Positions 1-64,000 of a stretch of 64,000 nucleotides of DNA are shown here, piece after piece. How positions within the stretch are numbered: the stretch's first letter is position 1; each line of letters begins with the position of its first letter. The position numbers and the translations under genes were made by a program. Source of the DNA: Candidatus Xenobia bacterium (GTDB lineage: Bacteria > Vulcanimicrobiota > Xenobia > Xenobiales > QWHO01). The notes below the pieces were generated by a model. That model did no database searches and was not told the DNA's origin. It was given only the letters and a program-made list of their open reading frames with translations. The stretch spans positions 72,767 to 136,766 of the forward strand of contig BTUM01000008.1 of assembly GCA_045863235.1 (NCBI GenBank). The letters run 5' to 3'.

Positions 1-234
1 GCGCTCGAGCAGCCCCTGGGCGAGATCGTGGCGGGTCTGCGTCAGGTGCTCGAACGCACCCCTCCCGAGCTCTCGGGAGACGTCTACGAGAGGGGGATCG
101 TGCTCACCGGTGGAGCGGCCCGGTTGGTAGGGCTGGACACGATGCTGGAGCGGCTCCTGGGCGTCAAGGTGCGGGTGGCCGACCAGCCCGAGGACTGCGT
201 GGCCCTGGGAGCCTGTCGACTGGCCTCGGGATAG
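1..234 (+). CDS. mreB: Rod shape-determining protein MreB/Mbl, C-terminal fragment (5' end outside window)
   Basis: Frame open from base 1: ...VLERTPPELSGDVYERGIVLTGGAARLVGLD...VADQPEDCVALG, the typical MreB C-terminus. Confidence 0.85.
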   Translation, partial: ALEQPLGEIVAGLRQVLERTPPELSGDVYERGIVLTGGAARLVGLDTMLERLLGVKVRVADQPEDCVALGACRLASG

Positions 235-1014
235 TCAGCCGCCGAGTTGGTCCAGGCGCTGCTGCAGCTGACGGACCTGCTCCTCCAGGGCCTCGGCTCG
301 GAGGCGCTCGGCGTCGGTCCGTTCTCGCTCGGCCACAGCCCGCTCTCGCTCGGCATCGGCCCGCTCTCGCTCGGCATCGGCCCGCTCTCGCTCGGCTTCG
401 GCCCGCTCTCGCTCGGCTTCGGCCCGCTCTCGCTCGGCCATGACAATCGACCTCGCCTCCTCGATCGACAGGTAGGGAGCCCCCGTGGTGAGGTTCACCA
501 GACGCAAGAACTCTCGCTCCACGACGATATCGAGCCCGAGAAGCTCGCTTCGATAGCTCCCCTGAGTCACCACGGGGACCAATTCCTGGCCTTCCCGGCG
601 GTAGACCCGAAACTGGCCCGGCAAATACTCGCCCAGCGGGTCGAACAAAAAGTATTCCTGCACGCCCATCTCGGAGTAACGAATCCGCTTGGCGTGTTGA
701 TCAGTCTTGCGCGAGGTACGCGAGGTGACCTCGAAGACCGCCACCGGAGGCCCACCGTCGAGCCAGGTTCGGAAGACGCGTCGTTTCTCGTGGCTGCACC
801 CGAAGGCGACGAAAACGTCCGGTGATACCTTGCGGTCGCGATTGCCGGGCTGATCATACACGAACATGTTGGAGAAAGCCCAGGCATCGGGCCGCTCGGC
901 GAAGTGGGCCCGCAAAGCTCCCAAAAGGTAGTGAATGGCCACCACATGCCAGTCGGACTCGGTCACCGTGTCCTCGTAGTAAGGGTAGAACTCCTCCTGG
1001 TCAGGTGCGAGCAT
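235..1014 (-). CDS. Uma2/DUF820 family PD-(D/E)xK endonuclease-like protein with coiled-coil tail
   Basis: ESDWH, SPDVFV, VFEVTS, K..Y..MGVQEYFLFDP motifs; AERERAE heptad tail; SD-like AGAGGTG upstream. Confidence 0.85.
   Translation of the reverse strand: MLAPDQEEFYPYYEDTVTESDWHVVAIHYLLGALRAHFAERPDAWAFSNMFVYDQPGNRDRKVSPDVFVAFGCSHEKRRVFRTWLDGGPPVAVFEVTSRTSRKTDQHAKRIRYSEMGVQEYFLFDPLGEYLPGQFRVYRREGQELVPVVTQGSYRSELLGLDIVVEREFLRLVNLTTGAPYLSIEEARSIVMAERERAEAERERAEAERERADAERERADAERERAVAERERTDAERLRAEALEEQVRQLQQRLDQLGG
316..438. repeat. 21-bp coding tandem repeat, about 6 copies (AERERA[E/D] heptads)
   Basis: Unit ggcccgctctcgctcggc(a/t)tc, read directly at 337, 358, 379, 400 and 421, with a degenerate copy at 316. 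Confidence 0.9.
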
Positions 1015-1151
1015 GGTTCACCTCTTGATTGGATTCGACCAGAGAGGGGGAATATCCCCGAGTGGGTCTGTGAAGCCAAAGGAAGATCCTTTGAGGGAGG
1101 GGGCTCGACGCCTCTGGTCAGCCCGAGTGGACAGCGGTTCTTGAATTACCC

Positions 1152-2798
1152 TCAGATTCCTGCTCCCCCCGGCTGGCGGCTGCTGGCCACCAGAACGAAC
1201 AGAAAGAGCGCGCAGGCAACCAGCAGGTTCAGCCAGCGATTCTTGACCAGGATCTCGTCGGCAGCGGCCAGGGCGGTGTCAGCCGGCACCTCGTAGACAA
1301 GCAAAAAGCCGTCCACCGGCAGGTTGGCTCCCACCACATCCTGACCTGCCTCGTTGACATAGCGGCTGACGGCGGGCAACTCCTCCCGGCCGGGCAGAGT
1401 TAGCCGGAAACCCTCTGCCAGCCGATCTTCCAGCCTGGAGCGAGGAAGGACCCCGGCCAAAAAGCGATTCGGGTCGGGCCTGGCAGCGACCAGCAGGAAA
1501 TGATCTCCGGGGGGCATCAGCACCTTCCCGCTGGGAGCGCCCAGCGGAGCGCTCCAGGGTGTGAGCGACTGGAGCACGTTCCCCGAGCTGTCGAGCAGCA
1601 ACAGGTTCTCGAAACCCTCGACCGCCTCGAGAGGAGCCTGGCTCTGCGCCAGGCGATTGAGCGCTTCGCGGTAGGGTGAGAGCTCGCGAAGCAGCTCGCT
1701 GCGGGCCATCTGGCACACCTGCTGGACGCGGTGCTTGACCTCCACGGCCAGTAGGGTACGCGTCTTCAGGGTCAGATAAGTGTTCACGAAGAGCGGAAAA
1801 AAAGCCAGCAGCAAGAGGCTCAAGGCTACCAGGGGTCGGGCCAGGAAGCGCTCCAGGCGGTAGCGTCGGGTCCAGGGCCGCCGGCAGAGCAGCGGCTCGC
1901 GAGCCTGCCAGCGTTGCAGGTCGTCCACCACCTCGTGCATCGAGGGGGTGCGCGAGATGGGATCGACCCGAAGGCAGCATTCGAGGATGCAGGCCAGCTC
2001 CGGGTCGACCTCCGGGCGAAGCTCGCGCACCGGCGTAAGAGACCTGGAGGTGAGCAGCTTCTTGTAGAGGTCCAGTTGCTCCAGAGTGTTGGCGCTGGAG
2101 CGCAGCGAGGCCTGGTCTTCCTCTGACAACCGCGGGTAGCGCTCGGTCAAGAGCGCGTAACAAGTCGCCCCGAAGCTGTAGACGTCCCAGGAAACGTCAG
2201 GCACCGCCTCGGCTCGCACCTGCTCAGGAGGCATGAAGCCGAGGGTTCCAAAGGCCGCGCTCCTCTCGCTCTGGCTGCGCGACTGGCCAAAATCGGACAG
2301 GCGAACCCTTTGCTCTTCGTCGAGCAAAACATTGGACGGCTTCAAGTCACAGTGCAACACGCCCTTGTCGTGCAGGTAGCGAAGGGCGGTGGCCAGCTGC
2401 TGGATCCAGCTGACGGCCGTCTTGAGCGGGGGGCGCAGCTCGTTATCGAGAGAGCGCGCGAGCAGTGGCATGACGTAGAAGGGAGGATCATGCTCCAGGT
2501 CGGCATCCAACAAGCTGACCACGAAGGGATGACTGGCCACCTCGCGCAAACGGGCGACCTCCAGCCTGAGGTAATCAAAATCCAGGCCGGAGCGTCGAAA
2601 GAACTTGATCGCCACGTGTTGACCGGTGCGCAGCTGCACCGCTGCCCACACCTCACCGAACGAGCCTACGCCCAGCCGACACTCCAGCCGATAGCCCGGC
2701 GGCGTAGCCGGCGTTTCCCCCGATTCGGTACGGGCCTGCTCGAGCTGATCGGGAGCCTGAACGACAGTGGCCTCCGGAGGCGGGTCGTCGGGGAGCAT
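1152..2798 (-). CDS. Membrane Ser/Thr protein kinase (Hanks type, non-RD) with extracytoplasmic domain between two TM helices
   Basis: GVGSFGEV, VAIK, HCDLKPSN, DFG, GTLGFMPPE, DVYSFG; hydrophobic segments near residue 325 and at the C-terminus. Confidence 0.9.
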   Translation of the reverse strand: MLPDDPPPEATVVQAPDQLEQARTESGETPATPPGYRLECRLGVGSFGEVWAAVQLRTGQHVAIKFFRRSGLDFDYLRLEVARLREVASHPFVVSLLDADLEHDPPFYVMPLLARSLDNELRPPLKTAVSWIQQLATALRYLHDKGVLHCDLKPSNVLLDEEQRVRLSDFGQSRSQSERSAAFGTLGFMPPEQVRAEAVPDVSWDVYSFGATCYALLTERYPRLSEEDQASLRSSANTLEQLDLYKKLLTSRSLTPVRELRPEVDPELACILECCLRVDPISRTPSMHEVVDDLQRWQAREPLLCRRPWTRRYRLERFLARPLVALSLLLLAFFPLFVNTYLTLKTRTLLAVEVKHRVQQVCQMARSELLRELSPYREALNRLAQSQAPLEAVEGFENLLLLDSSGNVLQSLTPWSAPLGAPSGKVLMPPGDHFLLVAARPDPNRFLAGVLPRSRLEDRLAEGFRLTLPGREELPAVSRYVNEAGQDVVGANLPVDGFLLVYEVPADTALAAADEILVKNRWLNLLVACALFLFVLVASSRQPGGAGI

Positions 2799-2871
2799 GC
2801 CAGCCGATTCCCCTCCGGCAGGGGGTCGTCCTTTTCAGACCAGCTTCAGGCTGCTTTGCTAACATCTGGTC

Positions 2872-3528
2872 ATGCAGATGGCCAGTATCGGGGTGGCGTC
2901 TCATTTGCCGATGACCCGCCCGGGGGCGAGCTACTCGCCACCGGAAGGGAAACTCATCCAGGAGACCTTTTCCTCCCTGGAATCCCCCGAAGATCTCCCC
3001 CGCGCTCTGGCGGCCCTGAAGTCGCTGGGCCAGACCTCAGATGAGCAGTTGAGCAAGCTCGTGCACGTGACCCTTTCGGCCGTGGTGGCGGCGGGCGGCG
3101 CCGGTCCGCTGGCTCTGGCTCTCTGCAAGGCAGCCTTCTCGGCCCTGCAAGAGCCCGGCCTCAAACCCGCCACCCTGGCCGCCCGCCTGGCCGCACCCCT
3201 GACCAGGAGCGAGCAGAACCCCGTGATGGAGGCCATCGCCCGGGCCGTCACCCCCTTCTACGGCATGGCTCCTGGCACCCAGAAGCTGGTGGATGACGTG
3301 CACCTGTTCCTCAGCCCCATCCACGACGGCGCCGATGGCAACGACCCGGCGGGGCGGATCAAGTGCGTCCGGGGCAGCCTGGAGAAGCTGAGCGAGCTCG
3401 ACGACGACCGGTCCTATGCCGGCTACCTCTGCCGCGAGAGCCGCGACGGTGCCGGTGGTGGCCAGGTCGGCGAGCTGGCCGGCCGGGCCTTCGTAGGCGG
3501 GGTACTGGTCCGCCGCCGAGCCAGCTGA
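2872..3528 (+). CDS. Hypothetical protein with C-terminal VGGVLVRRR tag
   Basis: Fills the gap between the kinase and tamB with GC3-rich codon usage; no family recognised. Confidence 0.65.
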   Translation: MQMASIGVASHLPMTRPGASYSPPEGKLIQETFSSLESPEDLPRALAALKSLGQTSDEQLSKLVHVTLSAVVAAGGAGPLALALCKAAFSALQEPGLKPATLAARLAAPLTRSEQNPVMEAIARAVTPFYGMAPGTQKLVDDVHLFLSPIHDGADGNDPAGRIKCVRGSLEKLSELDDDRSYAGYLCRESRDGAGGGQVGELAGRAFVGGVLVRRRAS

Positions 3529-3692
3529 CCTGCAGGAAGAGTTCACCGACGACTCTACCGGAGAACCTGATATGAGCGTACGGCGGATCCTGAGCCGCAT
3601 TCAATTTTTTTGCCAGAAACCCTGACAAATGCAGGACTCGCGCCCACTGTAAGGGAAGGGCAACCAGAATTCCTCTGCGGATTCGCCCGATC

Positions 3693-6600
3693 ATGCGTCC
3701 TCATGCCGCGCGGCTACGAAGGTTCGTTCTCCGGGCCCTGACCCTCGGACTGGCTCTGGGAGTCGTGGCCCTGCTGCTGCTTTTCCTCTTCTTCACGCCT
3801 TTGGTGCGCATGGCTCTGGGCCCACTGACGCGAGAACTGGACGGCCGTCTCGTCTTCGACCGGGCCCGGCCTGGTCTGGGCGAGATCGTGCTGGACAACC
3901 TGCGAGTCGAGTCCAGGCAAGACGGCCTGGTGCTGGAGGCCTCCAGCTTGCAGGTCGGCCTGCACCCCCTGGCCTACCTCTCCAGCGGTGACGGGGCCGC
4001 CCTGGTAGGCGACATCCGCGTCCACAAGCCGGTGCTGACCCTGCGCGTCGACTCTGATGGGGTACTCAACCTCAGCCGGCTGTTCCGCCCCCGTCCCCCC
4101 GGTCGTCCCTGGCTGGCGCGCTACCGGGGTCGCATCCAGGTCACGGACGGCACCAGCTTTTACCGTGATGAGCGGCGTAACCTGTTCGTCTACCAGGCGG
4201 GCTTCCAAGGTTTGCTGCAGACGGCCGGGTCGAATCCAATGGCAACCCTCGAGCTGACCGTGCAACCGGTCCAGCAGCTGCCGGGAGAGCTCAAGCTGAC
4301 CGGTTCCCTGGGCCGGGAGGCTCCCGTCCTCGCTCTGCGCCTCCTCGTGGAGAACCTCGAGCTGAAGCCCTTCTCCGGATACCCGGGCCTGCAGGGCCTG
4401 GCCAGCCTTTCCGGGGGCCAGCTCGACGGCGACCTCCAGGTAGCCGGCCGCGCGAGCAGTTTCGCCGGCCTTCCCAGGGCTCTCTCCTGGTCGGGCAGCC
4501 TCCGACTGGCGAGCGGCGCGCTCAGCGCCAATGCCCTTCCCTGGCCGCTCGAGCAACTGAACGGTCAGGCAACCCTGATGGGCAACGCGTTGCACCTGGA
4601 ATCCTTCCGGGGGCAAGCCGACGGCACGCCATTCCAGGTGCGCGGCGACGTTTTCCTACCTCCCCGACTGTGGCTCGATCTGCAAGCCGACTTCCCCAGA
4701 ATCCAGGCCCACCGTCTGCGTGAGCTGATCCCCCGGGCTCCGGAGCTGAAAGGCGAAGCCCGACTCGAGCTTTCCCTCGAGGGCTCGAGTCGCAATCCCG
4801 AGCTACGAGGCACGGTTCGCTCGGCCCACCTTGGCAACGGAGAGCAAGAGCTGCACGATCTCGATCTCAGCTTCCGCCTCTCCGAGCGCCTGCTGGAGGT
4901 GGAGCAGGCCAGCGCCAGGGCGGCTGGAGGGCAGCTCTGGGGCAGCGGGTTCGTATTCCTCGATCAGAAGGCCTTGCTGCTCGAGCTGGGCGGCGATCAC
5001 GCCTCTCTCCAGGAGCTATCCCCTGACCTGAAAGGCCAGGCCAGCTTCCAGGCCTCGGTGCTGGGAACCCTGGCCGAGCCAATGGTCCAGGGCTCAGCTG
5101 AGGTGCTGGCCTTCCAGGGGCTGGGCCAGGTGCTCGACTCGGCCCACACCAACTTCTTCTTCGGCGCGGATACGCTGCTTTTGCGCTCGGCCACGGTGGC
5201 CCGAGGCGGCACCGAGATCCGCCTTCCGGGCGCTTACCTCGACTTCAAGGACGGCTACCTCGCCGCCGGGGTGGAAGCCGAGCAGGTGGCCTTCCCGCCC
5301 CTGACCATTCGGGGGCGCAAGCTGACCGGCAGCCTGAGCGGCAAGGGAATGCTCTGGGGGCTCTGGAACAAGCCTTCCGAGCTGACTGCTCGAGGGACGC
5401 TGCGCGGCTCGAGCCTGGCCATGAGCGGCCACGAGCTGAGCGACCTGGCCGGCGCCTTCCTCCTGTCCGGCGGGCGGCTCTATTTCCCTCACCTGAACGG
5501 ACGCATCGAGCAGGGCCAGGTGGAAGTGGCTGGCAGCTATGGCCTCAAGGGCCAGGACAGTCGCCTGGCCATGCACGGCACCGACCTGCCGGGACGAATC
5601 TTGCACGACCTGCTGGCCCTGCCGCTCACCTTCACCTCCCCGATCCAGGCCCGGCTCCTCTACGTCGACACCGGGCCGGACTGGTTCGAAGCCGTGGCCG
5701 GCAACCATGAGGGCCGGCTGGCCACTGAAGGCGTGCGGCGTCAGGATGAATCGCTTGAGGCGATGGTCTGGGCCGATCAGGTCGACCTGCGCGTGCTGGG
5801 TATGCCGGCCTTCCACCGGGTGGCCGAGGAGTTCACCGGACTGGTCGGATTGGAAGGCCCGGCCCGAGCCTTCTCCTTCATCGCCAGCGGCGAGTTGGCG
5901 GGCCCCCAACTGGGCCTGACCAGCCCGGTCGAGCTGAACACCTGGGGAAAGCGCCAGGGCACCGTGCTGAAGCTCGAGCAGGGTTATCTCGCCTGGGATT
6001 ATCCCCCCACCCGCTCGGTGGCCACCACCGGCGTGCACGGCCAGGCCTACCCCTTCCCCGGCCCGATCTTCGCCCCCCCGCTGCACAAGGTCAGCCTGGG
6101 GGAATTCTCCACCCCCACCTGGGGCCTGCTGAGCTTGCGCGGCACCATCGACCTGGCTGCCCGCCAGGTGGATCTGCGCTACAAGGCTCAAGACATCGAG
6201 CTGGGCTGGCTGGCCTCTCGCCCCTGGCTGGACAGGCGGCGCACCCTGAACCAGGCTCTGGACCATCACGTGGCTGCCGGCGTGGGCGACGCCACCGGCA
6301 CGGTACGCGGCTCCTTCGCCATCCCCACGGTCACGGGTCAGGTTGATCTACCCTGGATGGCCCTGGAGGGCGGGCAGGTCTACTCGGCCCGCGGGCGACT
6401 GAGCGGCAACCGCCGCCAGATGGCCTTCGAGCCCCTCTGGGTGAGCGCCCACCCCTTCGATTCCCGCCTGGGCCGTGGGCCCGGGGAAGACCTGATGGAG
6501 GTGCGCGGGCGGGTGGCCTTCGACTCGAAAGCGCCCTCCGAGCTCACGTTCAGCACCCGTGGCTTTGATGCGCCCCGGGCGGTGGCTCTCCTGCCCGAGC

Positions 6601-9452
6601 GATTCTCAACGCCCTTTGGTCGCCTCTACGGACAGGTCTCCTTCGATCGGCTGCGCCTGACCGGCCCCCTGTCGCGACCGGCCATGGCCGGTCAGTTGCA
6701 GATGCGCCGCGGAGGTCTGCCGCTGCAGGATCGAATCTTCCCGCTCGACAGCCTGCTCGTCGACTTCAAGAGCCAGGCAGGCGAGTTCGCCATCTCGCGC
6801 CTGGAGCTCGAGTCCGGCCAGTTGCGCATGCTGGGCAGCGGGAACCGTACCGCCTCGGGCGACTACGTGGCCCAGCTCTACTCGCACGACGTGCCGATGA
6901 GCTACTTCCACGGCCTGGGCGCACCCTTCACGGCCCTGAGCGGCAGCGCCGACCTGACCTTGCGGCTGCAGACCCGGGGCCGGCAGCCGGTCGCCTACCT
7001 GGGCCTGGAGTCCGACCAGCTCGCCTGGAGCCCGTCAGCCCTGACAGGACTGCCGGGCAACTCCATGCTGCTCGACCAGGTGCGTCTGGGCGGCCTGCAG
7101 CGCAACGCCGATGGCACCCTCTCCACGGGCTCGGGCCACGGGATCGAGCTGGCCTGGAGCGGCACCCGCGCCACCCTGGACATTCCACCCGACTCGCTCG
7201 GTTTCCAGACGGACGGAGCCAGCTTCACGGCCCAGGGCTCGGTCAGCTTCCAGCCGCTAAAGCCCGACGACCGGCTCTCCGACTGGTTCAAGTCGCCCGC
7301 CGGGCCCGATTTCGGGCCACTGGGCACGGGGCCATTCCAGGCCCGCATGGAGAATTTTACCATGAGCCAGCTGGCTGGCCTGCTCGGCCTGACCACCGAC
7401 CTGGAGGGCCAGCTGAGCGGCACGGTCAGCCTGGAAGGCCAGTGGTACCGCGACCTGGAGACCCTGGGTGTCAGTCGGCTGCCCCAGTACGGCTTCGAGG
7501 TGCGCTCGCTGGAGCTGGCTCGCCAGCTCCAGGAGAGGCGGCTGGCTCTGAGTCTGGACGGTCCGGCCACCCTGAGCTTCGGGCGCGAGGGACCCAATGC
7601 CGTGCTGAGCCTGAGCCCGACCCGCCTCAAGGCCAACGGCGGGTTCCTGGAGGCGATGGGCCAGCTGGTGCTGGCAGGCAACAAGGACAGCAGCCTGACC
7701 GCGACGGTGCGGGACATGCCCCTGGAAGCCCTGGCCTGGTTGTATCCCACCGCGGCCACGGTGCGGGGCCACGTGGAGCAGCTCGACCTGAAGCTGCAGG
7801 GCCTCCTGCCCACGCCCGATCTGGATGTTTCTTTCCGAGCGGTGCGCGAGAGCGAACTGGTCAAGGGCGTCGAGCTCTCTCTGGCCGGCCAGGTGAGCGG
7901 CCGCCCCCAGAGCAACGGCAGCTACCTGGTCGACTTCGGCTCGCCTGGGGCCATTCTCACCATCGGCTCCGCCGTGCGAGCGGCCGAGCACCTGACACTG
8001 GGAGGCCAGGTCCCCCTGCGCTGGGTGCGCGAAGCGGCCAACCTGCCGGACCGGCTCAACTGGGCCTGGGACGGGCTGCGCCTGCGTAGCGACGGGGAAA
8101 TGAGCCTCTCGGCCCACATCGAGGACCAGAACATGCAGCTTCTGGACACAATCCTGCCCCAGGTATCCCAGGCCTCGGGCAAGGTGCAGGGGCGACTCGA
8201 CCTGACCGGCACCCTGGAGCTTCCCAAGGTGCAGGGAGGGCTGAGCATCGAGAACGCCAGTCTCTCAACCAGCCTGTTCCCCCAGCCGATTACCAACCTG
8301 AACGTGCAGACACGATTCGAGCAGATCCGTCCTGAAGAGGCCGAGGTGGTGGCTGGCGGCGAGAGCTATCAGGGGATGTTCCGCAGCCGCTACTCCATTG
8401 ACCGCTTCGACGGCCTGATCGGCGGCCATCCGTTCCAGGTGACCGGCAAGGCCGAGTTGGCCGGCTTCGAGCCCACCTTCCTCAACCTGGGCCTGACCGG
8501 CCAGGGTATCCCCCTGCAGCAGGAGCGCTTCCAGGGCACCGCCGACGTGGCCCTCACCCTGGAGGCCCGCCCCGGCCGGACCCGGGAGAATCCCAACCTG
8601 AGTCTCATCCCGGTGGTCACGGGGCAAGTCAACCTGCCATCCGGCGATCTCACCTTGCAGCTCAGCGATGCCCAGCAGGAGCTGAGCACCTACCGACTGC
8701 CCCTGCGCTACGACGTGGACCTGGTTCTGGGGGACAACTTCTGGGTGCACGTGGGCGACTCGCGCGTGCGCGCCCAGGGCAACCTGAAGCTGCAGCCCGA
8801 CTCGGTCACCCGGGCACCCGTGCTCTCGGGACAGGCCTTTTTGTCTCGGGGCCTGTTGCAGATCCCCTTCTACAACGTGAGCTTCAACATTCGCCAGGGT
8901 TGGGCTTACTGGGATCGCAGCCTGATCCCGACGCTCGAGAACGTGGAAGCGGATACCACCATCGGCGGCTACCAGATCATGGCCCGCATCGACGGCCAGT
9001 ATCCCAACCTGAAGCTGGACCTGTTCTCCAACCCGCCCCTGGCCCAGAACCAGCTGCTGCGGATGGTGGCTGTCAGCGGCCTGCCCGGCGGAGGCAGCGA
9101 GGTGGGCTCGACCAGCATCCCGATGGACAACTTCCTGCAGGCCCAGGGGTTGGCGGTGCTCTCGGGATTGATCGCCAGCCCGATCACCCAGCAGATCAGC
9201 AAGGTGCTCTTCTTGTCGGAGGTCAGCTTCGACTACCAGCTGCCGGCCACGTACGTGGTCAAACTGGCCAAGGCGCTCGACTCCTACGACCGCGTTCTGC
9301 TGACGCTGACCCGCATCCTGTACGGCAATGGTCTTGCCGAGAGTCTCTACGGGCTGGAGTGGCGCTTTCAGCCCAACCTGCTGACCCGGGTGGCCATGGA
9401 CGACCTGGGGGGGATGCGCTTCTGGTTCCAGGGAATCTTCAGCTGGTGGTAG
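3693..9452 (+). CDS. tamB: TamB/AsmA-like (DUF490) bridge protein, 1919 aa
   Basis: N-terminal TM anchor, long Gly/hydrophobic beta-strand repeats, C-terminal DUF490-like region (LDLFSNPPLAQNQLL), aromatic C-terminus. Confidence 0.75.
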   Translation: MRPHAARLRRFVLRALTLGLALGVVALLLLFLFFTPLVRMALGPLTRELDGRLVFDRARPGLGEIVLDNLRVESRQDGLVLEASSLQVGLHPLAYLSSGDGAALVGDIRVHKPVLTLRVDSDGVLNLSRLFRPRPPGRPWLARYRGRIQVTDGTSFYRDERRNLFVYQAGFQGLLQTAGSNPMATLELTVQPVQQLPGELKLTGSLGREAPVLALRLLVENLELKPFSGYPGLQGLASLSGGQLDGDLQVAGRASSFAGLPRALSWSGSLRLASGALSANALPWPLEQLNGQATLMGNALHLESFRGQADGTPFQVRGDVFLPPRLWLDLQADFPRIQAHRLRELIPRAPELKGEARLELSLEGSSRNPELRGTVRSAHLGNGEQELHDLDLSFRLSERLLEVEQASARAAGGQLWGSGFVFLDQKALLLELGGDHASLQELSPDLKGQASFQASVLGTLAEPMVQGSAEVLAFQGLGQVLDSAHTNFFFGADTLLLRSATVARGGTEIRLPGAYLDFKDGYLAAGVEAEQVAFPPLTIRGRKLTGSLSGKGMLWGLWNKPSELTARGTLRGSSLAMSGHELSDLAGAFLLSGGRLYFPHLNGRIEQGQVEVAGSYGLKGQDSRLAMHGTDLPGRILHDLLALPLTFTSPIQARLLYVDTGPDWFEAVAGNHEGRLATEGVRRQDESLEAMVWADQVDLRVLGMPAFHRVAEEFTGLVGLEGPARAFSFIASGELAGPQLGLTSPVELNTWGKRQGTVLKLEQGYLAWDYPPTRSVATTGVHGQAYPFPGPIFAPPLHKVSLGEFSTPTWGLLSLRGTIDLAARQVDLRYKAQDIELGWLASRPWLDRRRTLNQALDHHVAAGVGDATGTVRGSFAIPTVTGQVDLPWMALEGGQVYSARGRLSGNRRQMAFEPLWVSAHPFDSRLGRGPGEDLMEVRGRVAFDSKAPSELTFSTRGFDAPRAVALLPERFSTPFGRLYGQVSFDRLRLTGPLSRPAMAGQLQMRRGGLPLQDRIFPLDSLLVDFKSQAGEFAISRLELESGQLRMLGSGNRTASGDYVAQLYSHDVPMSYFHGLGAPFTALSGSADLTLRLQTRGRQPVAYLGLESDQLAWSPSALTGLPGNSMLLDQVRLGGLQRNADGTLSTGSGHGIELAWSGTRATLDIPPDSLGFQTDGASFTAQGSVSFQPLKPDDRLSDWFKSPAGPDFGPLGTGPFQARMENFTMSQLAGLLGLTTDLEGQLSGTVSLEGQWYRDLETLGVSRLPQYGFEVRSLELARQLQERRLALSLDGPATLSFGREGPNAVLSLSPTRLKANGGFLEAMGQLVLAGNKDSSLTATVRDMPLEALAWLYPTAATVRGHVEQLDLKLQGLLPTPDLDVSFRAVRESELVKGVELSLAGQVSGRPQSNGSYLVDFGSPGAILTIGSAVRAAEHLTLGGQVPLRWVREAANLPDRLNWAWDGLRLRSDGEMSLSAHIEDQNMQLLDTILPQVSQASGKVQGRLDLTGTLELPKVQGGLSIENASLSTSLFPQPITNLNVQTRFEQIRPEEAEVVAGGESYQGMFRSRYSIDRFDGLIGGHPFQVTGKAELAGFEPTFLNLGLTGQGIPLQQERFQGTADVALTLEARPGRTRENPNLSLIPVVTGQVNLPSGDLTLQLSDAQQELSTYRLPLRYDVDLVLGDNFWVHVGDSRVRAQGNLKLQPDSVTRAPVLSGQAFLSRGLLQIPFYNVSFNIRQGWAYWDRSLIPTLENVEADTTIGGYQIMARIDGQYPNLKLDLFSNPPLAQNQLLRMVAVSGLPGGGSEVGSTSIPMDNFLQAQGLAVLSGLIASPITQQISKVLFLSEVSFDYQLPATYVVKLAKALDSYDRVLLTLTRILYGNGLAESLYGLEWRFQPNLLTRVAMDDLGGMRFWFQGIFSWW

Positions 9453-9500
9453 GGTTCCAGCCGCGTGCAACCGAACCTTGGCCGTGAGCGGAGGGTGCCC

Positions 9501-10259
9501 ATGATCGAAGGGGGTGCGGCAGAGGTCGAGCGCGACCTCGCCGCCGAACGAAGGCAGCTGGCACGGCGCAAGATCAAGGTCAAGAAGATCTTCGCCGCTG
9601 AGTTCACGCGCCCCGACGGGGTCAGCAAGAACTGCTTCGTGCACATCTACGACCTGCACGAAAGCGGCATGCGCATCCACTCCGACTTCTCGCTTCAAGA
9701 TGGCGAGGTCTTCCCGGTTCGCATGGCTCTGGACGAGCCCCTCGAGGTGCAGGTCGAGGTGGTCTGGCAGAAAGAGCTGATCGGCGGCATGCATGTTCTG
9801 GGGTTGAAGTTCACCGACCTGACCCGGGAACAGTCCACCCAGATCCAGCACTTCCTGGACAAGTACTCACCCGAGAACCGGCGCCGCAGCTACCGGCTCG
9901 ACCGCATCCTCGTGGTGGAGATGGTCCTGGGCTCGACGCGCCAGAAGTTCGGGGTCTTCACACTGGACCTGTCGGCCTCCGGCATGCGCATCACCCACGA
10001 GTTTCCGCTGCCGGAAGACGTGGAGATCCATTTCCGCATCCTGCTCGAGTATGATCAGGATCCCATCGAGGTAACCGCCCGGGTGCAATGGCAGAAGGAG
10101 AATGCCTTCGGGCAGTTCTTGATCGGGGTCGAGTTCATCGAGATCGGCAGCGAGGCACGCCTGCGGGTCGAGCGCTTCATCGATCGGGCCATGGCCGGCG
10201 AGCTCGGCCAGGCCACCATCAACACCCTGGAGAACTTCAGCGGGGACGGGCCGGCTTGA
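9501..10259 (+). CDS. Tandem PilZ domain protein (putative c-di-GMP receptor)
   Basis: ERRQLARR...DLHESG and RRRSYR...DLSASG (RxxxR and D/NxSxxG-like); SD GGAGGG before ATG 9501. Confidence 0.85.
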   Translation: MIEGGAAEVERDLAAERRQLARRKIKVKKIFAAEFTRPDGVSKNCFVHIYDLHESGMRIHSDFSLQDGEVFPVRMALDEPLEVQVEVVWQKELIGGMHVLGLKFTDLTREQSTQIQHFLDKYSPENRRRSYRLDRILVVEMVLGSTRQKFGVFTLDLSASGMRITHEFPLPEDVEIHFRILLEYDQDPIEVTARVQWQKENAFGQFLIGVEFIEIGSEARLRVERFIDRAMAGELGQATINTLENFSGDGPA

Positions 10260-12174
10260 TCGCTTCCACCTGAGCGAGCAAACGCGAGAGCTCGTCCTCG
10301 GCCGCCAGCGCGCCGTAGCGGGCCCGGCAATAAGCCTCCAGGAACTGGCGAGCCGGCTGGCTCAGCTCCGGGTGCTCCAGCTGAGCTGCCCATTCGAGTA
10401 AGGTCCAATGCTCGGGCCGCTCGAGCTGGTGCTGGCGCAGCCGGCGCTCGAAGCGCTCGAGAAGCTCACCCAGCCTGCCCTCGGCGCGCTCGCGACCCCG
10501 ACGCCTCTTGCCCCCCCTCTGCCATCTCAGCCGCAGGCCGTAGTAGAGGGTCACCAACAGCACCAGGGCAGCCAGCGTGATGGGATGGCTGATGAAGGCC
10601 AGCAGGGAGCGGAGCATCTCGGCCGGACTGAGCCGGAAGAAGTTGCGCGCCTGCATGAACAAGAACATCGCCAGGTCGCCCACCTGCGAGAACCAGCGCC
10701 GCCACCAGGAGCGCTGAGGAATGCGTGCCTCGGGTGGGGTGGGGTCGTAGGTCACCCAGCCCGAGCCCTCCAGGAACACCTCTACCCAGGCGTGAGCGTG
10801 CTGGGCCCGGACCGCGTAAAAGCCGCCCAGGTCATTGAAGTCGGTCGGGTCCACGATGAAGCCCACCACGTAGCGTGCGGGGACCTTCTGGGTTCGCAGC
10901 ATCATGACCATGGCCGTGGCAAAGAACTCGCAGTGGGCCGGGGGGCGCTTTTCCAGGAACTGCTCCAGGGCCGAGCTGCCCTTCTGGAACGGGTAGCCGA
11001 AGCCATACTGGAAGTTGTCCTGCAGATAGGCCTCGATGGCGGCTGCTTTGGCCAGCGGGGTAGGCGCCGAGGCGGTCAGCTCGGCCCCCAGGCGGGCCAC
11101 TACCGGGGGGAGATCGGGGGGAACCTCGAGGTAGTAGGGCGGGACCTTGCTGTCCACCGGAGGAGTTCCTCCGCGACCCAGCCAGAACCGGCCGGGAAAG
11201 CCCGGCGCGCCCTTGAAGTGGAGACCCGTGGAGGCAGTGCGCTCGATGCTCTCGAGCTCGGCAGCCAGCAACCAGGCATCGCGCGTCGAGAGCAGTTGCC
11301 CGCCGGCCGCGGTCAAGAACTCGACGCGGTCGACCAGATCCAGACTGCGAGGGGGGGCCAGCAAGAAAGTATTCTGGCCTTCCAGCCGCTGGCTGGCCCG
11401 GGGCAGGGCCCTGGACTCGCCGGGCGGACTGTCCCACACTTCCCCCCTGGTGAACAGGCCGTAGGAGCGGGCCACCAGGTAGTTGGAGGGCGCCTGCGAG
11501 AACAGGCGCAGCACCAGTTGATCCTGCCCGGAGCTCCGCTGCATGCCGTCCAGCGGGCTACGGGTGGCGAATTGCATGGATACCGGAGTGGTGCTGAAGA
11601 GGTTGAGCAGCGTTCCCAGCCGCGTCTCGGAGAAACGGGCCGCAAGGGCGATCACCACTGCAACCCCGATGACCGGCACGAAGGCCAGGACGGTTCCCAG
11701 CCAGTTCTTGCGGGGCACGGGGGGGCCGAGCTGACGTAAGTAGAGGGCCAAGAAGACGGCCTCCAGCAGGCACAGGACCCCATAGGCGATCTCTCCGTCG
11801 GCCCGCATGCCGCAGGCGATCAGGAGCGTGATCGAGCCGCCCGCCAGGATCAGCTTGCCGTTGAAATCATGCCTGCGCACAATCAAGAGCAGGAGGTAGG
11901 CAGCCACGATGGTGGCCACCCGGAAGCTGCCGGGTCCCACGAACGAGCTGTTCATCGGGGTGACGTTGGGCGGGTAAAGCAACACCACCATCGCCGGAAA
12001 GGCCAGCGGCAGCAAGGCCCGCTGGGGGATGGCCAGCTGGCCGTGAAACCAGCAGGCGATCAGGGCCAAGGCGCACAGCAACACGATCAGGGGGTCGGCT
12101 CCGCCGACCGAGTAGAGGGCCGCGTAGGACACCAGCACGGCCAGCAAACCCGTATGAGGCAGGCGCTCTCTCAC
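10237..12174 (-). CDS. Membrane transglutaminase-like protein (TgpA/DUF3488 + transglutaminase core + DUF4129)
   Basis: N-terminal TM helices; triad motifs HCEFFATAM, HAHAWVEV, WVTYDPTP. Confidence 0.9.
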   Translation of the reverse strand: MRERLPHTGLLAVLVSYAALYSVGGADPLIVLLCALALIACWFHGQLAIPQRALLPLAFPAMVVLLYPPNVTPMNSSFVGPGSFRVATIVAAYLLLLIVRRHDFNGKLILAGGSITLLIACGMRADGEIAYGVLCLLEAVFLALYLRQLGPPVPRKNWLGTVLAFVPVIGVAVVIALAARFSETRLGTLLNLFSTTPVSMQFATRSPLDGMQRSSGQDQLVLRLFSQAPSNYLVARSYGLFTRGEVWDSPPGESRALPRASQRLEGQNTFLLAPPRSLDLVDRVEFLTAAGGQLLSTRDAWLLAAELESIERTASTGLHFKGAPGFPGRFWLGRGGTPPVDSKVPPYYLEVPPDLPPVVARLGAELTASAPTPLAKAAAIEAYLQDNFQYGFGYPFQKGSSALEQFLEKRPPAHCEFFATAMVMMLRTQKVPARYVVGFIVDPTDFNDLGGFYAVRAQHAHAWVEVFLEGSGWVTYDPTPPEARIPQRSWWRRWFSQVGDLAMFLFMQARNFFRLSPAEMLRSLLAFISHPITLAALVLLVTLYYGLRLRWQRGGKRRRGRERAEGRLGELLERFERRLRQHQLERPEHWTLLEWAAQLEHPELSQPARQFLEAYCRARYGALAAEDELSRLLAQVEAIKPARPR

Positions 12175-13436
12175 AGCGACTCCACACCCCGCTCCACATC
12201 CTCGGGGGTGAGCACCGTGATGTCACCGGCCAGGTCCAAGCCCGCGCTGGGATCGGTCGAAGCGGGGGCCGAGCGTACCAGCAGCACTTTGACCTCCGAG
12301 CCGCGGTCGCGGATGACCCGCACCATGCGCTCGCGCCGCTCGTCCCAATCGAGCAGGACCACCACGGTGGTGGTGATGTTCTCCAGATACTCGAGCATGA
12401 CTGGCTCGATCTTCTCGAAGGGCGGCTCATGGCAGGGCTCGATGCAGGAGAGGATGTCCATCACATTCTCGAGATAGGCCAGGCTGCGGCCGGCCTGAAA
12501 GTGGTAGATCTCCGGTCCGGCCGCGAACAGGTCGATGACATACTCTTCGCGGGCGAGCCGGTCGGCCACCGCCGCCGAAAGGGAGACGGCCGCCTCGAAG
12601 GCGCGCCGGTCCACCTTCCCCTTCCTGCGAGGAGGCGGCAGGAAGGTATCCAGCAGAAGTGCGATGCGGCAGAAGTACTCCTCCTGGAACTCCTTCACCA
12701 CGGGCTTTCCGGTGCGAGCCCAGGAACGCCAGTGGATGGAGCGCAGTGGATCCCCCTCGCGAAACTCTCGGGTGGACAAGAACTCGGTGGAATCGCCCAG
12801 GAAGGAGGTGAGCGCGATCCCACCGGGTTGGTACTTGCGCCCCACCGGGATGTCCAGCGACAAGATAGGCTGGAAGTTCGGATACACCAGCAGGGTGTGG
12901 GGCTCGAGGTGGTAGACCAGATCGCGCCACAGACCCCACGGGAAGGTGGTCTCCTGGCGCAAGCCCTTGAGCACGTAAGCTCCCCGCTGGTCGAAGGAGA
13001 GGTCGAGGTGGGTTCTGAGTTGCTCGCCTGGCTCCAGGCGCGGGATTTGCAGCCCCCATTCGGGCTGGTGGTCCAGCGGAACCGGGGGATAGGCCACCCG
13101 CAGGGCCAGGTCGAGCCCGGGACGGCGGGAGAGATTCTCGACCAGCAGGCCCACCCGCAGGGGATGACCGCAAGTGGCCCGGTCGGGCCAGGAGGGGCGC
13201 ACCTTCAGCCTGACGCGGGCCAGTCGGGCCAGCACTACCGAGACGAAGAGCAATCCGAAGAGAATGCAGATGACGAAGTAGATCTTGATGACGAAGGAAT
13301 ACCCCCCGGTGCCGTTGGCCAGCAGCATCATCCAGAAGACCACGCGGCCAGTGGGGGTCAGGCGGTCGCGCAACAGATGGCGCATCCACCGGATGATGAA
13401 GCTCTCTCCCAGGTGGATCTTGGGAGGCTCGGCCAC
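12171..13436 (-). CDS. DUF58 family protein
   Basis: EFLSTREFREGDPLRSIHWRSWAR...VVKEF motif; GTG start at 13436 overlaps the MoxR stop (TAGTG). Confidence 0.9.
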   Translation of the reverse strand: MAEPPKIHLGESFIIRWMRHLLRDRLTPTGRVVFWMMLLANGTGGYSFVIKIYFVICILFGLLFVSVVLARLARVRLKVRPSWPDRATCGHPLRVGLLVENLSRRPGLDLALRVAYPPVPLDHQPEWGLQIPRLEPGEQLRTHLDLSFDQRGAYVLKGLRQETTFPWGLWRDLVYHLEPHTLLVYPNFQPILSLDIPVGRKYQPGGIALTSFLGDSTEFLSTREFREGDPLRSIHWRSWARTGKPVVKEFQEEYFCRIALLLDTFLPPPRRKGKVDRRAFEAAVSLSAAVADRLAREEYVIDLFAAGPEIYHFQAGRSLAYLENVMDILSCIEPCHEPPFEKIEPVMLEYLENITTTVVVLLDWDERRERMVRVIRDRGSEVKVLLVRSAPASTDPSAGLDLAGDITVLTPEDVERGVESL

Positions 13437-14380
13437 TAGGTCGGCACTTTGACCTGCTCGAGCAGGTCGGTCACGATGCTTTCCTTGGAGGTTCCGCCGT
13501 ACTTGGACTTGGTGTCCAGGCAGAGCCGGTGGGCCAGCACCGGGGCGGCCAGTCGCTTGACGTCGTCGGGCAGCACGTAGTCGCGCCCGACGCACAGGGC
13601 CAGGGCCTGGGAGACCCGGTAGAGAGCGATGGCTCCGCGCGGGCTGGAGCCGAGCTTGAGGCGCGGCTCGAGGCGGCTGGCCTGCACCAGGGCCAGGATG
13701 TACTGGGCCACGGGTCGCTCCACGCGCACTTTGCGCACCTCTTCTTGAGCTGCGACCACCTCGGAAAGCTCGGCTACCGGCTCGAGGCTCTCGAGGGGAT
13801 GGCGGGTGCGCTGGCCTTCGAGCATCTCCAACTCGTGATCAGGAGCGGGGTAGCCGAGCTCGAGCTTGACCGAGAAGCGATCCAGCTGGGCCTCGGGCAG
13901 GGGATAGGTGCCGTGGAACTCGACCGGATTCTGAGTGGCCAGCACCAGGAACGGGTCGGGGAGGCGATAACAGTTGCCCTCGATGGTCACCTGGCGCTCG
14001 GACATGGCCTCCAGCAGGCTAGACTGCGTACGCGGCGAGGCGCGGTTGATCTCGTCGGCCAGCAGGATGTTGGTGAAGACCGGCCCCCGGCGAAAGTCGA
14101 ACGAGCCCTCGCGAGGGTTATAGATGGACGAGCCCACGATGTCGGTGGGCAGGAGATCGGGCGTGAACTGCACCCGCTTGAAGTCACCCTGGACGGTCTG
14201 AGCCAGGGCCTTGGCCAGGGTGGTCTTGCCCACCCCGGGCACGTCCTCCATCAGGATGTTGCCCCCGGCCAGGAGAGCGACCACAAGCAGGTGCAGCGAT
14301 TCTGACTTGCCCCGAATCACCTTCTCGAGGTTGGCATGGATGCGGTCGTGAAGCGCTTGAGCCTGGCCCATGGAGGGCAA
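13436..14380 (-). CDS. moxR: MoxR family AAA+ ATPase
   Basis: EDVPGVGKT, RVQFTPDLLPTD, LADEINRA, ATQNP, YPLPEAQLDRF. Confidence 0.95.
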   Translation of the reverse strand: MPSMGQAQALHDRIHANLEKVIRGKSESLHLLVVALLAGGNILMEDVPGVGKTTLAKALAQTVQGDFKRVQFTPDLLPTDIVGSSIYNPREGSFDFRRGPVFTNILLADEINRASPRTQSSLLEAMSERQVTIEGNCYRLPDPFLVLATQNPVEFHGTYPLPEAQLDRFSVKLELGYPAPDHELEMLEGQRTRHPLESLEPVAELSEVVAAQEEVRKVRVERPVAQYILALVQASRLEPRLKLGSSPRGAIALYRVSQALALCVGRDYVLPDDVKRLAAPVLAHRLCLDTKSKYGGTSKESIVTDLLEQVKVPT

Positions 14381-14395
14381 GGCATTCGAACCTGG

Positions 14396-15505
14396 TCAGC
14401 GTCCGCCCTGCAGCGCTCCGGTCAGGTCAGCCACCAGGTTGGGGTAGTTGGCCTTCACAAAGCCCTGCAGGTCGTCCTTCAAGCCAGGCAGCTCCGTCTC
14501 GAGGGCCGAAAGGGCGTCCTGGCGTAGCTCGGGGTAGTGGCTCTCCAGGCTTTCCAGAGCCCGGCTGAGCAGGCGAGGGTGCTTCTCTTCCAGGGTGCGG
14601 GCCACCACCGAGGGCAGCTCGGGGAACTCGGCCAGCACCGCCTGACGGAAGCTCTGGCGAGCCTGGCGCCGGGCCGTGCGCACCGTGGCGGGCAACTCGG
14701 GGTAGTCCTGCTCGATCAGGCCCAGCACCGCCTCGGCGCTGGTGCCCGGGGGACGGCTCTCGAGTGCTTTGAGCACGTCCAGGGCGGCCGAGCGCAGCTC
14801 GGTCTTATGGCGCGCGTGCAGCTCGCGGGCCGCCCGGGCAAGAAAGCCCGGGTGGTTCTCAGCCAGCCACAGCAGGGGGCGCTCGCCGCGCCGACGAGCC
14901 CGCATCAGCTCCCCCACCAGTCCGGGCTGCTCGCGATCAGCCAGCTCGGACAGGTCGCCCAGCAAGCGCAGGGCCAGCCCCGGGTGCTTCTCGCGCAGGG
15001 TCTGCCAGGCCAGGCCCCTGGGACTGTCGGCCCGGTTGCGACCAAGCAGTTGCAAGAAGGCGGTGCGGAAACCAGGATGGCGCGTCTCCACAGCCTCGGC
15101 TACGGCCAGCCTGGGTCGGTGCTGCTGACGCAGCCGGGCCATACGGGCGGGAAAGTCGGGATAGCGGGCCAACACGGCTTCCTGCACGTCCAGGAAGGCC
15201 TGGGCCGGCTCGTCGCCCAGGTCCTCGAGCAGGTGGCGGGCAATTGCGAAAGGGAGCCCCGGATATTTCTGGCGCAAGCTCAGCAGAGCCCGGGCTCCCC
15301 GCACCTCGTAGTTGGGATAGCGCTCATCGAGGTGAGCTGCGATGGCTTCGGGCACGTTCGCGTAACGCTCGTGCAGCAGCTCGCGGGCGGCCAGGCGACG
15401 GGTGGGGGTGGAGTTCTTGAGAGCCTCCCTGAGCTCTTCAGTCTGAGCGGCCGCGCCGCCCGCCATGAGGGCGACCAGGGAGAGTGCCAGAATCGGCTTT
15501 CGCAT
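14396..15505 (-). CDS. Secreted alpha-helical repeat protein (hypothetical)
   Basis: Signal peptide MRKPILALSLVALMAGGAAA-Q; SD GGAGGA; recurring [YH]Px[LF] motif. Confidence 0.8.
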   Translation of the reverse strand: MRKPILALSLVALMAGGAAAQTEELREALKNSTPTRRLAARELLHERYANVPEAIAAHLDERYPNYEVRGARALLSLRQKYPGLPFAIARHLLEDLGDEPAQAFLDVQEAVLARYPDFPARMARLRQQHRPRLAVAEAVETRHPGFRTAFLQLLGRNRADSPRGLAWQTLREKHPGLALRLLGDLSELADREQPGLVGELMRARRRGERPLLWLAENHPGFLARAARELHARHKTELRSAALDVLKALESRPPGTSAEAVLGLIEQDYPELPATVRTARRQARQSFRQAVLAEFPELPSVVARTLEEKHPRLLSRALESLESHYPELRQDALSALETELPGLKDDLQGFVKANYPNLVADLTGALQGGR

Positions 15506-15551
15506 CGTGTTCCTCCGAGGATGAAGATGACTCGAGTCTAGCCGGTAGAGG

Positions 15552-16937
15552 TCAGCAAACCTGAGAGGTTTCCAAAGAAACTGTAAAGACAGCCCGAGTG
15601 CCCTGACCGGGCGAGGCGCCCAGCTCCAGCTCGCCTCCGTGAGCCCGGGCCAGGCGCCTGGCGATGGGCAGGCCCAGTCCCCGGGTGGCGCTCGGGTCGA
15701 AGCCGCAACCGTCGTCAGAAACCGACACCTCCAGGCGCTGGCCGATCGGTTGCAGGCGCAGGCAGACGCTGGTGCCGGCTCCGGCGTGATAGACGGCATT
15801 CTCAAGCAAGATCTGCAGGAGCTCGCGCAGGCGAACCGGATCGCCCACCACCCGGACGCTCTGGTCGGTCCCCTCCAACCGCAGGCTGACCTGGCGGGAC
15901 TCGGCCGCCGGCGCCAGGGTGTCCACCACCAGCCCCAGCGGCTCGCGCAGGTCGAAGGCGACTTTCTGCAGATGAGGCTCGCTGGACTCCCAGCGCGAGA
16001 GGTCCACCAACCGCTGCAAGGTCTGAGAGACGTAGAGCACCTCGCGGGAGATCTTCTCCAACTCGTCCCCCTGGGCCATGCCCTCTTGCAGGGCTTCGGT
16101 CCAGCCCAATACGGCCGCAAGCGGGGTGCGCAGGTTGTGGGAGACGTCGGCCAGGAACTGACGCTGGTTCTGCTCGAGCCGCTCGACCCGACGTTTTTCC
16201 TCGGACAGGTGACGCACAGTTTCCTGAAGCCGTGAAGCCATCTCGTTGAAGCTCTTGCCCAGCTCTGCCAGCTCGCCCGAGCCTGTCACCTCCACCCGGC
16301 GCGATAGCTCGAGATCGCCCAGGTCCCGGGTGGCCGCGGCCAGCTTCTGCACCGGTCCGGAGATGGAGGAGCTGAGCCAGAGACCGGCCGCGAAGGCCAC
16401 CAGCGCCCCGGCCAGACCCGAGAGAACCACCCCGCGCAAGAGCTGAGAGCGGGCGTCGGCCGGCAGCCGCTCGTGGGGAGGCAGAGGACGCATCCGCACC
16501 TTGAGGGCGCCTCCCTCCCCCACTGTCAGCTCCTGATCGGCCGGAAAGCGCATGACCAGACCGAACACCGGCCTGGGACCGCCGGCTCCGGGAGGAGGGG
16601 CCACGGCCACCCGCTGGTCGAGCGGGGGACCGGGCTGCAGGCGAGCGGGAGGCTGGGGACGGAGCGCTCGGGGGCCCTGGCCGGGCACCTCCAGGATGAG
16701 GTCCACACCCGGGGGGAGCGGCATCGACTCGGCCTCCTCCACGACCGCCTCCCAGCCTCCGGAGGAATAGGCCCGATCCAGCCGGGCCTGCCACTGGCCC
16801 TTCCAGTGGGAGATCGCCTCGTCGCGGAAGTGGTTAGCGGCGGGGATGGTCAACAGCGCGTGGGCCACCGCCAGGGTCACCAGGAACAGACCGATGACCA
16901 TCAGGTAGGAGAGGGCCAGACGAAGCCTCAGGCGCAC
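15552..16937 (-). CDS. Sensor histidine kinase (TM-HAMP-HisKA-HATPase)
   Basis: HAMP (ELAELGKSFNEMA), H-box DVSHNLRTPL, N-box LLENAVYH, DDGCG, GLGL. Confidence 0.92.
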   Translation of the reverse strand: MRLRLRLALSYLMVIGLFLVTLAVAHALLTIPAANHFRDEAISHWKGQWQARLDRAYSSGGWEAVVEEAESMPLPPGVDLILEVPGQGPRALRPQPPARLQPGPPLDQRVAVAPPPGAGGPRPVFGLVMRFPADQELTVGEGGALKVRMRPLPPHERLPADARSQLLRGVVLSGLAGALVAFAAGLWLSSSISGPVQKLAAATRDLGDLELSRRVEVTGSGELAELGKSFNEMASRLQETVRHLSEEKRRVERLEQNQRQFLADVSHNLRTPLAAVLGWTEALQEGMAQGDELEKISREVLYVSQTLQRLVDLSRWESSEPHLQKVAFDLREPLGLVVDTLAPAAESRQVSLRLEGTDQSVRVVGDPVRLRELLQILLENAVYHAGAGTSVCLRLQPIGQRLEVSVSDDGCGFDPSATRGLGLPIARRLARAHGGELELGASPGQGTRAVFTVSLETSQVC

Positions 16938-17621
16938 CTAAACCTCGTAGCGGTAGCCCACGCCCCAGATAGAGCGAATGGGCCCGGCCCAGCCCGGCTT
17001 GCGCAGCTTGTCGCGCAGGTTGCTGATATGAACGTCCACCCGGCGCGTGTCGCCGGTATACTCCGGGCCCCAGACCCGGTCGAGCAACTCGTCGCGCGTG
17101 AAATTCTTGCCCGGCGCCCCGGACAGGACCCGCAACAGGTCATATTCGCGGGGAGTGAGCTCGAGCGGCTCGTCGTCGAGGAAGGCGCGGCGGGACTCCT
17201 CGTCGACGCGCACCGGACCCGAAGGGCGGGTGCCCACTGCCGCTGCGGCCGGCAAACGGGCCCGGCGCAGCAGAGCCTTCACCCGGGCCAGCAGCTCGCG
17301 CGAGGAGAAGGGCTTGGTCAGGTAGTCGTCGGCCCCCAGCTCCAGCCCGGCCACCCGGTCGGCCTCCTCGCCTCTGGCGGTCAGGATGAGAATGGGAACA
17401 TGGCTGGTCTTGCGCACCTCGCGGGTGACCTCCAGCCCGTCCGGTCCCGGAATCATGAGGTCTTGAATGAGCAGGTCGACGGGGCTCTTCACCAGCTTGA
17501 GCGCCTCGTGGCCGTCGCGGGCCAGCACCACCTCGAAGCCGTCGCGCTCGAGAAAGCGCCGCAGGATGTCGCGGATCTCCTCTTCGTCGTCCACCACCAG
17601 AATGCGCCCACGGTTGCTCAT
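16938..17621 (-). CDS. OmpR/PhoB family response regulator
   Basis: ILVVDDE, DLMIPG, GADDYLTKPF, winged helix LTPREYDLL...RVDVHISNLRDKL...WGVGY; start taken at MSNRGRIL. Confidence 0.95.
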   Translation of the reverse strand: MSNRGRILVVDDEEEIRDILRRFLERDGFEVVLARDGHEALKLVKSPVDLLIQDLMIPGPDGLEVTREVRKTSHVPILILTARGEEADRVAGLELGADDYLTKPFSSRELLARVKALLRRARLPAAAAVGTRPSGPVRVDEESRRAFLDDEPLELTPREYDLLRVLSGAPGKNFTRDELLDRVWGPEYTGDTRRVDVHISNLRDKLRKPGWAGPIRSIWGVGYRYEV

Positions 17622-17920
17622 CGCTGGAAAGTTCTCGTCGACCAACCCCCGATCCCTGGCGGAATGGGCTTGTACTTTCTTTACAAACTTTGGATTCTTC
17701 TTGAGCCAGGCAGCAGGACGACCTGACCGTGGCAGCGCTGGTCTTTCACGGTCCGGTTTCCCTGGCCCGAAACTCGGAGAAAATTTCAAAATCGAACAAC
17801 CTGTTCGAAAGGAGCCCCGCAGTACTTGAAGAATTTTTATCAAGACCTGCCTGATCCATGAGCTGCAAGCCTCGAGCTTGCGACTGTAGGAATCTCCTTC
17901 AAGAAAGGTGGAAGCCGCTG

Positions 17921-19201
17921 ATGCCGTCGCCTTCCAATAGTCTGTATCCCGCCCGGATCTTCGTCGTCGGAATGGGTGGAGCCGGGTGCAACCTGGTCAA
18001 CCGTCTGGCCGAGAACCCTCCCGCCGGGGTCAACCTGGTGCTGGCCAACACCGACGCCCAGGCCCTGCACTCCTCACGTCGCGGCCCCACCATGCTGCAT
18101 CTGGGAGAAGGCTCCACCAAAGGCCTGGGGGCCGGAGCCAACCACGAGCTGGGCCGGCTGGCTGCCGAGAACTCGGTGGGCAAGATGCGCGAGCTCTTCC
18201 AGGGAGGAGACCTGGTCTTCTTGACGGCCGGGATGGGCGGCGGAACCGGCACCGGCTCTGCTCCCGTGGCGGCCCGCGAAGCTCGCAAGGCGGGGGCGCT
18301 TGTAGTGGCCGTCGTCACCACCCCCTTCGAGTTCGAGGGCACTCGCCGCAATCGAATCGCCGAGGCGGGCATCGCCGCCCTGGAAGCCGAGGTGGATACC
18401 CTGCTGGTGCTGCCGAACCAGAAGCTGCTCTCCATCGGAGCCGGTGTTTGCCCCCTGCACGAGAGCTTCGGTATCGTGGATCAGGTGCTCTGCGACGCGG
18501 TGCGCGGGATGACCGAGCTGGTCACGACCCCCGGCGTCATCAACCTCGACTTTGCCGACGTGCGGGCCGTGCTCCAGAACGGCGGACGCGGATTGTTTGG
18601 AATGGCCACGGCGCCCACCGCCACGGCGGCTGTCGAGCAAGCCCTCAAGAATCCGCTGGTGGGGGGCTCGCCGGACGGCTCGGCCGGAGCACTGCTGAAC
18701 ATCACCGCAGGTCCCGACCTGTCCATTCAAGACTATTCCAGAGCCTGCGCCATGCTGCAAGAAGCTGCTTCGCCTCGAGCCCTCATCCTGTGCGGCCTGG
18801 TGCAAGACCCGTCCATGCAGGGCCGGGTCCGAGCCACGGTGGTGGCCACCCAGGTTCAGGCCAACGCCGAGGTGGTCGGGCAGCCCGGCTTCCTGGCTGG
18901 AGCCACCGAGTTCGAGTTCCAGTTGCAGCAGCCTGAGTTGCTGCCGGTTGGTGCAACGGCCGCGGCGGCTCCCTCGCCCGAGGTCGGGTTGACCGAGCGT
19001 CGCCTGCGCCCCGGGCTGGTGGAGAAGGGGTTTGCCTTCAACGAGCGTTCCATCGAACGACTGGAGCGCAAGCCCACCGCTGATCCCCGCCCCGTGGCCG
19101 AAGACAAGCGACGCAACGGTTGGATGGACCTGCCGGCCATCTGGCGACGGGCCCGCCGCACACCCAACTCGGCCAGCGACGAGAAGGCGGCCGAAGCCTG
19201 A
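17921..19201 (+). CDS. ftsZ: Cell division protein FtsZ (stand-alone)
   Basis: GMGGAGCN, NTDAQAL, GLGAGAN, AGMGGGTGTG tubulin signature, PFEFEG, T7 loop INLDFADV, C-terminal core-like DLPAIWRR. Confidence 0.92.
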   Translation: MPSPSNSLYPARIFVVGMGGAGCNLVNRLAENPPAGVNLVLANTDAQALHSSRRGPTMLHLGEGSTKGLGAGANHELGRLAAENSVGKMRELFQGGDLVFLTAGMGGGTGTGSAPVAAREARKAGALVVAVVTTPFEFEGTRRNRIAEAGIAALEAEVDTLLVLPNQKLLSIGAGVCPLHESFGIVDQVLCDAVRGMTELVTTPGVINLDFADVRAVLQNGGRGLFGMATAPTATAAVEQALKNPLVGGSPDGSAGALLNITAGPDLSIQDYSRACAMLQEAASPRALILCGLVQDPSMQGRVRATVVATQVQANAEVVGQPGFLAGATEFEFQLQQPELLPVGATAAAAPSPEVGLTERRLRPGLVEKGFAFNERSIERLERKPTADPRPVAEDKRRNGWMDLPAIWRRARRTPNSASDEKAAEA

Positions 19202-19314
19202 CGGTTTCAAGGGAGGGTTCCGCCCGGGGCCAGGCTCACATTTGAGCCTGGCCTTCTTGCTGAAAGAGTATCCAGGGCGCGGGCGGCGAAGATCTCAAGA
19301 TGCCGCTCACCGTG

Positions 19315-19344
19315 TTGAGAGCCATCCCTGGTGAATGCTATAAT
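19315..19344 (+). promoter_or_regulatory. Sigma70-type promoter with extended -10 for the TPR-HD-GYP gene
   Basis: TTGAGA (19315-19320), 18-bp spacer, TGcTATAAT (19336-19344). Confidence 0.65.
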
Positions 19345-19353
19345 GGTTAGGTC

Positions 19354-21633
19354 TTGAAAAGCGAGTTCTTCATAGCCCGTCTCGAGCGGGCCCTGGTGGA
19401 GCGCCCCAACGACCCCTCGCTTCACTACGAATTCGGGCATTACTTTTTCAAGCAGGGCGAGTGGGTCCGCGCCCAACGATCGCTGGAGAAGGCGGCCACG
19501 CTCGATCCGCGCATGACCCGGGCCAGCTTCGAGCTGGGCATCTGTTACACGCGCCTGCGCAATTACGAATCGGCCATCCGCGAGTGGGAGAAGATGACCG
19601 ACCACGACCAGGACTTGAACCTGGACGACATCGACTACTCGCGCGGTCAAGACATCGCCGGGGCCCTGCAAGAGTGGGATCGCTATCGGGCGTCGGCACC
19701 CGACGACATCTTCAAGTTTTACTATCTGGGAATCGCGGCCCTGGTGCTTGGCCGGCCCCAGCAGGCTATGAGCGACTTCGACAAGGTGGTGGCCTTCAAC
19801 CAGAATTTCAATCGGGTCCGCTACTATCGCGGCCGGGCGCAGCACCGGTTGGGCAAGTTCATGGAGGCGGGCCAGGAGTTCATGGCCCAACTCGAGTCGC
19901 GCCCTCGAGACTTCAACTCGCTCTACTTCGCCGGGGCCTGTCTGGTGGAGCTCGGGCGCACCCCCCAGGCCCTGCAGGCCTTCAACCGGGCCCTGCAAGA
20001 GCGACCGGTCTACGTCAAGCTGCATGTCAAAATGGGCACCGCCTACGCCAACATGATGCAATTCGACCAGGCCACCGAGTGCTTTCGCAAGGCCCTGAAC
20101 GTACAGCCCAACCTGTTCCAGGCCCACTTCGAGCTGGCCCGTTGCCTGGAGAAGCAGTATCTCATGGACGAGGCGGTGGAGGCCTACGAGAAAGCCCTCG
20201 AGATCCGCCCCACTTACAAGGAAGCCGCTCTGAGCCTGGGCTTCTTGCTCAAGAACCTGGGCAAGCACGTGCAGGCTCTGCAGTATCTCAAGCGGGTCAT
20301 CGAGCTCGACCCGAATGAAGCCGAGGCCTACTACCTGGCCGGGGTGATCTTGAGCGCCCTGAACCGCTATGCCGAAGCCGTGCCCCAGTATCAGAAGGCG
20401 CTCCGCATCCAGCCTCGCCACTCCTACGCCCACTATGCGCTGGGCAAGGCACTTCTCAAGTGCGATCAGGTGGACGAAGCCATCGAGGCCTTCCGCCAGG
20501 CGCTCGAGCAGAACGAACGCGACAGCCAGTCGCGCACTGCTCTCGGCATGGCCTACTTCCAGAAAGGGCAACATGCCCTGGCCCGGCGTCAGTTCGAGAA
20601 GGTGGTCGAGGCCAATCCGCGCGACGCCGAGGCCCAGTACTTCCTCGGGGTGGTGCACTTCAAGCAGCACGCTTACGACCTGGCCATCGAGGCCTACCAG
20701 AACGCGGCCAACCTGCATCCCAACAGCGCGCTGCGCTACTTTACCCAGGGCGCCTTCCACTCTTACAACCGGCAATACGATCACGCCATCGAGGAATACA
20801 AGAAGGCGACCGAGCTCCGGCCCGACACCGAGGCCGACCTGCAGCTCTTCGCCGTGCTCCAGCTGCAGGCCACCGTGGGCTTGAACCTGGCCCAGCAGGG
20901 CCGCGAGCTGCAGAAATTTGCCCTGGCTCAGGAAGAGGTGTTCATCCGCTTCGTGCAGGCCATCTCCTCCGCCCTGGACGCCAAAGACCCCTATACCCGC
21001 TTCCACTCCAAGCAGGTCGCCTACATTGGCACCCGCCTGGCACAGCAGCTCGGGCTCCCCGACGACAAGCTCAAGGAGATCATGATCGGGGGCTGGCTGC
21101 ACGACATCGGCAAAATCGGCATTCGTGACGAGGTCTTGAATAAGGCCGGCAAGCTCACCGACGAGGAGCGCAAGCTGATCCAACGGCATCCCGAGATCGG
21201 GGCCGAGATCCTCCGCCAGGTGTTCCCGGAAGAGGTTGAGGGCAAGGAGGTCATCTACCGGATCCCCTGGGACGTCATCCCCATGGTGCTGCATCACCAC
21301 GAAAAATGGGATGGCACAGGCTATCCGCATGGCCTGGCCGGGGAAGACATCCCATACACCGCTCAGATCATCGGGGTGGCCGACTTCTACGACGCACTCA
21401 CCACGAACCGACCTTACCGCAAGGCGCTGGCTCCCGGCGTGGCCATGAACGAGATGCGCCAGCTGGTGGGGAAATTCTTCAGCCCCGTGCTCATCGACGC
21501 CTTCGAGACCATTCTCGACGAACTGGTGCTGGCCATGCCCCCGCCCGTCGAGCTCGACGCCGCAGGTGTGCCCAAACTCGGCGACGATGCTTGGGATGGC
21601 CTCACCCAGTCGTGGAATTTCGTTCTTAAATAA
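19354..21633 (+). CDS. TPR-repeat protein with C-terminal HD-GYP c-di-GMP phosphodiesterase domain
   Basis: More than 10 TPR-like repeats; DAKDPYTRFHS, LHDIGKIG, HHHEKWDGTGYP, ADFYDALTTNRPYRK all intact. Confidence 0.92.
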   Translation: MKSEFFIARLERALVERPNDPSLHYEFGHYFFKQGEWVRAQRSLEKAATLDPRMTRASFELGICYTRLRNYESAIREWEKMTDHDQDLNLDDIDYSRGQDIAGALQEWDRYRASAPDDIFKFYYLGIAALVLGRPQQAMSDFDKVVAFNQNFNRVRYYRGRAQHRLGKFMEAGQEFMAQLESRPRDFNSLYFAGACLVELGRTPQALQAFNRALQERPVYVKLHVKMGTAYANMMQFDQATECFRKALNVQPNLFQAHFELARCLEKQYLMDEAVEAYEKALEIRPTYKEAALSLGFLLKNLGKHVQALQYLKRVIELDPNEAEAYYLAGVILSALNRYAEAVPQYQKALRIQPRHSYAHYALGKALLKCDQVDEAIEAFRQALEQNERDSQSRTALGMAYFQKGQHALARRQFEKVVEANPRDAEAQYFLGVVHFKQHAYDLAIEAYQNAANLHPNSALRYFTQGAFHSYNRQYDHAIEEYKKATELRPDTEADLQLFAVLQLQATVGLNLAQQGRELQKFALAQEEVFIRFVQAISSALDAKDPYTRFHSKQVAYIGTRLAQQLGLPDDKLKEIMIGGWLHDIGKIGIRDEVLNKAGKLTDEERKLIQRHPEIGAEILRQVFPEEVEGKEVIYRIPWDVIPMVLHHHEKWDGTGYPHGLAGEDIPYTAQIIGVADFYDALTTNRPYRKALAPGVAMNEMRQLVGKFFSPVLIDAFETILDELVLAMPPPVELDAAGVPKLGDDAWDGLTQSWNFVLK

Positions 21634-21767
21634 AAGTTTATCGCCCCTACGCGGTGAACAGGCCCGTCCCTGCGGGGCAGGAACCCGGAGTGTCTCCGGG
21701 GAACTTAGGATTTTCACCGCTTTTGGAATAAATTTCAAGTCAGAACGCTTTGTTTGGGGTGATTGTG

Positions 21768-23513
21768 GTGTCCAATCGATCCGCTAAAATCCTGGCCCTT
21801 TTGTTGTGGTGCCTGACTTCACAGGCCTTTGGCCAGACTATCTACGACCGGATGATTTTTCAAAATCAGGAGCTGACCCCGGCCATATCCCAGCAAGGTC
21901 CTCGGGCCCTGGTCAACCTGCAAGACCCCATGGTGCGCCGCCTGGTCGACCTCTCCTCGGCCCGGCTGCACTGGTCCACCACCGGTCAGACGCTATTCGT
22001 CTATGCACCGGGGCGCGAGAGCTTCTGGACCTTTAACTCGCCCACTGTCACGGTCAACGGACAAGAGATCACGGCACCCGGGCGTATGTTCGGCGACCAG
22101 GTCACCACCATGATCGAGCCCGCCGCCCTGATCTACGCGCTCTGCTTGCGCGCCGTGCCATCCACTGCGGGTGGCCCCACCCAGCTCCTGCCCATGCTGC
22201 AGTCAGTCTCGATCTCCAAGGAAGCCTACCCGACCGTGACCATCCGGGCTTCGGCGCCACTCACTTACACCGTCGAGAAGCCGGAAGCCGGACTGGTGGT
22301 GCTCAAGTTCAGCGACCTGATCTGGGCCGGCGAGGGCCGCAACTTTTCCCAGGGAAGCCTGAAGGCCGAAGTGATCGGGGGCAGTCTCCCCGGAGAGCCG
22401 CTGGAAGTGCGCTTGCAGCTTCCCCCCGCGTGGGACGGGCAACTCAAGCCGGGCACCTTCAAGAACGAGCTGGCCATCACCACGGTCCCCAGCTCCCAGT
22501 TGGTGGGAGCCGGTCCTCCGGTAGGCCTGCAGCGCATCGACTACCGACGGGTGGACGGGGACGATCTGGTCATTTTCTACGCTGAGGATCCGGTTCGCTT
22601 CAGCTGGGAGTTCGACCCCACCAGCCGCGTGCTGATCATGGAGTTCCCCGGTGTCACGATGGACGCTCCCCCGAATCCCCTGGAGGCTCCCGGCGCACCC
22701 CTGTCGGCCGGACGCTTCGAGCAACTCGACGCGGACGGCATCCCGGTGCTGCGCTTCACCGGCCAGGTAGCCCCCGGCTATGCCTATGAGTTCTTCGAGA
22801 TCGAGAACGCGCGCGGGTCGCTGGTGCTGCGACTGGCACCCGAAACCAGCCTGACACGGCTGGAAAACAAAGGAACTGCCGCGACCCGGGGCTACGTGGC
22901 CGCGGGTGGCCGCGGGGTGGTGGTCATCGACGCCGGTCATGGCGGCGGCGACCCGGGCTGCTACAGCCGCCACCACGGGGTCTACGAGAAGGACATCACC
23001 CTGGACATCGCCCGCCGGCTCAAGACCGTGCTCGAGCGTCAGGGCTGGAAAGTGCTGATGACCCGCGAGACCGACCGAGACGTGACCTACGCCGGCTCGC
23101 CCGACAAGATGGAGCTGCAGGCTCGCTGCGATGTGGCCAACGACGTGGGTGCGGACCTCTTCATCAGCATCCACTGCAATGCCAGCGCCAGTGGCCAGGG
23201 GAACGGCACCTCCATCCACTGGTACAAAGAAGAAGACTACGAATTCGCTCGCAACCTCGAGCCCATGCTGGGCGAGGCCATCGGGGTGGGCAACCAGGGG
23301 CTGCGACGCGACTCGTTCTACGTGCTGCGCCACACCAGCATGCCGGCCGTGCTGGTGGAGACCGCCTACTTGAGTCATCCACACGATTCCTCGCGGCTGG
23401 TCCAGCCGCAGGTGCGTCAGTTGATCGCCGAGCGTCTGGCCGGAGGACTGGTGCAGTTCATGAGCGGTCGCTACGCTCGGGCCGGCAATTACCGCCAGCA
23501 GCCGATGCGCTGA
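21768..23513 (+). CDS. N-acetylmuramoyl-L-alanine amidase (Amidase_3) with N-terminal AMIN-like domains
   Basis: Signal peptide; IDAGHGG.DPG, EKDITL, FISIHCNA, PAVLVETAYLS; start uncertain (21750 or 21768). Confidence 0.9.
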   Translation: MSNRSAKILALLLWCLTSQAFGQTIYDRMIFQNQELTPAISQQGPRALVNLQDPMVRRLVDLSSARLHWSTTGQTLFVYAPGRESFWTFNSPTVTVNGQEITAPGRMFGDQVTTMIEPAALIYALCLRAVPSTAGGPTQLLPMLQSVSISKEAYPTVTIRASAPLTYTVEKPEAGLVVLKFSDLIWAGEGRNFSQGSLKAEVIGGSLPGEPLEVRLQLPPAWDGQLKPGTFKNELAITTVPSSQLVGAGPPVGLQRIDYRRVDGDDLVIFYAEDPVRFSWEFDPTSRVLIMEFPGVTMDAPPNPLEAPGAPLSAGRFEQLDADGIPVLRFTGQVAPGYAYEFFEIENARGSLVLRLAPETSLTRLENKGTAATRGYVAAGGRGVVVIDAGHGGGDPGCYSRHHGVYEKDITLDIARRLKTVLERQGWKVLMTRETDRDVTYAGSPDKMELQARCDVANDVGADLFISIHCNASASGQGNGTSIHWYKEEDYEFARNLEPMLGEAIGVGNQGLRRDSFYVLRHTSMPAVLVETAYLSHPHDSSRLVQPQVRQLIAERLAGGLVQFMSGRYARAGNYRQQPMR

Positions 23514-23629
23514 AGGCTGGCGATGTTACCACGATGTAACCGGATGGACACGCCCTAGACGGGAAAAACCCGGTGCGGTATAGGAAGGCAAGACAGAGAA
23601 GACAAGACGTTGTTGAGGAGGATATCGAG

Positions 23630-24256
23630 ATGGGTGGTGTAGGACGCGCCATTGGACGAGTCGTCGGGGGAGTGGCCCGGGCCGTAGGCGGAGTGGTCAA
23701 AGGGGTCGTCAACATCGCGACCGCCCCCCTCAAACTGGTTGGCAACATTGCCAAAGGCATCCTGGGCAACCCAATGCTGGCTGGATTGCTTGGTACCGTC
23801 GGTGGCGGCCTGCTCGGCTTCGCCCTGGGCGGACCCATCGGGGCGATGCTGGGTGCAGGCCTGGGCGGACAGCTCGGCTCGGGCGCCAGCATGATGTTCA
23901 TGCAGCATCAGGCCGCTCAGCAGCAGCAGGCCTTCATGCAGCAGATGATGATGCAGAACAATCAGCAGTTCGGCATGACCAACGCGATGATGCCCCAGTT
24001 CGGGATGCCGATGACCCAGATGCCCATGCTGCCCGGCCAGTACGGCCCTCCGTACGGGATGCCTCAAATGGGGATGCCGATGGGGATGCCGGGCCAGATG
24101 GACCCGCAGATGATCTTCATGATGGGGTTCATGATGGGCCAGATGTCCGCCCAGCAGGGCCAGCAGCACTGTTGCGGGCAGCCCCCTCAGTGCCCGCCGC
24201 CTCGCCCGCCGATCCCGCCCTGTCACTGCCACGGGCCCCGTCAGTTCCTCTGCTGA
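23630..24256 (+). CDS. Gly-zipper plus Met/Gln/Pro-rich low-complexity protein
   Basis: SD GAGGAG before ATG 23630; strong GC3 bias; no family recognised. Confidence 0.75.
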   Translation: MGGVGRAIGRVVGGVARAVGGVVKGVVNIATAPLKLVGNIAKGILGNPMLAGLLGTVGGGLLGFALGGPIGAMLGAGLGGQLGSGASMMFMQHQAAQQQQAFMQQMMMQNNQQFGMTNAMMPQFGMPMTQMPMLPGQYGPPYGMPQMGMPMGMPGQMDPQMIFMMGFMMGQMSAQQGQQHCCGQPPQCPPPRPPIPPCHCHGPRQFLC

Positions 24257-24317
24257 GGGAAACCGGTCGTCAGGTCGCGAAATGGACGGGCAAGCCCCGT
24301 CCTTTTTGTCTGTACGG

Positions 24318-25142
24318 ATGGATTACAGCGACTACGCCGCCATTTACGACGCCGAGTATGCTGGCTACGACGATGACGTAGCCTTCTATCTCGAGTGGGC
24401 CCAAAAGGCCCATCCCCCGGCTCTCGAGCTGGGCTGTGGGACCGGGCGCATCTTGCTGCCCCTGGCCGACAATGGGGTCGAGATGTGGGGCCTGGACAGT
24501 TGCTCGGCCATGCTCGAGCGAGCCCGGGCCAAGCTGAGCTCCCGACCGCTCGAAACCCGCCAGCGGGTGACCCTGGTCGAGCAGGACATGACCTCCTTCC
24601 GGCTCAACCGCAAGTTCGGGCTCATCTACCTGCCGTTCCGCGAGTTCATGCACCTGACCCGGGTGGACCAGCAGCTTGCATGTCTGCACGCCATCAGGCG
24701 GCACCTGCGCAGCGATGGACGCCTGCTGATCAACGTCTACGACGTGGACCTGGTCACCCTGGTGCACAGCCGCCAGGCGGCCGACCCGGTGCTCTACCGC
24801 CAGCCTGGAGGGGATTACTTGGATGAGCAAGGCCGCCAGGTGTTGCTCAGTTCGGCCTCGCGCTACGATCCCGAGCAGCAGTGCCTGTTCGAGGAGCGCT
24901 TCTACGAAACCATCGGCCCCGGAGGCCAGATCCTGGAACGGCGCTTCGTGCGCCTCAGCCAGCGATGGTTCTTCCGCTGGGAGATGGTTCACCTGCTCTC
25001 TCGCAGTGGCTTCAAGGTGGAGCAGTTGCTGGGGGGCTACTTCGGCGAGCGCTACAGCGGGCTGGGCCAGGAGATGATCTTCGTGGCCCGCCTGCGCCCC
25101 CGCCGGAACTGGAGCAGCGTCGGCTCGACGGTGCGTTCTTAA
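24318..25142 (+). CDS. Class I SAM-dependent methyltransferase
   Basis: LELGCGTGR, GLD.C.AML, QDM motifs. Confidence 0.9.
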   Translation: MDYSDYAAIYDAEYAGYDDDVAFYLEWAQKAHPPALELGCGTGRILLPLADNGVEMWGLDSCSAMLERARAKLSSRPLETRQRVTLVEQDMTSFRLNRKFGLIYLPFREFMHLTRVDQQLACLHAIRRHLRSDGRLLINVYDVDLVTLVHSRQAADPVLYRQPGGDYLDEQGRQVLLSSASRYDPEQQCLFEERFYETIGPGGQILERRFVRLSQRWFFRWEMVHLLSRSGFKVEQLLGGYFGERYSGLGQEMIFVARLRPRRNWSSVGSTVRS

Positions 25143-25168
25143 AGTCCGGGGCGAGCCGGTCTTGCACT

Positions 25169-25678
25169 TTAGCTTCGCGCCGCCAACTGAGCCAGATGAA
25201 ACAGCACCAGCAGGCTGTCCACGCTGCGCGCGGCATCCTCCGGGCCAAAGCTGCCCACCTCCCAGGTCTTGCTCACTTCCAGGCCCGAACGACCGCCGGT
25301 CAACTCGATGAAGGGCTCCAGGCCAGCGATCGCCGGCAGGGAGTCGCTGGTGAAGAGGGGGAAGGTGGGCGGGTGCAGTTGCACCAGATAGTTTTCGTCG
25401 AACTGGGCAAAGCCCGTCTTGACCTCGCGCGATTGGCCCACCTCATCCAGAATGCGGGTGACGGTGCTTTCGGGCGAGAGGCTGAGCTGGAACGGCTGGG
25501 GCACGGGCACCCGCAAGATGGCCTTGCCGCCCACGTCCAGATCAAACTGCACAGGCACGCCGTCGAACGAGCACTCCATCGAGACGCCTGGAGCCTCGGT
25601 GGCCCGCGATTTGATGTTCTGGTAGCCTCTCTGCTGCAGGGCCTCCTGCAGTTGAATTGCGAACTCCTCGGTTTTCAT
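25169..25678 (-). CDS. Hypothetical protein
   Basis: ATG 25678 overlaps the upstream hydrolase stop (ATGA); SD GGGAGG. Confidence 0.7.
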   Translation of the reverse strand: MKTEEFAIQLQEALQQRGYQNIKSRATEAPGVSMECSFDGVPVQFDLDVGGKAILRVPVPQPFQLSLSPESTVTRILDEVGQSREVKTGFAQFDENYLVQLHPPTFPLFTSDSLPAIAGLEPFIELTGGRSGLEVSKTWEVGSFGPEDAARSVDSLLVLFHLAQLAARS

Positions 25679-26445
25679 GCGGCCTCCCAGCGGCTGATGA
25701 CATCCAGGTCTTCCGGGGTCAGGTCTTCTCGACCCTGCAGACAATTCATCCAGAATCGACGGGTCAAGCGGGCGATGGAAGGCAGCCAGCGCTCGAGCCG
25801 CATCCCCAGCCCGGCGAACGTAAGGTGCTCGGCCTCCTCGAAAACGGCCAGATAGCGAGGTCTAGCCCGCAGTCTGGGAAAAATCTCCAAACGCTGCTCG
25901 TAGGTCCTGGTGGCGGTGAGCGAGTGGTCACGGGTACCGGTGAGCATGAGGGTGGGCGCCTGGAGAGCCACCAAGGCCTCATCGCTGAGGCTGCCCGGGA
26001 AGGGGGGAGACATGAGCAGCAGGCCCTCACAGCCCTCCTGAGCAGCCAGGGCGGCCACCGTGGCCGACCCATAGGAGTGCCCGGCCAATCCGACCGGCGC
26101 CCCGGCCAGCTCGGGGTGAAGCGCCAGCAGTTGACCCCGAGCAAAGCGTAGATCCTCCACCCGATGACGGAACTCCTGGTGGTCTTGCTCCACCAGATGT
26201 TCGATCCGGGCGGCAAAGTCGCGCCCCACCTCGGACTTGAGTCGGGCCAGAGCCTCGTGGTTGCTGCCGACGTGCTCCACCACGGCCACCGCCATCCCCT
26301 GCTCGGCCCAGTCCCGGGCCAGGTAGGCATAGCCGTTGCACGCGCCGCCATAGCCGGGAGAGAACAGCACCAGCGGGCCGCGTGCGGGATAGAGGCAGAC
26401 GGGCACCTTGCGTCCCCGGGCCTGGTCGTGGAGATCGAGTGTCAA
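25675..26445 (-). CDS. Alpha/beta hydrolase (PAF-AH/dienelactone-like)
   Basis: FSPGYGG, nucleophile elbow GHSYG, GTRD, AEHLTF. Confidence 0.88.
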   Translation of the reverse strand: MTLDLHDQARGRKVPVCLYPARGPLVLFSPGYGGACNGYAYLARDWAEQGMAVAVVEHVGSNHEALARLKSEVGRDFAARIEHLVEQDHQEFRHRVEDLRFARGQLLALHPELAGAPVGLAGHSYGSATVAALAAQEGCEGLLLMSPPFPGSLSDEALVALQAPTLMLTGTRDHSLTATRTYEQRLEIFPRLRARPRYLAVFEEAEHLTFAGLGMRLERWLPSIARLTRRFWMNCLQGREDLTPEDLDVISRWEAA

Positions 26446-26539
26446 AGCCAGGTCGCGCTCTTTCGTGGCCCGGTCGCGAGGACCCTACCGGACGGGGCCG
26501 AAGGCCAAGCCTTCAGCAACCGAAACAGAGGAGGTCGCC

Positions 26540-26809
26540 ATGGCCAAGCGTGCCGAGCCCGAAGAACACGAATACGAGGAAGACAGCGAGGAAGCTTTCA
26601 AAAAGGCCGACCGGGCTCTTCAGAAGTACCTCAAGTCGCTCGAAAAGGGCGATGCCGACAAGCCGGTGAGCGTGCGCCAATTCGCCCAGGGGATGTCCCT
26701 GCTCTACAAGGCCCAGAGCGCCACCATGCTGCTGGTTCTCGACGAGATGGCCAGCATGCTGCAAGATTTCCTGGAAAGTCTGCACGACGAGCCGGACGAA
26801 GAGGACTGA
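26540..26809 (+). CDS. Small acidic hypothetical protein (89 aa)
   Basis: Strong SD GAGGAGG, GC3 bias, helical acidic sequence. Confidence 0.75.
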   Translation: MAKRAEPEEHEYEEDSEEAFKKADRALQKYLKSLEKGDADKPVSVRQFAQGMSLLYKAQSATMLLVLDEMASMLQDFLESLHDEPDEED

Positions 26810-26812
26810 CCC

Positions 26813-27550
26813 TCAGCGCTTGAGGTTGCTCTCGAAGAAGGACCAGATGGCCGCCCAGGCCGCCTGGGCCTGAGTCTTGTCGTAGCCGGCCTGGTTGTTG
26901 GGGTTCATGAAGGCGTGACCCACTTTGGGGAAGACCACAATTTTGTGCTGCTTACCCGCCTCGCTGAGGGCCTTCTCGAAAGCCTTCACAGTATCCAGGG
27001 GAATGCCCCGGTCGGTCTCGCCAAAGATGCCCAGAACAGGCCCTTGCAGGCTCTTCACCCCATCGGCACGCGTCTTGACCTGACCGTAGGCCACCACCGT
27101 GGCCTGCAGGGGCTTGTGCAGAGCCAGCTCCAGGGCGTACCCGCCGCCCATGCACCAGCCGATGCAACCGATCCGGTCCTTCCTGACGTCCTTGCGACCC
27201 TTGAGATAAGCCAGCACGGCCTCCAGGTCGGACAGGGCGCGATCGGCCGGCAAACCGCGCGAGAGCTCGTGGGCCAGGTCGCGATCACCGGTCACCTTGC
27301 CCCGATACAGGTCGACGGCCAGGGCCACGTAACCCTTGCGAGCACACGCGTCGGCCTGCTCCCTGGTCCAGTCGTTGAGACCCCACCATTCGTGAATCAG
27401 GATCACGGCCGGAAAGGGCCCCTTGCCCGTGGGCAGAGCCAGGTAGCCGCTCACCGTTTCGTCGCCCGCTTTGAACTGCACCATCTCGCCGCCGGGGGCG
27501 GCCAGCGCCAGCCCGGTCAAGAACAAAAGGCAGATTGCCCATCTCGTCAT
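26813..27550 (-). CDS. Dienelactone hydrolase family protein, secreted
   Basis: IHEWWGLN, GWCMGG, GETD, GHAF; signal peptide MTRWAICLLFLTGLALA. Confidence 0.92.
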   Translation of the reverse strand: MTRWAICLLFLTGLALAAPGGEMVQFKAGDETVSGYLALPTGKGPFPAVILIHEWWGLNDWTREQADACARKGYVALAVDLYRGKVTGDRDLAHELSRGLPADRALSDLEAVLAYLKGRKDVRKDRIGCIGWCMGGGYALELALHKPLQATVVAYGQVKTRADGVKSLQGPVLGIFGETDRGIPLDTVKAFEKALSEAGKQHKIVVFPKVGHAFMNPNNQAGYDKTQAQAAWAAIWSFFESNLKR

Positions 27551-27551
27551 G

Positions 27552-28454
27552 TCAAGTCCTCCGCATTCTCTGCTCCAGCTCCTCCAGGGTGCGGGGCCAA
27601 TCCTGGCGTAACAGACGCGACAGAGATCGGTCGGCCAGCAGCTTGCCCTGAGTCTGGCAGGTTGGGCAGTAGTTGGTCTCGTTCTCGGCGTAGCGAATGC
27701 GCTGCACCGGCGTGCCGCAATCGGGGCAGGGCAACCGGTAGCGACCGTGCACTGCCATGTCCTCACGAAACGCGGTCACCTTCTCGGGGAACCCCTCCTT
27801 CGCCTCGCGCCGCAGCTTCTCCACCCATTCGCTCAGGGTGGCCCGGGTGGCCTGATAGAGCCGCTCCACCTCCTCGGCGGTCAGCTTCTGAGTGAGCTTC
27901 ACCGGCGACAGCCGGGCCCGATGCAGAATCTCGTCGGAGTAAGCGTTGCCGATGCCCGAGAAGAGGTGGGGGTCGGTAAGGCTGCGCTTGAGAGTGTGGT
28001 TCTCACGCTGCAGCGTGGCCCGGAAGGCGGCAAGGTTCGCCTCCAGCACCTCCAGGCCGCCCGGATCGAACGCTGCCAGCTGCTCTCGGCCGCGCACCAG
28101 GTGCAGGGAAGCGCGCCTCCTGGTGCCAGCCTCGGTCAGGTAGAGGAGCCCGGTGGAGAAGGTGAAGATGGCCATCGGCCTGAGGGCCGGACCCTTCTGG
28201 CTGGCCTGTCGCCAGCGCAGGCGGCCTGCGATCATGAGGTGCAACACGCTGAACAGCTCGCCCTCGAACTCAAAGACCAGGCGCTTTCCCAGACGGGCGA
28301 AACCCACCACTCTGCGCCCGATCAACTCGGACACGGGCGGCTCCACGCTGCGCAGCAGAAAGGGGCTGCCCAGTTCGAGATTCTCCAGCACCGCGCCACC
28401 GATTCGCTCTTCGAGTGCCTCCAGGTAGACGACCACGTCGGGTAGCTCCGGCAT
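27552..28454 (-). CDS. Fpg/Nei family DNA glycosylase/AP lyase
   Basis: MPELPDV N-terminus, HLMIAG, H2TH GIGNAYSDEIL, zinc finger CPDC...CPTCQ. Confidence 0.93.
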   Translation of the reverse strand: MPELPDVVVYLEALEERIGGAVLENLELGSPFLLRSVEPPVSELIGRRVVGFARLGKRLVFEFEGELFSVLHLMIAGRLRWRQASQKGPALRPMAIFTFSTGLLYLTEAGTRRRASLHLVRGREQLAAFDPGGLEVLEANLAAFRATLQRENHTLKRSLTDPHLFSGIGNAYSDEILHRARLSPVKLTQKLTAEEVERLYQATRATLSEWVEKLRREAKEGFPEKVTAFREDMAVHGRYRLPCPDCGTPVQRIRYAENETNYCPTCQTQGKLLADRSLSRLLRQDWPRTLEELEQRMRRT

Positions 28455-28530
28455 TTCACTGGCTTGCGATTCGGCTCGCCCGGTTCCTCCTCGGAGTAAC
28501 TCGAGGCCTGGACGCCGAATCTACCCTCCA

Positions 28531-30546
28531 GTGCAGATCCCGCCCACCGGATTGACCTTTTCCCCGGCGCTGCGGCCCCAGGTCGCTGCCGACGCTCAGG
28601 CTCCTGTGCAGGCAGCGGCCGAACAGCGGCCGGCCCGTCTGCCAACGGTGGCCGAGCTGAGGCAATGGGCCATGTGCGAGCCGGAGCGTGCCCAGAGCGA
28701 GCTGCTCGGCCTCCTGAAAGGGCGAGCCGAAGGTCTGGCGCGCCTGCGAGCCGTGCTGACGGCGGCCAAAGGCGATGAGCCTTTGAAACGTTTGCTCGAG
28801 CCGCACCGGCAGCAGATCTGGAGCACGGGCAACATGGCCTTCAATCTCAAGCTGCTGGAGGAGAAGCACCTGCCCGACACCGGTTTCGCGCAGCGCGAGT
28901 TGTGGCCCCGGGTGGGCGAGAGCTCGGAAGCGACCCGAGCCCTGCAGACCTTGTGGGAAGTGGCAGGCCCTTACGACCGTAATCAAAGGTTGGCTCCTCT
29001 GCTGACCCTGGAGCGACCGATCGGCCAGGAAATGGGCACCCTGCTGGAACAGCAGTTCACCCGTTGGAGTCGGCCGGGAGCCGAGTTGCGTGCTCACCTG
29101 CAGGCCCGGGTGGAGCAGTCGCTGACCCGGCTGGCCGAGCACCCCCTGGGCCAGGCGCTGCCCGACCCCGAGCTGGAGGCCCATCGCCAGCAACTGCAAG
29201 CGCTGACGCCATTCGTGGAGGACAAGCAGCTGGCCCGGCGCTTGCTGGAGCGGGTGATGGCCGATCCCAGCTTGGCGCTCTTTAGCGAAGCCGGCAAGGC
29301 TTCGGGACTTGCCAGCCTTGTCTACCAGCGGATCTTTCCCGACCCGGAAATCAGCCAGGCTCTGCTCTCTGAGCTTGGCAGCGAGCTGAAGTCGGCCGGA
29401 AGCCTGGCCGGGCTCTCCGAGCGGGGTCTACGGGTGTTCGGTGTGCTGGTGGCCCAGGCCGACGACCGGTCCGTGATGGGCCCGCTGGGGGCCGTTCTGG
29501 AAGACGAATTCCGCCGGCCTCACAGCGACCCGAATCAGGCCGAGCTGCTGACCCGCCTGCTGGTTCTGAATGCCAGTGCCTGCTCCAGCGCCTTGCAGGG
29601 CAACTGGCGCATGGAAGAGAGCTTTCCACGCTTGCGCCAGATGGTGGAGCTGCTGGTGGAGTCCAAGTGGGCCCACGCCGACCGCCAGTGGCACCACCTC
29701 GAGAACGGCTGGGCGGGGGGGCTGACCGAGCAGTTGGAGAAGCACCTCTGGCACGGAATCTATGGCCAGGATCCGGTGCCCACCGTGGCCCCCGTTCAGG
29801 ACGGGTCCCTCAGCCTGAGCGTCAAGGCGGGCCGCCAGCACGTGGCCGAAATGCTGGACCAGTTTGCCGCCGGACCCGAGAATCCCAAGGCCGGGGCGGC
29901 CATCCAGATCCTCGAGCATCTGGCCCAGCGCGATCAGATCCTGGCCGATCACCTCCTGGCCGACAGCAAGACCCTGCTGCGAGACTGGAACTCCGTGCCC
30001 GTCGAAGGGGTGCGCTACGCTGTCGCGCGCCTGCGTAACCGCCTGCTCGAGCGCAACCTGAAGCTGCCGGCCGCCGAGCGCGAGGCAAAGCGCGAGGAGA
30101 CGCTGCAGATCGCCGCCAGCATGGGACGCGACGGCGTGCCCCTGGTGACCGCACTGCAGACCTACTACCCGGCCGTGACCCCGGTGGCCACCCGGCTGCT
30201 CGATCCGCAGGCGGTGCTGGCCCTGTATCAGGAGGTGCAGTCACACGGGCCCAACCTCAATCAGCGCTTCGAGTGGGTGGATCGCCTGCTGACCCTGGTA
30301 CAGGCTCAGGGCTCGGAGCACGTCTTGGAGGATACCCTGAAGGGCTATCGGCGGCTGGAAGAGCTGCTGGCCAGCGGCCAGAGCCTGACTCAGGCCATGC
30401 AGGTGGTCGCTCTGGAGATCCTCGACCTCAATGGCCTGCTCGGCGGGCAGCCGAACGCCGGCCGAGCGCCCACCATGATTCGGGAGGATTCCACCTCCAC
30501 GACTTTCGGAGGCAGCCGGCTCAAGAAACGACGGGTCAGCGACTGA
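28531..30546 (+). CDS. Large helical hypothetical protein with C-terminal FGGSRLKKRR tag
   Basis: 671-aa Leu/Ala/Glu-rich ORF with GC3 bias, filling the gap between Fpg and heparinase genes. Confidence 0.75.
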   Translation: MQIPPTGLTFSPALRPQVAADAQAPVQAAAEQRPARLPTVAELRQWAMCEPERAQSELLGLLKGRAEGLARLRAVLTAAKGDEPLKRLLEPHRQQIWSTGNMAFNLKLLEEKHLPDTGFAQRELWPRVGESSEATRALQTLWEVAGPYDRNQRLAPLLTLERPIGQEMGTLLEQQFTRWSRPGAELRAHLQARVEQSLTRLAEHPLGQALPDPELEAHRQQLQALTPFVEDKQLARRLLERVMADPSLALFSEAGKASGLASLVYQRIFPDPEISQALLSELGSELKSAGSLAGLSERGLRVFGVLVAQADDRSVMGPLGAVLEDEFRRPHSDPNQAELLTRLLVLNASACSSALQGNWRMEESFPRLRQMVELLVESKWAHADRQWHHLENGWAGGLTEQLEKHLWHGIYGQDPVPTVAPVQDGSLSLSVKAGRQHVAEMLDQFAAGPENPKAGAAIQILEHLAQRDQILADHLLADSKTLLRDWNSVPVEGVRYAVARLRNRLLERNLKLPAAEREAKREETLQIAASMGRDGVPLVTALQTYYPAVTPVATRLLDPQAVLALYQEVQSHGPNLNQRFEWVDRLLTLVQAQGSEHVLEDTLKGYRRLEELLASGQSLTQAMQVVALEILDLNGLLGGQPNAGRAPTMIREDSTSTTFGGSRLKKRRVSD

Positions 30547-32641
30547 ACTGCCGTTCGAGCTCCTCGGCCCGGGGGACGGCGGGATCGCCTGGCTCCCAGC
30601 CAAACCAGAGATAGACCACAGCTGGCAGAGTGACTCTGCAGTAGTAGCGCAACCGCTGGGTGGCCACCGGCCGGCCGTTCTCTGACCAGACCCAGCCGGC
30701 GAAGGGCTGGGTACGACCCTTATGCATCTCGTAGCGAAAGCGAGTCGGAAAAACCGGATGGATGCGGGCCTGCAGGCGGCGCCCCCGGAGCAGGCAACCC
30801 ATGTCGCCTCGCATCATCACGTCGATGTGAGGGGCGAGCAGCAAGACCTCCTCGAGTTGCACTTCCCCCTCGCCCTCCAGGCTGTCGCGCACGGCCAGGC
30901 GCTTCTTCTCGGGCTGGAACAAGAGCTCACGACGCAGACGGAAGGGTCGCTCGGAGCCCATCCAGACGTCGCGGCCGCCGGCCATGGAGAGGCCTTCGCG
31001 GCGCTGCTCCACGGCCAGGCGATGTCCCTCCCCGCTGAGCTGCAGGGGCTCGAGCTCTCCGGCCACGCGCGGGGCTGAGTGGCAGGAAAGGGAGGCGAAG
31101 GCCTGAGCCACCGAGCCTGGAGCTGCCGGCCCTCCCGGCTCGACCAGGACGGGCTCGCCCTCCAGGGTCAGGACCAGGCTGAGCAGATCGTCGTGGGCAA
31201 GGGGGGGCGGGAACCTGGACTCGGGGGGTGCCTCCAGCGGCAAGCCCCGCAGCAGGCACCAGCTCGAGCGCGACTCCCAGCCGTCGCGCACGGTCACCAG
31301 CCCGGCCTCGGGATAATATCCTCCCACCGGGGGCAGAGCGGTATCGCTCAACGAGTCATAGCGCGACTGGGCCGAGGGGCCGAACCACCAGAGCATCTCC
31401 ATCGGCATCTCCCCCGCCAGTCGCGCCAGCGCCCCGTGCCCCAGGGCCAGAGCCCCGAAAGCGAGCAAGCGCTGGGTGTGCTCGGAGGGGCCACAACAGC
31501 GGCCCAACAGGCCCGGACCCTGGCCACGTCCGATCTCGGGCACGAGCGCGTTGGGCGGGCGCAGATGGCAGAGGGCCTCCAGAGCCTCCTGGGCCCGAGC
31601 TGCCAGGACATCACCGGTGTGCATCTGGTTCAGGCGGTGCAGAGCTGCTGGCAGCAACAGCCACTCGCAAGCCTGGCGCTGGGCTGCCGCGGAACCGCTC
31701 TTGTGCAGTCCGTCCTGGCCCAACTCGTTCTGGACACAGATCGGGAAAGCCGCCGATGACTGGCGCAGCCACTTCTTGCTGAGCACCAGCTCGGGCAGGG
31801 TCAGGGCCAGCACCTGCAGCGCCGAGGCCGTGCAGAGGCGGGGGTGCTCGTGCAAGCTGCGCGACAGAGCCAGACCGTGTAACAGCAGCGTGCGCAGTAC
31901 ACGGCCCAGCACATCGGCCGTCAACTGGGCCGACTTGAGGAAGTAGTGCATGGCCAGCAGCCAGTTCAGGGTGCGGTGGGCCACCATCTCGGGGTCCATC
32001 CAGTTGACCCCGAAGAGAGGCGGATTGCGCTCGCTCCAGTCCACCATCTGCACGATGAACTCGCTGGCGAAGCGCTCATGGCCGGTCAGCCAGTAAGCCC
32101 GCCCCATGTCCACGAAGTGACCGTGACGGTTGAATTCCCAGGTCACCTGGATGGCCGCCTCGGGACTCGTCCCCGCCAGCTGCTCCTCGAGGTCCTCCAG
32201 CGAGCCGTACATCCACGAGCCGCCCTTGAAGTCGGAGAACCAGTCGATGGCTCCCTGAAAGCTCTGCTCCTCCACCCCCAGAGGGCCAAAGGTGTGGTGC
32301 AGCGCCCGCTCGACCTCGCTCAGAAGCCGGTTGGCCTCTTCGCGCCGCTCGGCCAGAGCCGGCCGCAGCATATCGCACTCGGTGAAGTGCAAGAAGAATA
32401 GCGGACGGATCCGGTCGTGGAAGTGCTCGAGCAGGTGCTCGGAAGCCTCATGCAGGCGCTGGGCCCGGGCAGCGGCCCGAGCTTCCTCCAGCGCCGCGGT
32501 GAGCGGACTGAGCTGAAAGTAGAGGTCAGGCTCCTCGAGCGTGAGCGGAAGGCGCTCGTGCACATGCTCTGAGAGCCGCGCCTCCAGGTCTTCCTGGTGG
32601 CCCAGCAGAGTCTTGACGCGCTTCTTCAGACCCTTGAACAA
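30536..32641 (-). CDS. Heparinase II/III-like protein
   Basis: WEFNRHGHF, AYWLTG, W..RNPP..GVNW N-terminal domain followed by a beta-sandwich region; TTG start after the degT stop is inferred. Confidence 0.75.
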   Translation of the reverse strand: MFKGLKKRVKTLLGHQEDLEARLSEHVHERLPLTLEEPDLYFQLSPLTAALEEARAAARAQRLHEASEHLLEHFHDRIRPLFFLHFTECDMLRPALAERREEANRLLSEVERALHHTFGPLGVEEQSFQGAIDWFSDFKGGSWMYGSLEDLEEQLAGTSPEAAIQVTWEFNRHGHFVDMGRAYWLTGHERFASEFIVQMVDWSERNPPLFGVNWMDPEMVAHRTLNWLLAMHYFLKSAQLTADVLGRVLRTLLLHGLALSRSLHEHPRLCTASALQVLALTLPELVLSKKWLRQSSAAFPICVQNELGQDGLHKSGSAAAQRQACEWLLLPAALHRLNQMHTGDVLAARAQEALEALCHLRPPNALVPEIGRGQGPGLLGRCCGPSEHTQRLLAFGALALGHGALARLAGEMPMEMLWWFGPSAQSRYDSLSDTALPPVGGYYPEAGLVTVRDGWESRSSWCLLRGLPLEAPPESRFPPPLAHDDLLSLVLTLEGEPVLVEPGGPAAPGSVAQAFASLSCHSAPRVAGELEPLQLSGEGHRLAVEQRREGLSMAGGRDVWMGSERPFRLRRELLFQPEKKRLAVRDSLEGEGEVQLEEVLLLAPHIDVMMRGDMGCLLRGRRLQARIHPVFPTRFRYEMHKGRTQPFAGWVWSENGRPVATQRLRYYCRVTLPAVVYLWFGWEPGDPAVPRAEELERQFSR

Positions 32642-32648
32642 ACCGCCT

Positions 32649-33761
32649 TCAGACGGCGCCCACGGGCGCGCCAAAGAACTGATGGACCACTTTGGAGACG
32701 GTGGCCGTCTGGTCCTCGGTCAACTCGGGGAACATGGGGAGAGAAAGCACTTCGTGCTGGGCCTTCTCGCTTTCGGGCAGGCTTCCCGCCGGAATCTGCA
32801 GATCGGCGAAAAGGGGCTGCTGGTGCAGGCAGACGGGATAGTAAACCACGCTGCCTACGCCGTGGTCATTGAGGTAGGCCTGCAGCTCCTTGCGCCGGGC
32901 GGTGCGAACCGTGTACTGATGATAGACGTGGTACGCGCCCGGGGTCGCCTGAGGCACCGTCACCACGTCGCTCAAGAGCTTGTGGTAGCGCTCGGCCACC
33001 TGGCGACGGCAGGTGTTCCACTGATCGAGATACTTCAGCTTGACACGCAGGGCGGCGGCCTGGATCTCGTCCAGGCGGCTGTTGGTGCCCAGAATTTCGT
33101 GGTGATACTTCTTGGCGCTGCCGTGGCCGCGCAGCTTGCGCACCTTCTCGGCCAGCTCGGGGCGGTTGCTCAGCACCATTCCGCCGTCCCCGATCCCGCC
33201 CAGGTTCTTGGACGGGAAGAACGAGAAGCAACCGAAGTCGCCGATGGTCCCCACTTTGCGGCCGTTGTAAGTGCAGCCGGCGGCCTGGGCGCAATCTTCG
33301 ATGACGGCGAGCTTGTGGCGCGAGGCCAGGGCCATCAGCTCGTCCATCGGAGCGGCATTGCCGTAGAGGTGGACCACCACGAGGGCCCGCGTGCGGGGGG
33401 TGATGGCCCGCTCCACGCTGGCCGGGTCGAGGCAGTAAGTCACCGGGTCGATGTCGGCAAAGACCGGCCTGGCTCCCGCCAGTGCCACCGCTCCGGCCGT
33501 GGCCATGAAGGTGAACGAGGGACAGATCACCTCGTCGCCAGGGGCGATGTCGAGGGCCCGCACCGCCAGGTGCAGGGCGTCGGTGCCGTTGGCCACGCCG
33601 ATGCCGTGAGCGGCCTGGTTGTATGCTGCAAACTCGTTCTCGAAGGCCTGGACCTCGGGGCCCAGAATGTAGTGGGTGCCACGCAGTGCGCGCAGGACGG
33701 CCTCTTCCAGCTCCTGGCCGATATTCTTGTACTGGCTGGCCAGCTCTAAGATCGGGATCAT
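32649..33761 (-). CDS. DegT/DnrJ/EryC1/StrS PLP-dependent sugar aminotransferase
   Basis: VANGTDAL, IEDCAQA, FSFFPSKNLG (PLP Lys), NSRLDEIQAA. Confidence 0.95.
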   Translation of the reverse strand: MIPILELASQYKNIGQELEEAVLRALRGTHYILGPEVQAFENEFAAYNQAAHGIGVANGTDALHLAVRALDIAPGDEVICPSFTFMATAGAVALAGARPVFADIDPVTYCLDPASVERAITPRTRALVVVHLYGNAAPMDELMALASRHKLAVIEDCAQAAGCTYNGRKVGTIGDFGCFSFFPSKNLGGIGDGGMVLSNRPELAEKVRKLRGHGSAKKYHHEILGTNSRLDEIQAAALRVKLKYLDQWNTCRRQVAERYHKLLSDVVTVPQATPGAYHVYHQYTVRTARRKELQAYLNDHGVGSVVYYPVCLHQQPLFADLQIPAGSLPESEKAQHEVLSLPMFPELTEDQTATVSKVVHQFFGAPVGAV

Positions 33762-34825
33762 ACGGTCTCCTTTGCTCTTTTGCTCGGGACGGCTTCGTGG
33801 GCGAGGACGTCCAGAATTCGTTCGGCCGTGAGGCCGTCTCCATAAAGCTCGGGGTGGGCGGCCGGGGGACGGGTTGTTAGCCCCGCCAGGATGCGGGCCC
33901 GGTCGTGCCCCACCAGCGTGTTCCAGCCGGCGGCCACCGTCTCCACCCACTCGGTCTCTTCGCGCAAGGTCAGGCAGGGGGTCTTGAGCAGATAGGCTTC
34001 CTTCTGCAGCCCTCCCGAGTCGGTCAGCACCAGGCTGGCCCGCTCGAGCCAGGCCAGAATCTGGCGGTGGCCGGCAGGCGGCAACAGACGCACGGGCCCG
34101 TCCTCGAGCAGCCGGTCCAAGCCGGTCTGGCGCAGGATCTGCAGGGTGCGAGGGTGACAGGGGAAGAGCACCGGCTGGCCGTGCTCGCGCAACACCGTCA
34201 AAATGACTTCCAGGCCCTCAGGAGTCATCTCGGCCCGGTGCATGGTCAGCAGCAGGTAGGGGCCTTCGGGGGCCGGCTCGGCGGGCGGGCCGGCCAGAGT
34301 GCGGCGCAGGGAGTCCACCATGATGTCGCCCACCAGGTGCACGCCGCCGGTGATGTTCTCCCGGGCCAGGTTGTCCACCGCAGTCTGGCAGGAGGCGAAA
34401 TTCCAGCGGGCCAGATGGTCGGTCAGCACCCGATTCACCTCTTCCGGAACGCGCATGTCGAAGCAGCGCATCCCCGCCTCGACGTGGGCCACCGGTATGT
34501 GCAGCTTGGCGGCCGCGAGAGCCCCCGCCAGGGTGCTGTTGGTGTCGCCGAAAACCAGCAGCACGTCGGGCGACTCGGCGAGCAGGATCTCCTCCACGCG
34601 CTCCAACATGCGCCCGGTCTGGGCTCCGTGGGGAGCCGAGCCCACCCCCAGGTGGTGCTGAGGGCGAGGCAGCCGCAGCTCGTGGAAGAACTGGTCGGAC
34701 ATCCCCTCATCGTAGTGCTGGCCGGTATGCACCAGCACGCTTTCAAATCGGCCTGCCATGGGCTCGATCAGAGGGGCCAGCTTGATAAACTGGGGGCGGG
34801 CCCCCACCACGGTAACGATCTTCAC
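33758..34825 (-). CDS. wecB: UDP-N-acetylglucosamine 2-epimerase (non-hydrolysing)
   Basis: VGARPQFIK, HTGQHYD, GDTNSTLA, HVEAG.R, TDSGGLQKEA. Confidence 0.95.
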   Translation of the reverse strand: MKIVTVVGARPQFIKLAPLIEPMAGRFESVLVHTGQHYDEGMSDQFFHELRLPRPQHHLGVGSAPHGAQTGRMLERVEEILLAESPDVLLVFGDTNSTLAGALAAAKLHIPVAHVEAGMRCFDMRVPEEVNRVLTDHLARWNFASCQTAVDNLARENITGGVHLVGDIMVDSLRRTLAGPPAEPAPEGPYLLLTMHRAEMTPEGLEVILTVLREHGQPVLFPCHPRTLQILRQTGLDRLLEDGPVRLLPPAGHRQILAWLERASLVLTDSGGLQKEAYLLKTPCLTLREETEWVETVAAGWNTLVGHDRARILAGLTTRPPAAHPELYGDGLTAERILDVLAHEAVPSKRAKETV

Positions 34826-36588
34826 GCTCCCCGCCTTTCTGGCAACAGCACGGGCGGCCTCAATTGCGATTCGTAGATGCGCGAGTAGAAACCACCCCGC
34901 TCGAGCAGGGTGGCGTGCTCACCCTCTTCCACCACCTGACCGCCCTCGAGCACCAGAATGCGGTGGGCATGGCGGATGGTGTTGAGACGATGGGCGATGA
35001 CCAGGCAGGTGCGCCCGCGCATGGCGCGCTCGATGGCCTCGGTGATCTGGGCCTCCGACTCGGAGTCGATGGAGGAGGTGAACTCGTCTAAAATAAGCAC
35101 TTTCGGGTCGCGCAGCATGGCTCGGGCGATGGCGATCCGCTGGCGCTGGCCGCCACTCAAGCGGGCGCCGCGCTCGCCCACCTGGGTGGCATAGCCGTCC
35201 GGCAAGCGGGTGATGAAATCGTGGGCGTTGGCCAGCCGCGCCGCTTGCTCGAGCTGCTCGGGGGTAGCCACGAACCCGCAGGCGATGTTCTCGGCGATGG
35301 TCCCGGTAAACAGGGAAGACTCCTGGATCACCACCCCGACCTGCCGGCGGAGGCTGGAGGCCGTCACCTGGCGGATGTCGTGCCCGTCCACCCGCACCAC
35401 TCCGGCGGTGGGGTCGTAGAAACGGGGGATCAAGTTGACCAGGCTGGTCTTGCCCGCCCCGTTCGGGCCCACGATGGCCACCACTTCACCGGGCGCGATG
35501 GTGAGCGTCAGATCGCTCAAGATCGGCTTACCCGGCTGGTACTCGAAGCCCACGCCCTCCAGGCGAATCTCGCCCCGGATCGGAGGCAGCTCGCGGGCGT
35601 CGGGCGCGTCGGCGATATCAGGTGCCTCGTCGAGCACCTCGAAGAGCCGCTTACCGGCAGCGGTGGCGACCTGGAACCGGGCATAGCTGTCGGCCAGCTT
35701 GTTGATGGGATTGGAGGTCATGATCATCAGCATCCAGTACTGGATAACGGCCGTGAACGTGACCGTGCCCTGCAGAATGCGCAGAGCGCCGAACCAGATG
35801 ATGGCCACGATGGCCAGTGCGCACAGGATGTCGGTGAGGGGCAACTGGAACGAGGAGATCTGGATCAACTTGAGCTGAGCTGCGAAGTTCTCTTCGTTCT
35901 TGCGCTCGAAACGCTCAATCTCAAGATTCTCCCGGGTGTAAGCCTTGACGACCTTGATGTTGCCCAGGCTTTCGTGCAGGATGGCGATGAGGTCGGCCAG
36001 CCTGACCTGGATGCGTTCGGTCACAGTGTTGATTCTCTGCCCGATACGCGAGATGGTGATCCCCAGCAGAGGGCTCAGAGTCAAAACCATCAGCGTCATC
36101 TGCCAGTCGAAGTAAACCATCAGGCTGAATGCCCCGGCCACCATCAACAGGTTCTTACCGAAGTCAGCCAGCAACGGATACACGCTGGTGCTGGTCTGAA
36201 TGTCATTGGAGAGGCGGGAGATGAGGTCACCCTGGTTGTTGCGGTCGAAATAGGGGACGCTCATGCGCTGGAGATGGCGGAAAATCGCGTTGCGAAAGTC
36301 GCGCACGGCCAGTTGACCGGCCATGTCCACCAGGTAGCGCATCAAGTAGCCCACCACGCCGCCAGCCAGCATCACAAGCATGAATCCGCCGCAAATGAGG
36401 TTCAGCTCGATCAGCGGGTCGCGGCCCTGGTAATTGAAGTTCTCCTCGGTCATCAGCCCGAACAACCTTCCGACGAAAAGGGGCTGGACCAGTTGCGTGA
36501 CAGTACCCAGGCAGGTCATGATCAAACCGCCCAGGACATACTTCCAGTAGGGTCGCAGATAGCCCAGAATGCGGCCTAGAATCCGCAT
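34822..36588 (-). CDS. ABC exporter, fused permease/ATPase (MsbA-like)
   Basis: TM domain, GPNGAGKT, LSGGQRQR, ILDE, IAHRL. Confidence 0.92.
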   Translation of the reverse strand: MRILGRILGYLRPYWKYVLGGLIMTCLGTVTQLVQPLFVGRLFGLMTEENFNYQGRDPLIELNLICGGFMLVMLAGGVVGYLMRYLVDMAGQLAVRDFRNAIFRHLQRMSVPYFDRNNQGDLISRLSNDIQTSTSVYPLLADFGKNLLMVAGAFSLMVYFDWQMTLMVLTLSPLLGITISRIGQRINTVTERIQVRLADLIAILHESLGNIKVVKAYTRENLEIERFERKNEENFAAQLKLIQISSFQLPLTDILCALAIVAIIWFGALRILQGTVTFTAVIQYWMLMIMTSNPINKLADSYARFQVATAAGKRLFEVLDEAPDIADAPDARELPPIRGEIRLEGVGFEYQPGKPILSDLTLTIAPGEVVAIVGPNGAGKTSLVNLIPRFYDPTAGVVRVDGHDIRQVTASSLRRQVGVVIQESSLFTGTIAENIACGFVATPEQLEQAARLANAHDFITRLPDGYATQVGERGARLSGGQRQRIAIARAMLRDPKVLILDEFTSSIDSESEAQITEAIERAMRGRTCLVIAHRLNTIRHAHRILVLEGGQVVEEGEHATLLERGGFYSRIYESQLRPPVLLPERRGA

Positions 36589-36610
36589 GGATTGAACCGC
36601 GCCCACCTGC

Positions 36611-37084
36611 TTACCCCAGCGGCTCGAGCAAGAAGATCTTTTGCCCGGACTCGACCACGGCGGCGTTCTCGACGAGGATGCCGGCAACGCGACCGGGCAT
36701 CTCAGCGGTGATCTCGTTCATCAGCTTCATGGCTTCAATGATGCAGAGAGTCTGGCCCACGCTCACATGGTCGCCCACCTGCACGAAGGGCGGAGCCCCC
36801 GGGTTGGGGGAGCGATAGAAAACACCCGCCAGAGGCGAGACCACTGGTCTCAAGTTCTCGTTGGCAGGCTCGGGAGCGGCCGTAGCAGGCCGGACCGGAG
36901 AGCGTCTGGCCGCCACCGCCAGCGGCGTCTGGACGGGGACCGCTACCGGTTGAGCCTCCCCCGTATCCACGATCAGGTGGATACGCGCGTTCTCGTTGCG
37001 ATAATCGATCTCGGCCAGACCTTCTTCCCGGGCCACCCGAGCCAGAGCCCGGGCTAATTCGAGATGTTCCTTCAATCCGCTCAC
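36611..37084 (-). CDS. accB: Acetyl-CoA carboxylase biotin carboxyl carrier protein
   Basis: SPLAGVFYRSP.P, IEAMKLMNEI biotinyl-Lys motif. Confidence 0.93.
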   Translation of the reverse strand: MSGLKEHLELARALARVAREEGLAEIDYRNENARIHLIVDTGEAQPVAVPVQTPLAVAARRSPVRPATAAPEPANENLRPVVSPLAGVFYRSPNPGAPPFVQVGDHVSVGQTLCIIEAMKLMNEITAEMPGRVAGILVENAAVVESGQKIFLLEPLG

Positions 37085-37277
37085 CTCTCGCTGAGGAGCG
37101 AGTATCCCACCTGCTCCCAGGCATGACGATCTGCGACCCCCGCCACAACAGTCGCCTCAACATGCCAAAATCCAGCGAGAATGTCAAGAAAATCCGGGGT
37201 CCGCGGAGGAGCCCTACGCCCCGCCAGGGACCGCCCGCCTGCACCTGTCTGGAGTAGAGGGCCTCTCGAAGACGCTG

Positions 37278-39503
37278 TTACGAACGTCGGGAAGACGAGG
37301 AAGAGCGCCGGCGACGTCCTCCTCCGCTGCTCGAGGAGGCGGAACGTTGCCCGCCGCCACCCGAGCCACCCGAGCCACCTGAGCCGCTCGAGCGGCGGCG
37401 CCGACGAGAGCTGTCCGAATCGCCATCCGAAGCCCGGTAGCGCGAAGCAGCGGCCCGACTCGACTCGAGCAAAGCCAGCTTGGAATCGACCGGGGCTGGC
37501 TCATCGTCGTCGTCTCGAGTCCGACGGCCACGCGGCTCGTCATAGTAGTCCTCGTCGTGATAACGAGGGGCTGGCTCGCTGCGGCGGTAATCGTCCTCGT
37601 AAGAGGGTGGCGCGCTCCTGCTACCGCTCCGGCTCCCGCTCCCACCCCCGCTTGTGCTGGCGCTACTGCGACCGCGCCGCCCGCGGCCCGAGCTTTCGTA
37701 GGCTCCGGTTTCCACGCTCGATTCGCGCGCAGAGCGGTACCGGTCGTCGCGTCCTCGACCCGAGCGAGGGGCCTCCTCGCGACTGTACTCCTCCCGCTCG
37801 CGATAAGCGGGCGGCTCGTCACGATAATCCTCTCGCTCATAGCGGGGCGAATAGTCTTCTCGCTCGTAGTCGTCATAGTAGCGGCGAGTCGAGCTCTCCT
37901 CGTATCGATCGTCGGGCGGGTAAGCAGCCGCTCGCTCGGAAGTCGAGGTGCGGCTCTCTGCTTCGGAATCACGCCGACTGCGACGGCGCCGACGCGAGCG
38001 ACTGGAAGTGCGCTCCTCTTCGGGCTCGTGAGTCGAGACGTGGCGGGTCTCGACCGGAGGAGCATCGTCCTCCTGACCTCGCCGACGGCGACGGCGGCGC
38101 TTGGAGCGCCCGTCCCCCCGCTCGGAAGCGGTCGCAGGCTCTTGCTGCTGGTCGTAGTGCACCTCGAGGTCTGACTCCACGTTGAAGTGGCGCCCGCGCA
38201 GAGCTCCGTTTCGCCGGGTGCCGCCACGCCCAGAGCGGCTCTCCTTCTCTCGTGGAGCGCGCTCGGCCGGAGCCACCGCGCCTCCCATGCCGAGTCGACT
38301 GGCCAGCCGGTGGGCCAGTTCGCTCAGGTTGTAGCGATCCTTGTGGTCGCTGTGACGGTCGTGAACCTGGGCCACGCCCCGGATAGCGTCCTTCTCGCTC
38401 AACAGAACGAGGAAACGAGGAGCCTCGGGAGCTTCCTCTCCGCCCAGCGCCATTTCAGCGTAAATCCCAGCCTCGCGCAGCACATTCAGAACCGGCATCA
38501 GAAGACGGGTGGCTTCCTCGCCTTCCGGCTGCAGGTAAACCGATGGAGAGGGCCGCGTGAACTCGCCGGGCACAGCTTCCAGAATCGCTTCCAGTTGGAG
38601 GGCAAAGCCGACGGCCGGGGTATCCGGTCCACCCAGGGTCTCCACCAGGCCATCATAACGACCACCGGTGCCCAGCACCGATTCGCCGTGTCGAACCTGG
38701 AAGATTGTGCGGTTGTAATACTCCAGGTCGCGCACCACGCGCGGATTCAGGTCGTGAGGAATCTTCATCTCGGCCAGATAGGCCTTGAGCTGACTGAAAT
38801 GCTGCTTACAGGCCGGGCAGAGCAGGCCGAACATGGTGGGGGCCACCTGCCCGAGCTCAGCGCAACTCTTCTCGTTGCAACCCAGCGTCCAGAGCGGATG
38901 AGTCTTGTGCTTGCGCTTGCAAGTTCCACAAAGCTCGTTGGAATGGGACGAGAAGTACTCCTTGAGAACCTCATGGTAAGCCGGGCGACACTTGTCGCAT
39001 CCCAACGAGTTGAGCTCGAAGACCACGTCGCTCAAGCCGATGCGCTTGAGGAACGCCCAGGCCAGGGCGATCACCTCGGCATCCTGGGCCGGGTGGGGCG
39101 AACCCAGAGCTTCGACCCCGAACTGGTGGCTCTGTCGGCTGCCTTCCTCGGTCTCCCGGCCGATCAGGAAGACGGGGGCCAGGTAGTAGAACTTGCTGAC
39201 GCCCTGGTTCTTCTCGTTGAGGTTGTTCTCATAGTAAGCGCGTACCACCGAAGCGGTGACATCGGCTCGCAAGGCCAGCTTCTGGCCAAACTTGTCGTGG
39301 AAGGTCCAGAGCTCGCGCTCGACGAGCCCGGCCAGGACTCCCATCCCCCTCACGAAAAGCTCCGCCTTTTCGAACAGAGGGGTTCGAATCTCGAGATAAC
39401 CGTATTGCTGACTGAGTAACCGGGCCTGACTCTCGATCAGTTGCCAGCGGGATGTCTCTTCCGGTAGTAGATCACGGGTGCCACGCACCGCTCGGACAGA
39501 CAT
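37278..39503 (-). CDS. Histidyl-tRNA synthetase-like protein with degenerate motifs 2/3 and long charged C-terminal extension
   Basis: RGTRDLLP, EIRTPLFE, LALRADVTAS, VVRDLEYY, GGRYDGLV indicate the HisRS fold; SD GGAGG; catalytic Arg residues absent (see findings), so hisS symbol withheld. Confidence 0.88.
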   Translation of the reverse strand: MSVRAVRGTRDLLPEETSRWQLIESQARLLSQQYGYLEIRTPLFEKAELFVRGMGVLAGLVERELWTFHDKFGQKLALRADVTASVVRAYYENNLNEKNQGVSKFYYLAPVFLIGRETEEGSRQSHQFGVEALGSPHPAQDAEVIALAWAFLKRIGLSDVVFELNSLGCDKCRPAYHEVLKEYFSSHSNELCGTCKRKHKTHPLWTLGCNEKSCAELGQVAPTMFGLLCPACKQHFSQLKAYLAEMKIPHDLNPRVVRDLEYYNRTIFQVRHGESVLGTGGRYDGLVETLGGPDTPAVGFALQLEAILEAVPGEFTRPSPSVYLQPEGEEATRLLMPVLNVLREAGIYAEMALGGEEAPEAPRFLVLLSEKDAIRGVAQVHDRHSDHKDRYNLSELAHRLASRLGMGGAVAPAERAPREKESRSGRGGTRRNGALRGRHFNVESDLEVHYDQQQEPATASERGDGRSKRRRRRRRGQEDDAPPVETRHVSTHEPEEERTSSRSRRRRRSRRDSEAESRTSTSERAAAYPPDDRYEESSTRRYYDDYEREDYSPRYEREDYRDEPPAYREREEYSREEAPRSGRGRDDRYRSARESSVETGAYESSGRGRRGRSSASTSGGGSGSRSGSRSAPPSYEDDYRRSEPAPRYHDEDYYDEPRGRRTRDDDDEPAPVDSKLALLESSRAAASRYRASDGDSDSSRRRRRSSGSGGSGGSGGGGQRSASSSSGGGRRRRSSSSSRRS

Positions 39504-39525
39504 GATTCACAAACCTCCGCGGATG

Positions 39526-39876
39526 AGGGACCGGGCGCATGGCTTGCGCGCCGACGAAGTCCCTTCGATAATGGTGGGCGCCGGCCGTGCCACTCGGGGA
39601 GGATGCTCGCGATCGTCTCAGTGTCTGCGACCTTTCGTCTCGCAGAAAGGATGGCGCGACAAAGGCCGGTGAACGTGGTTCCACGATACCTGACGTTTCA
39701 CTATTCAGTTTGCGCCGAATCGGCTCTCTCTTTGTCGCCATCGGTTGCTCGCGTCGGAGCATTCCCCTTCGGTATCAGGGCATCGGACCCTGGGGATGTC
39801 GGGGTAGGTTAACCCGGCGGCCTGGAGGGGAAAGTGGCCTGCTTTCCACGCTGTCATCGCAACGGCTACCCGACAT
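39526..39876. ncRNA. Candidate structured RNA (leader or independent ncRNA), unassigned
   Basis: Nested complementary arms: 39596-39608/39757-39767, 39650-39664/39730-39742, 39669-39676/39693-39701, 39624-39630/39640-39646, 39796-39807/39866-39876, 39526-39531/39559-39564. Confidence 0.4.
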
Positions 39877-39926
39877 TGAGTTGTTTCGGGGAAGAAGCCA
39901 AGTTTCCTCTCCGGCCAGGAATGGCC

Positions 39927-41234
39927 TCAGGAAACGACCTCTTCGATCAATGGCCGCGGGCTGGTTGGGGTGGCTGCAATCGAGATAGCTTCGCCGATCA
40001 GAGCCCGAGAGGTCTGGAGTTGGGAACGGTCGTTGACGTGGAACGTCAGCAAAGGCTCTCCGGCTTCGACCCGATCGCCCAGGCGTTTGTGGAGGACAAG
40101 TCCGACGGCGTGATCGATGGGGTCGTCCTTGCGCAGTCGACCTGCCCCCAGCACCATCGCCGCGCGGCCCAGGGTCTCTGCCTGCAGACTTGCCACAAAG
40201 CCCGACTCAGGGGCCGGATAGTCCTCCAGGTGAGACGCGGTGGGCAAGAGTCCCGGGTCGTCCACCACCCGAGCGTCCCCTCCCTGGGCACTGATGAGTT
40301 CACGCAACTTCTCGGCGGCCGCGCCGGACTGTATCAATCGGCCAGCCTCGGCGCGCGCAGCCGAAAGGTCCGACTGCAAACCGGCCATTTCCAGCAGATG
40401 AGCGGCCAACTCGCGGGCCACCTGAGCCAGCGCCGAATCTGCCCGCTGACCCTGGAGAATCTCAATGGCCTCACGAAACTCGAGCGCGTTGCCGATGTGC
40501 GTTCCCAAGGGTTGCTCCATATCCGACAGGGCGGCGCGAACCTTGCGACCCAGGCGCTTGCCAATGGCCACCATCGAGCGAGCCAGGCGACGGGCGTCTT
40601 CCAGATTCTTCATGAACGCCCCGTGACCAAACTTGACGTCCAGCAGGATCGCATCGGCGCCACAGGCGAGCTTCTTGCTCATGATCGAGCTGGCGATCAG
40701 GGGGATGGAATCCACCGTGGCGGTCACATCGCGCAGGGCGTACATCTTGCCATCGGCCGGCACCAGGCTCCCGGTCTGGCTGATGACGGCCACACCGATG
40801 CGGCGCACCTGCTCGAGAAACTCCTCGGCTGACAGGTTGACGCGCAGCCCGGGCACAGACTCCATTTTGTCCAGCGTGCCTCCGGTGTGGCCCAGACCCC
40901 GCCCCGACATCTTGGCCACCCGGGCCCCTGCGGCGGCAGCCAGTGGTGCTAGAACCAGCGTGGTCGTATCCCCCACCCCTCCGGTGGAGTGCTTGTCGAC
41001 CTTGACGCCGGGGATACTGGAAAGGTCGACCGTGTCCCCCGATGCCACCATCGCCTCGGTGAGCCAGCCAGTCTCCTCGTCGGTCATGCCCCGAAGAAAG
41101 ACTGCCATCATCCAGGCCGACATCTGGTAGCTCTCCATGCGGCCAGCCACGAACTCGCTGATCAAGAAGCGGATTTCCTCGGCGCTGTGGGCCTCTCCGT
41201 CGCGCTTGCGTCGGATCAGGTCGTAGACCCTCAT
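39927..41234 (-). CDS. pdp: Pyrimidine-nucleoside (thymidine) phosphorylase
   Basis: VDKHSTGGVGD, KMSGRGLGHTGGTLDK, YALRDVTATV, SIMSKK. Confidence 0.96.
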   Translation of the reverse strand: MRVYDLIRRKRDGEAHSAEEIRFLISEFVAGRMESYQMSAWMMAVFLRGMTDEETGWLTEAMVASGDTVDLSSIPGVKVDKHSTGGVGDTTTLVLAPLAAAAGARVAKMSGRGLGHTGGTLDKMESVPGLRVNLSAEEFLEQVRRIGVAVISQTGSLVPADGKMYALRDVTATVDSIPLIASSIMSKKLACGADAILLDVKFGHGAFMKNLEDARRLARSMVAIGKRLGRKVRAALSDMEQPLGTHIGNALEFREAIEILQGQRADSALAQVARELAAHLLEMAGLQSDLSAARAEAGRLIQSGAAAEKLRELISAQGGDARVVDDPGLLPTASHLEDYPAPESGFVASLQAETLGRAAMVLGAGRLRKDDPIDHAVGLVLHKRLGDRVEAGEPLLTFHVNDRSQLQTSRALIGEAISIAATPTSPRPLIEEVVS

Positions 41235-42070
41235 CGGGCCGGCACGCCCGGCATGGCCTTGACGACTCCCCGAACCAGGTTGATGAACCGGGGCCCGGCC
41301 TCGGCAGCGGTAGCCAGCACGTCCTCATGAGTATCTTCCGAGGGACCTCGATGCAAAACATTGGTCACACAGGAGATTCCCAGGACCCGCATCCCCTGGT
41401 GCCGTGCCACGATCACCTCGGGCACGGTAGACATTCCGATGGTGTCGGCTCCGATCATCCCAAAAAAGTGAATTTCGGCCGGGGTCTCGAAACTCGGGCC
41501 GGCCAATCCCAGATACACTCCGTCTTTGATGCGGAACCCCTGACTGGAAGCCACCTTGTGAGCCAACTCTCGCAACTCCAGATCGTAAGCGCGCGACATG
41601 GGAGGAAAGCGCGGTCCCAGCCGCTCGTCATTCGGCCCTCGCAAAGGGTTGGCCCCCATCAAGTTGATGTGATCGGTGAGCAGCATCAGGTCACCGGGCA
41701 CCAGATCGGAACGCACGCCCCCGCTGGCATTGGTGACGATCAACGTATGGGCGCCCAGCGCGCCCAGCAAGCGCACCCCAAAGGTGACCTCCTGCAGGCC
41801 ATAGCCTTCGTAATAGTGCACCCGCCCCCGCATGACGGCCACTGGAGTGTCTTCCAACTGGCCCAACACCAGTTCACCCTGATGCCCGACCACGGTGGAA
41901 CGGGGCAGACAAGGAATCTCTTCGTAGGGGATCCGCTGCGCGCTGGCCACGTCATCAGCCAGCTTCCCCAGGCCAGAGCCAAGAATCAGGGCGACTTCGG
42001 GCTTGAAGTCCCCCACGCGTTTGCGAACCTGCTCCACAGCTGCCTGAATCTTATCGTAGTCGTCGACCAA
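41231..42070 (-). CDS. punA: Purine-nucleoside phosphorylase (trimeric type)
   Basis: ILGSGLG, GRVHYYEG, TNASGG, GPSFETPAE, GMSTVPE; TTG start after SD GGAAAGGA. Confidence 0.95.
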   Translation of the reverse strand: MVDDYDKIQAAVEQVRKRVGDFKPEVALILGSGLGKLADDVASAQRIPYEEIPCLPRSTVVGHQGELVLGQLEDTPVAVMRGRVHYYEGYGLQEVTFGVRLLGALGAHTLIVTNASGGVRSDLVPGDLMLLTDHINLMGANPLRGPNDERLGPRFPPMSRAYDLELRELAHKVASSQGFRIKDGVYLGLAGPSFETPAEIHFFGMIGADTIGMSTVPEVIVARHQGMRVLGISCVTNVLHRGPSEDTHEDVLATAAEAGPRFINLVRGVVKAMPGVPAR

Positions 42071-42275
42071 GAAATCGTGTCGTCCTTTCCATTCTCGTTC
42101 CCAGGCTCTGCGCTGCCAACCGTGCAAAGGCCGGCGCCTGATGAGCCCCGTTTTCCGCCTCGGCCCTCTTTACCTGTTGGAGCAAATCGTCTATCATGAT
42201 CTTGCTCACGGCGGGGGACGTGTTTCCAACACTCCTAGAGGTTTTTCCCTTCTTCCCCGCCGCGGGCGCTTTTCT

Positions 42276-42752
42276 TTACTCGGCCTGCTCGAGGGTAGGG
42301 CGGAATTTTTCGAGCACCTTGAGCTCTTCCGCGAAGCGACTGACATCCTTGAATTCCTTGTAAACCGAAGCGAAGCGCACATAGGCAACCTCATCCAGGT
42401 CGCGCAGGGTGTTCATGACCATCTCCCCGATCTCCTGACCCGAGATCTCGGATTCACCCCGATAACGCAGGGTCTGCTCGATCTGATTGACGGCCTGCTC
42501 CATCTGCTCGAAGCTGACGGGGCGCTTTTGACAGGCTCGCAGGACTCCGTTCAAAACCTTGCTGCGGTCGAACTTCTCCCGGCGGCGATCCTTCTTGACC
42601 ACCATCAGCAGAGTTTCCTCGAAGCGCTCGTAAGTCGTAAATCGCCGCCCGCAAGCCTCGCACTCGCGACGGCGACGAATGGACTGATCGTCCTCGGTCA
42701 CCCGCGAATCGACAACTTTGGTTTGCAGGTGCTCACAATACGGACAACGCAG
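42276..42752 (-). CDS. nrdR: Transcriptional repressor NrdR (CTG start)
   Basis: (M)RCPYC...KVVDSR...IRRRRECEAC..RFTTYE zinc ribbon plus ATP cone, AYVRFASVY. Confidence 0.95.
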   Translation of the reverse strand: MRCPYCEHLQTKVVDSRVTEDDQSIRRRRECEACGRRFTTYERFEETLLMVVKKDRRREKFDRSKVLNGVLRACQKRPVSFEQMEQAVNQIEQTLRYRGESEISGQEIGEMVMNTLRDLDEVAYVRFASVYKEFKDVSRFAEELKVLEKFRPTLEQAE

Positions 42753-42753
42753 G

Positions 42754-44007
42754 TCAGAACACCTCGCTCAGCCAGCGACCGACCCGGGTCAACATGACCT
42801 TGACCTTGGACGGGCCACCCTCATCCTCGAGAGAATCCGCGCTGCGCACGGCTCGCCGGACAGCGGCGTGCAAAATCAGGCCCACGGCTGAGGAATAAAT
42901 GGGCGAAGCCAGCGAGTCCATCAAGCCCGGGGGATAGCAGGGCGTCGCGATGCGGGCCGGAAGGCTCAACTCGCGGTGAGCCAGATGAGCGATCCCCGGC
43001 AACTGGGCCGTGCCCCCGGTAATGACCAGGTTGGTGACGACCAAACCCATTCGCTCAGCCAGCTGGATCTGCTTGCCCACCCAGTCGAAGACATCCAGCA
43101 GACGAGCCTCGAGCACTTCGGCCAGTTGGATGCGGGAGACGGGAACCTTCTGATCTCCGGCCAGGCTCAAGGCCTCCAGCATCTCGTCGTCACCCTCGTG
43201 ATAGTCGGGCGAAGCGACCCCACGCTCGAGCTTGAGCCGCTCAGCCTCGGCCGGGGGAATCCGGAAGAAACGGGCAAGATCGTGGGTCAGGAAGTCGCCC
43301 GCCACCGGAAGCACCCCCGAATGGCCGATCTCTCCGTCACAGTAAACGGCCAGGTCGACCGTACCGGCCCCGATATCGATCATTGCCGTGCCCAGCTTGC
43401 GCTCTTCCTCGGTCATCACGGCCAGGGCCGAAGCGATGGAAGAGGCCACCATACCGTCATTCTCGACCTCCAGGCCAGCTTTCTGGACGCACTTGCGCAT
43501 ATTCTGCAAGAAGGCCGAGGCGGCAGCCACCACATGGGTGTTCACCTCCAACCGAATACCAGATAGGCCAACCGGATTGCGGATGCCGCTCTGGCCATCG
43601 ACCGTAAAGCCACGAGGCACGATGTGAAGAATCTCGCGGTCCGAAGGAATGCCCACCATGCGTGCGGCATCGATCACGCGCCGCACGTCGGAACTGGTCA
43701 CCTCGCCCTCGGGGCTGGAAATCGCCCACACGCCCTGAGCGGGCAAAGAGCGCAGATACTCACTGGAGAGACTCAGGTAGACCGGACCGACAGGATAACC
43801 GGCCTGCTTCTCAGCATCGCCCACGGCCTCTTCAATCGAGCGAACCGTTTCTTCGGGGTCGACCAGGGCGCCTTTGCGCAGACCAAGGCAGGGGCTGACT
43901 CCGTGCGAAACGACCTCCAGCTCGCCACCGGCATCGAGCTCTGCGATCACGCAAGCCACTTTGCTCGTGCCGATGTCGACGGCGGTAAGAACTTCCATCC
44001 TGGGCAT
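42754..44007 (-). CDS. ftsA: Cell division protein FtsA
   Basis: DIGTSKV, GLRKG, IDIGAGT, AERLK, VITGGTAQL, YSSAVGL. Confidence 0.95.
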   Translation of the reverse strand: MPRMEVLTAVDIGTSKVACVIAELDAGGELEVVSHGVSPCLGLRKGALVDPEETVRSIEEAVGDAEKQAGYPVGPVYLSLSSEYLRSLPAQGVWAISSPEGEVTSSDVRRVIDAARMVGIPSDREILHIVPRGFTVDGQSGIRNPVGLSGIRLEVNTHVVAAASAFLQNMRKCVQKAGLEVENDGMVASSIASALAVMTEEERKLGTAMIDIGAGTVDLAVYCDGEIGHSGVLPVAGDFLTHDLARFFRIPPAEAERLKLERGVASPDYHEGDDEMLEALSLAGDQKVPVSRIQLAEVLEARLLDVFDWVGKQIQLAERMGLVVTNLVITGGTAQLPGIAHLAHRELSLPARIATPCYPPGLMDSLASPIYSSAVGLILHAAVRRAVRSADSLEDEGGPSKVKVMLTRVGRWLSEVF

Positions 44008-44178
44008 ACTTGCACCCCTCAAAGGGTAGTCTCTGGTGTAGCTGGCAAGCTCGCTGCACGCTTACTTGCGGTGTTGGCCTAATTGGTTCGGGCCGGCTCT
44101 TGAATTTCCTTCCAGGCCAGAAGAAAAAGCCCGACGATCCGCGCTCTGGGTTTCTTGGAGCGGGCCCGCGACTCCTCG

Positions 44179-44207
44179 TTGACAGCGACCGGGGCTTGTG
44201 CTAGCAT
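44179..44207 (+). promoter_or_regulatory. Sigma70 promoter of the rplU operon
   Basis: TTGACA (44179-44184), 17-bp spacer, TAGCAT (44202-44207) preceded by TG. Confidence 0.8.
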
Positions 44208-44247
44208 ACCCCGGCTGTATTTTATCGTGCGGCGCAGAAGCCAATTC

Positions 44248-44331
44248 AGCGACGACAGGAGCGGTCGACGGAGTTAGCGGCGACAGGAGCGGTCGACGGA
44301 ATTAGCGACGACGGGAGCGGCCGACAGAATT
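44248..44331 (+). repeat. Three tandem 28-bp repeats in the rplU 5' leader
   Basis: agcgacgacaggagcggtcgacggagtt / agcggcgacaggagcggtcgacggaatt / agcgacgacgggagcggccgacagaatt. Confidence 0.92.
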
Positions 44332-44369
44332 TGGCAAGCTTCCATAGTTCAGGCGGAGGAATCAAGACA

Positions 44370-44681
44370 ATGTATGCCGTGGTGGAGACCGGAGGAAAGC
44401 AGTATCGAGTGACGGCCGGTCAGACCGTGCGAGTCGAGAAGTTGCTCGGAGAGCCGGGCTCCTCGATTTCGCTGGAGAAGGTTCTGTCGGGTGGCGTCGG
44501 AAGCGATACCAGGGTGGGTGATCCCTACCTGGCCGGCGCTCGCGTCGAGGCCGAGATTCTCGCTCACGACAAGGGCCGTAAGGTGATCGTCTTCAAATAC
44601 AAGAAGCGCAAGCGCTATCGCGTCAAGAACGGCCATCGCCAGCCCTACACAGCGCTGCGCATCAAGTCCATCAACCTGTAA
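44370..44681 (+). CDS. rplU: 50S ribosomal protein L21
   Basis: MYAVVETGGKQYRV...KVIVFKYK.RK.YR...GHRQPYT; SD GGAGG. Confidence 0.98.
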   Translation: MYAVVETGGKQYRVTAGQTVRVEKLLGEPGSSISLEKVLSGGVGSDTRVGDPYLAGARVEAEILAHDKGRKVIVFKYKKRKRYRVKNGHRQPYTALRIKSINL

Positions 44682-45047
44682 TTGATTCGCGTCAGCCTGC
44701 GGCGCGACGCCTCGGGCCGGGTGCAGGAGCTGGCCTGTCGTGGCCACGCTCGTTTCTCACAGCCGGGCCAGGATCTGGTCTGCGCAGGTGTTTCGGCCGT
44801 TCTGGGCGCCCTGGGATTGGGGCTGACCGAGGTGGCCCGATTGCCGGTTTCCCTGCAAGCCGGTGACGGGCTGTTTGTCGTCCGGCGTCCGGCCCGCTGG
44901 CACGACTCGGCCTGGGACCTTCTGCTGGAAACCACGGTCCGGGCCCTGCAAGACCTCGAGCGGCACTACCCGGGCTTCGTGCGCCTGCGACGACTCAAGC
45001 CTCGCGGGATTCGCGCCACTGACGTGGAAGACCAGCCCACAGACTGA
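44682..45047 (+). CDS. prp: Ribosomal-processing cysteine protease Prp (YsxB/DUF464)
   Basis: GHA...DLVCAGVS catalytic His/Cys; position directly after rplU. Confidence 0.9.
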   Translation: MIRVSLRRDASGRVQELACRGHARFSQPGQDLVCAGVSAVLGALGLGLTEVARLPVSLQAGDGLFVVRRPARWHDSAWDLLLETTVRALQDLERHYPGFVRLRRLKPRGIRATDVEDQPTD

Positions 45048-45061
45048 ATCTGGAGGACGCC

Positions 45062-45289
45062 ATGGAAGCTCTTGATCGCAGCGAAGTTGAGGTTCTCGAT
45101 CTCGACGACGAAGGCGGGCCCGACCCATTCTCTCCCGAGCGCCTGATCGGCGTGGCCGTCTTGGGCGCAGTCAGCTCGCTGCTGCTGTACTATCTCTTCA
45201 ACCAGCTCGACCCCGAGCGTCGCGACTCGATCAAAGAAGGCATCATGGCCAGTCTCAAGAGCCAGGTGCGCCGCTGGGGCGAGGCTTGA
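45062..45289 (+). CDS. Small single-TM hypothetical protein
   Basis: SD GGAGG; acidic N-terminus, one TM helix, amphipathic tail. Confidence 0.75.
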   Translation: MEALDRSEVEVLDLDDEGGPDPFSPERLIGVAVLGAVSSLLLYYLFNQLDPERRDSIKEGIMASLKSQVRRWGEA

Positions 45290-45338
45290 GCTGATCGACA
45301 CGGTCCCCGACCCCACTCCCTCCTTTCGCCGCAGTTTC

Positions 45339-45833
45339 GTGGTTCTACTTGCCCTGGGCTGGCTGCTGGCCGATCAAGGCAGCAAGTGGCTCGTCCAGAG
45401 CCACTTGAAGCTGCACGAAAGCCAGACGACCCCGGGCGACTGGCTGCTCTGGACCCACGTGCACAACCGGGGAGGGGCATTCGGCCTGTTTCCCGGGGCC
45501 AGCTTGCTCTTTCTCGGCACCGGGGTCGGCGTCATCGCGGTCTTGCTGTGGACCTTACCGCGCACCCGCAGCCTCGACTGGGCCAGCGCAGTCGCTTACG
45601 GGCTGATCATGGGCGGCGCGCTGGGCAATCTGCTGGATCGGCTCCGCCTCGGCTACGTGGTCGACTTCATCGACCTCAATTTTCGACCTCTGGTCACATG
45701 GCCTGTCTTCAACGTGGCCGACATCGGCATCTCGACTGGAATCGGGCTGTTGATCCTCACTTCCATCTGGCCGTCGCGTAGCCCGCGTCCGGCTCCAGAG
45801 AGTAGCTCCACGCATACTGAAAGCTCAGAGTGA
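45339..45833 (+). CDS. lspA: Lipoprotein signal peptidase II
   Basis: DQGSK, NRGGAFG, GGALGNLLDR, VVDFI, FNVAD; start uncertain. Confidence 0.95.
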   Translation: MVLLALGWLLADQGSKWLVQSHLKLHESQTTPGDWLLWTHVHNRGGAFGLFPGASLLFLGTGVGVIAVLLWTLPRTRSLDWASAVAYGLIMGGALGNLLDRLRLGYVVDFIDLNFRPLVTWPVFNVADIGISTGIGLLILTSIWPSRSPRPAPESSSTHTESSE

Positions 45834-46149
45834 TCTCACTTTCGCCCATCGAAAGGCGTTTCTCTTGTCCGGCCGTAACCAGGGTCAACCCTTCGGGGGT
45901 GATGCGCAAAACCCGAGTGCCTTCGAAGAAATCGCCCACATGCAGGATGCGGCTCTTCCCTCCGTAGCAGACGATGGCGGTGCAAGCACCATCTGACTCG
46001 AGCACCCCGGTCAGATTGAGATCGAGCCGACCCTGAGCGGGAGTTCGCGGCCGAACCGGCACGAACGGGTCCCGCAGGTTGTGGGTCTGAGCCAGCGAGG
46101 GACTGGCCAGGGTTGTGCACAGCAAGAGCCCAAGGCAAGCAAATCTCAC
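45757..46149 (-). CDS. PilP/GspC-like exported protein
   Basis: Signal peptide, RDPF motif, LTGVL...AIV...LHVGD...VLRITPEGLTL beta domain. Confidence 0.6.
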   Translation of the reverse strand: MRFACLGLLLCTTLASPSLAQTHNLRDPFVPVRPRTPAQGRLDLNLTGVLESDGACTAIVCYGGKSRILHVGDFFEGTRVLRITPEGLTLVTAGQEKRLSMGESEITLSFQYAWSYSLEPDAGYATARWK

Positions 46150-46201
46150 GAAACCCCCATCTGACGGCAAGATGACCATACGGTCGCAAACCGGGGCAAC
46201 C

Positions 46202-47467
46202 TTATTTCTTCCGCCGCCGAATTCGAGTGCGGTGACCCAGCAGCCGAATCAAGTGCTCGCGGCCCCCCTCACCAAAGCCATCGAAGACCAACCCGCAGCC
46301 TTCTCCAACCCGTGACCAGACCACGTGGCCCACCGCCCGCACGGGCGGGTCGAAGCCCATAGTGACCTCCAGGCTGTCCCCCACCCGCAGGTCTACGTCA
46401 GGAATGGCCATTCCCCCGGCGGAGACTTCGGCGATGCGGTGCAGGACCTGGCCTGTAGGCGAGCCCAGCGACACTCCGACGGTCAGCCCCAGGCGCGGGA
46501 AGTTGCGCCGTTCCTCTCCCAGGAACTCGGACTGAAGACTGACCCGGTTTCGCCCCGCCGATTTGGCACGATAGAGGGCTTCGTCAGCCCTTGCGAGCAG
46601 CCAGTTGATCACCTCTTCGTCGCCCGGGGAGTGACCCCAATCATCGTTGCTCGGGCGAGACTGATACCAGGACACCCCGATGCTCACGGTGACTTTTTCC
46701 TGCCGGCACTCTCGCTCCACCGCCCGACGCAGCTTTTCGGCAACCTGGGCGGCACCATTGGGGCTGGTGGAAGGCAAGATGACCACGAACTCCTCTCCCC
46801 CAAATCGAGCCACGACGTCGCCCTTTCGGGTCATCGAGTAGATCAGCGAGGCGACGTCGCGCAGGATTCGATCGCCTTCAAGATGGCCCAAACGGTCATT
46901 GACGGCCTTGAAGTGGTCCACGTCCAGCATCAGGCAAGCCAGAACCGGGGGACCTGGGCGAGAGAAACGCGACACGTGCTGACGCATCGACTCGAACAAA
47001 TAGCGACGCGAAAAGACTCCAGTCAGCTCGTCGCGCACCATGCGATCACGCAGGGCGATATGGCTGCGATAAATGGTCAACTGGGCCCCGATGCGTGCTG
47101 TGAGCAGCGCCGGCGAGCAAGGCTCGACCACGAAATCGTTGGCGCCGGCCTCCAATCCCTGAATCAAAGCCTCCTCGGACAGAGGTCGGGGACTGTAGAA
47201 GATGGTCGGAACGTGAACCAGGCTTTCATCCTGGCGCAACTTTCGACAGGCATCCGGTCCCAGTTGGCTGCTGAGCACGAAGAGCAGGGGGAACCAGGTC
47301 TGCGCCAGGCTCAAAGCTCGAGCGACGGTGGGCGCCCCCTCGACCTCAAAGCCCATGGCGACCAGCTGGCCTTTCAGGGGATCCAACCCCGGGCCAACCA
47401 GCAGCAGACGAGCGGGATGCTCGACCAGCATTGATACCACACTGGGCTTGGCGGTAGCGTTCTTCAC
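46202..47467 (-). CDS. Diguanylate cyclase: degenerate REC + GGDEF + PilZ
   Basis: DELTG, DVDHFKAVND..GH..GD, I-site RKGD, RFGGEEF; C-terminal ERRNFPR...EVSAGG; start may be 47431. Confidence 0.9.
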   Translation of the reverse strand: MKNATAKPSVVSMLVEHPARLLLVGPGLDPLKGQLVAMGFEVEGAPTVARALSLAQTWFPLLFVLSSQLGPDACRKLRQDESLVHVPTIFYSPRPLSEEALIQGLEAGANDFVVEPCSPALLTARIGAQLTIYRSHIALRDRMVRDELTGVFSRRYLFESMRQHVSRFSRPGPPVLACLMLDVDHFKAVNDRLGHLEGDRILRDVASLIYSMTRKGDVVARFGGEEFVVILPSTSPNGAAQVAEKLRRAVERECRQEKVTVSIGVSWYQSRPSNDDWGHSPGDEEVINWLLARADEALYRAKSAGRNRVSLQSEFLGEERRNFPRLGLTVGVSLGSPTGQVLHRIAEVSAGGMAIPDVDLRVGDSLEVTMGFDPPVRAVGHVVWSRVGEGCGLVFDGFGEGGREHLIRLLGHRTRIRRRKK

Positions 47468-47472
47468 ACTGC

Positions 47473-48567
47473 TTGATTCTGGCCCCGGTGAGGGGGAGTC
47501 CTCTTCAGCCCGGAGAGGGTCTCCGCCCGAGCCCGCGAAGCCGCTCGTTGGTGTTCTGGACCAAGAAACCTCGTATCGGCCTCGACCTGGGCAGCTATGC
47601 CCTCAAATGCTGTGTTCTCGACAGCAAAAGACAGTCGTGCTCGATCTGGAGTGAGGTGCTGTTGCCGAACCGCGAGTCCAGGGAGGACCGGCTCGAGGGC
47701 GAGGAGTTGCAGAGCCGGGTGCAGGCCATCTTGAAGGTTTGCGAGCAGCGCAGCAGTCACTGGTCGCGCCATGTCAACCTGTCGCTCGAGGACCCGGGCT
47801 GCGTGGGAGGCTACCTCGCGCTTCCGCCCCTGGCCCCGCAGGAGCTTCAAACTGCCATTCCGTCCGCCATCGCCAAGCAGATCCCCTACCCGCTCTCCGA
47901 GGTGGAGCTCTTCAACATGCGAGTGCCGGTCTTGAAGGGCAAAGGCGGCACGGGGATCTTCTTCGTGGCGGTTCCGCGAGGGCCCATGCAGGCGAGAGTC
48001 GCACTGCTCACCTCCCTGGGTCTGGAGGTCAAGTCAGCCGAGCCGGCCCTGCTGGCCCTGATCCGGGCTCTGGTGCGCAACCACGGCGACCTGACCGAGC
48101 CTATGGCGGTTGTGGTAGCCGGCCACTCGCTCACCAGCGTATTCGTGCTGCTGCAGGGCGTGCCTTACTTCGCGCGCGATTTCCGGCTGGGCGGCGCCGA
48201 CTTCACCTACGCCTTCCAGATGGCCGTGCAGGTCAGTTGGCAACGGGCTGAGGAGCTCAAACACAAAAGTGATCTGCGCCAGGAACGCAGCTATCATCTC
48301 GAGCCCTTCCTGGTGCGGTGGATGGACGAAGTCAAACGCTCGCTTGACCAGGCCCGGAAACAGGACGAGGCGCTCGCAGTCGGCCGCCTGCTGCTGACCG
48401 GTGGAACGGCCGCATTTATGGGCCTCGAAAGCCGCCTGCAGGAGCACCTGGGGCTGCCCGTCAGCACGGACGCCTGGAATCGCGTGCGGCACAGCTCGAT
48501 TGCGGCTGAGGTCGATGACTCGCTGGTTCATTACGATCTGGCGCTCGGACTGGCTCTGCACGAATGA
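47473..48567 (+). CDS. pilM: Type IV pilus assembly protein PilM-like
   Basis: IGLDLGSYALK, QIPYPLSEV, GGADFT, AEELK, LLTGGTA, ALGLAL; true start probably near 47548-47551. Confidence 0.8.
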   Translation: MILAPVRGSPLQPGEGLRPSPRSRSLVFWTKKPRIGLDLGSYALKCCVLDSKRQSCSIWSEVLLPNRESREDRLEGEELQSRVQAILKVCEQRSSHWSRHVNLSLEDPGCVGGYLALPPLAPQELQTAIPSAIAKQIPYPLSEVELFNMRVPVLKGKGGTGIFFVAVPRGPMQARVALLTSLGLEVKSAEPALLALIRALVRNHGDLTEPMAVVVAGHSLTSVFVLLQGVPYFARDFRLGGADFTYAFQMAVQVSWQRAEELKHKSDLRQERSYHLEPFLVRWMDEVKRSLDQARKQDEALAVGRLLLTGGTAAFMGLESRLQEHLGLPVSTDAWNRVRHSSIAAEVDDSLVHYDLALGLALHE

Positions 48568-50207
48568 GCGACTGGCTGGAGTGCCTGGATTCGGTCCCTA
48601 CCGAAGCTCTCGAGGAGGCGCGCCGCTCGGGCACCCCCTACCGCTGCCTGCTCGATGCAGGCCTGGCCACGGTCGGGCAGCTCCAGGTGGCCCGCTCGCG
48701 CTACTACAAGGTTCCCTCCCTGGAGCTAAGCCGCTACGTGCCCCATCCCGATTCGGTGGGCCTGCTGAGCGAGGAGCAGGCTCGCAAGCTGAAGGTTCTC
48801 CCTCTCTTCCAGGTCAAGGACCACCTCTACCTGGCCATTTCCGATCCGGAAGACCTGCGCACCCAGGATTTCGTAGCCAAACTGACGGGCATGGTGGTAG
48901 AGCCGGTGCTGGTCCTGCCCGAGGAGCTCGAGCAGGCCCTCAATCGCTGGTTGCTGACCGCCGACCGCGCCGGTCAGTTCATTCAGGAGATCGCTTCTGC
49001 CGCCCAGCCCCGCGCGGTGGACGGCAGCACCGAGGCGGGCCTGCTCGAGGACCGCGAAGCGCCCATCATCAAGCTGGTCGACCACATGCTCAGCCAGGCC
49101 ATCCGCCTGGGGGCCAGCGACGTGCACCTGGAGGCCTTCGAAACCCGCACCCTCTTGCGCTATCGCATCGACGGCGTGCTGCACGAGTACCCTTCGCCCC
49201 CCAAGAGCATCTACGCCGGGGTCGTCTCGCGCATCAAGATCACGTCCGGCCTGGACATCTCCGAGCGCCGTCTGCCCCAGGACGGGCGCAGTTCGCTGGT
49301 CGTGGACGGGCGCAAGTACGACCTGCGCGTCTCGGTCATCCCCAACCTGCACGGCGAGGGGGTGGTGATCCGCATCCTCAACCCCTACGCCCTCAAGCTC
49401 GACCTGGAGGCGCTGGGTTTCTCCCGGCAGTTGCTGGAGCGCTACGAGCGCCTCATCTCCAAGCCCTACGGCATCGTGCTGGTAACCGGGCCCACCGGCT
49501 CGGGCAAGTCCACCACCCTCTACTCCACCCTCAAGCGCGTCACCACGCTGGAGAAGAAGGTCATCACCCTGGAAGACCCCGTCGAGTACCAGCTCGAGGG
49601 CGTGACCCAGATCCAGATCCAGCCGGAGATCGGTTACACCTTCGCTTCCGGGCTCAAGGCCATCTTGCGCCACGACCCCGACATCGTGCTGGTGGGCGAG
49701 ATGCGCGACCTGGAGTCGTCTGAGATCGCCATTCGAGCCGCCCTGACCGGCCACCAGCTGTACTCCACCCTGCATACCAACAATGCTCCCCAGGCCATCA
49801 CGCGCCTGGTCGACATGGGGGTGGCTCCCTACCAGGTCATGGCCTCGCTCAACGGAGTGCTGGCCCAGCGCCTGGTTCGGCGGCTGTGCGACCGCTGTAA
49901 GGTGGTGGACGAGCGCCCCTGCACGCACGAGGGGCTGGAAGTCTCACCCGGAGCCACCCTGTATCGCCCCGGCGGCTGCACCGAATGCCATCAACTCGGC
50001 TACAAAGGTCGGGTGGCCGTGTACGAGCTGCTCGAGCTGACCCCCTCCATTCGGGCCATGGACGTGGCCCGGATCACGCCCGAGGCCATCGTGGCTCTGG
50101 CCCGTCAGGACAACAGCTTCCTCTCCATGGCTCGAAATGCCGGCGAGAAGCTGGAGCAGGGAATTACCAGTTTGGAAGAAGCTCTCACCATCGTGATGGA
50201 GGACTGA
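48564..50207 (+). CDS. pilB: Type IV pilus/T2SS assembly ATPase PilB/GspE
   Basis: ASDVHLE, LDISERRLPQDG, GPTGSGKST, TLEDPVE, LRHDPD, GEMRD, TGH.LYSTLHTN, CxxC...CxxC. Confidence 0.93.
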   Translation: MSDWLECLDSVPTEALEEARRSGTPYRCLLDAGLATVGQLQVARSRYYKVPSLELSRYVPHPDSVGLLSEEQARKLKVLPLFQVKDHLYLAISDPEDLRTQDFVAKLTGMVVEPVLVLPEELEQALNRWLLTADRAGQFIQEIASAAQPRAVDGSTEAGLLEDREAPIIKLVDHMLSQAIRLGASDVHLEAFETRTLLRYRIDGVLHEYPSPPKSIYAGVVSRIKITSGLDISERRLPQDGRSSLVVDGRKYDLRVSVIPNLHGEGVVIRILNPYALKLDLEALGFSRQLLERYERLISKPYGIVLVTGPTGSGKSTTLYSTLKRVTTLEKKVITLEDPVEYQLEGVTQIQIQPEIGYTFASGLKAILRHDPDIVLVGEMRDLESSEIAIRAALTGHQLYSTLHTNNAPQAITRLVDMGVAPYQVMASLNGVLAQRLVRRLCDRCKVVDERPCTHEGLEVSPGATLYRPGGCTECHQLGYKGRVAVYELLELTPSIRAMDVARITPEAIVALARQDNSFLSMARNAGEKLEQGITSLEEALTIVMED

Positions 50208-51418
50208 TGCCCCGCTTTCGCTATGCAGCTGTCGACAAGGAAGGCCAGGTGCACAAAGGCACTCTGGAGGCGTCCGATCAAGGCGCCGCCCTGAACACTC
50301 TGTCCTCTCACTATGAGATGGTCACCACCCTCAAGGAGGCCGGGGCGGGGGGGCTGGCGATGATGGTGCGCCGGTTTCTGGGTCAGCGGGTCAAGACCGA
50401 GGACCTGCTCGGCTTCACCCAGGAGCTGGCAGCCGTGGTGGGAGCGGGCGTGACCCTGAAGGCGGGACTCGATCTCCTCTCGGAGGACACTCACAACCCC
50501 AAGTTGCAGCAGATCGTGGAGAAGGTTTCCCGCCACGTAGAAGGGGGCGGCACCCTCTCCGAGGCCATGCGCGAGCATCCGGAAGCCTTTCCGCGCTACT
50601 ACTCCAGCCTGGTGGCCGCGGGGGAAACCTCGGGCACGCTGGCCGTGGTGCTCGACCGCCTGGCCCACCAGATCGAGAACTCGGAGATTCTGGCCGCCAA
50701 GGTTCGGGGCGCATTCTATTACCCCGGGATCATCCTGGCCTTTTCGGCCCTGCTCAGCTTCGTCATCATGACGGTGGGCATGCCCATGCTGGAGGGAATC
50801 TACAGCTCACTGGGTGGCACCTTGCCATGGCCTACCCGTTTCATGATCTCGATCAGCCATCTCCTGGGTAAGACCTGGTTCCTGTGGGCCCTGGTCGTCC
50901 CGGGCGGAATCTGGTTCATCGTAAAAACCCTCAACACCGACAAGGGCAGCCTGTGGTTCGACCGCTGGAAGCTCAGCCTGCCTGTGCTGGGAGAGCTCTT
51001 CAGGCACCTGGCTATCGCCCGTTTTGCTCGCAACTTCTCCACCGTGTTCTCGGCCGGCCTGGGCATGATCGACTCGCTGGAGCTGATCTCCACCACCACT
51101 GGCAGTCGCGTCCTCGAGCAAGCTGTCAAGGAGGCCATCGAGCCGATCACCCAGGGCCAGGGCCTGTCGCAGTGTCTGCGTGCCTCGGGTTTCTTCACCC
51201 CGCTCACGCTCGGCCTCTTGCGCTCGGGTGAGGCCACCGGGACCATGGACGTCATGCTGACCAAGATCGCTGACTTTTATGAGACCCGGGTCGAGCTTGC
51301 CCTCAAGGCACTGAGCTCGCTGGTGGAGCCGATCCTGATGATCTTCGTGGGCATCGCGCTGGGCGGGCTCATCGTGTGCATGGGGCTGCCCTTCCTGAAC
51401 CTCTCGGCGGCTTTCTAG
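50207..51418 (+). CDS. pilC: Type IV pilus/T2SS platform protein PilC/GspF
   Basis: MPRFRYAA start overlapping pilB stop (TGATG); AGETSGTL, YYP, GEATGTMD, LVEP. Confidence 0.92.
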   Translation: MPRFRYAAVDKEGQVHKGTLEASDQGAALNTLSSHYEMVTTLKEAGAGGLAMMVRRFLGQRVKTEDLLGFTQELAAVVGAGVTLKAGLDLLSEDTHNPKLQQIVEKVSRHVEGGGTLSEAMREHPEAFPRYYSSLVAAGETSGTLAVVLDRLAHQIENSEILAAKVRGAFYYPGIILAFSALLSFVIMTVGMPMLEGIYSSLGGTLPWPTRFMISISHLLGKTWFLWALVVPGGIWFIVKTLNTDKGSLWFDRWKLSLPVLGELFRHLAIARFARNFSTVFSAGLGMIDSLELISTTTGSRVLEQAVKEAIEPITQGQGLSQCLRASGFFTPLTLGLLRSGEATGTMDVMLTKIADFYETRVELALKALSSLVEPILMIFVGIALGGLIVCMGLPFLNLSAAF

Positions 51419-51422
51419 CCCG

Positions 51423-51818
51423 ATGAAGCGCATCTACGTCACCGAGGATTCGCCCACCCAGGCCCTGCGGGTGGGCAAGATCCTCCAGCTCATTCCCGAT
51501 TGCCAGGTGCGTTTCTTCAACGATGGCCTGGCGGCTTACCAGGAGGTGCTGCTCAACCCGCCCGACCTGCTGCTGCTCGATCTGATCCTGCCCAGCCTCC
51601 ATGGCTTGGCGGTGGCCCGTCTGCTCAAGTACCACGAGGACTACCAGCACATCCCCATCCTGATCTTCAGCTCCATCACCGAGCAGAGTCTGGCCGACTC
51701 GGTGGGGGTTTCGGGGGCCAACTCTTTCCTGCGAAAGCCTTTCGAGGCCGAAGACTTGCTCTACGAAGTACGCCGTCTGCTCGAGCTGCCCCAGGAGGCC
51801 GCCTCTCAGGGGAGCTGA
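51423..51818 (+). CDS. Single-domain response regulator (CheY-like)
   Basis: TEDS, LLDLILP, FSS, KPF. Confidence 0.88.
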   Translation: MKRIYVTEDSPTQALRVGKILQLIPDCQVRFFNDGLAAYQEVLLNPPDLLLLDLILPSLHGLAVARLLKYHEDYQHIPILIFSSITEQSLADSVGVSGANSFLRKPFEAEDLLYEVRRLLELPQEAASQGS

Positions 51819-52337
51819 TCAGCGCACGGCAACGGCCAGTTGCAGCAGCTTGGAGCTGGCTTTCAGCCCGGCGGCGTCGAGGGCCTTGGAGTTGATCGCG
51901 AAGCGAACCCGGTTGCGCTCGGTCACGAGGCCGATGGCGCCGCCCTTTTCGGTGAAGCCGGGAATGTCGCTGATGGTCAGCACGGAGAGGCCCTTCAGCC
52001 CCGTCACGATGGCCTCCACCTTGGCAGCCTCGGTCTCGGCCACGAACACGGCGGCACAGCTCCGGGCATCGCCCACGCTCTTGAGGGGCACGACGGAGAC
52101 CTTCTTCCCTCGAACCGTCTTGGCTTCCAGAGCCTTCAGCTCGCCGCTGATGGCGTGCTCGCCGAGCACCCCGACGACCACGGTCTCTTTCTCGCTGGGC
52201 CACTCCACGAACTTGAGGAAGTTGAGCACGAAAGCGCTCTTGATCTGATACTCGCGCGGCTGCGCCACGGCAGGCACCAGCAACAGCGCCAACAGAACCA
52301 GGGCGGGCAGACGACGGCTCAGAAGGTCCAATTCCAC
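51819..52337 (-). CDS. YfiR/HmsC (DUF4154) family periplasmic protein
   Basis: EYQIKSAFVLNFLKFVEWP, VLTISD, RFAIN, SSKLLQLA. Confidence 0.9.
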   Translation of the reverse strand: MELDLLSRRLPALVLLALLLVPAVAQPREYQIKSAFVLNFLKFVEWPSEKETVVVGVLGEHAISGELKALEAKTVRGKKVSVVPLKSVGDARSCAAVFVAETEAAKVEAIVTGLKGLSVLTISDIPGFTEKGGAIGLVTERNRVRFAINSKALDAAGLKASSKLLQLAVAVR

Positions 52338-53386
52338 GCTCCACTCAACATCCAGCGTGTCCGTAACTGGGGTCCTGAGAGATTCTGGTAAATGGGCACG
52401 CCTCCTTCCACCGAGAAGCGATGACCATGGCCCTCGTCATCGACTCCCAGAGCGAAGTTCACGCCCAGCAATGCGTCCAGCCGGGTGCCGGCCTGCAAGG
52501 TGGGATCGGAGTTCGGGTTGGCGGCCGGATTGAGCTCCGGGTCCCGGCCCCGAACGTTTCCCCAGGTCGAGCCGCGCAGACGCACAGAGGGACTGAACGA
52601 ATCGCTGACCCGGGGAGAGACCCAGCCGGTCACGGACAAATTGTCCGGGGGAGACCATCCGCGCGAGTTGCGGTAGGGATGAACCAGCCCGCGCACCTGG
52701 CAGCCCCAGTTCATGCTGTCGGTGTTCCCCAGGTAGGTCACGGCCCCGATCAGGTCGACCGTGCCCGAGCCGAGTTGCATGGGATACTCCAGTAGCTGGT
52801 TGGGATTGGTGGGCGTTGGGTAGCGCACGTCGATCTGGCCGGTGGGAAAGCTCAGCCCGCCTTCGACCTGGATGCGATGCGGATAGTCGTCGAAGAGCGG
52901 AGTGATGGCCGTGAGGCTGATGTCTCCCAGTCCATCCGAGTAGGTGGTGAAGGACTGCCCGGCGCGGTTGAGGTGGGGCATCGACATGCTGGTGTAGGGG
53001 ATCATCAGGTTCAAGGTCACGTCGTCGGTGACGCCGTACATGACCATCAGCATCGTCATGTCCATCTGCATGGAGGTGTGGATGGTAGGGAACTGGCCCA
53101 GAACCTGGGCGTTGCTGACCGAGGTGGTGCCCACCAGGTTGCCGTCTTGCTCGAGGTGCATCTGGGACAGGCCCACCATCCAGTCGCCCTCCCAGTGCCA
53201 GTGGGCGCCAGGAACAGTGACCTGGACCACGTCCAGCATCATCAGCTGCTCCAGGTCGAGGTCCAGCAGGTCGTCCGACCCCTGGGCGTTCTGACTTCCC
53301 TTGCCGCAGGTGGCGCAACCCTGCTGGGCCGCACCAGGCACAGAGAGAAGCAGCAAACCGAGCAAGAAAGCGACGATGCCTTTCAC
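52319..53386 (-). CDS. Outer-membrane beta-barrel of the Met/His-rich 'transporter' type, with N-terminal DLDLEQLM motif
   Basis: Signal peptide; GLGDISL, GLSFPTG, YPMQLGSGTVD; terminal W-x-W-x-F. Confidence 0.75.
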   Translation of the reverse strand: MKGIVAFLLGLLLLSVPGAAQQGCATCGKGSQNAQGSDDLLDLDLEQLMMLDVVQVTVPGAHWHWEGDWMVGLSQMHLEQDGNLVGTTSVSNAQVLGQFPTIHTSMQMDMTMLMVMYGVTDDVTLNLMIPYTSMSMPHLNRAGQSFTTYSDGLGDISLTAITPLFDDYPHRIQVEGGLSFPTGQIDVRYPTPTNPNQLLEYPMQLGSGTVDLIGAVTYLGNTDSMNWGCQVRGLVHPYRNSRGWSPPDNLSVTGWVSPRVSDSFSPSVRLRGSTWGNVRGRDPELNPAANPNSDPTLQAGTRLDALLGVNFALGVDDEGHGHRFSVEGGVPIYQNLSGPQLRTRWMLSGAWNWTF

Positions 53387-53490
53387 AGCGAGCCGCGATT
53401 CTGCCGCTCGAGGACAGGTTCCTGCCGTCCGGAAGGTCAACGCCAGGGGTGAGAGAATCTCAGCCGACTTTCTCGCGAGGAGGAGCCGAG

Positions 53491-55119
53491 GTGTCTGAAA
53501 TCTGGCAACGAGCCACCGACTTTGCCTGTCAGGAGCTGGGCTGGGGCCGGGCCCTGGTGGTGGACGTGGTGCGCTCAGCCACCGGAGCGACCCTGCAACC
53601 GGTTCACGCGGTCGGACTCGACCCGGCCGCGGCCTGGCAAGACGAATCGGTCAACGACCTCATCGACGAGGCCTTCTCGGCCAAAGCCTTGCATCGCGCC
53701 GAAGGCTGCTGGTGCTTGCCGGTGCTCGATCACCGCGGTCGGGTAGCCCTGCTGCTGTACGCTGACCAGCCGGCCACCCCCCCGCCACCCGATCTTTCGG
53801 CCCGCCTGCTGGCCGGGGCCAGCGAGTTAAGCCTGGCGATCGGCCAGGTGGGCCCGAGCGAGGGCCAGGCACTGGGCCCGGGAGCCCAGGTGGCAGGACG
53901 CTACGTGGTGGATCAGCAGCTGCTCTCATGCCGCTTCTCCACCCTCTACAGGGCACACGACCGGGCCACCGGCAGCTCGCTGGTGCTGCGCCACCTGGAA
54001 GACCCGGACAAGAGCCGCGAGGCGCGGCTGCAGACTCTGCGCGAGGGGCGCACGCTGCACCGCCTGCGCCACCGCAACCTGCCCCGCGTCCTGGACGTGG
54101 TCGAGGACCAGGGCCACATCTACGTTGTGCTCGAGGACGTCACCGGTATGACCTTACAGGCCACGGTGGAGAAAGAGGGCCCCCTGCAGCCCGAGCTGAT
54201 CCGCCGCTATCTCAAGCAGTTCCTGTCGGTGCTGGACTACTTGCACGGCCAGACGCCCCCCATCGTGCACCGCGACCTTCGTCCCGAGACGGTTCTGGTC
54301 AGCCGACACGGGGTGCTCAAAGTGGCCGAGTTCGGACTGGCCAAGCTGGGCCAGGAAAGCCAGGGCGGAGCTCGCACCGCCTTCAAAGCCCACGGGCATC
54401 CACGCTATGCCGCCCCGGAGCAGCTGCTGGGCGATACCAGCCATCCCCGCAACGACCTCTACGCGGTGGGGGCCATGCTCTACTTCCTGGCCACCGGCAC
54501 CGCCCCGCCCGAGGCGATGAAGCGCTTCAGTTCCAACAGCCCTCTGCCTTCGCCCGGGCCTGAGTTTCCGGCCGACCTGGCCGCGACCATCGACAAGCTG
54601 ACCACGGCCGACTCCAAAGCGCGCCCGCAGTCAGTGACCGAGGTGCTGCAGTGGCTATCGGCCGGGCCGACCCTGCCGGCCGCCGCGGTGGAGGAGATCT
54701 CCGTGCCGGAGAGCCTGGCCGCTTTGCCCGAGCAGCCCGCCCCGGCGGTGCCCCGCAAGCCGTCCATGTGGCAACTCCTCTTCGGCAAGAAGAAGGCTGC
54801 CGGGCCATCGGCCCAGGCCCGGGTGCCCCGGGTCGACCTGGCCAGGATGGACTTCGAGCGCGAGGTGGGGCGACTGTTGCCGGAAACCGTCTCGCGCGCC
54901 ATCGGCGGCGTGGCGGTGCGGCGCATCGGAGCCTCGGAGATCACCGTGGCCGTCAAGGACCCCTCCGACCCGCAGATCTACGACGCCATCAGCTGCGGAA
55001 CCCGGGGCCTTTATACGCCCACCGTGGTGGCGGCCGACCCCGAGCTGATCGACCGGGCCCAGGAGTTCATCTATCGCAGCGAGTTCGGCAGCTGGGTGCG
55101 CTTCTTGCAGCCCGCTTAA
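53491..55119 (+). CDS. GAF-like + Ser/Thr pseudokinase + PilB/GspE N-terminal-like domain
   Basis: HRDLRPETV, AEFG, YAAPEQ, DLYAVG; C-terminal LLPETVSR...VAVKDPSD; SD GGAGGAG. Confidence 0.8.
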   Translation: MSEIWQRATDFACQELGWGRALVVDVVRSATGATLQPVHAVGLDPAAAWQDESVNDLIDEAFSAKALHRAEGCWCLPVLDHRGRVALLLYADQPATPPPPDLSARLLAGASELSLAIGQVGPSEGQALGPGAQVAGRYVVDQQLLSCRFSTLYRAHDRATGSSLVLRHLEDPDKSREARLQTLREGRTLHRLRHRNLPRVLDVVEDQGHIYVVLEDVTGMTLQATVEKEGPLQPELIRRYLKQFLSVLDYLHGQTPPIVHRDLRPETVLVSRHGVLKVAEFGLAKLGQESQGGARTAFKAHGHPRYAAPEQLLGDTSHPRNDLYAVGAMLYFLATGTAPPEAMKRFSSNSPLPSPGPEFPADLAATIDKLTTADSKARPQSVTEVLQWLSAGPTLPAAAVEEISVPESLAALPEQPAPAVPRKPSMWQLLFGKKKAAGPSAQARVPRVDLARMDFEREVGRLLPETVSRAIGGVAVRRIGASEITVAVKDPSDPQIYDAISCGTRGLYTPTVVAADPELIDRAQEFIYRSEFGSWVRFLQPA

Positions 55120-55121
55120 AG

Positions 55122-56096
55122 TTAGCGGTAAAGACGCGCCAACTTGCCCGAGTCGATCAGCCCGCTGAGGGCGTCGATGGTCTCGGGGTGATGGCGGGAG
55201 ATGCGCTCGGCATAGAAGGCGCGCGTGTTCTCCTGATAGTCTTCATGGCGGTGCAGGCTGAAATAGCGGTCCACATCCTCGGCCATGGCCAGCACCCAGG
55301 CCTCGATGGGCGTGTTGCTGCCGGGCTCGAAGACGTCATGGTGGGCCGCCACGAGCGGCGCCAGGTGGCGGAGAGCCCCGGTGCTCACCAGAAACTCGGC
55401 TCCCACCCTCGAATGCTCGCGCAGCACCTCGTCGAAGGGTTGCCCGGCCAGCAAGAGACAGCCGATATCGTGGTAAAACGAGGCGTCCCAGACCTCCTGA
55501 CGAGACTGGGCCGAGAGATCGAGCATGCTGGCCAGCTTGGTCGACAACCGGGCCACCCGCTCGACATGGCCTGGGCCTTCGGGCACTATGCGGTCGGTGG
55601 CCCCCACCAACAGGTCCAGGGTGCCCGACAGGAGCGACTGCTCCTCTTCCCGGGCCTTGACCATCTCATGCACCAGCCCTACAAGCACCCCCAGCTCTCT
55701 GAGCAGCTCGAGATCACCCCCGGTAGCTTTCAAGACCCCCACCAGCGAACCGAATCGGGTCACCGGGAAAGCCCGCTCCTGGCCTTCGGCCAGCTCCTCG
55801 CAATAGAGCGCGCAGCGGCCAACCAGCGAAGACTCGTCCACCGGTGTGCGACGCAAGATGGGGGAATCGACCTCCTCGCGGTTCTGGGGCACCACCCCCT
55901 CGAGCACCCGGGTCTGCTCGCACTGACCGGGCCGCACCAGCACGTTCTGAGAGAAGCGATAGAGAAAAAAACGGCTCTCAGAGGCCTGCACCCTGAGGGC
56001 CGATTCCTCCACCGCGGCCACGAACTGAGGCATGGTCCGGCTCAGGGAGAGCTCTCCCAGGTAGTGCAGCCAGTCGAGGCGGGTGGTGGTGGCCAT
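55122..56096 (-). CDS. GAF-like + degenerate HD-GYP domain protein (paralogue A)
   Basis: GHVERVA, YHDIG, EHSRVG, AHHD; no GYP loop. Confidence 0.8.
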   Translation of the reverse strand: MATTTRLDWLHYLGELSLSRTMPQFVAAVEESALRVQASESRFFLYRFSQNVLVRPGQCEQTRVLEGVVPQNREEVDSPILRRTPVDESSLVGRCALYCEELAEGQERAFPVTRFGSLVGVLKATGGDLELLRELGVLVGLVHEMVKAREEEQSLLSGTLDLLVGATDRIVPEGPGHVERVARLSTKLASMLDLSAQSRQEVWDASFYHDIGCLLLAGQPFDEVLREHSRVGAEFLVSTGALRHLAPLVAAHHDVFEPGSNTPIEAWVLAMAEDVDRYFSLHRHEDYQENTRAFYAERISRHHPETIDALSGLIDSGKLARLYR

Positions 56097-56184
56097 TGGA
56101 GGCTGCTAGCTACGCTCAGGCAGCCGGGTGCTCCTGCCCGAGGGAAGGAGCGGCTCGACCCGGACGAGAAAGTCGCCGCTTCCC

Positions 56185-57078
56185 ATGGCGACGAGCGAGC
56201 ACATACTGGATTGGCCCCGTTTGCTGGGCGAGCTGTCGCTCAACCGCACCGCGGCCCAGTTCACCGAAACGGTGGAGAGGCTGGCTCAGGAGCTGGGGGC
56301 CCGGGAGGTCCGCTTCCACCTGTACGAAATGGATGCCGCCCAGCTGGTGCGCGGCCACGAGCGGTTGAAAGTGGACCCCTCTACCTTGCAGGGGACCTGC
56401 GCCCTTTACTGCGAGCCGGTGGAGACGCCCGAGGGAAGCGCCTGGCCGGTGACCCGCTTCGGCTCGCTGATCGGGGTGCTGAGCGCCGCCCAGGGACGGC
56501 TGGGAGAGCTGGCCGGAGCAGCCGGGCTGATGTTCGAGCCAGTGCGTATCCGCGAGGAGGCGGCCACCTGCCTGGCCGCTCTGCAGGGTCTGTTGACCGC
56601 CGCCGTGGATCGAGTTGCGCCGGGCAGCACCGGCCACGTGGCCCGGGTGGCCCGCCTGGCCCTGGAGCTCGGCTCCATGCTCGACCTCTCCCCCCAGGCC
56701 CGCCAGGACCTGTGGGACGCGGCCCACTTCCACGACGTGGGCTGGCTGCTGCTGCAGCACCAGTCTTATGAGGAGCAGCTAGCCGGCCACAGCGAGGCAG
56801 GGGCGGGCTTTCTGGAGCAGACCGAAGCCCTGCGCCTGCTCTCACCCCTGGTCGAGAATCACCACCAGACCTACCCGGCCAGCAAGCCCGTGGCCATGGA
56901 AGCCTGGATCCTGGCCCTGGCCGAGGAACTGGACGAGCTCTTCAGCGAGCACCCCGGCCCTCTGGAGGAGAAAACCCGCGACTTCTACTCCAGCCACGCT
57001 GGCAAGCACAATCCCGAGGTGGTGGACGCGCTCAGCTCTCTGATCGACTCGGGCCGGCTGCAAGAGCTCTACAGCTGA
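56185..57078 (+). CDS. GAF-like + degenerate HD-GYP domain protein (paralogue B)
   Basis: GHVARVA, FHDVG, GHSEAG, NHHQ; no GYP loop; collinear with paralogue A. Confidence 0.8.
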   Translation: MATSEHILDWPRLLGELSLNRTAAQFTETVERLAQELGAREVRFHLYEMDAAQLVRGHERLKVDPSTLQGTCALYCEPVETPEGSAWPVTRFGSLIGVLSAAQGRLGELAGAAGLMFEPVRIREEAATCLAALQGLLTAAVDRVAPGSTGHVARVARLALELGSMLDLSPQARQDLWDAAHFHDVGWLLLQHQSYEEQLAGHSEAGAGFLEQTEALRLLSPLVENHHQTYPASKPVAMEAWILALAEELDELFSEHPGPLEEKTRDFYSSHAGKHNPEVVDALSSLIDSGRLQELYS

Positions 57079-57079
57079 C

Positions 57080-59794
57080 GTGAAACGCTTCCGCGACCTC
57101 TCCATCTCGCGCAAGCTGGTCTTGTTCGCGCTGCTGGTCGCCAGCCTGGCCCTGGCTCTCTCTAGCCTGGCCTACGCCATTTACAGCCACTTCAGCGTGC
57201 GCGGCACCCTGGCCGAGAACACCCGCACCCTGGCCGAGGTGGTGGGCAAGAACTGCCAACCGATGCTCATGTTCGGGGAGGGCTATGAGAAGGAGGCCCA
57301 GGAAGTGCTCGGCTCGCTGCGGGCCAAGGGCGCGGTCACCTGGGCTGGTGTCTATACCAGGCCGCCTGAGGTCAAGGTCTACGCCACCTACCGTCGGTTG
57401 GACGTGGACGCTTCCGAGATCCCCAGCGCCCCGCCTCCGGTGGGATTCGTCAACGGGCGCTATCGGGCCACGACCCGGATCACCGAGCCGGGGGGCGAAC
57501 CGGTGGGAACCCTGGTGGTGGAGACCGACCTGACGGAGTACTGGAAGCAGATCACGACCTCGACCCTGGTCTCGCTCTTGATCTTCGTGCTCACCTCCCT
57601 GGTCGCAACCCTGGTGGCCATCCGCTTGCAGGGCGTGATCTCCGGCCCGATCCTGAGCCTGGCCGAGACCGCCCGTCAGGTCAGCGCCCAGCACAACTAT
57701 TCGCTGCGGGCCGTCAAGCAGGGCAACGACGAGACCGGATTCCTGATCGACTCGTTCAACTCCATGCTGAGCCAGATCGAGGTGGTCAACGCCGAGCTGG
57801 CAGTGGCCCGCGATCACGCCCTGGAGGCATCCAGCGCCAAGAGCAGCTTCCTGGCCAACATGTCGCACGAGATCCGCACCCCCATGAACGGCATCATCGG
57901 GCTGACCCGGCTGGCCCTGCAGAGCGAGCTGACCCCGGTGCAGCGCGAGTATCTGAGCATGGTCTCGCGCTCGGCCGACACCCTGCTGCAGATCCTCAAC
58001 GACATCCTGGACTTCTCCAAGATCGAAGCCGGCATGCTGGACTTCGACCCCCACCCCTTCTCTATCCGCGAGCTGATCAGCACGGTGGCCAAGCTGATGG
58101 CCGTGCGGGCCCACGAGAAGGGGCTGGAGCTGGTCACCGAGGTGGACCCGCGCCTGCGCCCCACCATCGTCAGCGACTCCACCCGCCTGCAGCAGGTTCT
58201 GCTCAACCTGGTGGGCAACGCCGTCAAGTTCACCGAGCAGGGCGAGGTGGTCATCCGGGTCAAGCTGGAGGAGGAGACAAAGGACGAGGTTCGTCTGCAC
58301 CTGACTGTCTCGGATACCGGGGTAGGCATTCCCAAGGACAAGATCGACTCTATCTTCGCCGCCTTCGCCCAGGCCGACGTTTCCACCACCCGCAAGTACG
58401 GCGGCACCGGACTGGGCCTTTCTATCACCGTCAAGCTGGTCGAGATGATGGGCGGCAAGATCTGGGCCGAGAGCGAGCCGGGCAAGGGCTCCACCTTCCA
58501 CTTCACGCTCAAGGCCGGCATCAGTGAGGAGACCCCGGTGGAGGTCTCGGCCGAGCCCCTCAAGGGCCTGCGCCTGCTGGTCGTGGACGACAACGCCACC
58601 AACCTGCGGGTGATGATGGATCTCTTGCGCGGCTGGCAGGCCCGGCCGGTGGCCGCCAAGAGCGGGCCCGAGGCTCTCGAGGCCATGCGACTGGCGGTGC
58701 GCCAGAACGAGCCCTTCGACCTGGTGCTGCTGGACATGCACATGCCCGAGATGGACGGCCTGGAGCTGGCCCACGAGATTCACCTCGACGAGAAGCTGTC
58801 GGCCTCGGTCGTCATGATGCTGAACTCGTCCAACCTCAAGGGCGACGCCGAGCGGGGCCGGGCCGAGGGGATCGTGGCCACCATGACCAAGCCGGTCAGC
58901 GAGAACGAGCTGCTGCGCGCCATGGCCACCCATCTGCGGGGCCGCACCGGCAAGACCGGCCAGTTGGGCCCGGCCCCGGTGGTCCGCACCGACCAGCCAG
59001 CCCTGCACGTGCTGCTGGCCGAGGACAACAAGGTCAACCAGACCCTGGCCATCATCACCCTCGAGCAGATGGGCCACAGCGTGAAGGTGGCCAGCAACGG
59101 GCGCGAGGCCATCGAGCTCTACGGCAACGAGCCGTTCGACCTCATCTTGATGGACCTGCAGATGCCCGATATGGACGGATTTCAGGCCGTGGCCGCCATC
59201 CGCGAGTCGGAGCAGGGAGGCTCCCAGCGCATCCCCATCATCGCCCTCACCGCCCATGCCCTCAAGGGCGACCGCGAGCGATGCCTGGCCTCGGGGATGA
59301 CGGGCTACGTGTCCAAGCCGCTCGACCCGGAGCTGCTCGCCAAAGAGATTGCCGTGGTCACCCAGGGCAAGGTACTGGTCGGGGCCCAACCGGCTCAAGA
59401 GCGGGCGGCTGAGCCGGAGGTCGTGGCAGCGGCAGAGCTCGGGCCAGCGTCGGCCGCCGTGAGCATCGACCGGGACGCGTTCTTGAAGCGCTGCGCCAAC
59501 AACTGGAAGCTGGCCGAAACGCTGATCGGTCAGTTCCGCGACACCCGCGGCCAGATGGCCGCCGAGCTGGTGAAGGCGGTGGAGGCGGGCGACGGGGCCG
59601 CGGCCGCCCGGGCGGCTCACGCCATCAAGGGCGTGGTGGCGGTGTTCGGCGCCGACGACCTGGTGGCCGCTGCCAAACGGGTGGAGGAGCTGGGCAAGGC
59701 CGGCGATCTCGGCGAGCTGAAGGGCGTGGCGGACGGCCTGCTGGCCGACTGCGAGGGCCTGGTCGGGGTGCTGGAGCGGCTCACGCCGCCCTGA
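57080..59794 (+). CDS. Hybrid sensor histidine kinase (periplasmic sensor-HAMP-HisKA-HATPase-REC-REC-HPt)
   Basis: MSHEIRTPMN, NLVGNAVKFT, GGTGLGL, LLDMHMP, LMDLQMP, HPt AHAIKG. Confidence 0.95.
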   Translation: MKRFRDLSISRKLVLFALLVASLALALSSLAYAIYSHFSVRGTLAENTRTLAEVVGKNCQPMLMFGEGYEKEAQEVLGSLRAKGAVTWAGVYTRPPEVKVYATYRRLDVDASEIPSAPPPVGFVNGRYRATTRITEPGGEPVGTLVVETDLTEYWKQITTSTLVSLLIFVLTSLVATLVAIRLQGVISGPILSLAETARQVSAQHNYSLRAVKQGNDETGFLIDSFNSMLSQIEVVNAELAVARDHALEASSAKSSFLANMSHEIRTPMNGIIGLTRLALQSELTPVQREYLSMVSRSADTLLQILNDILDFSKIEAGMLDFDPHPFSIRELISTVAKLMAVRAHEKGLELVTEVDPRLRPTIVSDSTRLQQVLLNLVGNAVKFTEQGEVVIRVKLEEETKDEVRLHLTVSDTGVGIPKDKIDSIFAAFAQADVSTTRKYGGTGLGLSITVKLVEMMGGKIWAESEPGKGSTFHFTLKAGISEETPVEVSAEPLKGLRLLVVDDNATNLRVMMDLLRGWQARPVAAKSGPEALEAMRLAVRQNEPFDLVLLDMHMPEMDGLELAHEIHLDEKLSASVVMMLNSSNLKGDAERGRAEGIVATMTKPVSENELLRAMATHLRGRTGKTGQLGPAPVVRTDQPALHVLLAEDNKVNQTLAIITLEQMGHSVKVASNGREAIELYGNEPFDLILMDLQMPDMDGFQAVAAIRESEQGGSQRIPIIALTAHALKGDRERCLASGMTGYVSKPLDPELLAKEIAVVTQGKVLVGAQPAQERAAEPEVVAAAELGPASAAVSIDRDAFLKRCANNWKLAETLIGQFRDTRGQMAAELVKAVEAGDGAAAARAAHAIKGVVAVFGADDLVAAAKRVEELGKAGDLGELKGVADGLLADCEGLVGVLERLTPP

Positions 59795-59829
59795 GCAGGG
59801 TGTCGGCCCACCCCGGGGAAACCCGGGTG

Positions 59830-60849
59830 ATGGAGCCTCTGTCGAACCCTGGAACTGACCAGCCTGGCACCGACTGCCCTCGAACGGACTTCGAACGAGT
59901 CGACTACGAGCAACCGCACTTCATTCGGATGAAAGAGATTCTGCGGTCGCATCCCGAGATCAAGCAGCTTTTCGGCCCCGATGCCCGCATCGCAAAATGG
60001 ACCGTGTCTCTGGTGGCCGGGCAACTGGCCCTGGGCGCCATTCTGGCCAACCGACCCCTCTGGGTCATTGTGCTGGCCGCCTACCTGATCGGCGCGGTGG
60101 CCAATCACGCGCTCTGGGTGGTGATTCACGAGTGCGCCCACCGGCTGGTTTTTCGCGGAGCCGTGGGGAACCGGCTGCTCTGCCTGCTGGCCAACTGGCC
60201 CCAGGTCGTGCCCGGAGGCATCCCCTTCTGCAAGTATCACCTTCTGCACCACGCCCACCAGGGAGAGCAAGACCTGGACGGCGACCTGGCCACCGCCGAC
60301 GAGGCGCGCTGGGTCGGCAACAGCACGGTTCGCAAGGCGCTCCTGATGCTGTTCTTCTCCTTCATCCAGGGAACCATCCGGCCGGCCCAACTGACTCGCG
60401 TCCGACTCTGGGACGGTTGGTTCGTGGCCAACATCATCAGCCAGTTGCTCTTTCTCAGCTACTACGTCCAACTGGCCGGCTGGGGAGCCGTCCTCTACCT
60501 GTGCGCGTCGTTCGTGTTCAGCATCGGCCTGCATCCGCTGGGAGGGCGCTGGATCGCAGAGCACTACCTGCGCCACGGGCATCAAGAGACCTACTCCTAC
60601 TACGGGCCGCTCAACCGCCTGAGTTTCAACGTGGGCTACCATAACGAGCATCACGATTTCATGCAGGTTCCCTGGTGCCGATTGCCCCAGGTGCGGGCCA
60701 TCGCCTCCGTGCACTATGACCGGCTCTACGCCCACCCGTCCTGGCCGGAGGTCTTGCAGCGCTTCATCCTGAGCCCCCAGAGCACGCTCTACGACCGGAT
60801 CGTGCGCCCCGCACCCCGTCGGGGCCACCAGGACGTTCGGGCGGACTGA
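59830..60849 (+). CDS. Sphingolipid delta-4 desaturase (DES1/DEGS)-like membrane desaturase
   Basis: N-terminal DFERVDYEQPH..R..EIL..HPEIK.L, His boxes HECAH / HLLHH / HNEHH, ETYSYYGPLN..FNVGYHNEHHDF. Confidence 0.85.
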   Translation: MEPLSNPGTDQPGTDCPRTDFERVDYEQPHFIRMKEILRSHPEIKQLFGPDARIAKWTVSLVAGQLALGAILANRPLWVIVLAAYLIGAVANHALWVVIHECAHRLVFRGAVGNRLLCLLANWPQVVPGGIPFCKYHLLHHAHQGEQDLDGDLATADEARWVGNSTVRKALLMLFFSFIQGTIRPAQLTRVRLWDGWFVANIISQLLFLSYYVQLAGWGAVLYLCASFVFSIGLHPLGGRWIAEHYLRHGHQETYSYYGPLNRLSFNVGYHNEHHDFMQVPWCRLPQVRAIASVHYDRLYAHPSWPEVLQRFILSPQSTLYDRIVRPAPRRGHQDVRAD

Positions 60850-61029
60850 GACCCGGCCGGGAGGATTTTGGAACCCGCTCTTTCAGGAAACGGTCACACA
60901 ATTCTTCCAGGACCACGTCCTGCCGGGAGCCGTCCTGGTGGACTTGCTCCGACCGACCGGAGGCCGGGCGAGTCTACCCCGCCCGACCCAAAGCGCTGTT
61001 ACGCGGGCGATGCGACGAAGCTCAGAAGG

Positions 61030-61674
61030 TCAGCTCCCAGATGCCTCGCGACGCCGACTCGATTCGGAGATTCCTTTGGAGATCTCCGGGTACTTCTCCG
61101 GATGCTTGACCAGTTCGTAGCCGATCTTCAGCTTGCCACCCACCAGCGCGCCGGTGGGAGCTCCCGCCAGCAACCCGGCGATGGCGCCCGTGACTCCACC
61201 ACTGGAGGCCATATGGGCCCCCACCAGCGGAGCTGCGAAGCCGCTCAAGAGCGCTCCCCCGACCAGGCCGCCCAGCGTGGCGACGGCGGTGTAAAAGATC
61301 TGCCCTGAACCCGGTCCGTGGCGATGGTAGGTGTAGGCGCCCGCCAGAGCTGCCGCGCCCAGAGTGACCACCGTTGCCACCGTCTTGCCGGCCAGCCAGC
61401 CGACCACCGTACCCACCGGTCCCCCCATGGTGCCCAGAGCAGCGCCGGCAGCGCCCAGCGCCAACCCCGCGCCGATGGCCCACGGCAGGGCCGACTTGCC
61501 AAGATCTTTGGCCTCCTTCATCCAGGCATTGGGGTCGGCCTTCGCCGGCGGGGCTTCGACCTGACCGGTCACCTGGTCGGCCGGGATGGGAGCGCTCGCT
61601 TCGTCAGTGGCTTGATTGGCCGCGGTTTGGCGTGTCCAGCCCGCGGCGGCGCTGGAGGTAGCGGTGAGAATCAT
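61030..61674 (-). CDS. Glycine-zipper membrane protein (hypothetical)
   Basis: Ala/Thr-rich N-terminus followed by several GxxxG hydrophobic helices; SD GAGGG. Confidence 0.7.
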   Translation of the reverse strand: MILTATSSAAAGWTRQTAANQATDEASAPIPADQVTGQVEAPPAKADPNAWMKEAKDLGKSALPWAIGAGLALGAAGAALGTMGGPVGTVVGWLAGKTVATVVTLGAAALAGAYTYHRHGPGSGQIFYTAVATLGGLVGGALLSGFAAPLVGAHMASSGGVTGAIAGLLAGAPTGALVGGKLKIGYELVKHPEKYPEISKGISESSRRREASGS

Positions 61675-61778
61675 GAGTTGGATACCCTCTCTAGAACGGC
61701 TTATCTCTCTATTTGTATCGGATCCATTCTAGGCAGTCTGACTGAAGCAAAGCTGAAAGGCTCAAGCGCTCCGAGGAC

Positions 61779-63029
61779 TCAGGCTGCGCTCAATTGATCA
61801 AGGTCTGGCGTGCCGCGCAGGTCGGACAGGTACTGCCCCTCAATTCCTCCGGTAAACTCGCCGCCGGTGCGCCAGAAGCGGTCCTGGCCCCAGGCATCCT
61901 GGCCCAGATAGATGACGTTCCAGCCCTGATTCTCGCTGGTGGTGTCGCCGGGGTTCTCGAAATAGCGCAGCTCGCCCGGTTGCAGGCGGTCGCTGGTCGG
62001 GTCGAAGGCCCCCAGCTCGGGCCCGGCCCCATAATCGACCGAGGGGCCCGCGCTGATGCGCCAGGCGCCGCTGTCCTGGTTGCCATCCACGCTGTCGTAG
62101 TGACCGAACAAGAACAGGTCGGAATGGGACTGGCTGAACGTATCGGCGCCCACCGTATCGAGCTCGGCCTTCAGTCCGACGGCTCGCACGGCGGTGGCGC
62201 AGTCGAAGGCGTAGTTCTGGCGGTTGACAAAGAGGTCCTGGACGGCCCGAGTGGGGTCGGCGCCCGGCTTGAGCTCGAGCACGCTGTGCTGCTGCCCGTC
62301 CAGCTCTCGGGTGCCCATCTGCCAGGAATCGCTCGGCCCCAGCAAGCGCGGGGTGGGGCTGGACTCGAAGGCCCAGCCATCCCCTGCCTCTTCGGCTGCT
62401 CGCACCACGTTGGCGCGATACTGCTGATCCAGGCTTGCAGGCGTGGAGTCGGGCACGATTGGGCCGGGCTCGGCCGGGCCCGCGACCGGAGGAGCCGGTG
62501 TGGGTCGCTCGGCGGGCGGAGTCACGGGGGGACGCTCGGCCGGGCCCGCAACCGGAGGAGCCGGCGTGGGTCGCTCGGCGGGCGGAGTCACGGGCGGACG
62601 CTCGGCCGGGCCCGCGACCGGAGGAGCCGGCGTGGGTCGCTCGGCGGGCGGAGTCACGGGGGGACGCTCGGCCGGGCCCGCGACCGGAGGAGCCGGCGTG
62701 GGTCGCTCGGAGGGTGGACACTTGGCGGAGGCGGGCTTGCTCGGCCCCTGCATGGTGGCATGAGAGCCCTGCCCGCGGGGGCAGAGTCCCTCCAGCCAGG
62801 ACAGGCGCGGGCACTCTTCCCCTCCCTGATGGCTTTCTTGCCGGCCCGCCAGCCGGGCGAAGAGCTGCCCAAGCCGGTCGGCCAGCATCAAGCGCAGGTC
62901 CGGGCCCCGCTGCCCGCCATGCCAATTTCGCTCACAGGATGGGGCGTTGTGTCTCGAGCCATACCGCCGGGCTCGTTCGGTCTCGCCCCCTCGGGCCGGG
63001 GAAAAATCCATCCAGCTCAGGCCGCGCAT
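61779..63029 (-). CDS. Pro-rich repeat protein with C-terminal Tgl-like (protein-glutamine gamma-glutamyltransferase) domain
   Basis: AVQDLF....YAFDCATA, PGELRYFENP, QGWNVIYLG resemble Bacillus Tgl motifs; SD GAGGAGG. Confidence 0.7.
   Translation of the reverse strand: MRGLSWMDFSPARGGETERARRYGSRHNAPSCERNWHGGQRGPDLRLMLADRLGQLFARLAGRQESHQGGEECPRLSWLEGLCPRGQGSHATMQGPSKPASAKCPPSERPTPAPPVAGPAERPPVTPPAERPTPAPPVAGPAERPPVTPPAERPTPAPPVAGPAERPPVTPPAERPTPAPPVAGPAEPGPIVPDSTPASLDQQYRANVVRAAEEAGDGWAFESSPTPRLLGPSDSWQMGTRELDGQQHSVLELKPGADPTRAVQDLFVNRQNYAFDCATAVRAVGLKAELDTVGADTFSQSHSDLFLFGHYDSVDGNQDSGAWRISAGPSVDYGAGPELGAFDPTSDRLQPGELRYFENPGDTTSENQGWNVIYLGQDAWGQDRFWRTGGEFTGGIEGQYLSDLRGTPDLDQLSAA
62468..62710. 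repeat. 66-bp coding tandem repeat, about 3.7 copies (PAERPTPAPPVAGPAERPPVTP)
   Basis: Units start at 62468, 62534, 62600 and 62666. Confidence 0.95.
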
Positions 63030-63069
63030 CGAGTCCTCCTCAATTTCAGGTATGCCAGGTCGAAATCAT

Positions 63070-63096
63070 CCCAGGGCCCGTCGCGCGGGCCCTGGG
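63070..63096 (-). terminator. GC-rich hairpin just after the stop of the SPM-like gene (terminator or processing stem)
   Basis: Perfect 11-bp stem cccagggcccg / cgggccctggg with 5-nt loop; weak U-tract. Confidence 0.5.
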
Positions 63097-63098
63097 GG

Positions 63099-64000
63099 CT
63101 AGATCCGCTGAAAACTCGAGCTCATGTCCTGGCGATTGATCTGGCTGACGTTCAGGGAAGTGATGCCGTAGTCAGCCACCCCCTTGAGCTCGCCTTCCTG
63201 AGTGACGCCGTCAGCGTTGCCGTCCTTCCAGACCGACAGCCCCTGCAGCTCCTGCCCGTTCACCACGCCGTCCTTGTTCTTGTCGAAGTGCTGAGCCAGC
63301 TTCTGGTAGCCATCCTCAAACTTCTTGCTGCCGTCCACATCGAAGTTGCCGAACAACTCCTTGCCCGAATTGATCTTGCCGTCGCCGTTGACGTCCCAGG
63401 CCAGCAGCCCGTCGCCCCCGTCCTTGGCCAGCCACTCGGTCTTCTCGCGCGTTTCCTGGCGACCGTAGTGCCACATCCCATCCGCCTTCAGCTCGCCCTC
63501 GGGCAGCTTGTCGGTCAGGCCCATCTTTGCTTTCATCCCTTTGGACATGCTCTTTTCCGACCAGCTACTCTGGGTGGGATCGATGTCAAACATGGTGGTG
63601 GCTCCATCGATCTTCCCGTTTCCCGTGATGTTGGCGCCGGTGATGTCAGGCCGACCATTCTGGTTCAGGTCCAGCACGATGGGAGACTTTTGCTCGGTCT
63701 TTTGACCGGCGGTGTGGTCAAACCAGACGTCCCACATCTTGTCGGTCTGAGCGGGCGGGGCCTTGGTTTTGGGAGCTGAGTTGGCCGGCGGCTCATTGGC
63801 CTTGGGAGCCGAGTTGGCCGGCGGCTCATTGGCTTTGGGAGCCGAGTTGGCCGGCGGTTCATTGGCTTTGGGAGCCGAGTTGACCGGCGGCTCATTGGCC
63901 CTGGGAGCCGAGTTGGCCGGCGGCTGGTTGGGCCTGGGGGCCGAGTTGGCCGGCGGCTGGTTGGGCCTGGGAGCCGAGTTGGCCGGCGGCTGGTTGGGCC
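63099..64000 (-). CDS. Pro/Asn repeat protein with C-terminal FrpC self-processing-module-like Ca2+-binding domain (5' end outside window)
   Basis: Frame open to window end; SPIVLDLNQNG, FDID, W...DGLLAWDVNGDGKINSGKELFG, DGYQKLA..DKNKDG, VWKDGNADG..QEGEL. Confidence 0.8.
   Translation of the reverse strand, partial: PNQPPANSAPRPNQPPANSAPRPNQPPANSAPRANEPPVNSAPKANEPPANSAPKANEPPANSAPKANEPPANSAPKTKAPPAQTDKMWDVWFDHTAGQKTEQKSPIVLDLNQNGRPDITGANITGNGKIDGATTMFDIDPTQSSWSEKSMSKGMKAKMGLTDKLPEGELKADGMWHYGRQETREKTEWLAKDGGDGLLAWDVNGDGKINSGKELFGNFDVDGSKKFEDGYQKLAQHFDKNKDGVVNGQELQGLSVWKDGNADGVTQEGELKGVADYGITSLNVSQINRQDMSSSFQRI
63770..64000. repeat. 33-bp coding tandem repeat, at least 7 copies ([PA]N[QE]PP[AV]NSAP[RK])
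   Basis: Unit on + strand like tgggagccgagttggccggcggctcattggctt; runs off the window end. Confidence 0.95.

Follow-up and report, generated by a model that had tools for sequence, protein, structure and literature searches.

What is the function of a gene that passes for a histidyl-tRNA synthetase (HisRS) in a bacterium that has a second, motif-intact HisRS elsewhere in its genome? The question arises from a locus in a 64,000-nucleotide stretch of a Candidatus Xenobia genome (the window; contig BTUM01000008.1, positions 72,767 to 136,766). With 298 bits, the gene product exceeds the curated cut-off of the HisS profile TIGR00442 (286.75), which is why databases annotate the gene as an active ligase, and it remains below that of the HisZ profile TIGR00443 (153 vs. 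271.65 bits). A Pfam search of the whole protein at E<=10 returned PF13393 alone and no kinase or pseudokinase fusion of the GCN2 type. The initial annotation placed this gene, read as a pseudo-synthetase, at 38290..39503. The open reading frame, however, continues past 38290 to a stop at 37278 and comprises 741 codons instead of 405, the HisRS body being followed by an overlooked tail of about 330 residues rich in Arg, Ser, Asp, and Glu:

37278..39503, minus strand: whole gene (741 aa), HisRS-fold pseudo-synthetase with a C-terminal low-complexity tail, from the profile match
39514..39518, minus strand: GGAGG Shine-Dalgarno-like site read from the sequence, 10 nt before the ATG
36611..37084, minus strand: accB (BCCP), downstream neighbour, which also follows native hisS in other classes
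39927..41234, minus strand: pdp (pyrimidine-nucleoside phosphorylase), upstream neighbour in 34 of the 34 order genomes examined

In an independent metatranscriptome, one RNA contig spans the junction between body and tail with 0 differences, and the frame is therefore no assembly artefact. Further RNA contigs cover both body and tail, which attests to the sequence in RNA libraries and not to its strand, its abundance, or one continuous transcript (4 of 24 listed runs compared). The 423-bp leader that separates the gene from pdp contains no T-box, riboswitch, or other RNA family by Rfam, the one match (E 0.04) scoring far below the gathering score and lying outside the leader; its predicted fold is nothing unusual (z=-0.41), no sigma-70 site was found, and one terminator-like match within the gene is at chance level. 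The window holds no tRNA genes.

The body is readily recognised as a synthetase, with a class IIa fold and an anticodon-binding domain in the AlphaFold model (residues 1-411, pLDDT 93.7; TM 0.89 to HisRS 4E51 by Foldseek):

38574..39503, minus strand: class II catalytic domain with insertion, residues 1-310 (PF13393 at 8-307; AlphaFold model; Foldseek)
39252..39272, minus strand: LRADVTA loop, residues 78-84, histidine amino-group site (E83->D, T85 kept)
39123..39170, minus strand: remodelled motif 2, residues 112-127 (R113, E115, R121 lost; R116, R123, Q127 kept)
38808..38999, minus strand: Cys-rich insertion region, residues 169-232, holding the new invariant W205
38715..38735, minus strand: HisA loop VRDLEYY, residues 257-263 (R259, Y263, Y264 kept)
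38652..38666, minus strand: HisB motif GGRYD, residues 280-284, from the alignment
38586..38609, minus strand: motif 3, residues 299-306 (G304 kept; G308 and R311 lost)
38289..38546, minus strand: shortened anticodon-binding-type domain, residues 320-405, folded in the AlphaFold model

The substitutions that the initial annotation had described in motifs 2 and 3 are borne out by the translation and by alignment to E. coli HisRS (1KMM). Motif 2 reads F112-LIG-R116-ETEEGS-R123-Q-S125-HQ instead of F112-RHE-R116-PQKGRY-R123-Q-F125-HQ (R113->L, E115->G, R121->G, F125->S), and motif 3 reads GFALQLEAIL (G308->Q and R311->A in E. coli numbers, the own residue being A306). According to the accessible text of PMC8558854, R113 is one of the charged residues that every HisRS has conserved, and that of PMC4357726 describes Glu114 of T. 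thermophilus (equivalent to E115) as essential for aminoacylation. R113, E115, and R311 are each kept in none of 86 order-level sequences; of five ATP-site residues, 62 of these sequences keep none and 24 keep one, while 72 of 73 canonical HisRSs have all five. Loss of the adenine-stacking Phe, which had been counted as a further sign of inactivity, is not diagnostic, as position 125 is S, A, or H in 11 of 18 native HisRSs of the phylum. Judged from its sequence, the protein is very probably catalytically dead, lacking the residues for ATP binding and for formation of the histidyl-adenylate.

The histidine pocket presents a different picture. LRADVTA, VVRDLEYY, and GGRYDGLV are present as first described, and all nine pocket residues (E83, T85, Q127, E131, R259, Y263, Y264, Y288, and G304) are found if E83->D is counted. 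All nine are likewise kept in 64 of the 86 sequences and at least seven in 73, the remaining 13 having at most four. Within the main group of 72 sequences, many of them no more than about 50% identical to each other, the polar pocket residues are almost perfectly kept (Asp and Thr of the LRADVTA loop both 72/72), although 33 of 83 canonical-invariant sites are lost; G260->D and D262->E in the HisA loop are fixed across the family. The clamp for the G-1 phosphate persists in the same group (R/K7 in 71, R/K116 in 69, and R123 in 70 sequences), and the single tRNA-His of the genome has G-1:C73. Most contacts to the tRNA 3'-end and the anticodon, by contrast, are lost (E115, Q118, R121, R205, K210, and the anticodon-reading Glu of the GExE motif; residue roles in clamp and contacts as given in the accessible text of PMC4357726). 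The anticodon-binding domain is indeed shortened, with about 8-10 residues including one helix missing, and is matched by PF03129 only in orthologue P0048. The Cys-rich insertion retains 8 of 8 cysteines of the region and is a normal trait among the nearest canonical HisRSs (positions 192, 195, and 209 all Cys in 55 of 55 from databases). Position 205 within it is Trp in 86 of 86 orthologues and Arg in 73 of 73 canonical HisRSs; together with W66 and P337 (also 86/86) and D259 (85/86), this fixation points to new constraints.

Orthologues occur in 41 of the 44 genomes of the class, a distribution that the initial annotation had missed. Two of the other three genomes are too incomplete to judge gene absence (G029, 78%; G036, 72%); in the third (G001, 90% complete), the entire block from the gene to ftsA had no match at the DNA level, for which incompleteness or rearrangement is as likely a cause as gene loss. 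The bodies evolve under purifying selection (dN/dS 0.016-0.129 in 10 pairs; 0-0.195 in 8 pairs of the intact HisRS), and the substitutions are kept under it, which is incompatible with random decay. The 13 pocket-less sequences comprise 12 from two genera with genomes of 1.9-3.3 Mb (g3 and g7) and one database protein; three g3 pairs still show a body dN/dS of 0.016-0.022 despite the lost pocket. The sister family f4 has decayed in the opposite way, keeping R113 and R311 and losing R259.

Where did such a gene come from? The search for a second canonical hisS recovered an intact copy in the same genome (TIGR00442, 345 bits) that belongs to a different, archaeal/eukaryote-like clade, and both HisRS types coexist in 37 of 41 genomes. 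Trees place the long proteins within bacterial-type HisRS, with a 100/100 split from HisZ and the intact type. A clade with the phylum's HisZ is rejected (AU p=0.000588, 34-row tree), as is one with the intact copy (AU p=4.7e-5), so that a recent duplicate of the latter is ruled out. An 89% sister relation to other HisRSs of the phylum appeared in a 91-row tree, a quick search only, and was not recovered in the careful 34-row tree, the backbone of which is unresolved. In other classes of the phylum, native hisS immediately precedes accB in 13 of 17 loci, and the pseudo-synthetase gene occupies this position in 18 of 34 order genomes as well as in G040 and G158. It is therefore the displaced native gene, the original bacterial-type hisS of the lineage, and not a spare duplicate, a status likewise missed at first; the other-clade HisRS presumably arrived by horizontal transfer. 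With the intact second hisS, the absence of clustering with HisZ, and the selectively maintained substitutions, the pseudo-synthetase interpretation is strongly supported.

The tail has the following parts:

37278..38276, minus strand: tail, residues 410-741 (332 aa), from composition, dN/dS, and orthologue disorder
38151..38189, minus strand: conserved tail island, residues 439-451, specific to family f1 (exact in 6 of 87)
38079..38099, minus strand: Arg run, residues 469-475 (an R[RK]{4,} run occurs in 53 of 87 tails)
37458..37490, minus strand: second conserved tail island, residues 672-682, specific to family f1 (exact in 7 of 87)

It contains 73 Arg, 59 Ser, 37 Glu, 28 Asp, 33 Gly, and 19 Tyr, is 42% charged in alternating charge blocks with only 4% ILVFMWC, and has neither a Pfam match nor a usable Atlas match; its motifs are absent from other predicted proteins of the genome. 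AlphaFold predicts the tail of orthologue P0007 to be disordered (pLDDT 39-54), and in the model of a full-length orthologue the tail motifs do not dock in an ordered manner. A shadow ORF or read-through artefact was considered and rejected, because the tail is in frame in all tailed orthologues, evolves at a dN/dS below 0.31 (0.079-0.307 in 9 pairs; 0.12-0.26 within the genus), and shows frame-preserving 6- and 9-nt indels in the RNA contigs. Its length varies from 130 to 650 aa across orthologues. Among the 4977 genes predicted in the genome, 12 encode a tail of such type, including those of Rho, PNPase, and a SpoU methylase; these tails are not confined to RNA enzymes, as three HD-domain (HD-GYP-type) proteins also have Arg-rich ones. 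RNase E/G of the class is encoded by open frames of mostly 550-720 codons and, by this measure, probably lacks a long scaffold tail.

We tentatively prefer to explain the gene product as an RNA-binding regulator or scaffold that responds to histidine and has no catalytic activity. The other-clade HisRS would have taken over tRNA charging from native hisS, which was retained under purifying selection, lost its ATP and adenylate residues, and gained a long mixed-charge tail predicted to be disordered. The resulting, probably dimeric protein would bind RNA and partner proteins multivalently through this tail, as the C-terminal region of RNase E does, and its body retains the clamp for the tRNA 5'-phosphate (G-1) together with a histidine pocket in most members of the order. 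Histidine binding could switch RNA or partner binding in the fashion of HisZ, and a histidine auxotroph that also degrades histidine might thereby tie its RNA handling to the histidine supply. The genome does contain hutH-like and hutU genes, and hisG, hisD, and hisB were not found in it at 97.6% completeness. That the protein binds a ligand and RNA, forms condensates, and has a partner is what we infer here. The sensing of histidine or tRNA proposed in the initial annotation thus stays plausible for most of the order, in which pocket and G-1 clamp are kept, but not family-wide, given that no more than four of nine pocket residues survive in 13 of 86 sequences and that the tested small-genome pairs have a dN/dS of about 0.02. 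Neither histidine nor G-1 binding can be the family-wide cause of retention, since the pocket-less g3/g7 members stay conserved and, of 14 sequences with P258, only 4 have R123; where the pocket persists, its residues may serve a structural role. Further points against the preferred reading are the opposite decay of f4, the G091 orthologue without a tail, the erosion of most 3'-end and anticodon contacts, the Arg-rich tails outside RNA enzymes, and the leader devoid of recognisable RNA families. A urocanase turned up in 28 of 32 genomes outside the pocket-less genera and in 4 of 12 within them, an association that amounts to one evolutionary event and is confounded with genome reduction.

A possible, if on the whole unlikely, alternative is a ligand-independent scaffold, in which the HisRS body is a folded, probably dimeric platform that shows disordered tails for RNA/protein assemblies, with W66, W205, D259, and P337 forming a new surface and the pocket being a structural relic. 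The strongly selected pocket-less members with their long tails (proteins of 730-1086 aa) speak for it, as do new invariant residues common to pocket-keeping and pocket-less members, lineage-specific tail islands that resemble short binding motifs, and the short RNase E/G of the class. The near-perfect polar pocket over 72 otherwise eroded sequences is hard to reconcile with it, and the G091 orthologue has no tail at all.

A more specific version of the preferred regulator, which we consider rather unlikely, would be a bacterial functional analogue of GCN2: a sensor of histidine or the tRNA(His) end, evolved independently from a displaced native HisRS, whose tail either nucleates RNP condensates that contain PNPase, Rho, or the short RNase E/G or becomes part of them. 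RNA decay or termination would then be under the control of histidine supply across the class. Among contacts of the GCN2 type to uncharged tRNA, the sequences suggest that the 5' G-1 clamp is kept and that 3'-end and anticodon contacts are mostly lost.

An allosteric subunit with histidine as effector is improbable; in place of HisG, it would serve another enzyme, such as histidine ammonia-lyase or one of the nucleoside phosphorylases encoded nearby. A kept pocket with lost adenylation follows the logic of HisZ as set out in the accessible parts of PMC10795190 and PMC9437257, the HisA loop RDxEYY resembles the RD[LFI]xYY of the phylum's HisZ proteins, pdp is the upstream gene in 34 of 34 order genomes, and hut genes are common; however, pdp is not adjacent in the four f4/f5 members examined, the gap to it measures 423 bp, and the long tail is left without explanation. 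Quite improbable, too, is a protein that handles charged His-tRNA without ATP, by sequestering or hydrolysing it or by passing its His on to a different acceptor, or one that pairs with the active HisRS as a dead subunit in the manner of SLIMP, which heterodimerises with SerRS (PMC9437257, in part). Pocket, R259, and G-1 clamp are the set expected of a His-tRNA(His) binder, the site is lined by the new acidic residues D259 and E261, and the sole tRNA-His has G-1:C73, but the A76/CCA contacts are lost and pocket-less members exist. A heterodimer is unlikely because the two HisRSs of the genome are only distantly related, with no BLASTP match at E 1e-8.

A working HisRS, slow or stress-specific, as automatic annotation has it (orthologues are named 'histidine--tRNA ligase' in databases), is very improbable: the fold is intact and the equivalog cut-off passed, but the universal absence of R113, E115, and R311 in the order and the intact copy in the genome speak against it. 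Classical HisZ, the regulatory subunit of short-form HisG, shares the HisRS fold without adenylation residues and the kept pocket, but can be discarded with near certainty, because hisG, hisD, and hisB were not found, hisG occurs in only 6 of 41 genomes (the one examined in full length being of the 308-aa long-form type), and both profile and tree contradict it.

Among known systems, bacterial-type HisRS (1KMM, 1QE0, 4RDX) shares the fold (TM 0.77-0.89), domain order, His loops, and Cys-rich insertion, the Firmicutes type being about 40% identical and the ancestral locus upstream of accB being shared with bacterial-type HisS; here, R113, E115, R121, and R311 are missing, the HisA loop is altered, 3'-end and anticodon contacts are eroded, and a 130-650-aa tail predicted to be disordered coexists with an intact HisRS. 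HisZ is also a HisRS paralogue with a non-adenylating residue pattern and a histidine site, and in the phylum's HisZ sequences an Asp follows the HisA Arg as well; the present family differs by its independent origin, carriers mostly without hisG, the long tail, and greater closeness to HisS by HMM. GCN2 has a HisRS-like domain that is likewise a repurposed signalling pseudoenzyme with catalytic and anticodon-type parts, but by the accessible text of PMC11363354 it has lost histidine binding and kept the motif-2 Arg for tRNA, the reverse of what is retained here; it is, moreover, a eukaryotic protein joined to a kinase, whereas the module appended here is a disordered tail and not an enzyme. 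The insect SerRS paralogue SLIMP and the archaeal LeuRS-I and LeuRS2 are retained paralogues with little or no aminoacylation, some of them tRNA-binding, yet they belong to other synthetase families and are described as duplicates (PMC9437257, in part), while in the present case it is the native copy that is dead. In the Lactobacillus hdc cluster, HisRS2 is, as here, an additional HisRS-type gene of a histidine auxotroph, but has kept its catalytic residues and sits in a histidine decarboxylase cluster (accessible text of PMC4122935). The tail resembles the C-terminal region of RNase E in BR-bodies, described in the available part of bioRxiv 10.1101/272286 as poorly conserved and disordered with charge blocks and Arg patches, in composition only.

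In the accessible text of two aaRS reviews, HisZ is the sole bacterial HisRS paralogue named, and GCN2 is the eukaryotic case; the protein described here would add to these a third HisRS pseudoenzyme of independent origin, found in nearly all genomes of a class and under selection as strong as that on a real synthetase. It would have taken an unusual route, in which an essential native gene was retired after replacement and then repurposed, in contrast to four genomes of three other families of the phylum that have the replacement type and show no second copy. If the analogy to GCN2 holds true, f4 (ATP site kept, R259 lost), the tailless G091, and g3/g7 (pocket lost) would record the steps from synthetase to regulator, and such graded intermediates make these steps testable with purified proteins.

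The degenerate histidyl-tRNA synthetase (HisRS) gene lies in the window among these features.

28531-30546, plus strand: ORF of 671 aa, for which Pfam gives no match at E<=0.1
30536-37084, minus strand: accB, MsbA-like ABC exporter, WecB-like epimerase, DegT-like aminotransferase and heparinase II/III-like gene (the WecB and DegT labels are presumptive, read from translations); portions of the block lie downstream of hisS across the phylum
37278-39503, minus strand: degenerate HisRS gene (start 39503, stop 37278), 741 aa
42754-44022, minus strand: ftsA (TIGR01174, 363 bits), adjoining nrdR, punA and pdp, as in most order genomes examined
~44240-44320: REP-like intergenic element of ~50 bp, with at least 8 matches at 86-100% dispersed over the contigs of genome G001

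Residues 1-405 of the degenerate protein are HisRS: in the HMM comparison proposed with the initial annotation, they exceed the cut-off of the hisS model TIGR00442 (298 bits; cut-off 286.75) and fall below that of the HisZ model TIGR00443 (153 bits; cut-off 271.65). PF13393 matches residues 8-307, the best PDB sequence match is S. aureus HisRS (1QE0, E 1e-67), and an AlphaFold model of residues 1-411 (pLDDT 93.7) reaches a TM of up to 0.89 against HisRS structures. Compared with E. coli HisRS, whose numbering these positions follow, the protein has substitutions at R113, E115, R121, F125, G308 and R311 but retains E83 (as Asp), T85, Q127, E131, R259, Y263, Y264 and GGRYD, so that the motif losses and persisting histidine elements were read correctly at the outset; which residues bind ATP and which histidine we presume partly from the general structural background on HisRS. 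Alignment, HMM scores and model therefore bear out the initial description of the HisRS portion, but not its extent, which left out a tail of 332 residues.

Our residue comparison covered 86 distinct order-level sequences, 55 canonical database enzymes and 18 native HisRSs of the phylum in one alignment. The ATP site (R113, E/D115, R121, G308, R311) is completely lost in 62 of the 86 and reduced to Arg at 121 in 24; 72 of the 73 canonical sequences have all five residues. Position 125 is not diagnostic, because 11 of the 18 native enzymes carry S, A or H there. All nine residues of the histidine pocket persist in 64 sequences, seven or eight in 9, and at most four in 13, twelve of which come from the small-genome genera g3 and g7 (1.9-3.3 Mb) and one of which is a similar database protein. 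Newly fixed are W66, W205 and P337 (86/86) as well as D259 (85/86). For T. thermophilus HisRS, PMC4357726 describes a G-1 phosphate clamp of R7, R115 and R122, an essential E114, 3'-end contacts by R120, Q117, R204 and K209, and anticodon reading by E388 and K397. The main group of 72 sequences keeps the G-1 trio (71/72, 69/72 and 70/72) and has mostly lost the residues for the 3'-end and the anticodon. The sister family f4 decayed differently, with R113 and R311 kept and R259 replaced in G040, G097 and G158.

Of the tail's residues, 42% are charged and 4% hydrophobic, and the charges alternate in blocks; between families its sequence is weakly conserved and its character common. Arg runs occur in 53 of 87 tails, an [RK][RK]LxR motif just after the body in 54, and lineage-specific islands, for example LNWSI-type motifs, in 52, and AlphaFold leaves the tail of the orthologue P0007 unstructured (pLDDT 39-54). 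A home-made gene caller (4977 genes, each of 150 aa or more, in the source genome, G000) yielded segments of this type in 12 genes, the degenerate gene included; the other 11 comprise Rho, PNPase, a SpoU methylase, three HD-domain proteins, a DUF3300 protein, a caspase-like protein and three proteins with no Pfam match above cut-off. PNPase (L191, G000:C62:43626-46535; ~970 aa) has an Arg-rich, mixed-charge C-terminal tail of ~260 aa, Rho (L189, G000:C2:171467-173731) a ~330-aa insertion of that type, and the HD-GYP-type proteins (L188, L190 and L194 on C37, C35 and C55; 883-1767 aa) long Arg-rich low-complexity regions N-terminal to the HD domain. The longest Arg-rich mixed-charge region of the genome lies in a 684-aa ORF (L187, G000:C26:83415-85466) with no match in Pfam or NCBIfam. 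Since PNPase and Rho carry such segments and RNase E/G open frames of the class mostly span 550-720 codons, degradosome scaffolding may be distributed differently here. According to bioRxiv 10.1101/272286, condensates of Caulobacter RNase E are driven by alternating charge blocks and Arg patches; the likeness to the degenerate protein's tail is one of composition only.

With residues 1-411 as query (E<=1e-20), the degenerate gene was matched in 41 of 44 class genomes; the other three are 90%, 78% and 72% complete, and in the first a DNA search of the block up to ftsA found nothing. The second, canonical hisS sought on the advice of the initial annotation is present in G000 (97.6% complete) as another PF13393 match on contig C59, a 434-aa HisRS with every motif intact (TIGR00442, 345 bits). 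In another search, over a set of 41 genomes, 37 carry both a degenerate and a second match; all 15 second copies read directly are intact, and most of the rest were identified by similarity to locus L002. In G021 (75% complete) one copy may be broken, because the degenerate gene is represented only by two fragments at the ends of contigs, and two stop codons interrupt one of them. Full-length class orthologues measure 558-1086 aa. A 430-aa tail-less form from another order (L139/L181, G091:C381:5179-6465) is much remodelled and long-branched; its anticodon domain is fuller and its gene neighbourhood differs. A profile search over 1.84 billion representatives ranked the long proteins at the top; R113, R259 and R311 are all present in 117 of 143 aligned rows (query plus 142 new matches), the other 26 being mostly family members or fragments. 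P0257 (458 aa) from this library is a distinct degenerate HisRS, possibly an independent decay, which keeps R113, lacks R311 and a long tail, and has the HisA loop RDYGYY. Outside the class, none of 22 HisRS-type loci read (one a fragment) from 115 genomes, including the unpublished G122, on which alone no claim depends, was of the degenerate type. The strongly diverged HisZ-like proteins L131 and L132 (G047 and G052, family f12) lack the motif-2 and motif-3 Arg. Orthologues in databases bear the labels Eremiobacterota, Vulcanimicrobiota or Armatimonadetes.

A careful tree of 34 rows groups the long proteins in a single clade (support 94/95; 100/100 for the order members) that falls within bacterial-type HisRS, with a 100/100 split from HisZ and from the intact copies. 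Placing them with HisZ, the comparison first advised, was rejected (AU p=0.0006), as was a clade with the intact type (AU p=4.7e-5). The backbone lacks resolution, and the tree alone therefore does not prove vertical descent, which the locus supports: in the other classes, 13 of 17 loci have native hisS immediately 5' of accB (of the other four, two precede the next genes of the accB block and two sit at contig edges), and accB lies 3' of the degenerate gene in G040, G158 and 18 of the 34 order genomes. The degenerate gene of G097 comes after alaS, as the native gene does in G043. Upstream, pdp is the neighbour in all 34 order genomes, mostly in the order ftsA-nrdR-punA-pdp. The intact copy was, we infer, acquired horizontally; in families f10, f15 and f16, four genomes carry this replacement type as their only HisRS, which suggests that the old hisS was lost there.

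Selection on the orthologues, likewise raised at the outset, is purifying, and the substitutions are kept across the order sequences: Nei-Gojobori dN/dS is 0.016-0.129 for the body (10 pairs, some sharing sequences), 0.079-0.307 for the tail (9 pairs, the tenth being saturated) and 0-0.195 for intact HisRS (8 pairs). RNA contigs from runs X1, X2, X3 and X5 (4 of 24 listed) cover parts of body and tail, and one X1 contig spans their junction with 0 differences; they record presence in RNA libraries, level and strand not being readable from them.

Judged by its residues, the degenerate protein would very probably be incapable of adenylation. We tentatively favor, at somewhat below an even chance, a main-group body that would bind histidine, a tail and G-1 clamp that would bind RNA, and a coupling of the two. 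Urocanase occurs in 4 of 12 pocket-less genomes as compared to 28 of 32 others, weak backing for a histidine-linked role, as the pattern reflects one event and is confounded by genome reduction. The pocket-less members stay conserved, which counts against such a role and favors a body acting as ligand-independent scaffold, an appreciable but less probable alternative. A HisZ-like subunit of some other enzyme is rather unlikely. In G000, hisG, hisD and hisB were not found; it carries one strong and one sub-cut-off HisA/F-family match and a histidine-ammonia-lyase-family gene besides urocanase. The strong match (L129, G000:C6:115616-116305) is perhaps a polysaccharide-pathway HisF paralogue; his genes are scattered in the order (6/41 genomes), and G013 (L126, C2) has a long-form-type hisG of 308 aa followed by a hisC-like gene. 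A single tRNA-His, with a genomic G-1:C73, appears among the 62 tRNA calls of G000. Handling of His-tRNA, or a SLIMP-like partnership, is unlikely. An active HisRS is highly improbable with the ATP site lost, and a true HisZ can practically be dismissed on tree and HMM scores.

No literature on HisRS paralogues in Eremiobacterota was found, subscription journals being sparsely covered, so that absence from print is unproven; among the matches listed, Xenobia and Vulcanimicrobiota papers have no synthetase topic by title or abstract opening, and the related HisRS-type cases are HisZ, GCN2 and Lactobacillus HisRS2. General HisRS and synthetase background is found in PMC5388404, PMC8558854, PMC10795190, PMC11363354, PMC9437257, PMC7373986 and PMC4122935, and HisZ is the sole HisRS paralogue named in the accessible portions of two synthetase reviews. 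The long proteins are a real, class-wide family of HisRS pseudoenzymes of independent origin, misannotated and with a tail predicted to be disordered. The family belongs among the non-catalytic aminoacyl-tRNA synthetase paralogues, an already known kind of which it is a further variant.

Follow-up and report, generated by a model that had tools for sequence, protein, structure and literature searches.

A motor-less member of a lineage-restricted family of PilB-like ATPases fused to a predicted pseudokinase

Introduction

It is an open question how the motors that drive extension in type IV pili and type II secretion systems are activated and brought into position, and their N1 domain is the least understood part, as stated in the available sections of PMC11656802. 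The same sections, citing 2BH1 and 4PHT, describe the N1 of PilB/GspE motors as holding the hexamer on a PilM/GspL-type ring, and report that N1 domains bind other proteins too, namely, PilZ in the case of PilB-N from X. citri (7lko). Extension ATPases with GAF-MshEN-T2SSE and REC-MshEN-T2SSE architectures are listed in Supplementary Table 4 of Wang et al. (2016; PMC5013675). That table and its notes also include ATPase-less N1 proteins, that is, P. aeruginosa PA3740 (MshEN_N plus a diverged N1), M. xanthus FrgA (MshEN-UNK-HEAT) and Stigmatella aurantiaca PKN11 (Pkinase-MshEN-UNK-REC). As for kinases, the main text of an STK atlas (bioRxiv 10.1101/2025.01.12.632604) distinguishes the bacterial pseudokinase families CP1, DYD, ActPs1-3, DLHK and GLW.

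Here we analyze a stretch of 64,000 nucleotides from a Candidatus Xenobia bacterium (contig BTUM01000008.1; hereafter, the window), which holds the following gene:

53491..55119, plus strand: short-form gene, encoding a GAF-like / pseudokinase / N1 protein without motor, 542 aa from the GTG at 53491

The original prediction described its product as a pseudokinase fused to a copy of the PilB N-terminal domain, next to a pilM-pilB-pilC operon, and proposed for it the role of a signal-controlled decoy or adaptor that would compete with PilB for PilM. We refer to this protein as the short form, and to its relatives that retain a motor as long forms. The latter, of about 860-1250 aa, have the same degenerate kinase ahead of N1, followed by an intact PilB/GspE ATPase with GPTGSGKST, and occur in a few families of Candidatus Eremiobacterota.

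The comparison with described systems is as follows. First, long forms share with PilB, GspE, MshE and PilF a core in which an intact T2SSE comes after N1, a sensor module at the N-terminal side of this core and, in many cases, a T2SSF gene beside them. They differ by the GAF-like domain and conserved pseudokinase at the front, an architecture absent from Supplementary Table 4 of PMC5013675, whereas the window protein differs by having no ATPase. Second, the short form resembles PA3740, FrgA and PKN11 in carrying an N1/MshEN-type domain outside a motor ATPase, and PKN11 also in having a Ser/Thr kinase domain. However, its kinase is degenerate, its N1 comes last with no REC or other C-terminal domain (PKN11 being compared by description), and its derivation from a motor family is demonstrable. 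Third, PilZ and FimX of Xanthomonas and Pseudomonas likewise regulate a pilus motor at its N-terminal domain and its docking (7lko and the available sections of PMC11656802). These proteins bind N1, whereas the short form carries its own N1 and so would act on whatever N1 binds, a mode not described in those sections. Fourth, the atlas families share the conserved loss of the VAIK Lys, which ActPs2 also replaces with Arg. According to the main text of the atlas, six of the seven show variation at the HRD Asp, which in four families extends to nearly all members, whereas the family studied here, compared by description, keeps this Asp in 17 of 17 members; the words pilus, secretion, T2SS, GAF and PilB do not occur in that main text. 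Our literature search found no publication on a GAF-like-pseudokinase-N1 fusion, with or without motor.

Results

Gene and domain organization of the short form

The open frame that contains the gene spans 53449..55119 on the plus strand, and an alternative in-frame GTG at 53449 would yield a protein of 556 aa (P0001), whose residue numbers are used throughout. The GTG at 53491 appears to be the better start, because a Shine-Dalgarno-like GAGGAGGAG lies 5 nt before it and close homologues of the short form also begin there. These homologues, some of them from other assemblies, measure 499-543 aa and are about 60-93% identical. The protein has four parts, in this order:

53491..53847, plus strand: N-terminal GAF-like domain, residues 15-133 (AF2 model and homology to the long form of the same genome)
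53887..54663, plus strand: degenerate protein-kinase fold, a predicted pseudokinase, residues 147-405 (Pfam, 4eqm alignment, AF2)
54664..54822, plus strand: disordered linker, residues 406-458 (AF2 pLDDT, motif conservation)
54823..55107, plus strand: T2SSE_N1 / GSPII-type domain (Pfam MshEN), residues 459-553 (Pfam, AF2, Foldseek)

For the first domain, AF2 predicts an alpha/beta fold at residues 15-133, with block-mean pLDDT mostly of 81-91 and a dip to 74. Pfam GAF has no match on P0001 itself at E <= 1; the short form is homologous across residues 4-554 to the long form of its own genome, the N-terminus of which matches Pfam GAF at 30.4 bits (cut-off, 22.4). The linker has a pLDDT below 50 over residues 407-458, with a short helix at 440-444, and carries the motif SMWQLLFGKKK (54763-54795), which is conserved in the family, W441 being kept in 16 of 17 members.

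The kinase domain matches Pfam Pkinase over residues 156-356 (E 1.7e-34) and, by phmmer, PknB/StkP structures at about 2e-24, and AF2 predicts a bilobal domain at residues 147-405. Its motif positions were set by alignment with the solved PknB-type kinase 4eqm, and all motif losses named in the original prediction were found at the canonical positions. First, LSCRFSTLY stands in place of the Gly loop, with LSCRFS aligned to GGGGMS of 4eqm; GxGxxG is absent from the 17 family members, its first Gly being L or M in every one and its second being C in 11 and G in six. Second, the VAIK Lys is Arg181 (LVLRHL), with Arg in 17 of 17. Third, the catalytic loop reads HRDLRPET where 4eqm has HRDIKPQN; among the members the Asp is always kept, 15 of 17 have Arg for the Lys, and all 17 have Thr or Ser for the Asn. 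Fourth, EFG replaces DFG, the Glu being shared by 16 of 17. The window protein retains the alpha-C Glu and APE, the latter in common with nearly all members, and R162 and S164 are new invariant residues inside the former Gly loop. The conservation of this degenerate profile supports a predicted pseudokinase whose signature is shared across the family.

These residues can also be read as an atypical active kinase, in which nucleotide binding and phosphotransfer to a pilus or signalling component would tolerate the exchange of the VAIK Lys for Arg and of the DFG Asp for Glu. The invariant HRD Asp, the alpha-C Glu and the APE would fit such an enzyme, as would substitutions that are conservative in charge and the finding, given in the main text of the atlas (bioRxiv 10.1101/2025.01.12.632604), that some kinases without the VAIK Lys bind ATP. 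However, four catalytic elements are altered together and conserved in that state (Gly loop, Lys to Arg, Asn to Thr/Ser, Asp to Glu), and the new invariant R162 and S164, which occupy the former Gly loop, point to a changed function. We hold an active kinase to be improbable. Residual nucleotide binding or atypical catalysis may nonetheless persist, given the retained HRD Asp and alpha-C Glu and the conservative nature of the changes from Lys to Arg and from Asp to Glu.

The C-terminal part hits Pfam MshEN (PF05157) with 27.4 bits over residues 458-545 (cut-off, 23.1; profile positions 2-87 of 90), and the AF2 model of this domain alone has a pLDDT of 90.5. Foldseek matched the model to 5htl (TMq 0.73, E 8e-6), 6ejf (0.71), 7lko (0.65) and 2d28 (0.60), and the best 20 PDB matches listed are all MshE, PilF-GSPII, PilB-N or XpsE-N. 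Both the Pfam match and the predicted fold thus back a GspE/PilB-type N1, as had been proposed. A T2SSE match was sought in P0001 by Pfam search and none was found, the ATPase domain, with its Walker A, Walker B, His box and tetracysteine, being absent from the short form.

A reading of the protein as a c-di-GMP receptor was rejected, because the tandem 24-residue MshEN_N motif RLGxx(L/V/I)(L/V/I)xxG(L/V/I)(L/V/I)xxxxLxxxLxxQ, searched for with the relaxed pattern of the PMC5013675 Methods, has 0 matches in P0001, the local PilB and five long forms. A six-frame search of the whole genome gave 20 matches to it, apparently by chance. The stretch that precedes N1 is disordered in the AF2 model, with no MshEN_N four-helix module.

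The short form is under purifying selection, and N1 most strongly so: against close orthologues, dN/dS is 0.13-0.18 for the whole protein, 0.01-0.08 for N1 and highest in the linker (0.47-0.64). These values speak against a decaying, functionless remnant of a long-form gene, to which the loss of the entire ATPase domain relative to its relatives might point, as do a frame end that is identical in four genomes at 61-93% identity and the further copies of 499-543 aa in other assemblies; we find decay very hard to believe. RNA-library contigs (X2, X8, X11 and X13, from four libraries) carry pieces that match the gene exactly, such as 54139-54798 (0 differences). They do not prove that it is transcribed and are weak evidence against decay, because their depth of 2-9 resembles that of all neighbours and DNA carry-over is possible. 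A scan of 53200-55400 returned 0 promoter-like sites and one terminator-like site, which lies inside the gene and is no more than shuffles gave.

The short form within the long-form family

In a survey of 401 genomes of the phylum, a match at E <= 1e-50 was found in 21. The short form is present in four, all of genus g1 (four of its five genomes), and each of the four also has one long form. The Pfam architecture of long forms is Pkinase + MshEN + T2SSE, and the long form of the window's own genome (987 aa, C22:26119-29082) reads GAF + Pkinase + MshEN + T2SSE.

In the family tree, which is midpoint-rooted and has two long branches, the short forms are united at a support of 100/99, and a 98/98 split puts them on the same side as the long forms G092a, G092b, G060 and G066. 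They do not cluster with the long forms of their own genus, and the tree rules out that the short form is a recent duplicate of the long form in its own genome. Phylogenetically, the short form belongs to one old lineage of long forms, from which it differs in having no motor, and the pattern shown here has it standing in place of one long-form lineage in genus g1.

The N1 domain can be placed on its own. It is 44.6% identical to the N1 of its own genome's long form (BLASTP, E 2.5e-27; 42% in the alignment), 31-48% to long-form N1 domains in the alignment, with most at 42-48%, and 57% to the N1 of the G054 short form. Against the N1 of the local PilB, identity is 24.5% (BLASTP, E 0.007) or 21% (MAFFT alignment), and this domain ranks sixth among the genome's 12 other MshEN domains by match to the short-form N1. 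The description as a copy of the PilB N-terminal domain therefore stands for the domain family, but not beyond it, at 21-24% identity to the local PilB. The same figure, set against 42-48% to most long-form N1 domains, rules out a recent duplicate of the local PilB N-terminus; by this comparison the short-form N1 belongs to a lineage other than that of the local PilB N1.

The neighbourhood of long forms was examined at 12 loci. A T2SSF gene lies within three genes of the long form in nine and an HD-family gene is adjacent in six, so that the usual surroundings of a long form include a platform gene (T2SSF) and a gene for a GAF-HD(-GYP) protein. At 0 of the 12 loci did Pfam (E <= 1e-5) find a PilM/GspL-type protein encoded at a distance of up to three genes.

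The nearby pilMBC cluster

Upstream of the short-form gene, the window contains the following genes:

47551..48567, plus strand: pilM-like gene, 338 aa as called (P0272; Pfam PilM_2 86.7 bits; NCBIfam pilM 108.8, below the cut-off of 133)
48564..50207, plus strand: pilB/gspE-type ATPase, 547 aa (Pfam T2SSE 8.4e-129, MshEN 61.4 bits; NCBIfam)
50207..51418, plus strand: pilC/gspF-type platform protein (Pfam T2SSF 4.1e-55; NCBIfam)
51423..51818, plus strand: single-domain response regulator (REC), the last gene in the pilMBC string (Pfam Response_reg 5.1e-17)

In the local PilB, N1 spans residues 48-133 and the Walker A is intact. A candidate second PilM in the window (42754-44022, a weak PilM_2 match) turned out to be FtsA.

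The proximity claimed in the original prediction is real, in that the short-form gene lies 2 kb downstream of pilMBC, but the gene is outside the operon. The REC gene and two opposite-strand genes lie between them, opposite-strand genes flank the short-form gene on both sides, and it stops 2 nt before a convergent gene. From this arrangement, we take it to be a separate transcription unit.

The proposal to be weighed here is that the short-form N1 competes for the adjoining PilM with the PilB whose gene lies 3.3 kb upstream, resulting in signal-controlled inhibition of that pilus. The two N1 domains share a domain family and a predicted fold, and contact between N1 and the stator is the accepted model for PilB/GspE in the available sections of PMC11656802. 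Genome context also lends it some support, as pilB and pilC occur within about 6 kb of the short form in three of the four genomes: in G106 as in the window, pilM-pilB-pilC-REC precedes the short form by 2 kb, and pilB/pilC/REC is about 6 kb away in G054. However, the low identity and sixth rank of the local PilB N1 argue against such competition, and so does the separate transcription unit between opposite-strand genes. Moreover, the fourth genome, G046 (90% complete), has no pil genes in the 3.9 kb upstream of the short form, up to the contig end, and no orthologue of the local PilB at E <= 1e-150; the conserved neighbours are instead HD1, HD2 and a hybrid kinase; and with three strong PilM matches (C8, C145 and C17) and about 40 T2SSF paralogues genome-wide, there would be many other targets. 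Taken together, competition for the local PilM seems unlikely to us.

Conserved signalling neighbours

The genes that follow the short form are these:

55122..56096, minus strand: HD1, a 324-aa GAF-like + HD protein with a degenerate HD-GYP (Pfam HD, motif alignment, synteny)
56128..57078, plus strand: HD2, a paralogue of HD1 (44-45% identity), equally degenerate (Pfam, motif alignment, synteny)
57080..59794, plus strand: hybrid histidine kinase with HAMP, HisKA, HATPase, 2 REC and Hpt (Pfam, synteny)

HD1 and HD2 neighbour the short form in every one of its four genomes; the hybrid histidine kinase is near it in the three with enough fetched DNA, G046 and G054 included, the contig of G106 ending first. 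Both HD proteins have the HD motif, and in both the DGxG[YF]P loop (HHExxDGxGYP) is replaced by an 8-residue gap, so that no enzymatic c-di-GMP turnover is expected from either. The loop is kept in their HD relatives of G002, G092 and G090, and in the genome's own C66 copy. HD1 is 29-37% identical, over its full length, to HD proteins beside the long forms of other families, and HD2 is likewise homologous to these over its full length. The best match of both HD1 and HD2 is G092_HD (37-39% identity, E 1e-55 to 1e-59), encoded in one operon with G092a, a long form that the tree split places together with the short forms. The window region is also rich in c-di-GMP parts, with a REC-GGDEF-PilZ protein, a YfiR-like protein and HD-GYP-like proteins.

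In this context, the short form could be the scaffold of a c-di-GMP/two-component node with HD1, HD2, the hybrid kinase and possibly the REC-GGDEF-PilZ protein, its N1 being a module that binds protein (e.g., PilZ) and makes no platform contact; N1 may, by analogy, serve such a non-pilus interaction instead. The constant presence of these neighbours, the linkage of HD-family genes to the pseudokinase family across four families of the phylum, and the abundance of c-di-GMP parts would agree with this proposal. Two precedents do so as well, namely, the solved PilB-N:PilZ complex (7lko) and the MshEN domains known in non-motor proteins (Supplementary Table 4, PMC5013675). However, the DGxG[YF]P loop is gone from both HD proteins, and the short form has no c-di-GMP-binding MshEN_N motif. 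In addition, the ancestral module is fused to a motor and lies beside a platform gene, which makes a machine-related role more economical. We consider a scaffold away from any platform to be doubtful.

Discussion

The reading that we prefer is that the short form belongs, without a motor of its own, to a lineage-restricted family of PilB-like ATPases fused to a pseudokinase, and that it likely serves a type IV filament or secretion platform as an adaptor or competitor that has no catalytic activity. We would give this explanation, as a whole, about an even chance of being right. A conserved pseudokinase profile combined with a GspE/PilB-type N1 makes a non-catalytic adaptor or decoy a reasonable reading. 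The host organism is uncultured, and what is said here of function is inferred.

As N1 is the docking part of PilB/GspE motors, a motor-less N1 would occupy that docking site, and by taking it may block engagement of the motor. Alternatively, it may recruit to the machine the GAF-pseudokinase module together with its HD-type partners. In either case, signal input would come from the GAF-like domain, and the pseudokinase would act as a scaffold or switch. That the short form derives from a kinase-fused motor family changes the most likely target with respect to the earlier proposal: because its N1 is of the long-form type, the docking partner of a long-form motor would be a likelier target, and not necessarily the PilM encoded 5 kb upstream. 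It counts against our preferred explanation that the long form of the same genome belongs to another lineage than the short form, that the Pfam search of the 12 long-form loci found no PilM/GspL-type protein encoded nearby, and that N1 domains also have other binding partners, such as PilZ.

A more specific version can be proposed, tentatively and with the odds well against it: some Eremiobacterota would have type IV filament or secretion motors with a built-in GAF-pseudokinase sensor, and one genus would have made from one such motor a motor-less N1 'plug' that competes for the docking site under signal control.

Whatever its partner, the locus points to a family in which a conserved, predicted dead kinase and a GAF-like sensor directly precede the N1 of an otherwise intact motor, together with a natural derivative that keeps all but the motor. 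The occurrence of both forms in one genome offers a ready-made test of N1 binding and of regulation by site occupancy. A lineage-specific pseudokinase family with a clear structural context also enlarges the short list of bacterial pseudokinases. If the plug reading were true, the short form would be a dominant-negative regulator of natural origin, obtained by removal of the engine, and this way of controlling a pilus or secretion machine would have no earlier description.

Domain layout and start of the gene

The open reading frame spans 53449-55119 (+), and its start is most likely GTG 53491, as originally predicted, because a GAGGAGGAG run ends 5 nt upstream and close homologues start with the same residues. 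All residue numbers refer to P0001, which is the frame read from 53449 (556 aa). In agreement with the original prediction, an HMM search with Pfam returned both Pkinase (residues 156-356, E 1.7e-34) and MshEN (PF05157, formerly T2SSE_N; residues 458-545, 27.4 bits, the curated cut-off being 23.1). An AF2 model, built from a 16-row alignment with a mean pLDDT of 77, divides the protein into four regions:

residues 15-133, alpha/beta domain
residues 147-405, kinase fold
residues 407-458, disordered stretch with a single short helix at 440-444
residues 460-553, compact domain

Pfam gives no GAF match on this protein. We refer to residues 15-133 as GAF-like because the N-terminus of the long form in the same genome, which scores as GAF (30.4 bits), is homologous, query residues 4-554 being matched. 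By long forms we mean the pseudokinase-fused PilB-like ATPases of Candidatus Eremiobacterota, which have the same kinase and N1 domain plus an intact T2SSE ATPase; the window protein is the short form. Both forms share the linker motif SMWQLLFGKKK (window 54763-54795, residues 439-449), modelled as a short helix amid otherwise disordered sequence, whose W441 is kept in 16 of 17 family members. This motif is presumably comparable to amphipathic membrane-targeting or peptide-docking motifs.

Distribution of short and long forms

Relatives were sought among 5.8 billion proteins. Six clusters have the window protein's layout without the ATPase, at identities of 58-93%; five of them measure 499-543 aa and the sixth is a 409-aa partial record. 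About ten other clusters, of 855-930 aa and labelled Candidatus Eremiobacterota or Candidatus Xenobia by their sources, combine Pkinase and MshEN with a complete T2SSE ATPase. In alignment A1 the degenerate kinase, SMWQLLFGKKK and N1 are common to the long forms and the window protein, and beyond N1 the long forms carry an ATPase in which Walker A (GPTGSGKST), Walker B, the His box and the cysteine motifs are intact. An exhaustive HMMER search of 1.84 billion representatives gave, among its 150 best matches, only about a dozen family-like clusters, two of them without the ATPase, and then unrelated kinases.

At E <= 1e-50, 21 of 401 genomes sampled from the phylum match (G-numbers denote genomes, C-numbers contigs, L-numbers long-form loci and f-numbers families). 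Matches occur in 3/4 genomes of f1, the window's own family, besides its own genome, in 15/16 of f3, and in the single genomes of f5 (1/1) and f7 (1/1), with none in f2 (0/19) or f15 (0/297). The short form is present in four sampled genomes, all of genus g1, namely G000 (the window's own), G106, G046 and G054, each of which also has exactly one long form; it was not found in the fifth g1 genome, which is 64% complete. The own genome (8.36 Mb, 97.6% complete) carries its long form at C22:26119-29082, with 987 aa comprising GAF, Pkinase, MshEN and T2SSE. The long form of G060 (L059:5820-9563, 1247 aa) has an extra MshEN ahead of the kinase (residues 66-151, 65.9 bits), and thus two N1-type domains.

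The kinase domain

Catalytic positions were assigned by alignment to the solved PknB-type kinase 4eqm, from which the window kinase differs at four catalytic elements:

glycine loop, replaced by LSCRFS
VAIK Lys, replaced by Arg181
HRDIKPQN, replaced by HRDLRPET
DFG, replaced by EFG

The motif losses originally predicted therefore hold for all four elements, and they are conserved among the 17 family members drawn from genomes: the VAIK Lys position is Arg (17/17), the catalytic Asn position Thr or Ser (17/17), the DFG Asp position Glu (16/17) and the catalytic-loop Lys position Arg (15/17), while R162 and S164, within the former Gly loop, are invariant (17/17). An atypical active kinase is an unlikely rival reading, to be weighed with the alpha-C Glu, HRD Asp and APE that the window kinase retains, the HRD Asp being present in all 17 members. 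As read from the alignment, the substitutions form the profile of a conserved pseudokinase whose pocket has been put to a new use.

Kinases that combine a canonical-looking, high-scoring Pkinase match with PEGA repeats directly adjoin long forms in G046, G054 and G066 (L054:8805-10730, L055:8542-11427, L061:9858-12320), a kinase-domain match (C22:29332-29784) also adjoins the own-genome long form, and the divergent neighbour of the G054 short form is a Pkinase-HisKA-HATPase-REC gene. These kinases may point to a pseudokinase/kinase pairing.

The N1 domain and its kin

Modelled alone (AF2, 16-row alignment), the C-terminal domain reached a pLDDT of 90.5, and each of its best 20 listed PDB matches in Foldseek is an N-terminal domain of MshE, PilF, PilB or XpsE, including 5htl (TMq 0.73, E 8e-6), 6ejf, 7lko and 2d28. 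Together with Pfam and the 4eqm alignment, this confirms the observation of a predicted pseudokinase fused to a PilB-type N1. The domain consists of just the alpha/beta N1 subdomain. The MshEN_N helical module has a 24-residue c-di-GMP motif, and its relaxed form, as given in the Methods of PMC5013675, matches neither the window protein nor the local PilB nor any of five long-form relatives.

The original prediction regarded this domain as a copy of the PilB N-terminal domain, which is correct for predicted fold and family. A copy of the neighbouring PilB N1 is ruled out: among 12 other MshEN matches of the same genome, the nearest is the N1 of the C22 long form (44.6% identity, E 2.5e-27), whereas the local PilB N1 ranks sixth (24.5%, E 0.007; 21% in MAFFT alignment A3). 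Five further MshEN matches (C75:25625-25873, C37:66680-66928, C67:40152-40400, C89:13724-13930, C75:27967-28152) belong to open frames (397-1350 aa) absent from the strong T2SSE matches; the C67 match has an HD-type match roughly 1 kb away. The N1 domain seems widely re-used in this genome.

Origin and selection

In a maximum-likelihood tree of kinase, linker and N1 (17 rows, midpoint root, no outgroup; G002 and G090 on long branches), the four short forms cluster together (support 100/99) and, at a split supported by 98/98, fall on the same side as both G092 long forms and those of G060 and G066. The g1 long forms cluster instead with those of G068, G074, G050 and G096, and therefore the short form as a recent duplicate of its own genome's long form is ruled out. 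Rather, the tree indicates that a second, old lineage of long forms is represented in g1 by the short form, its ATPase having been lost.

A remnant is an unlikely rival reading, on which the following bears. The same frame end occurs in four genomes, and the window gene ends 2 nt short of a convergent gene. Against two close orthologues, dN/dS (Nei-Gojobori) is 0.13 and 0.18 overall, with 0.01-0.08 for N1, 0.10-0.18 for GAF-like domain plus kinase and 0.47-0.64 for the linker; against G054 it is 0.3-0.5, with dS near saturation. Identical pieces of the gene in contigs of four RNA libraries, at a depth that is low and the same as for every neighbour, are a weak hint of expression. Judged from its sequence, this is a real gene.

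Gene neighbourhoods

The window genes around the short form are as follows:

46202-47467 (-), REC (weak)-GGDEF-PilZ by Pfam, divergent from pilM
47551-48567 (+), pilM
48564-50207 (+), pilB
50207-51418 (+), pilC
51423-51818 (+), REC
51819-52337 (-), YfiR/HmsC-like periplasmic protein (DUF4154, E 1.6e-40), overlapping the end of the 373-aa gene
52319-53440 (-), 373-aa gene, no Pfam match
53491-55119 (+), the short form
55122-56096 (-), HD1
56128-57078 (+), HD2, a paralogue of HD1
57080-59794 (+), hybrid histidine kinase

The product of 46202-47467 would be a diguanylate cyclase with built-in PilZ, right at the pilus cluster, and the 373-aa protein may be an outer-membrane barrel, given its signal-peptide-like start and ...WNWTF end. 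Elsewhere in the window, a TGL-type protein-glutamine gamma-glutamyltransferase (61779-63029, -) has four PAERPTPAPPVAGPAERPPVTP-like repeats, a gene with PNQPPANSAP/KANEPPANSAP repeats (63099-63998, -) runs past the contig end, and a 410-aa ORF (38187-39419, +) has no Pfam match at E <= 1e-4.

The short form has pilB and pilC no more than about 6 kb away in three of the four genomes. G106 shows full synteny with the window, and G054 has the short form, HD1, HD2 and kinase together in a different order, with REC, pilC and pilB about 6 kb off. G046 keeps the short form, HD1, HD2 and kinase, but has no pil gene in the 3.9 kb to the contig end; a search of this genome, which is 90% complete, yielded no orthologue of the local PilB at E <= 1e-150.

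Long-form surroundings were surveyed, three genes per side (80 proteins), at 12 loci of 11 other genomes. A T2SSF platform gene lies at most three genes away in 9/12, and a 310-350-aa GAF-HD protein adjoins in 6/12 (five by Pfam HD/HD_5, one by BLAST), the usual order on one strand being long form, T2SSF, HD. Within these three genes per side, no locus (0/12) has a PilM/GspL-type gene at E <= 1e-5. The only pilin-like gene near any examined long form, L058:3236-3670 (G092, contig C28; 144 aa, prepilin-type N-terminal methylation motif), lies two genes from the second G092 long form. A signalling scaffold unrelated to any machine is a further, less likely rival, to be weighed with both the HD and histidine kinase genes that accompany the short form and the platform genes near long forms.

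Over their full length, HD1 and HD2 are homologous to the long-form-linked HD proteins (29-39% identity, E 1e-28 to 1e-59). Both match best to the HD protein encoded in the same operon as the G092a long form, a long form that the tree places on one side of the split with the short forms. In alignment, HHERxDGxG[FS]P is retained in the HD copies of G002, G092 and G090 and in the own third copy (C66:21094-22071), and an 8-residue gap replaces it in HD1, HD2 and the copies of G074, G050 and G096. Directly before the third HD gene lies the own orthologue of the long-form-linked T2SSF (C66:22084-23319, 48-50% identity), with no ATPase gene beside it. By these sequence comparisons an old three-gene module is scattered in genus g1, its pieces lying in three places:

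C22, long form, beside a 338-aa T2SSF, a REC-BTAD regulator and a histidine kinase
C66, T2SSF and intact HD-GYP-like gene
window, motor-less form and two degenerate HD genes

With PilC-type queries, tblastn locates some 40 distinct T2SSF-like loci in the own 8.4-Mb genome, many with a length near 340 aa, which is an unusual expansion of platform proteins.

Proposed role

PMC11656802 summarises the EpsE-EpsL and GspE-GspL structures, on the basis of which the N1 of PilB/GspE motors is seen as the part that anchors the hexamer to the PilM/GspL stator. The window N1 is best explained as a docking module, because it is the most constrained part of the protein yet has no motor behind it. The short form could be a competitor, occupying the docking site of a motor, or an adaptor, bringing its GAF-pseudokinase part to the machine and probably with it the HD proteins, whose linkage to this protein family extends over four families of the phylum. 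Judging by the type of N1, the partner would be that of the pseudokinase-fused motors rather than that of the neighbouring canonical PilB. The decoy for PilM originally proposed is a special case of this docking reading, rated lower for the same reason, and that interpretation is thus partly supported.

Relation to known proteins

Supplementary Table 4 of Wang et al. 2016 (PMC5013675) lists GAF-MshEN-T2SSE and REC-MshEN-T2SSE architectures, several ATPase-less MshEN proteins and one Pkinase-MshEN-UNK-REC protein of Stigmatella, and its main text names Ser/Thr kinase among MshEN partner domains; a kinase beside MshEN is therefore not new in itself. The present protein is a variant of known N1-bearing regulators and sensor-fused extension ATPases. 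Our full-text literature search returned no description of a kinase or pseudokinase ahead of a complete PilB-type motor, of a conserved pseudokinase in that place, or of a motor-less derivative of such a motor, and pilus, secretion, T2SS, GAF and PilB go unmentioned in the main text of a bacterial STK atlas preprint. In one source, automatic annotation has assigned names to both parts of a long form, so the sequences are in databases though, as far as we could see, undescribed. The pair of long and short forms is a natural experiment, in an uncultured organism, on the role of the N1 domain.
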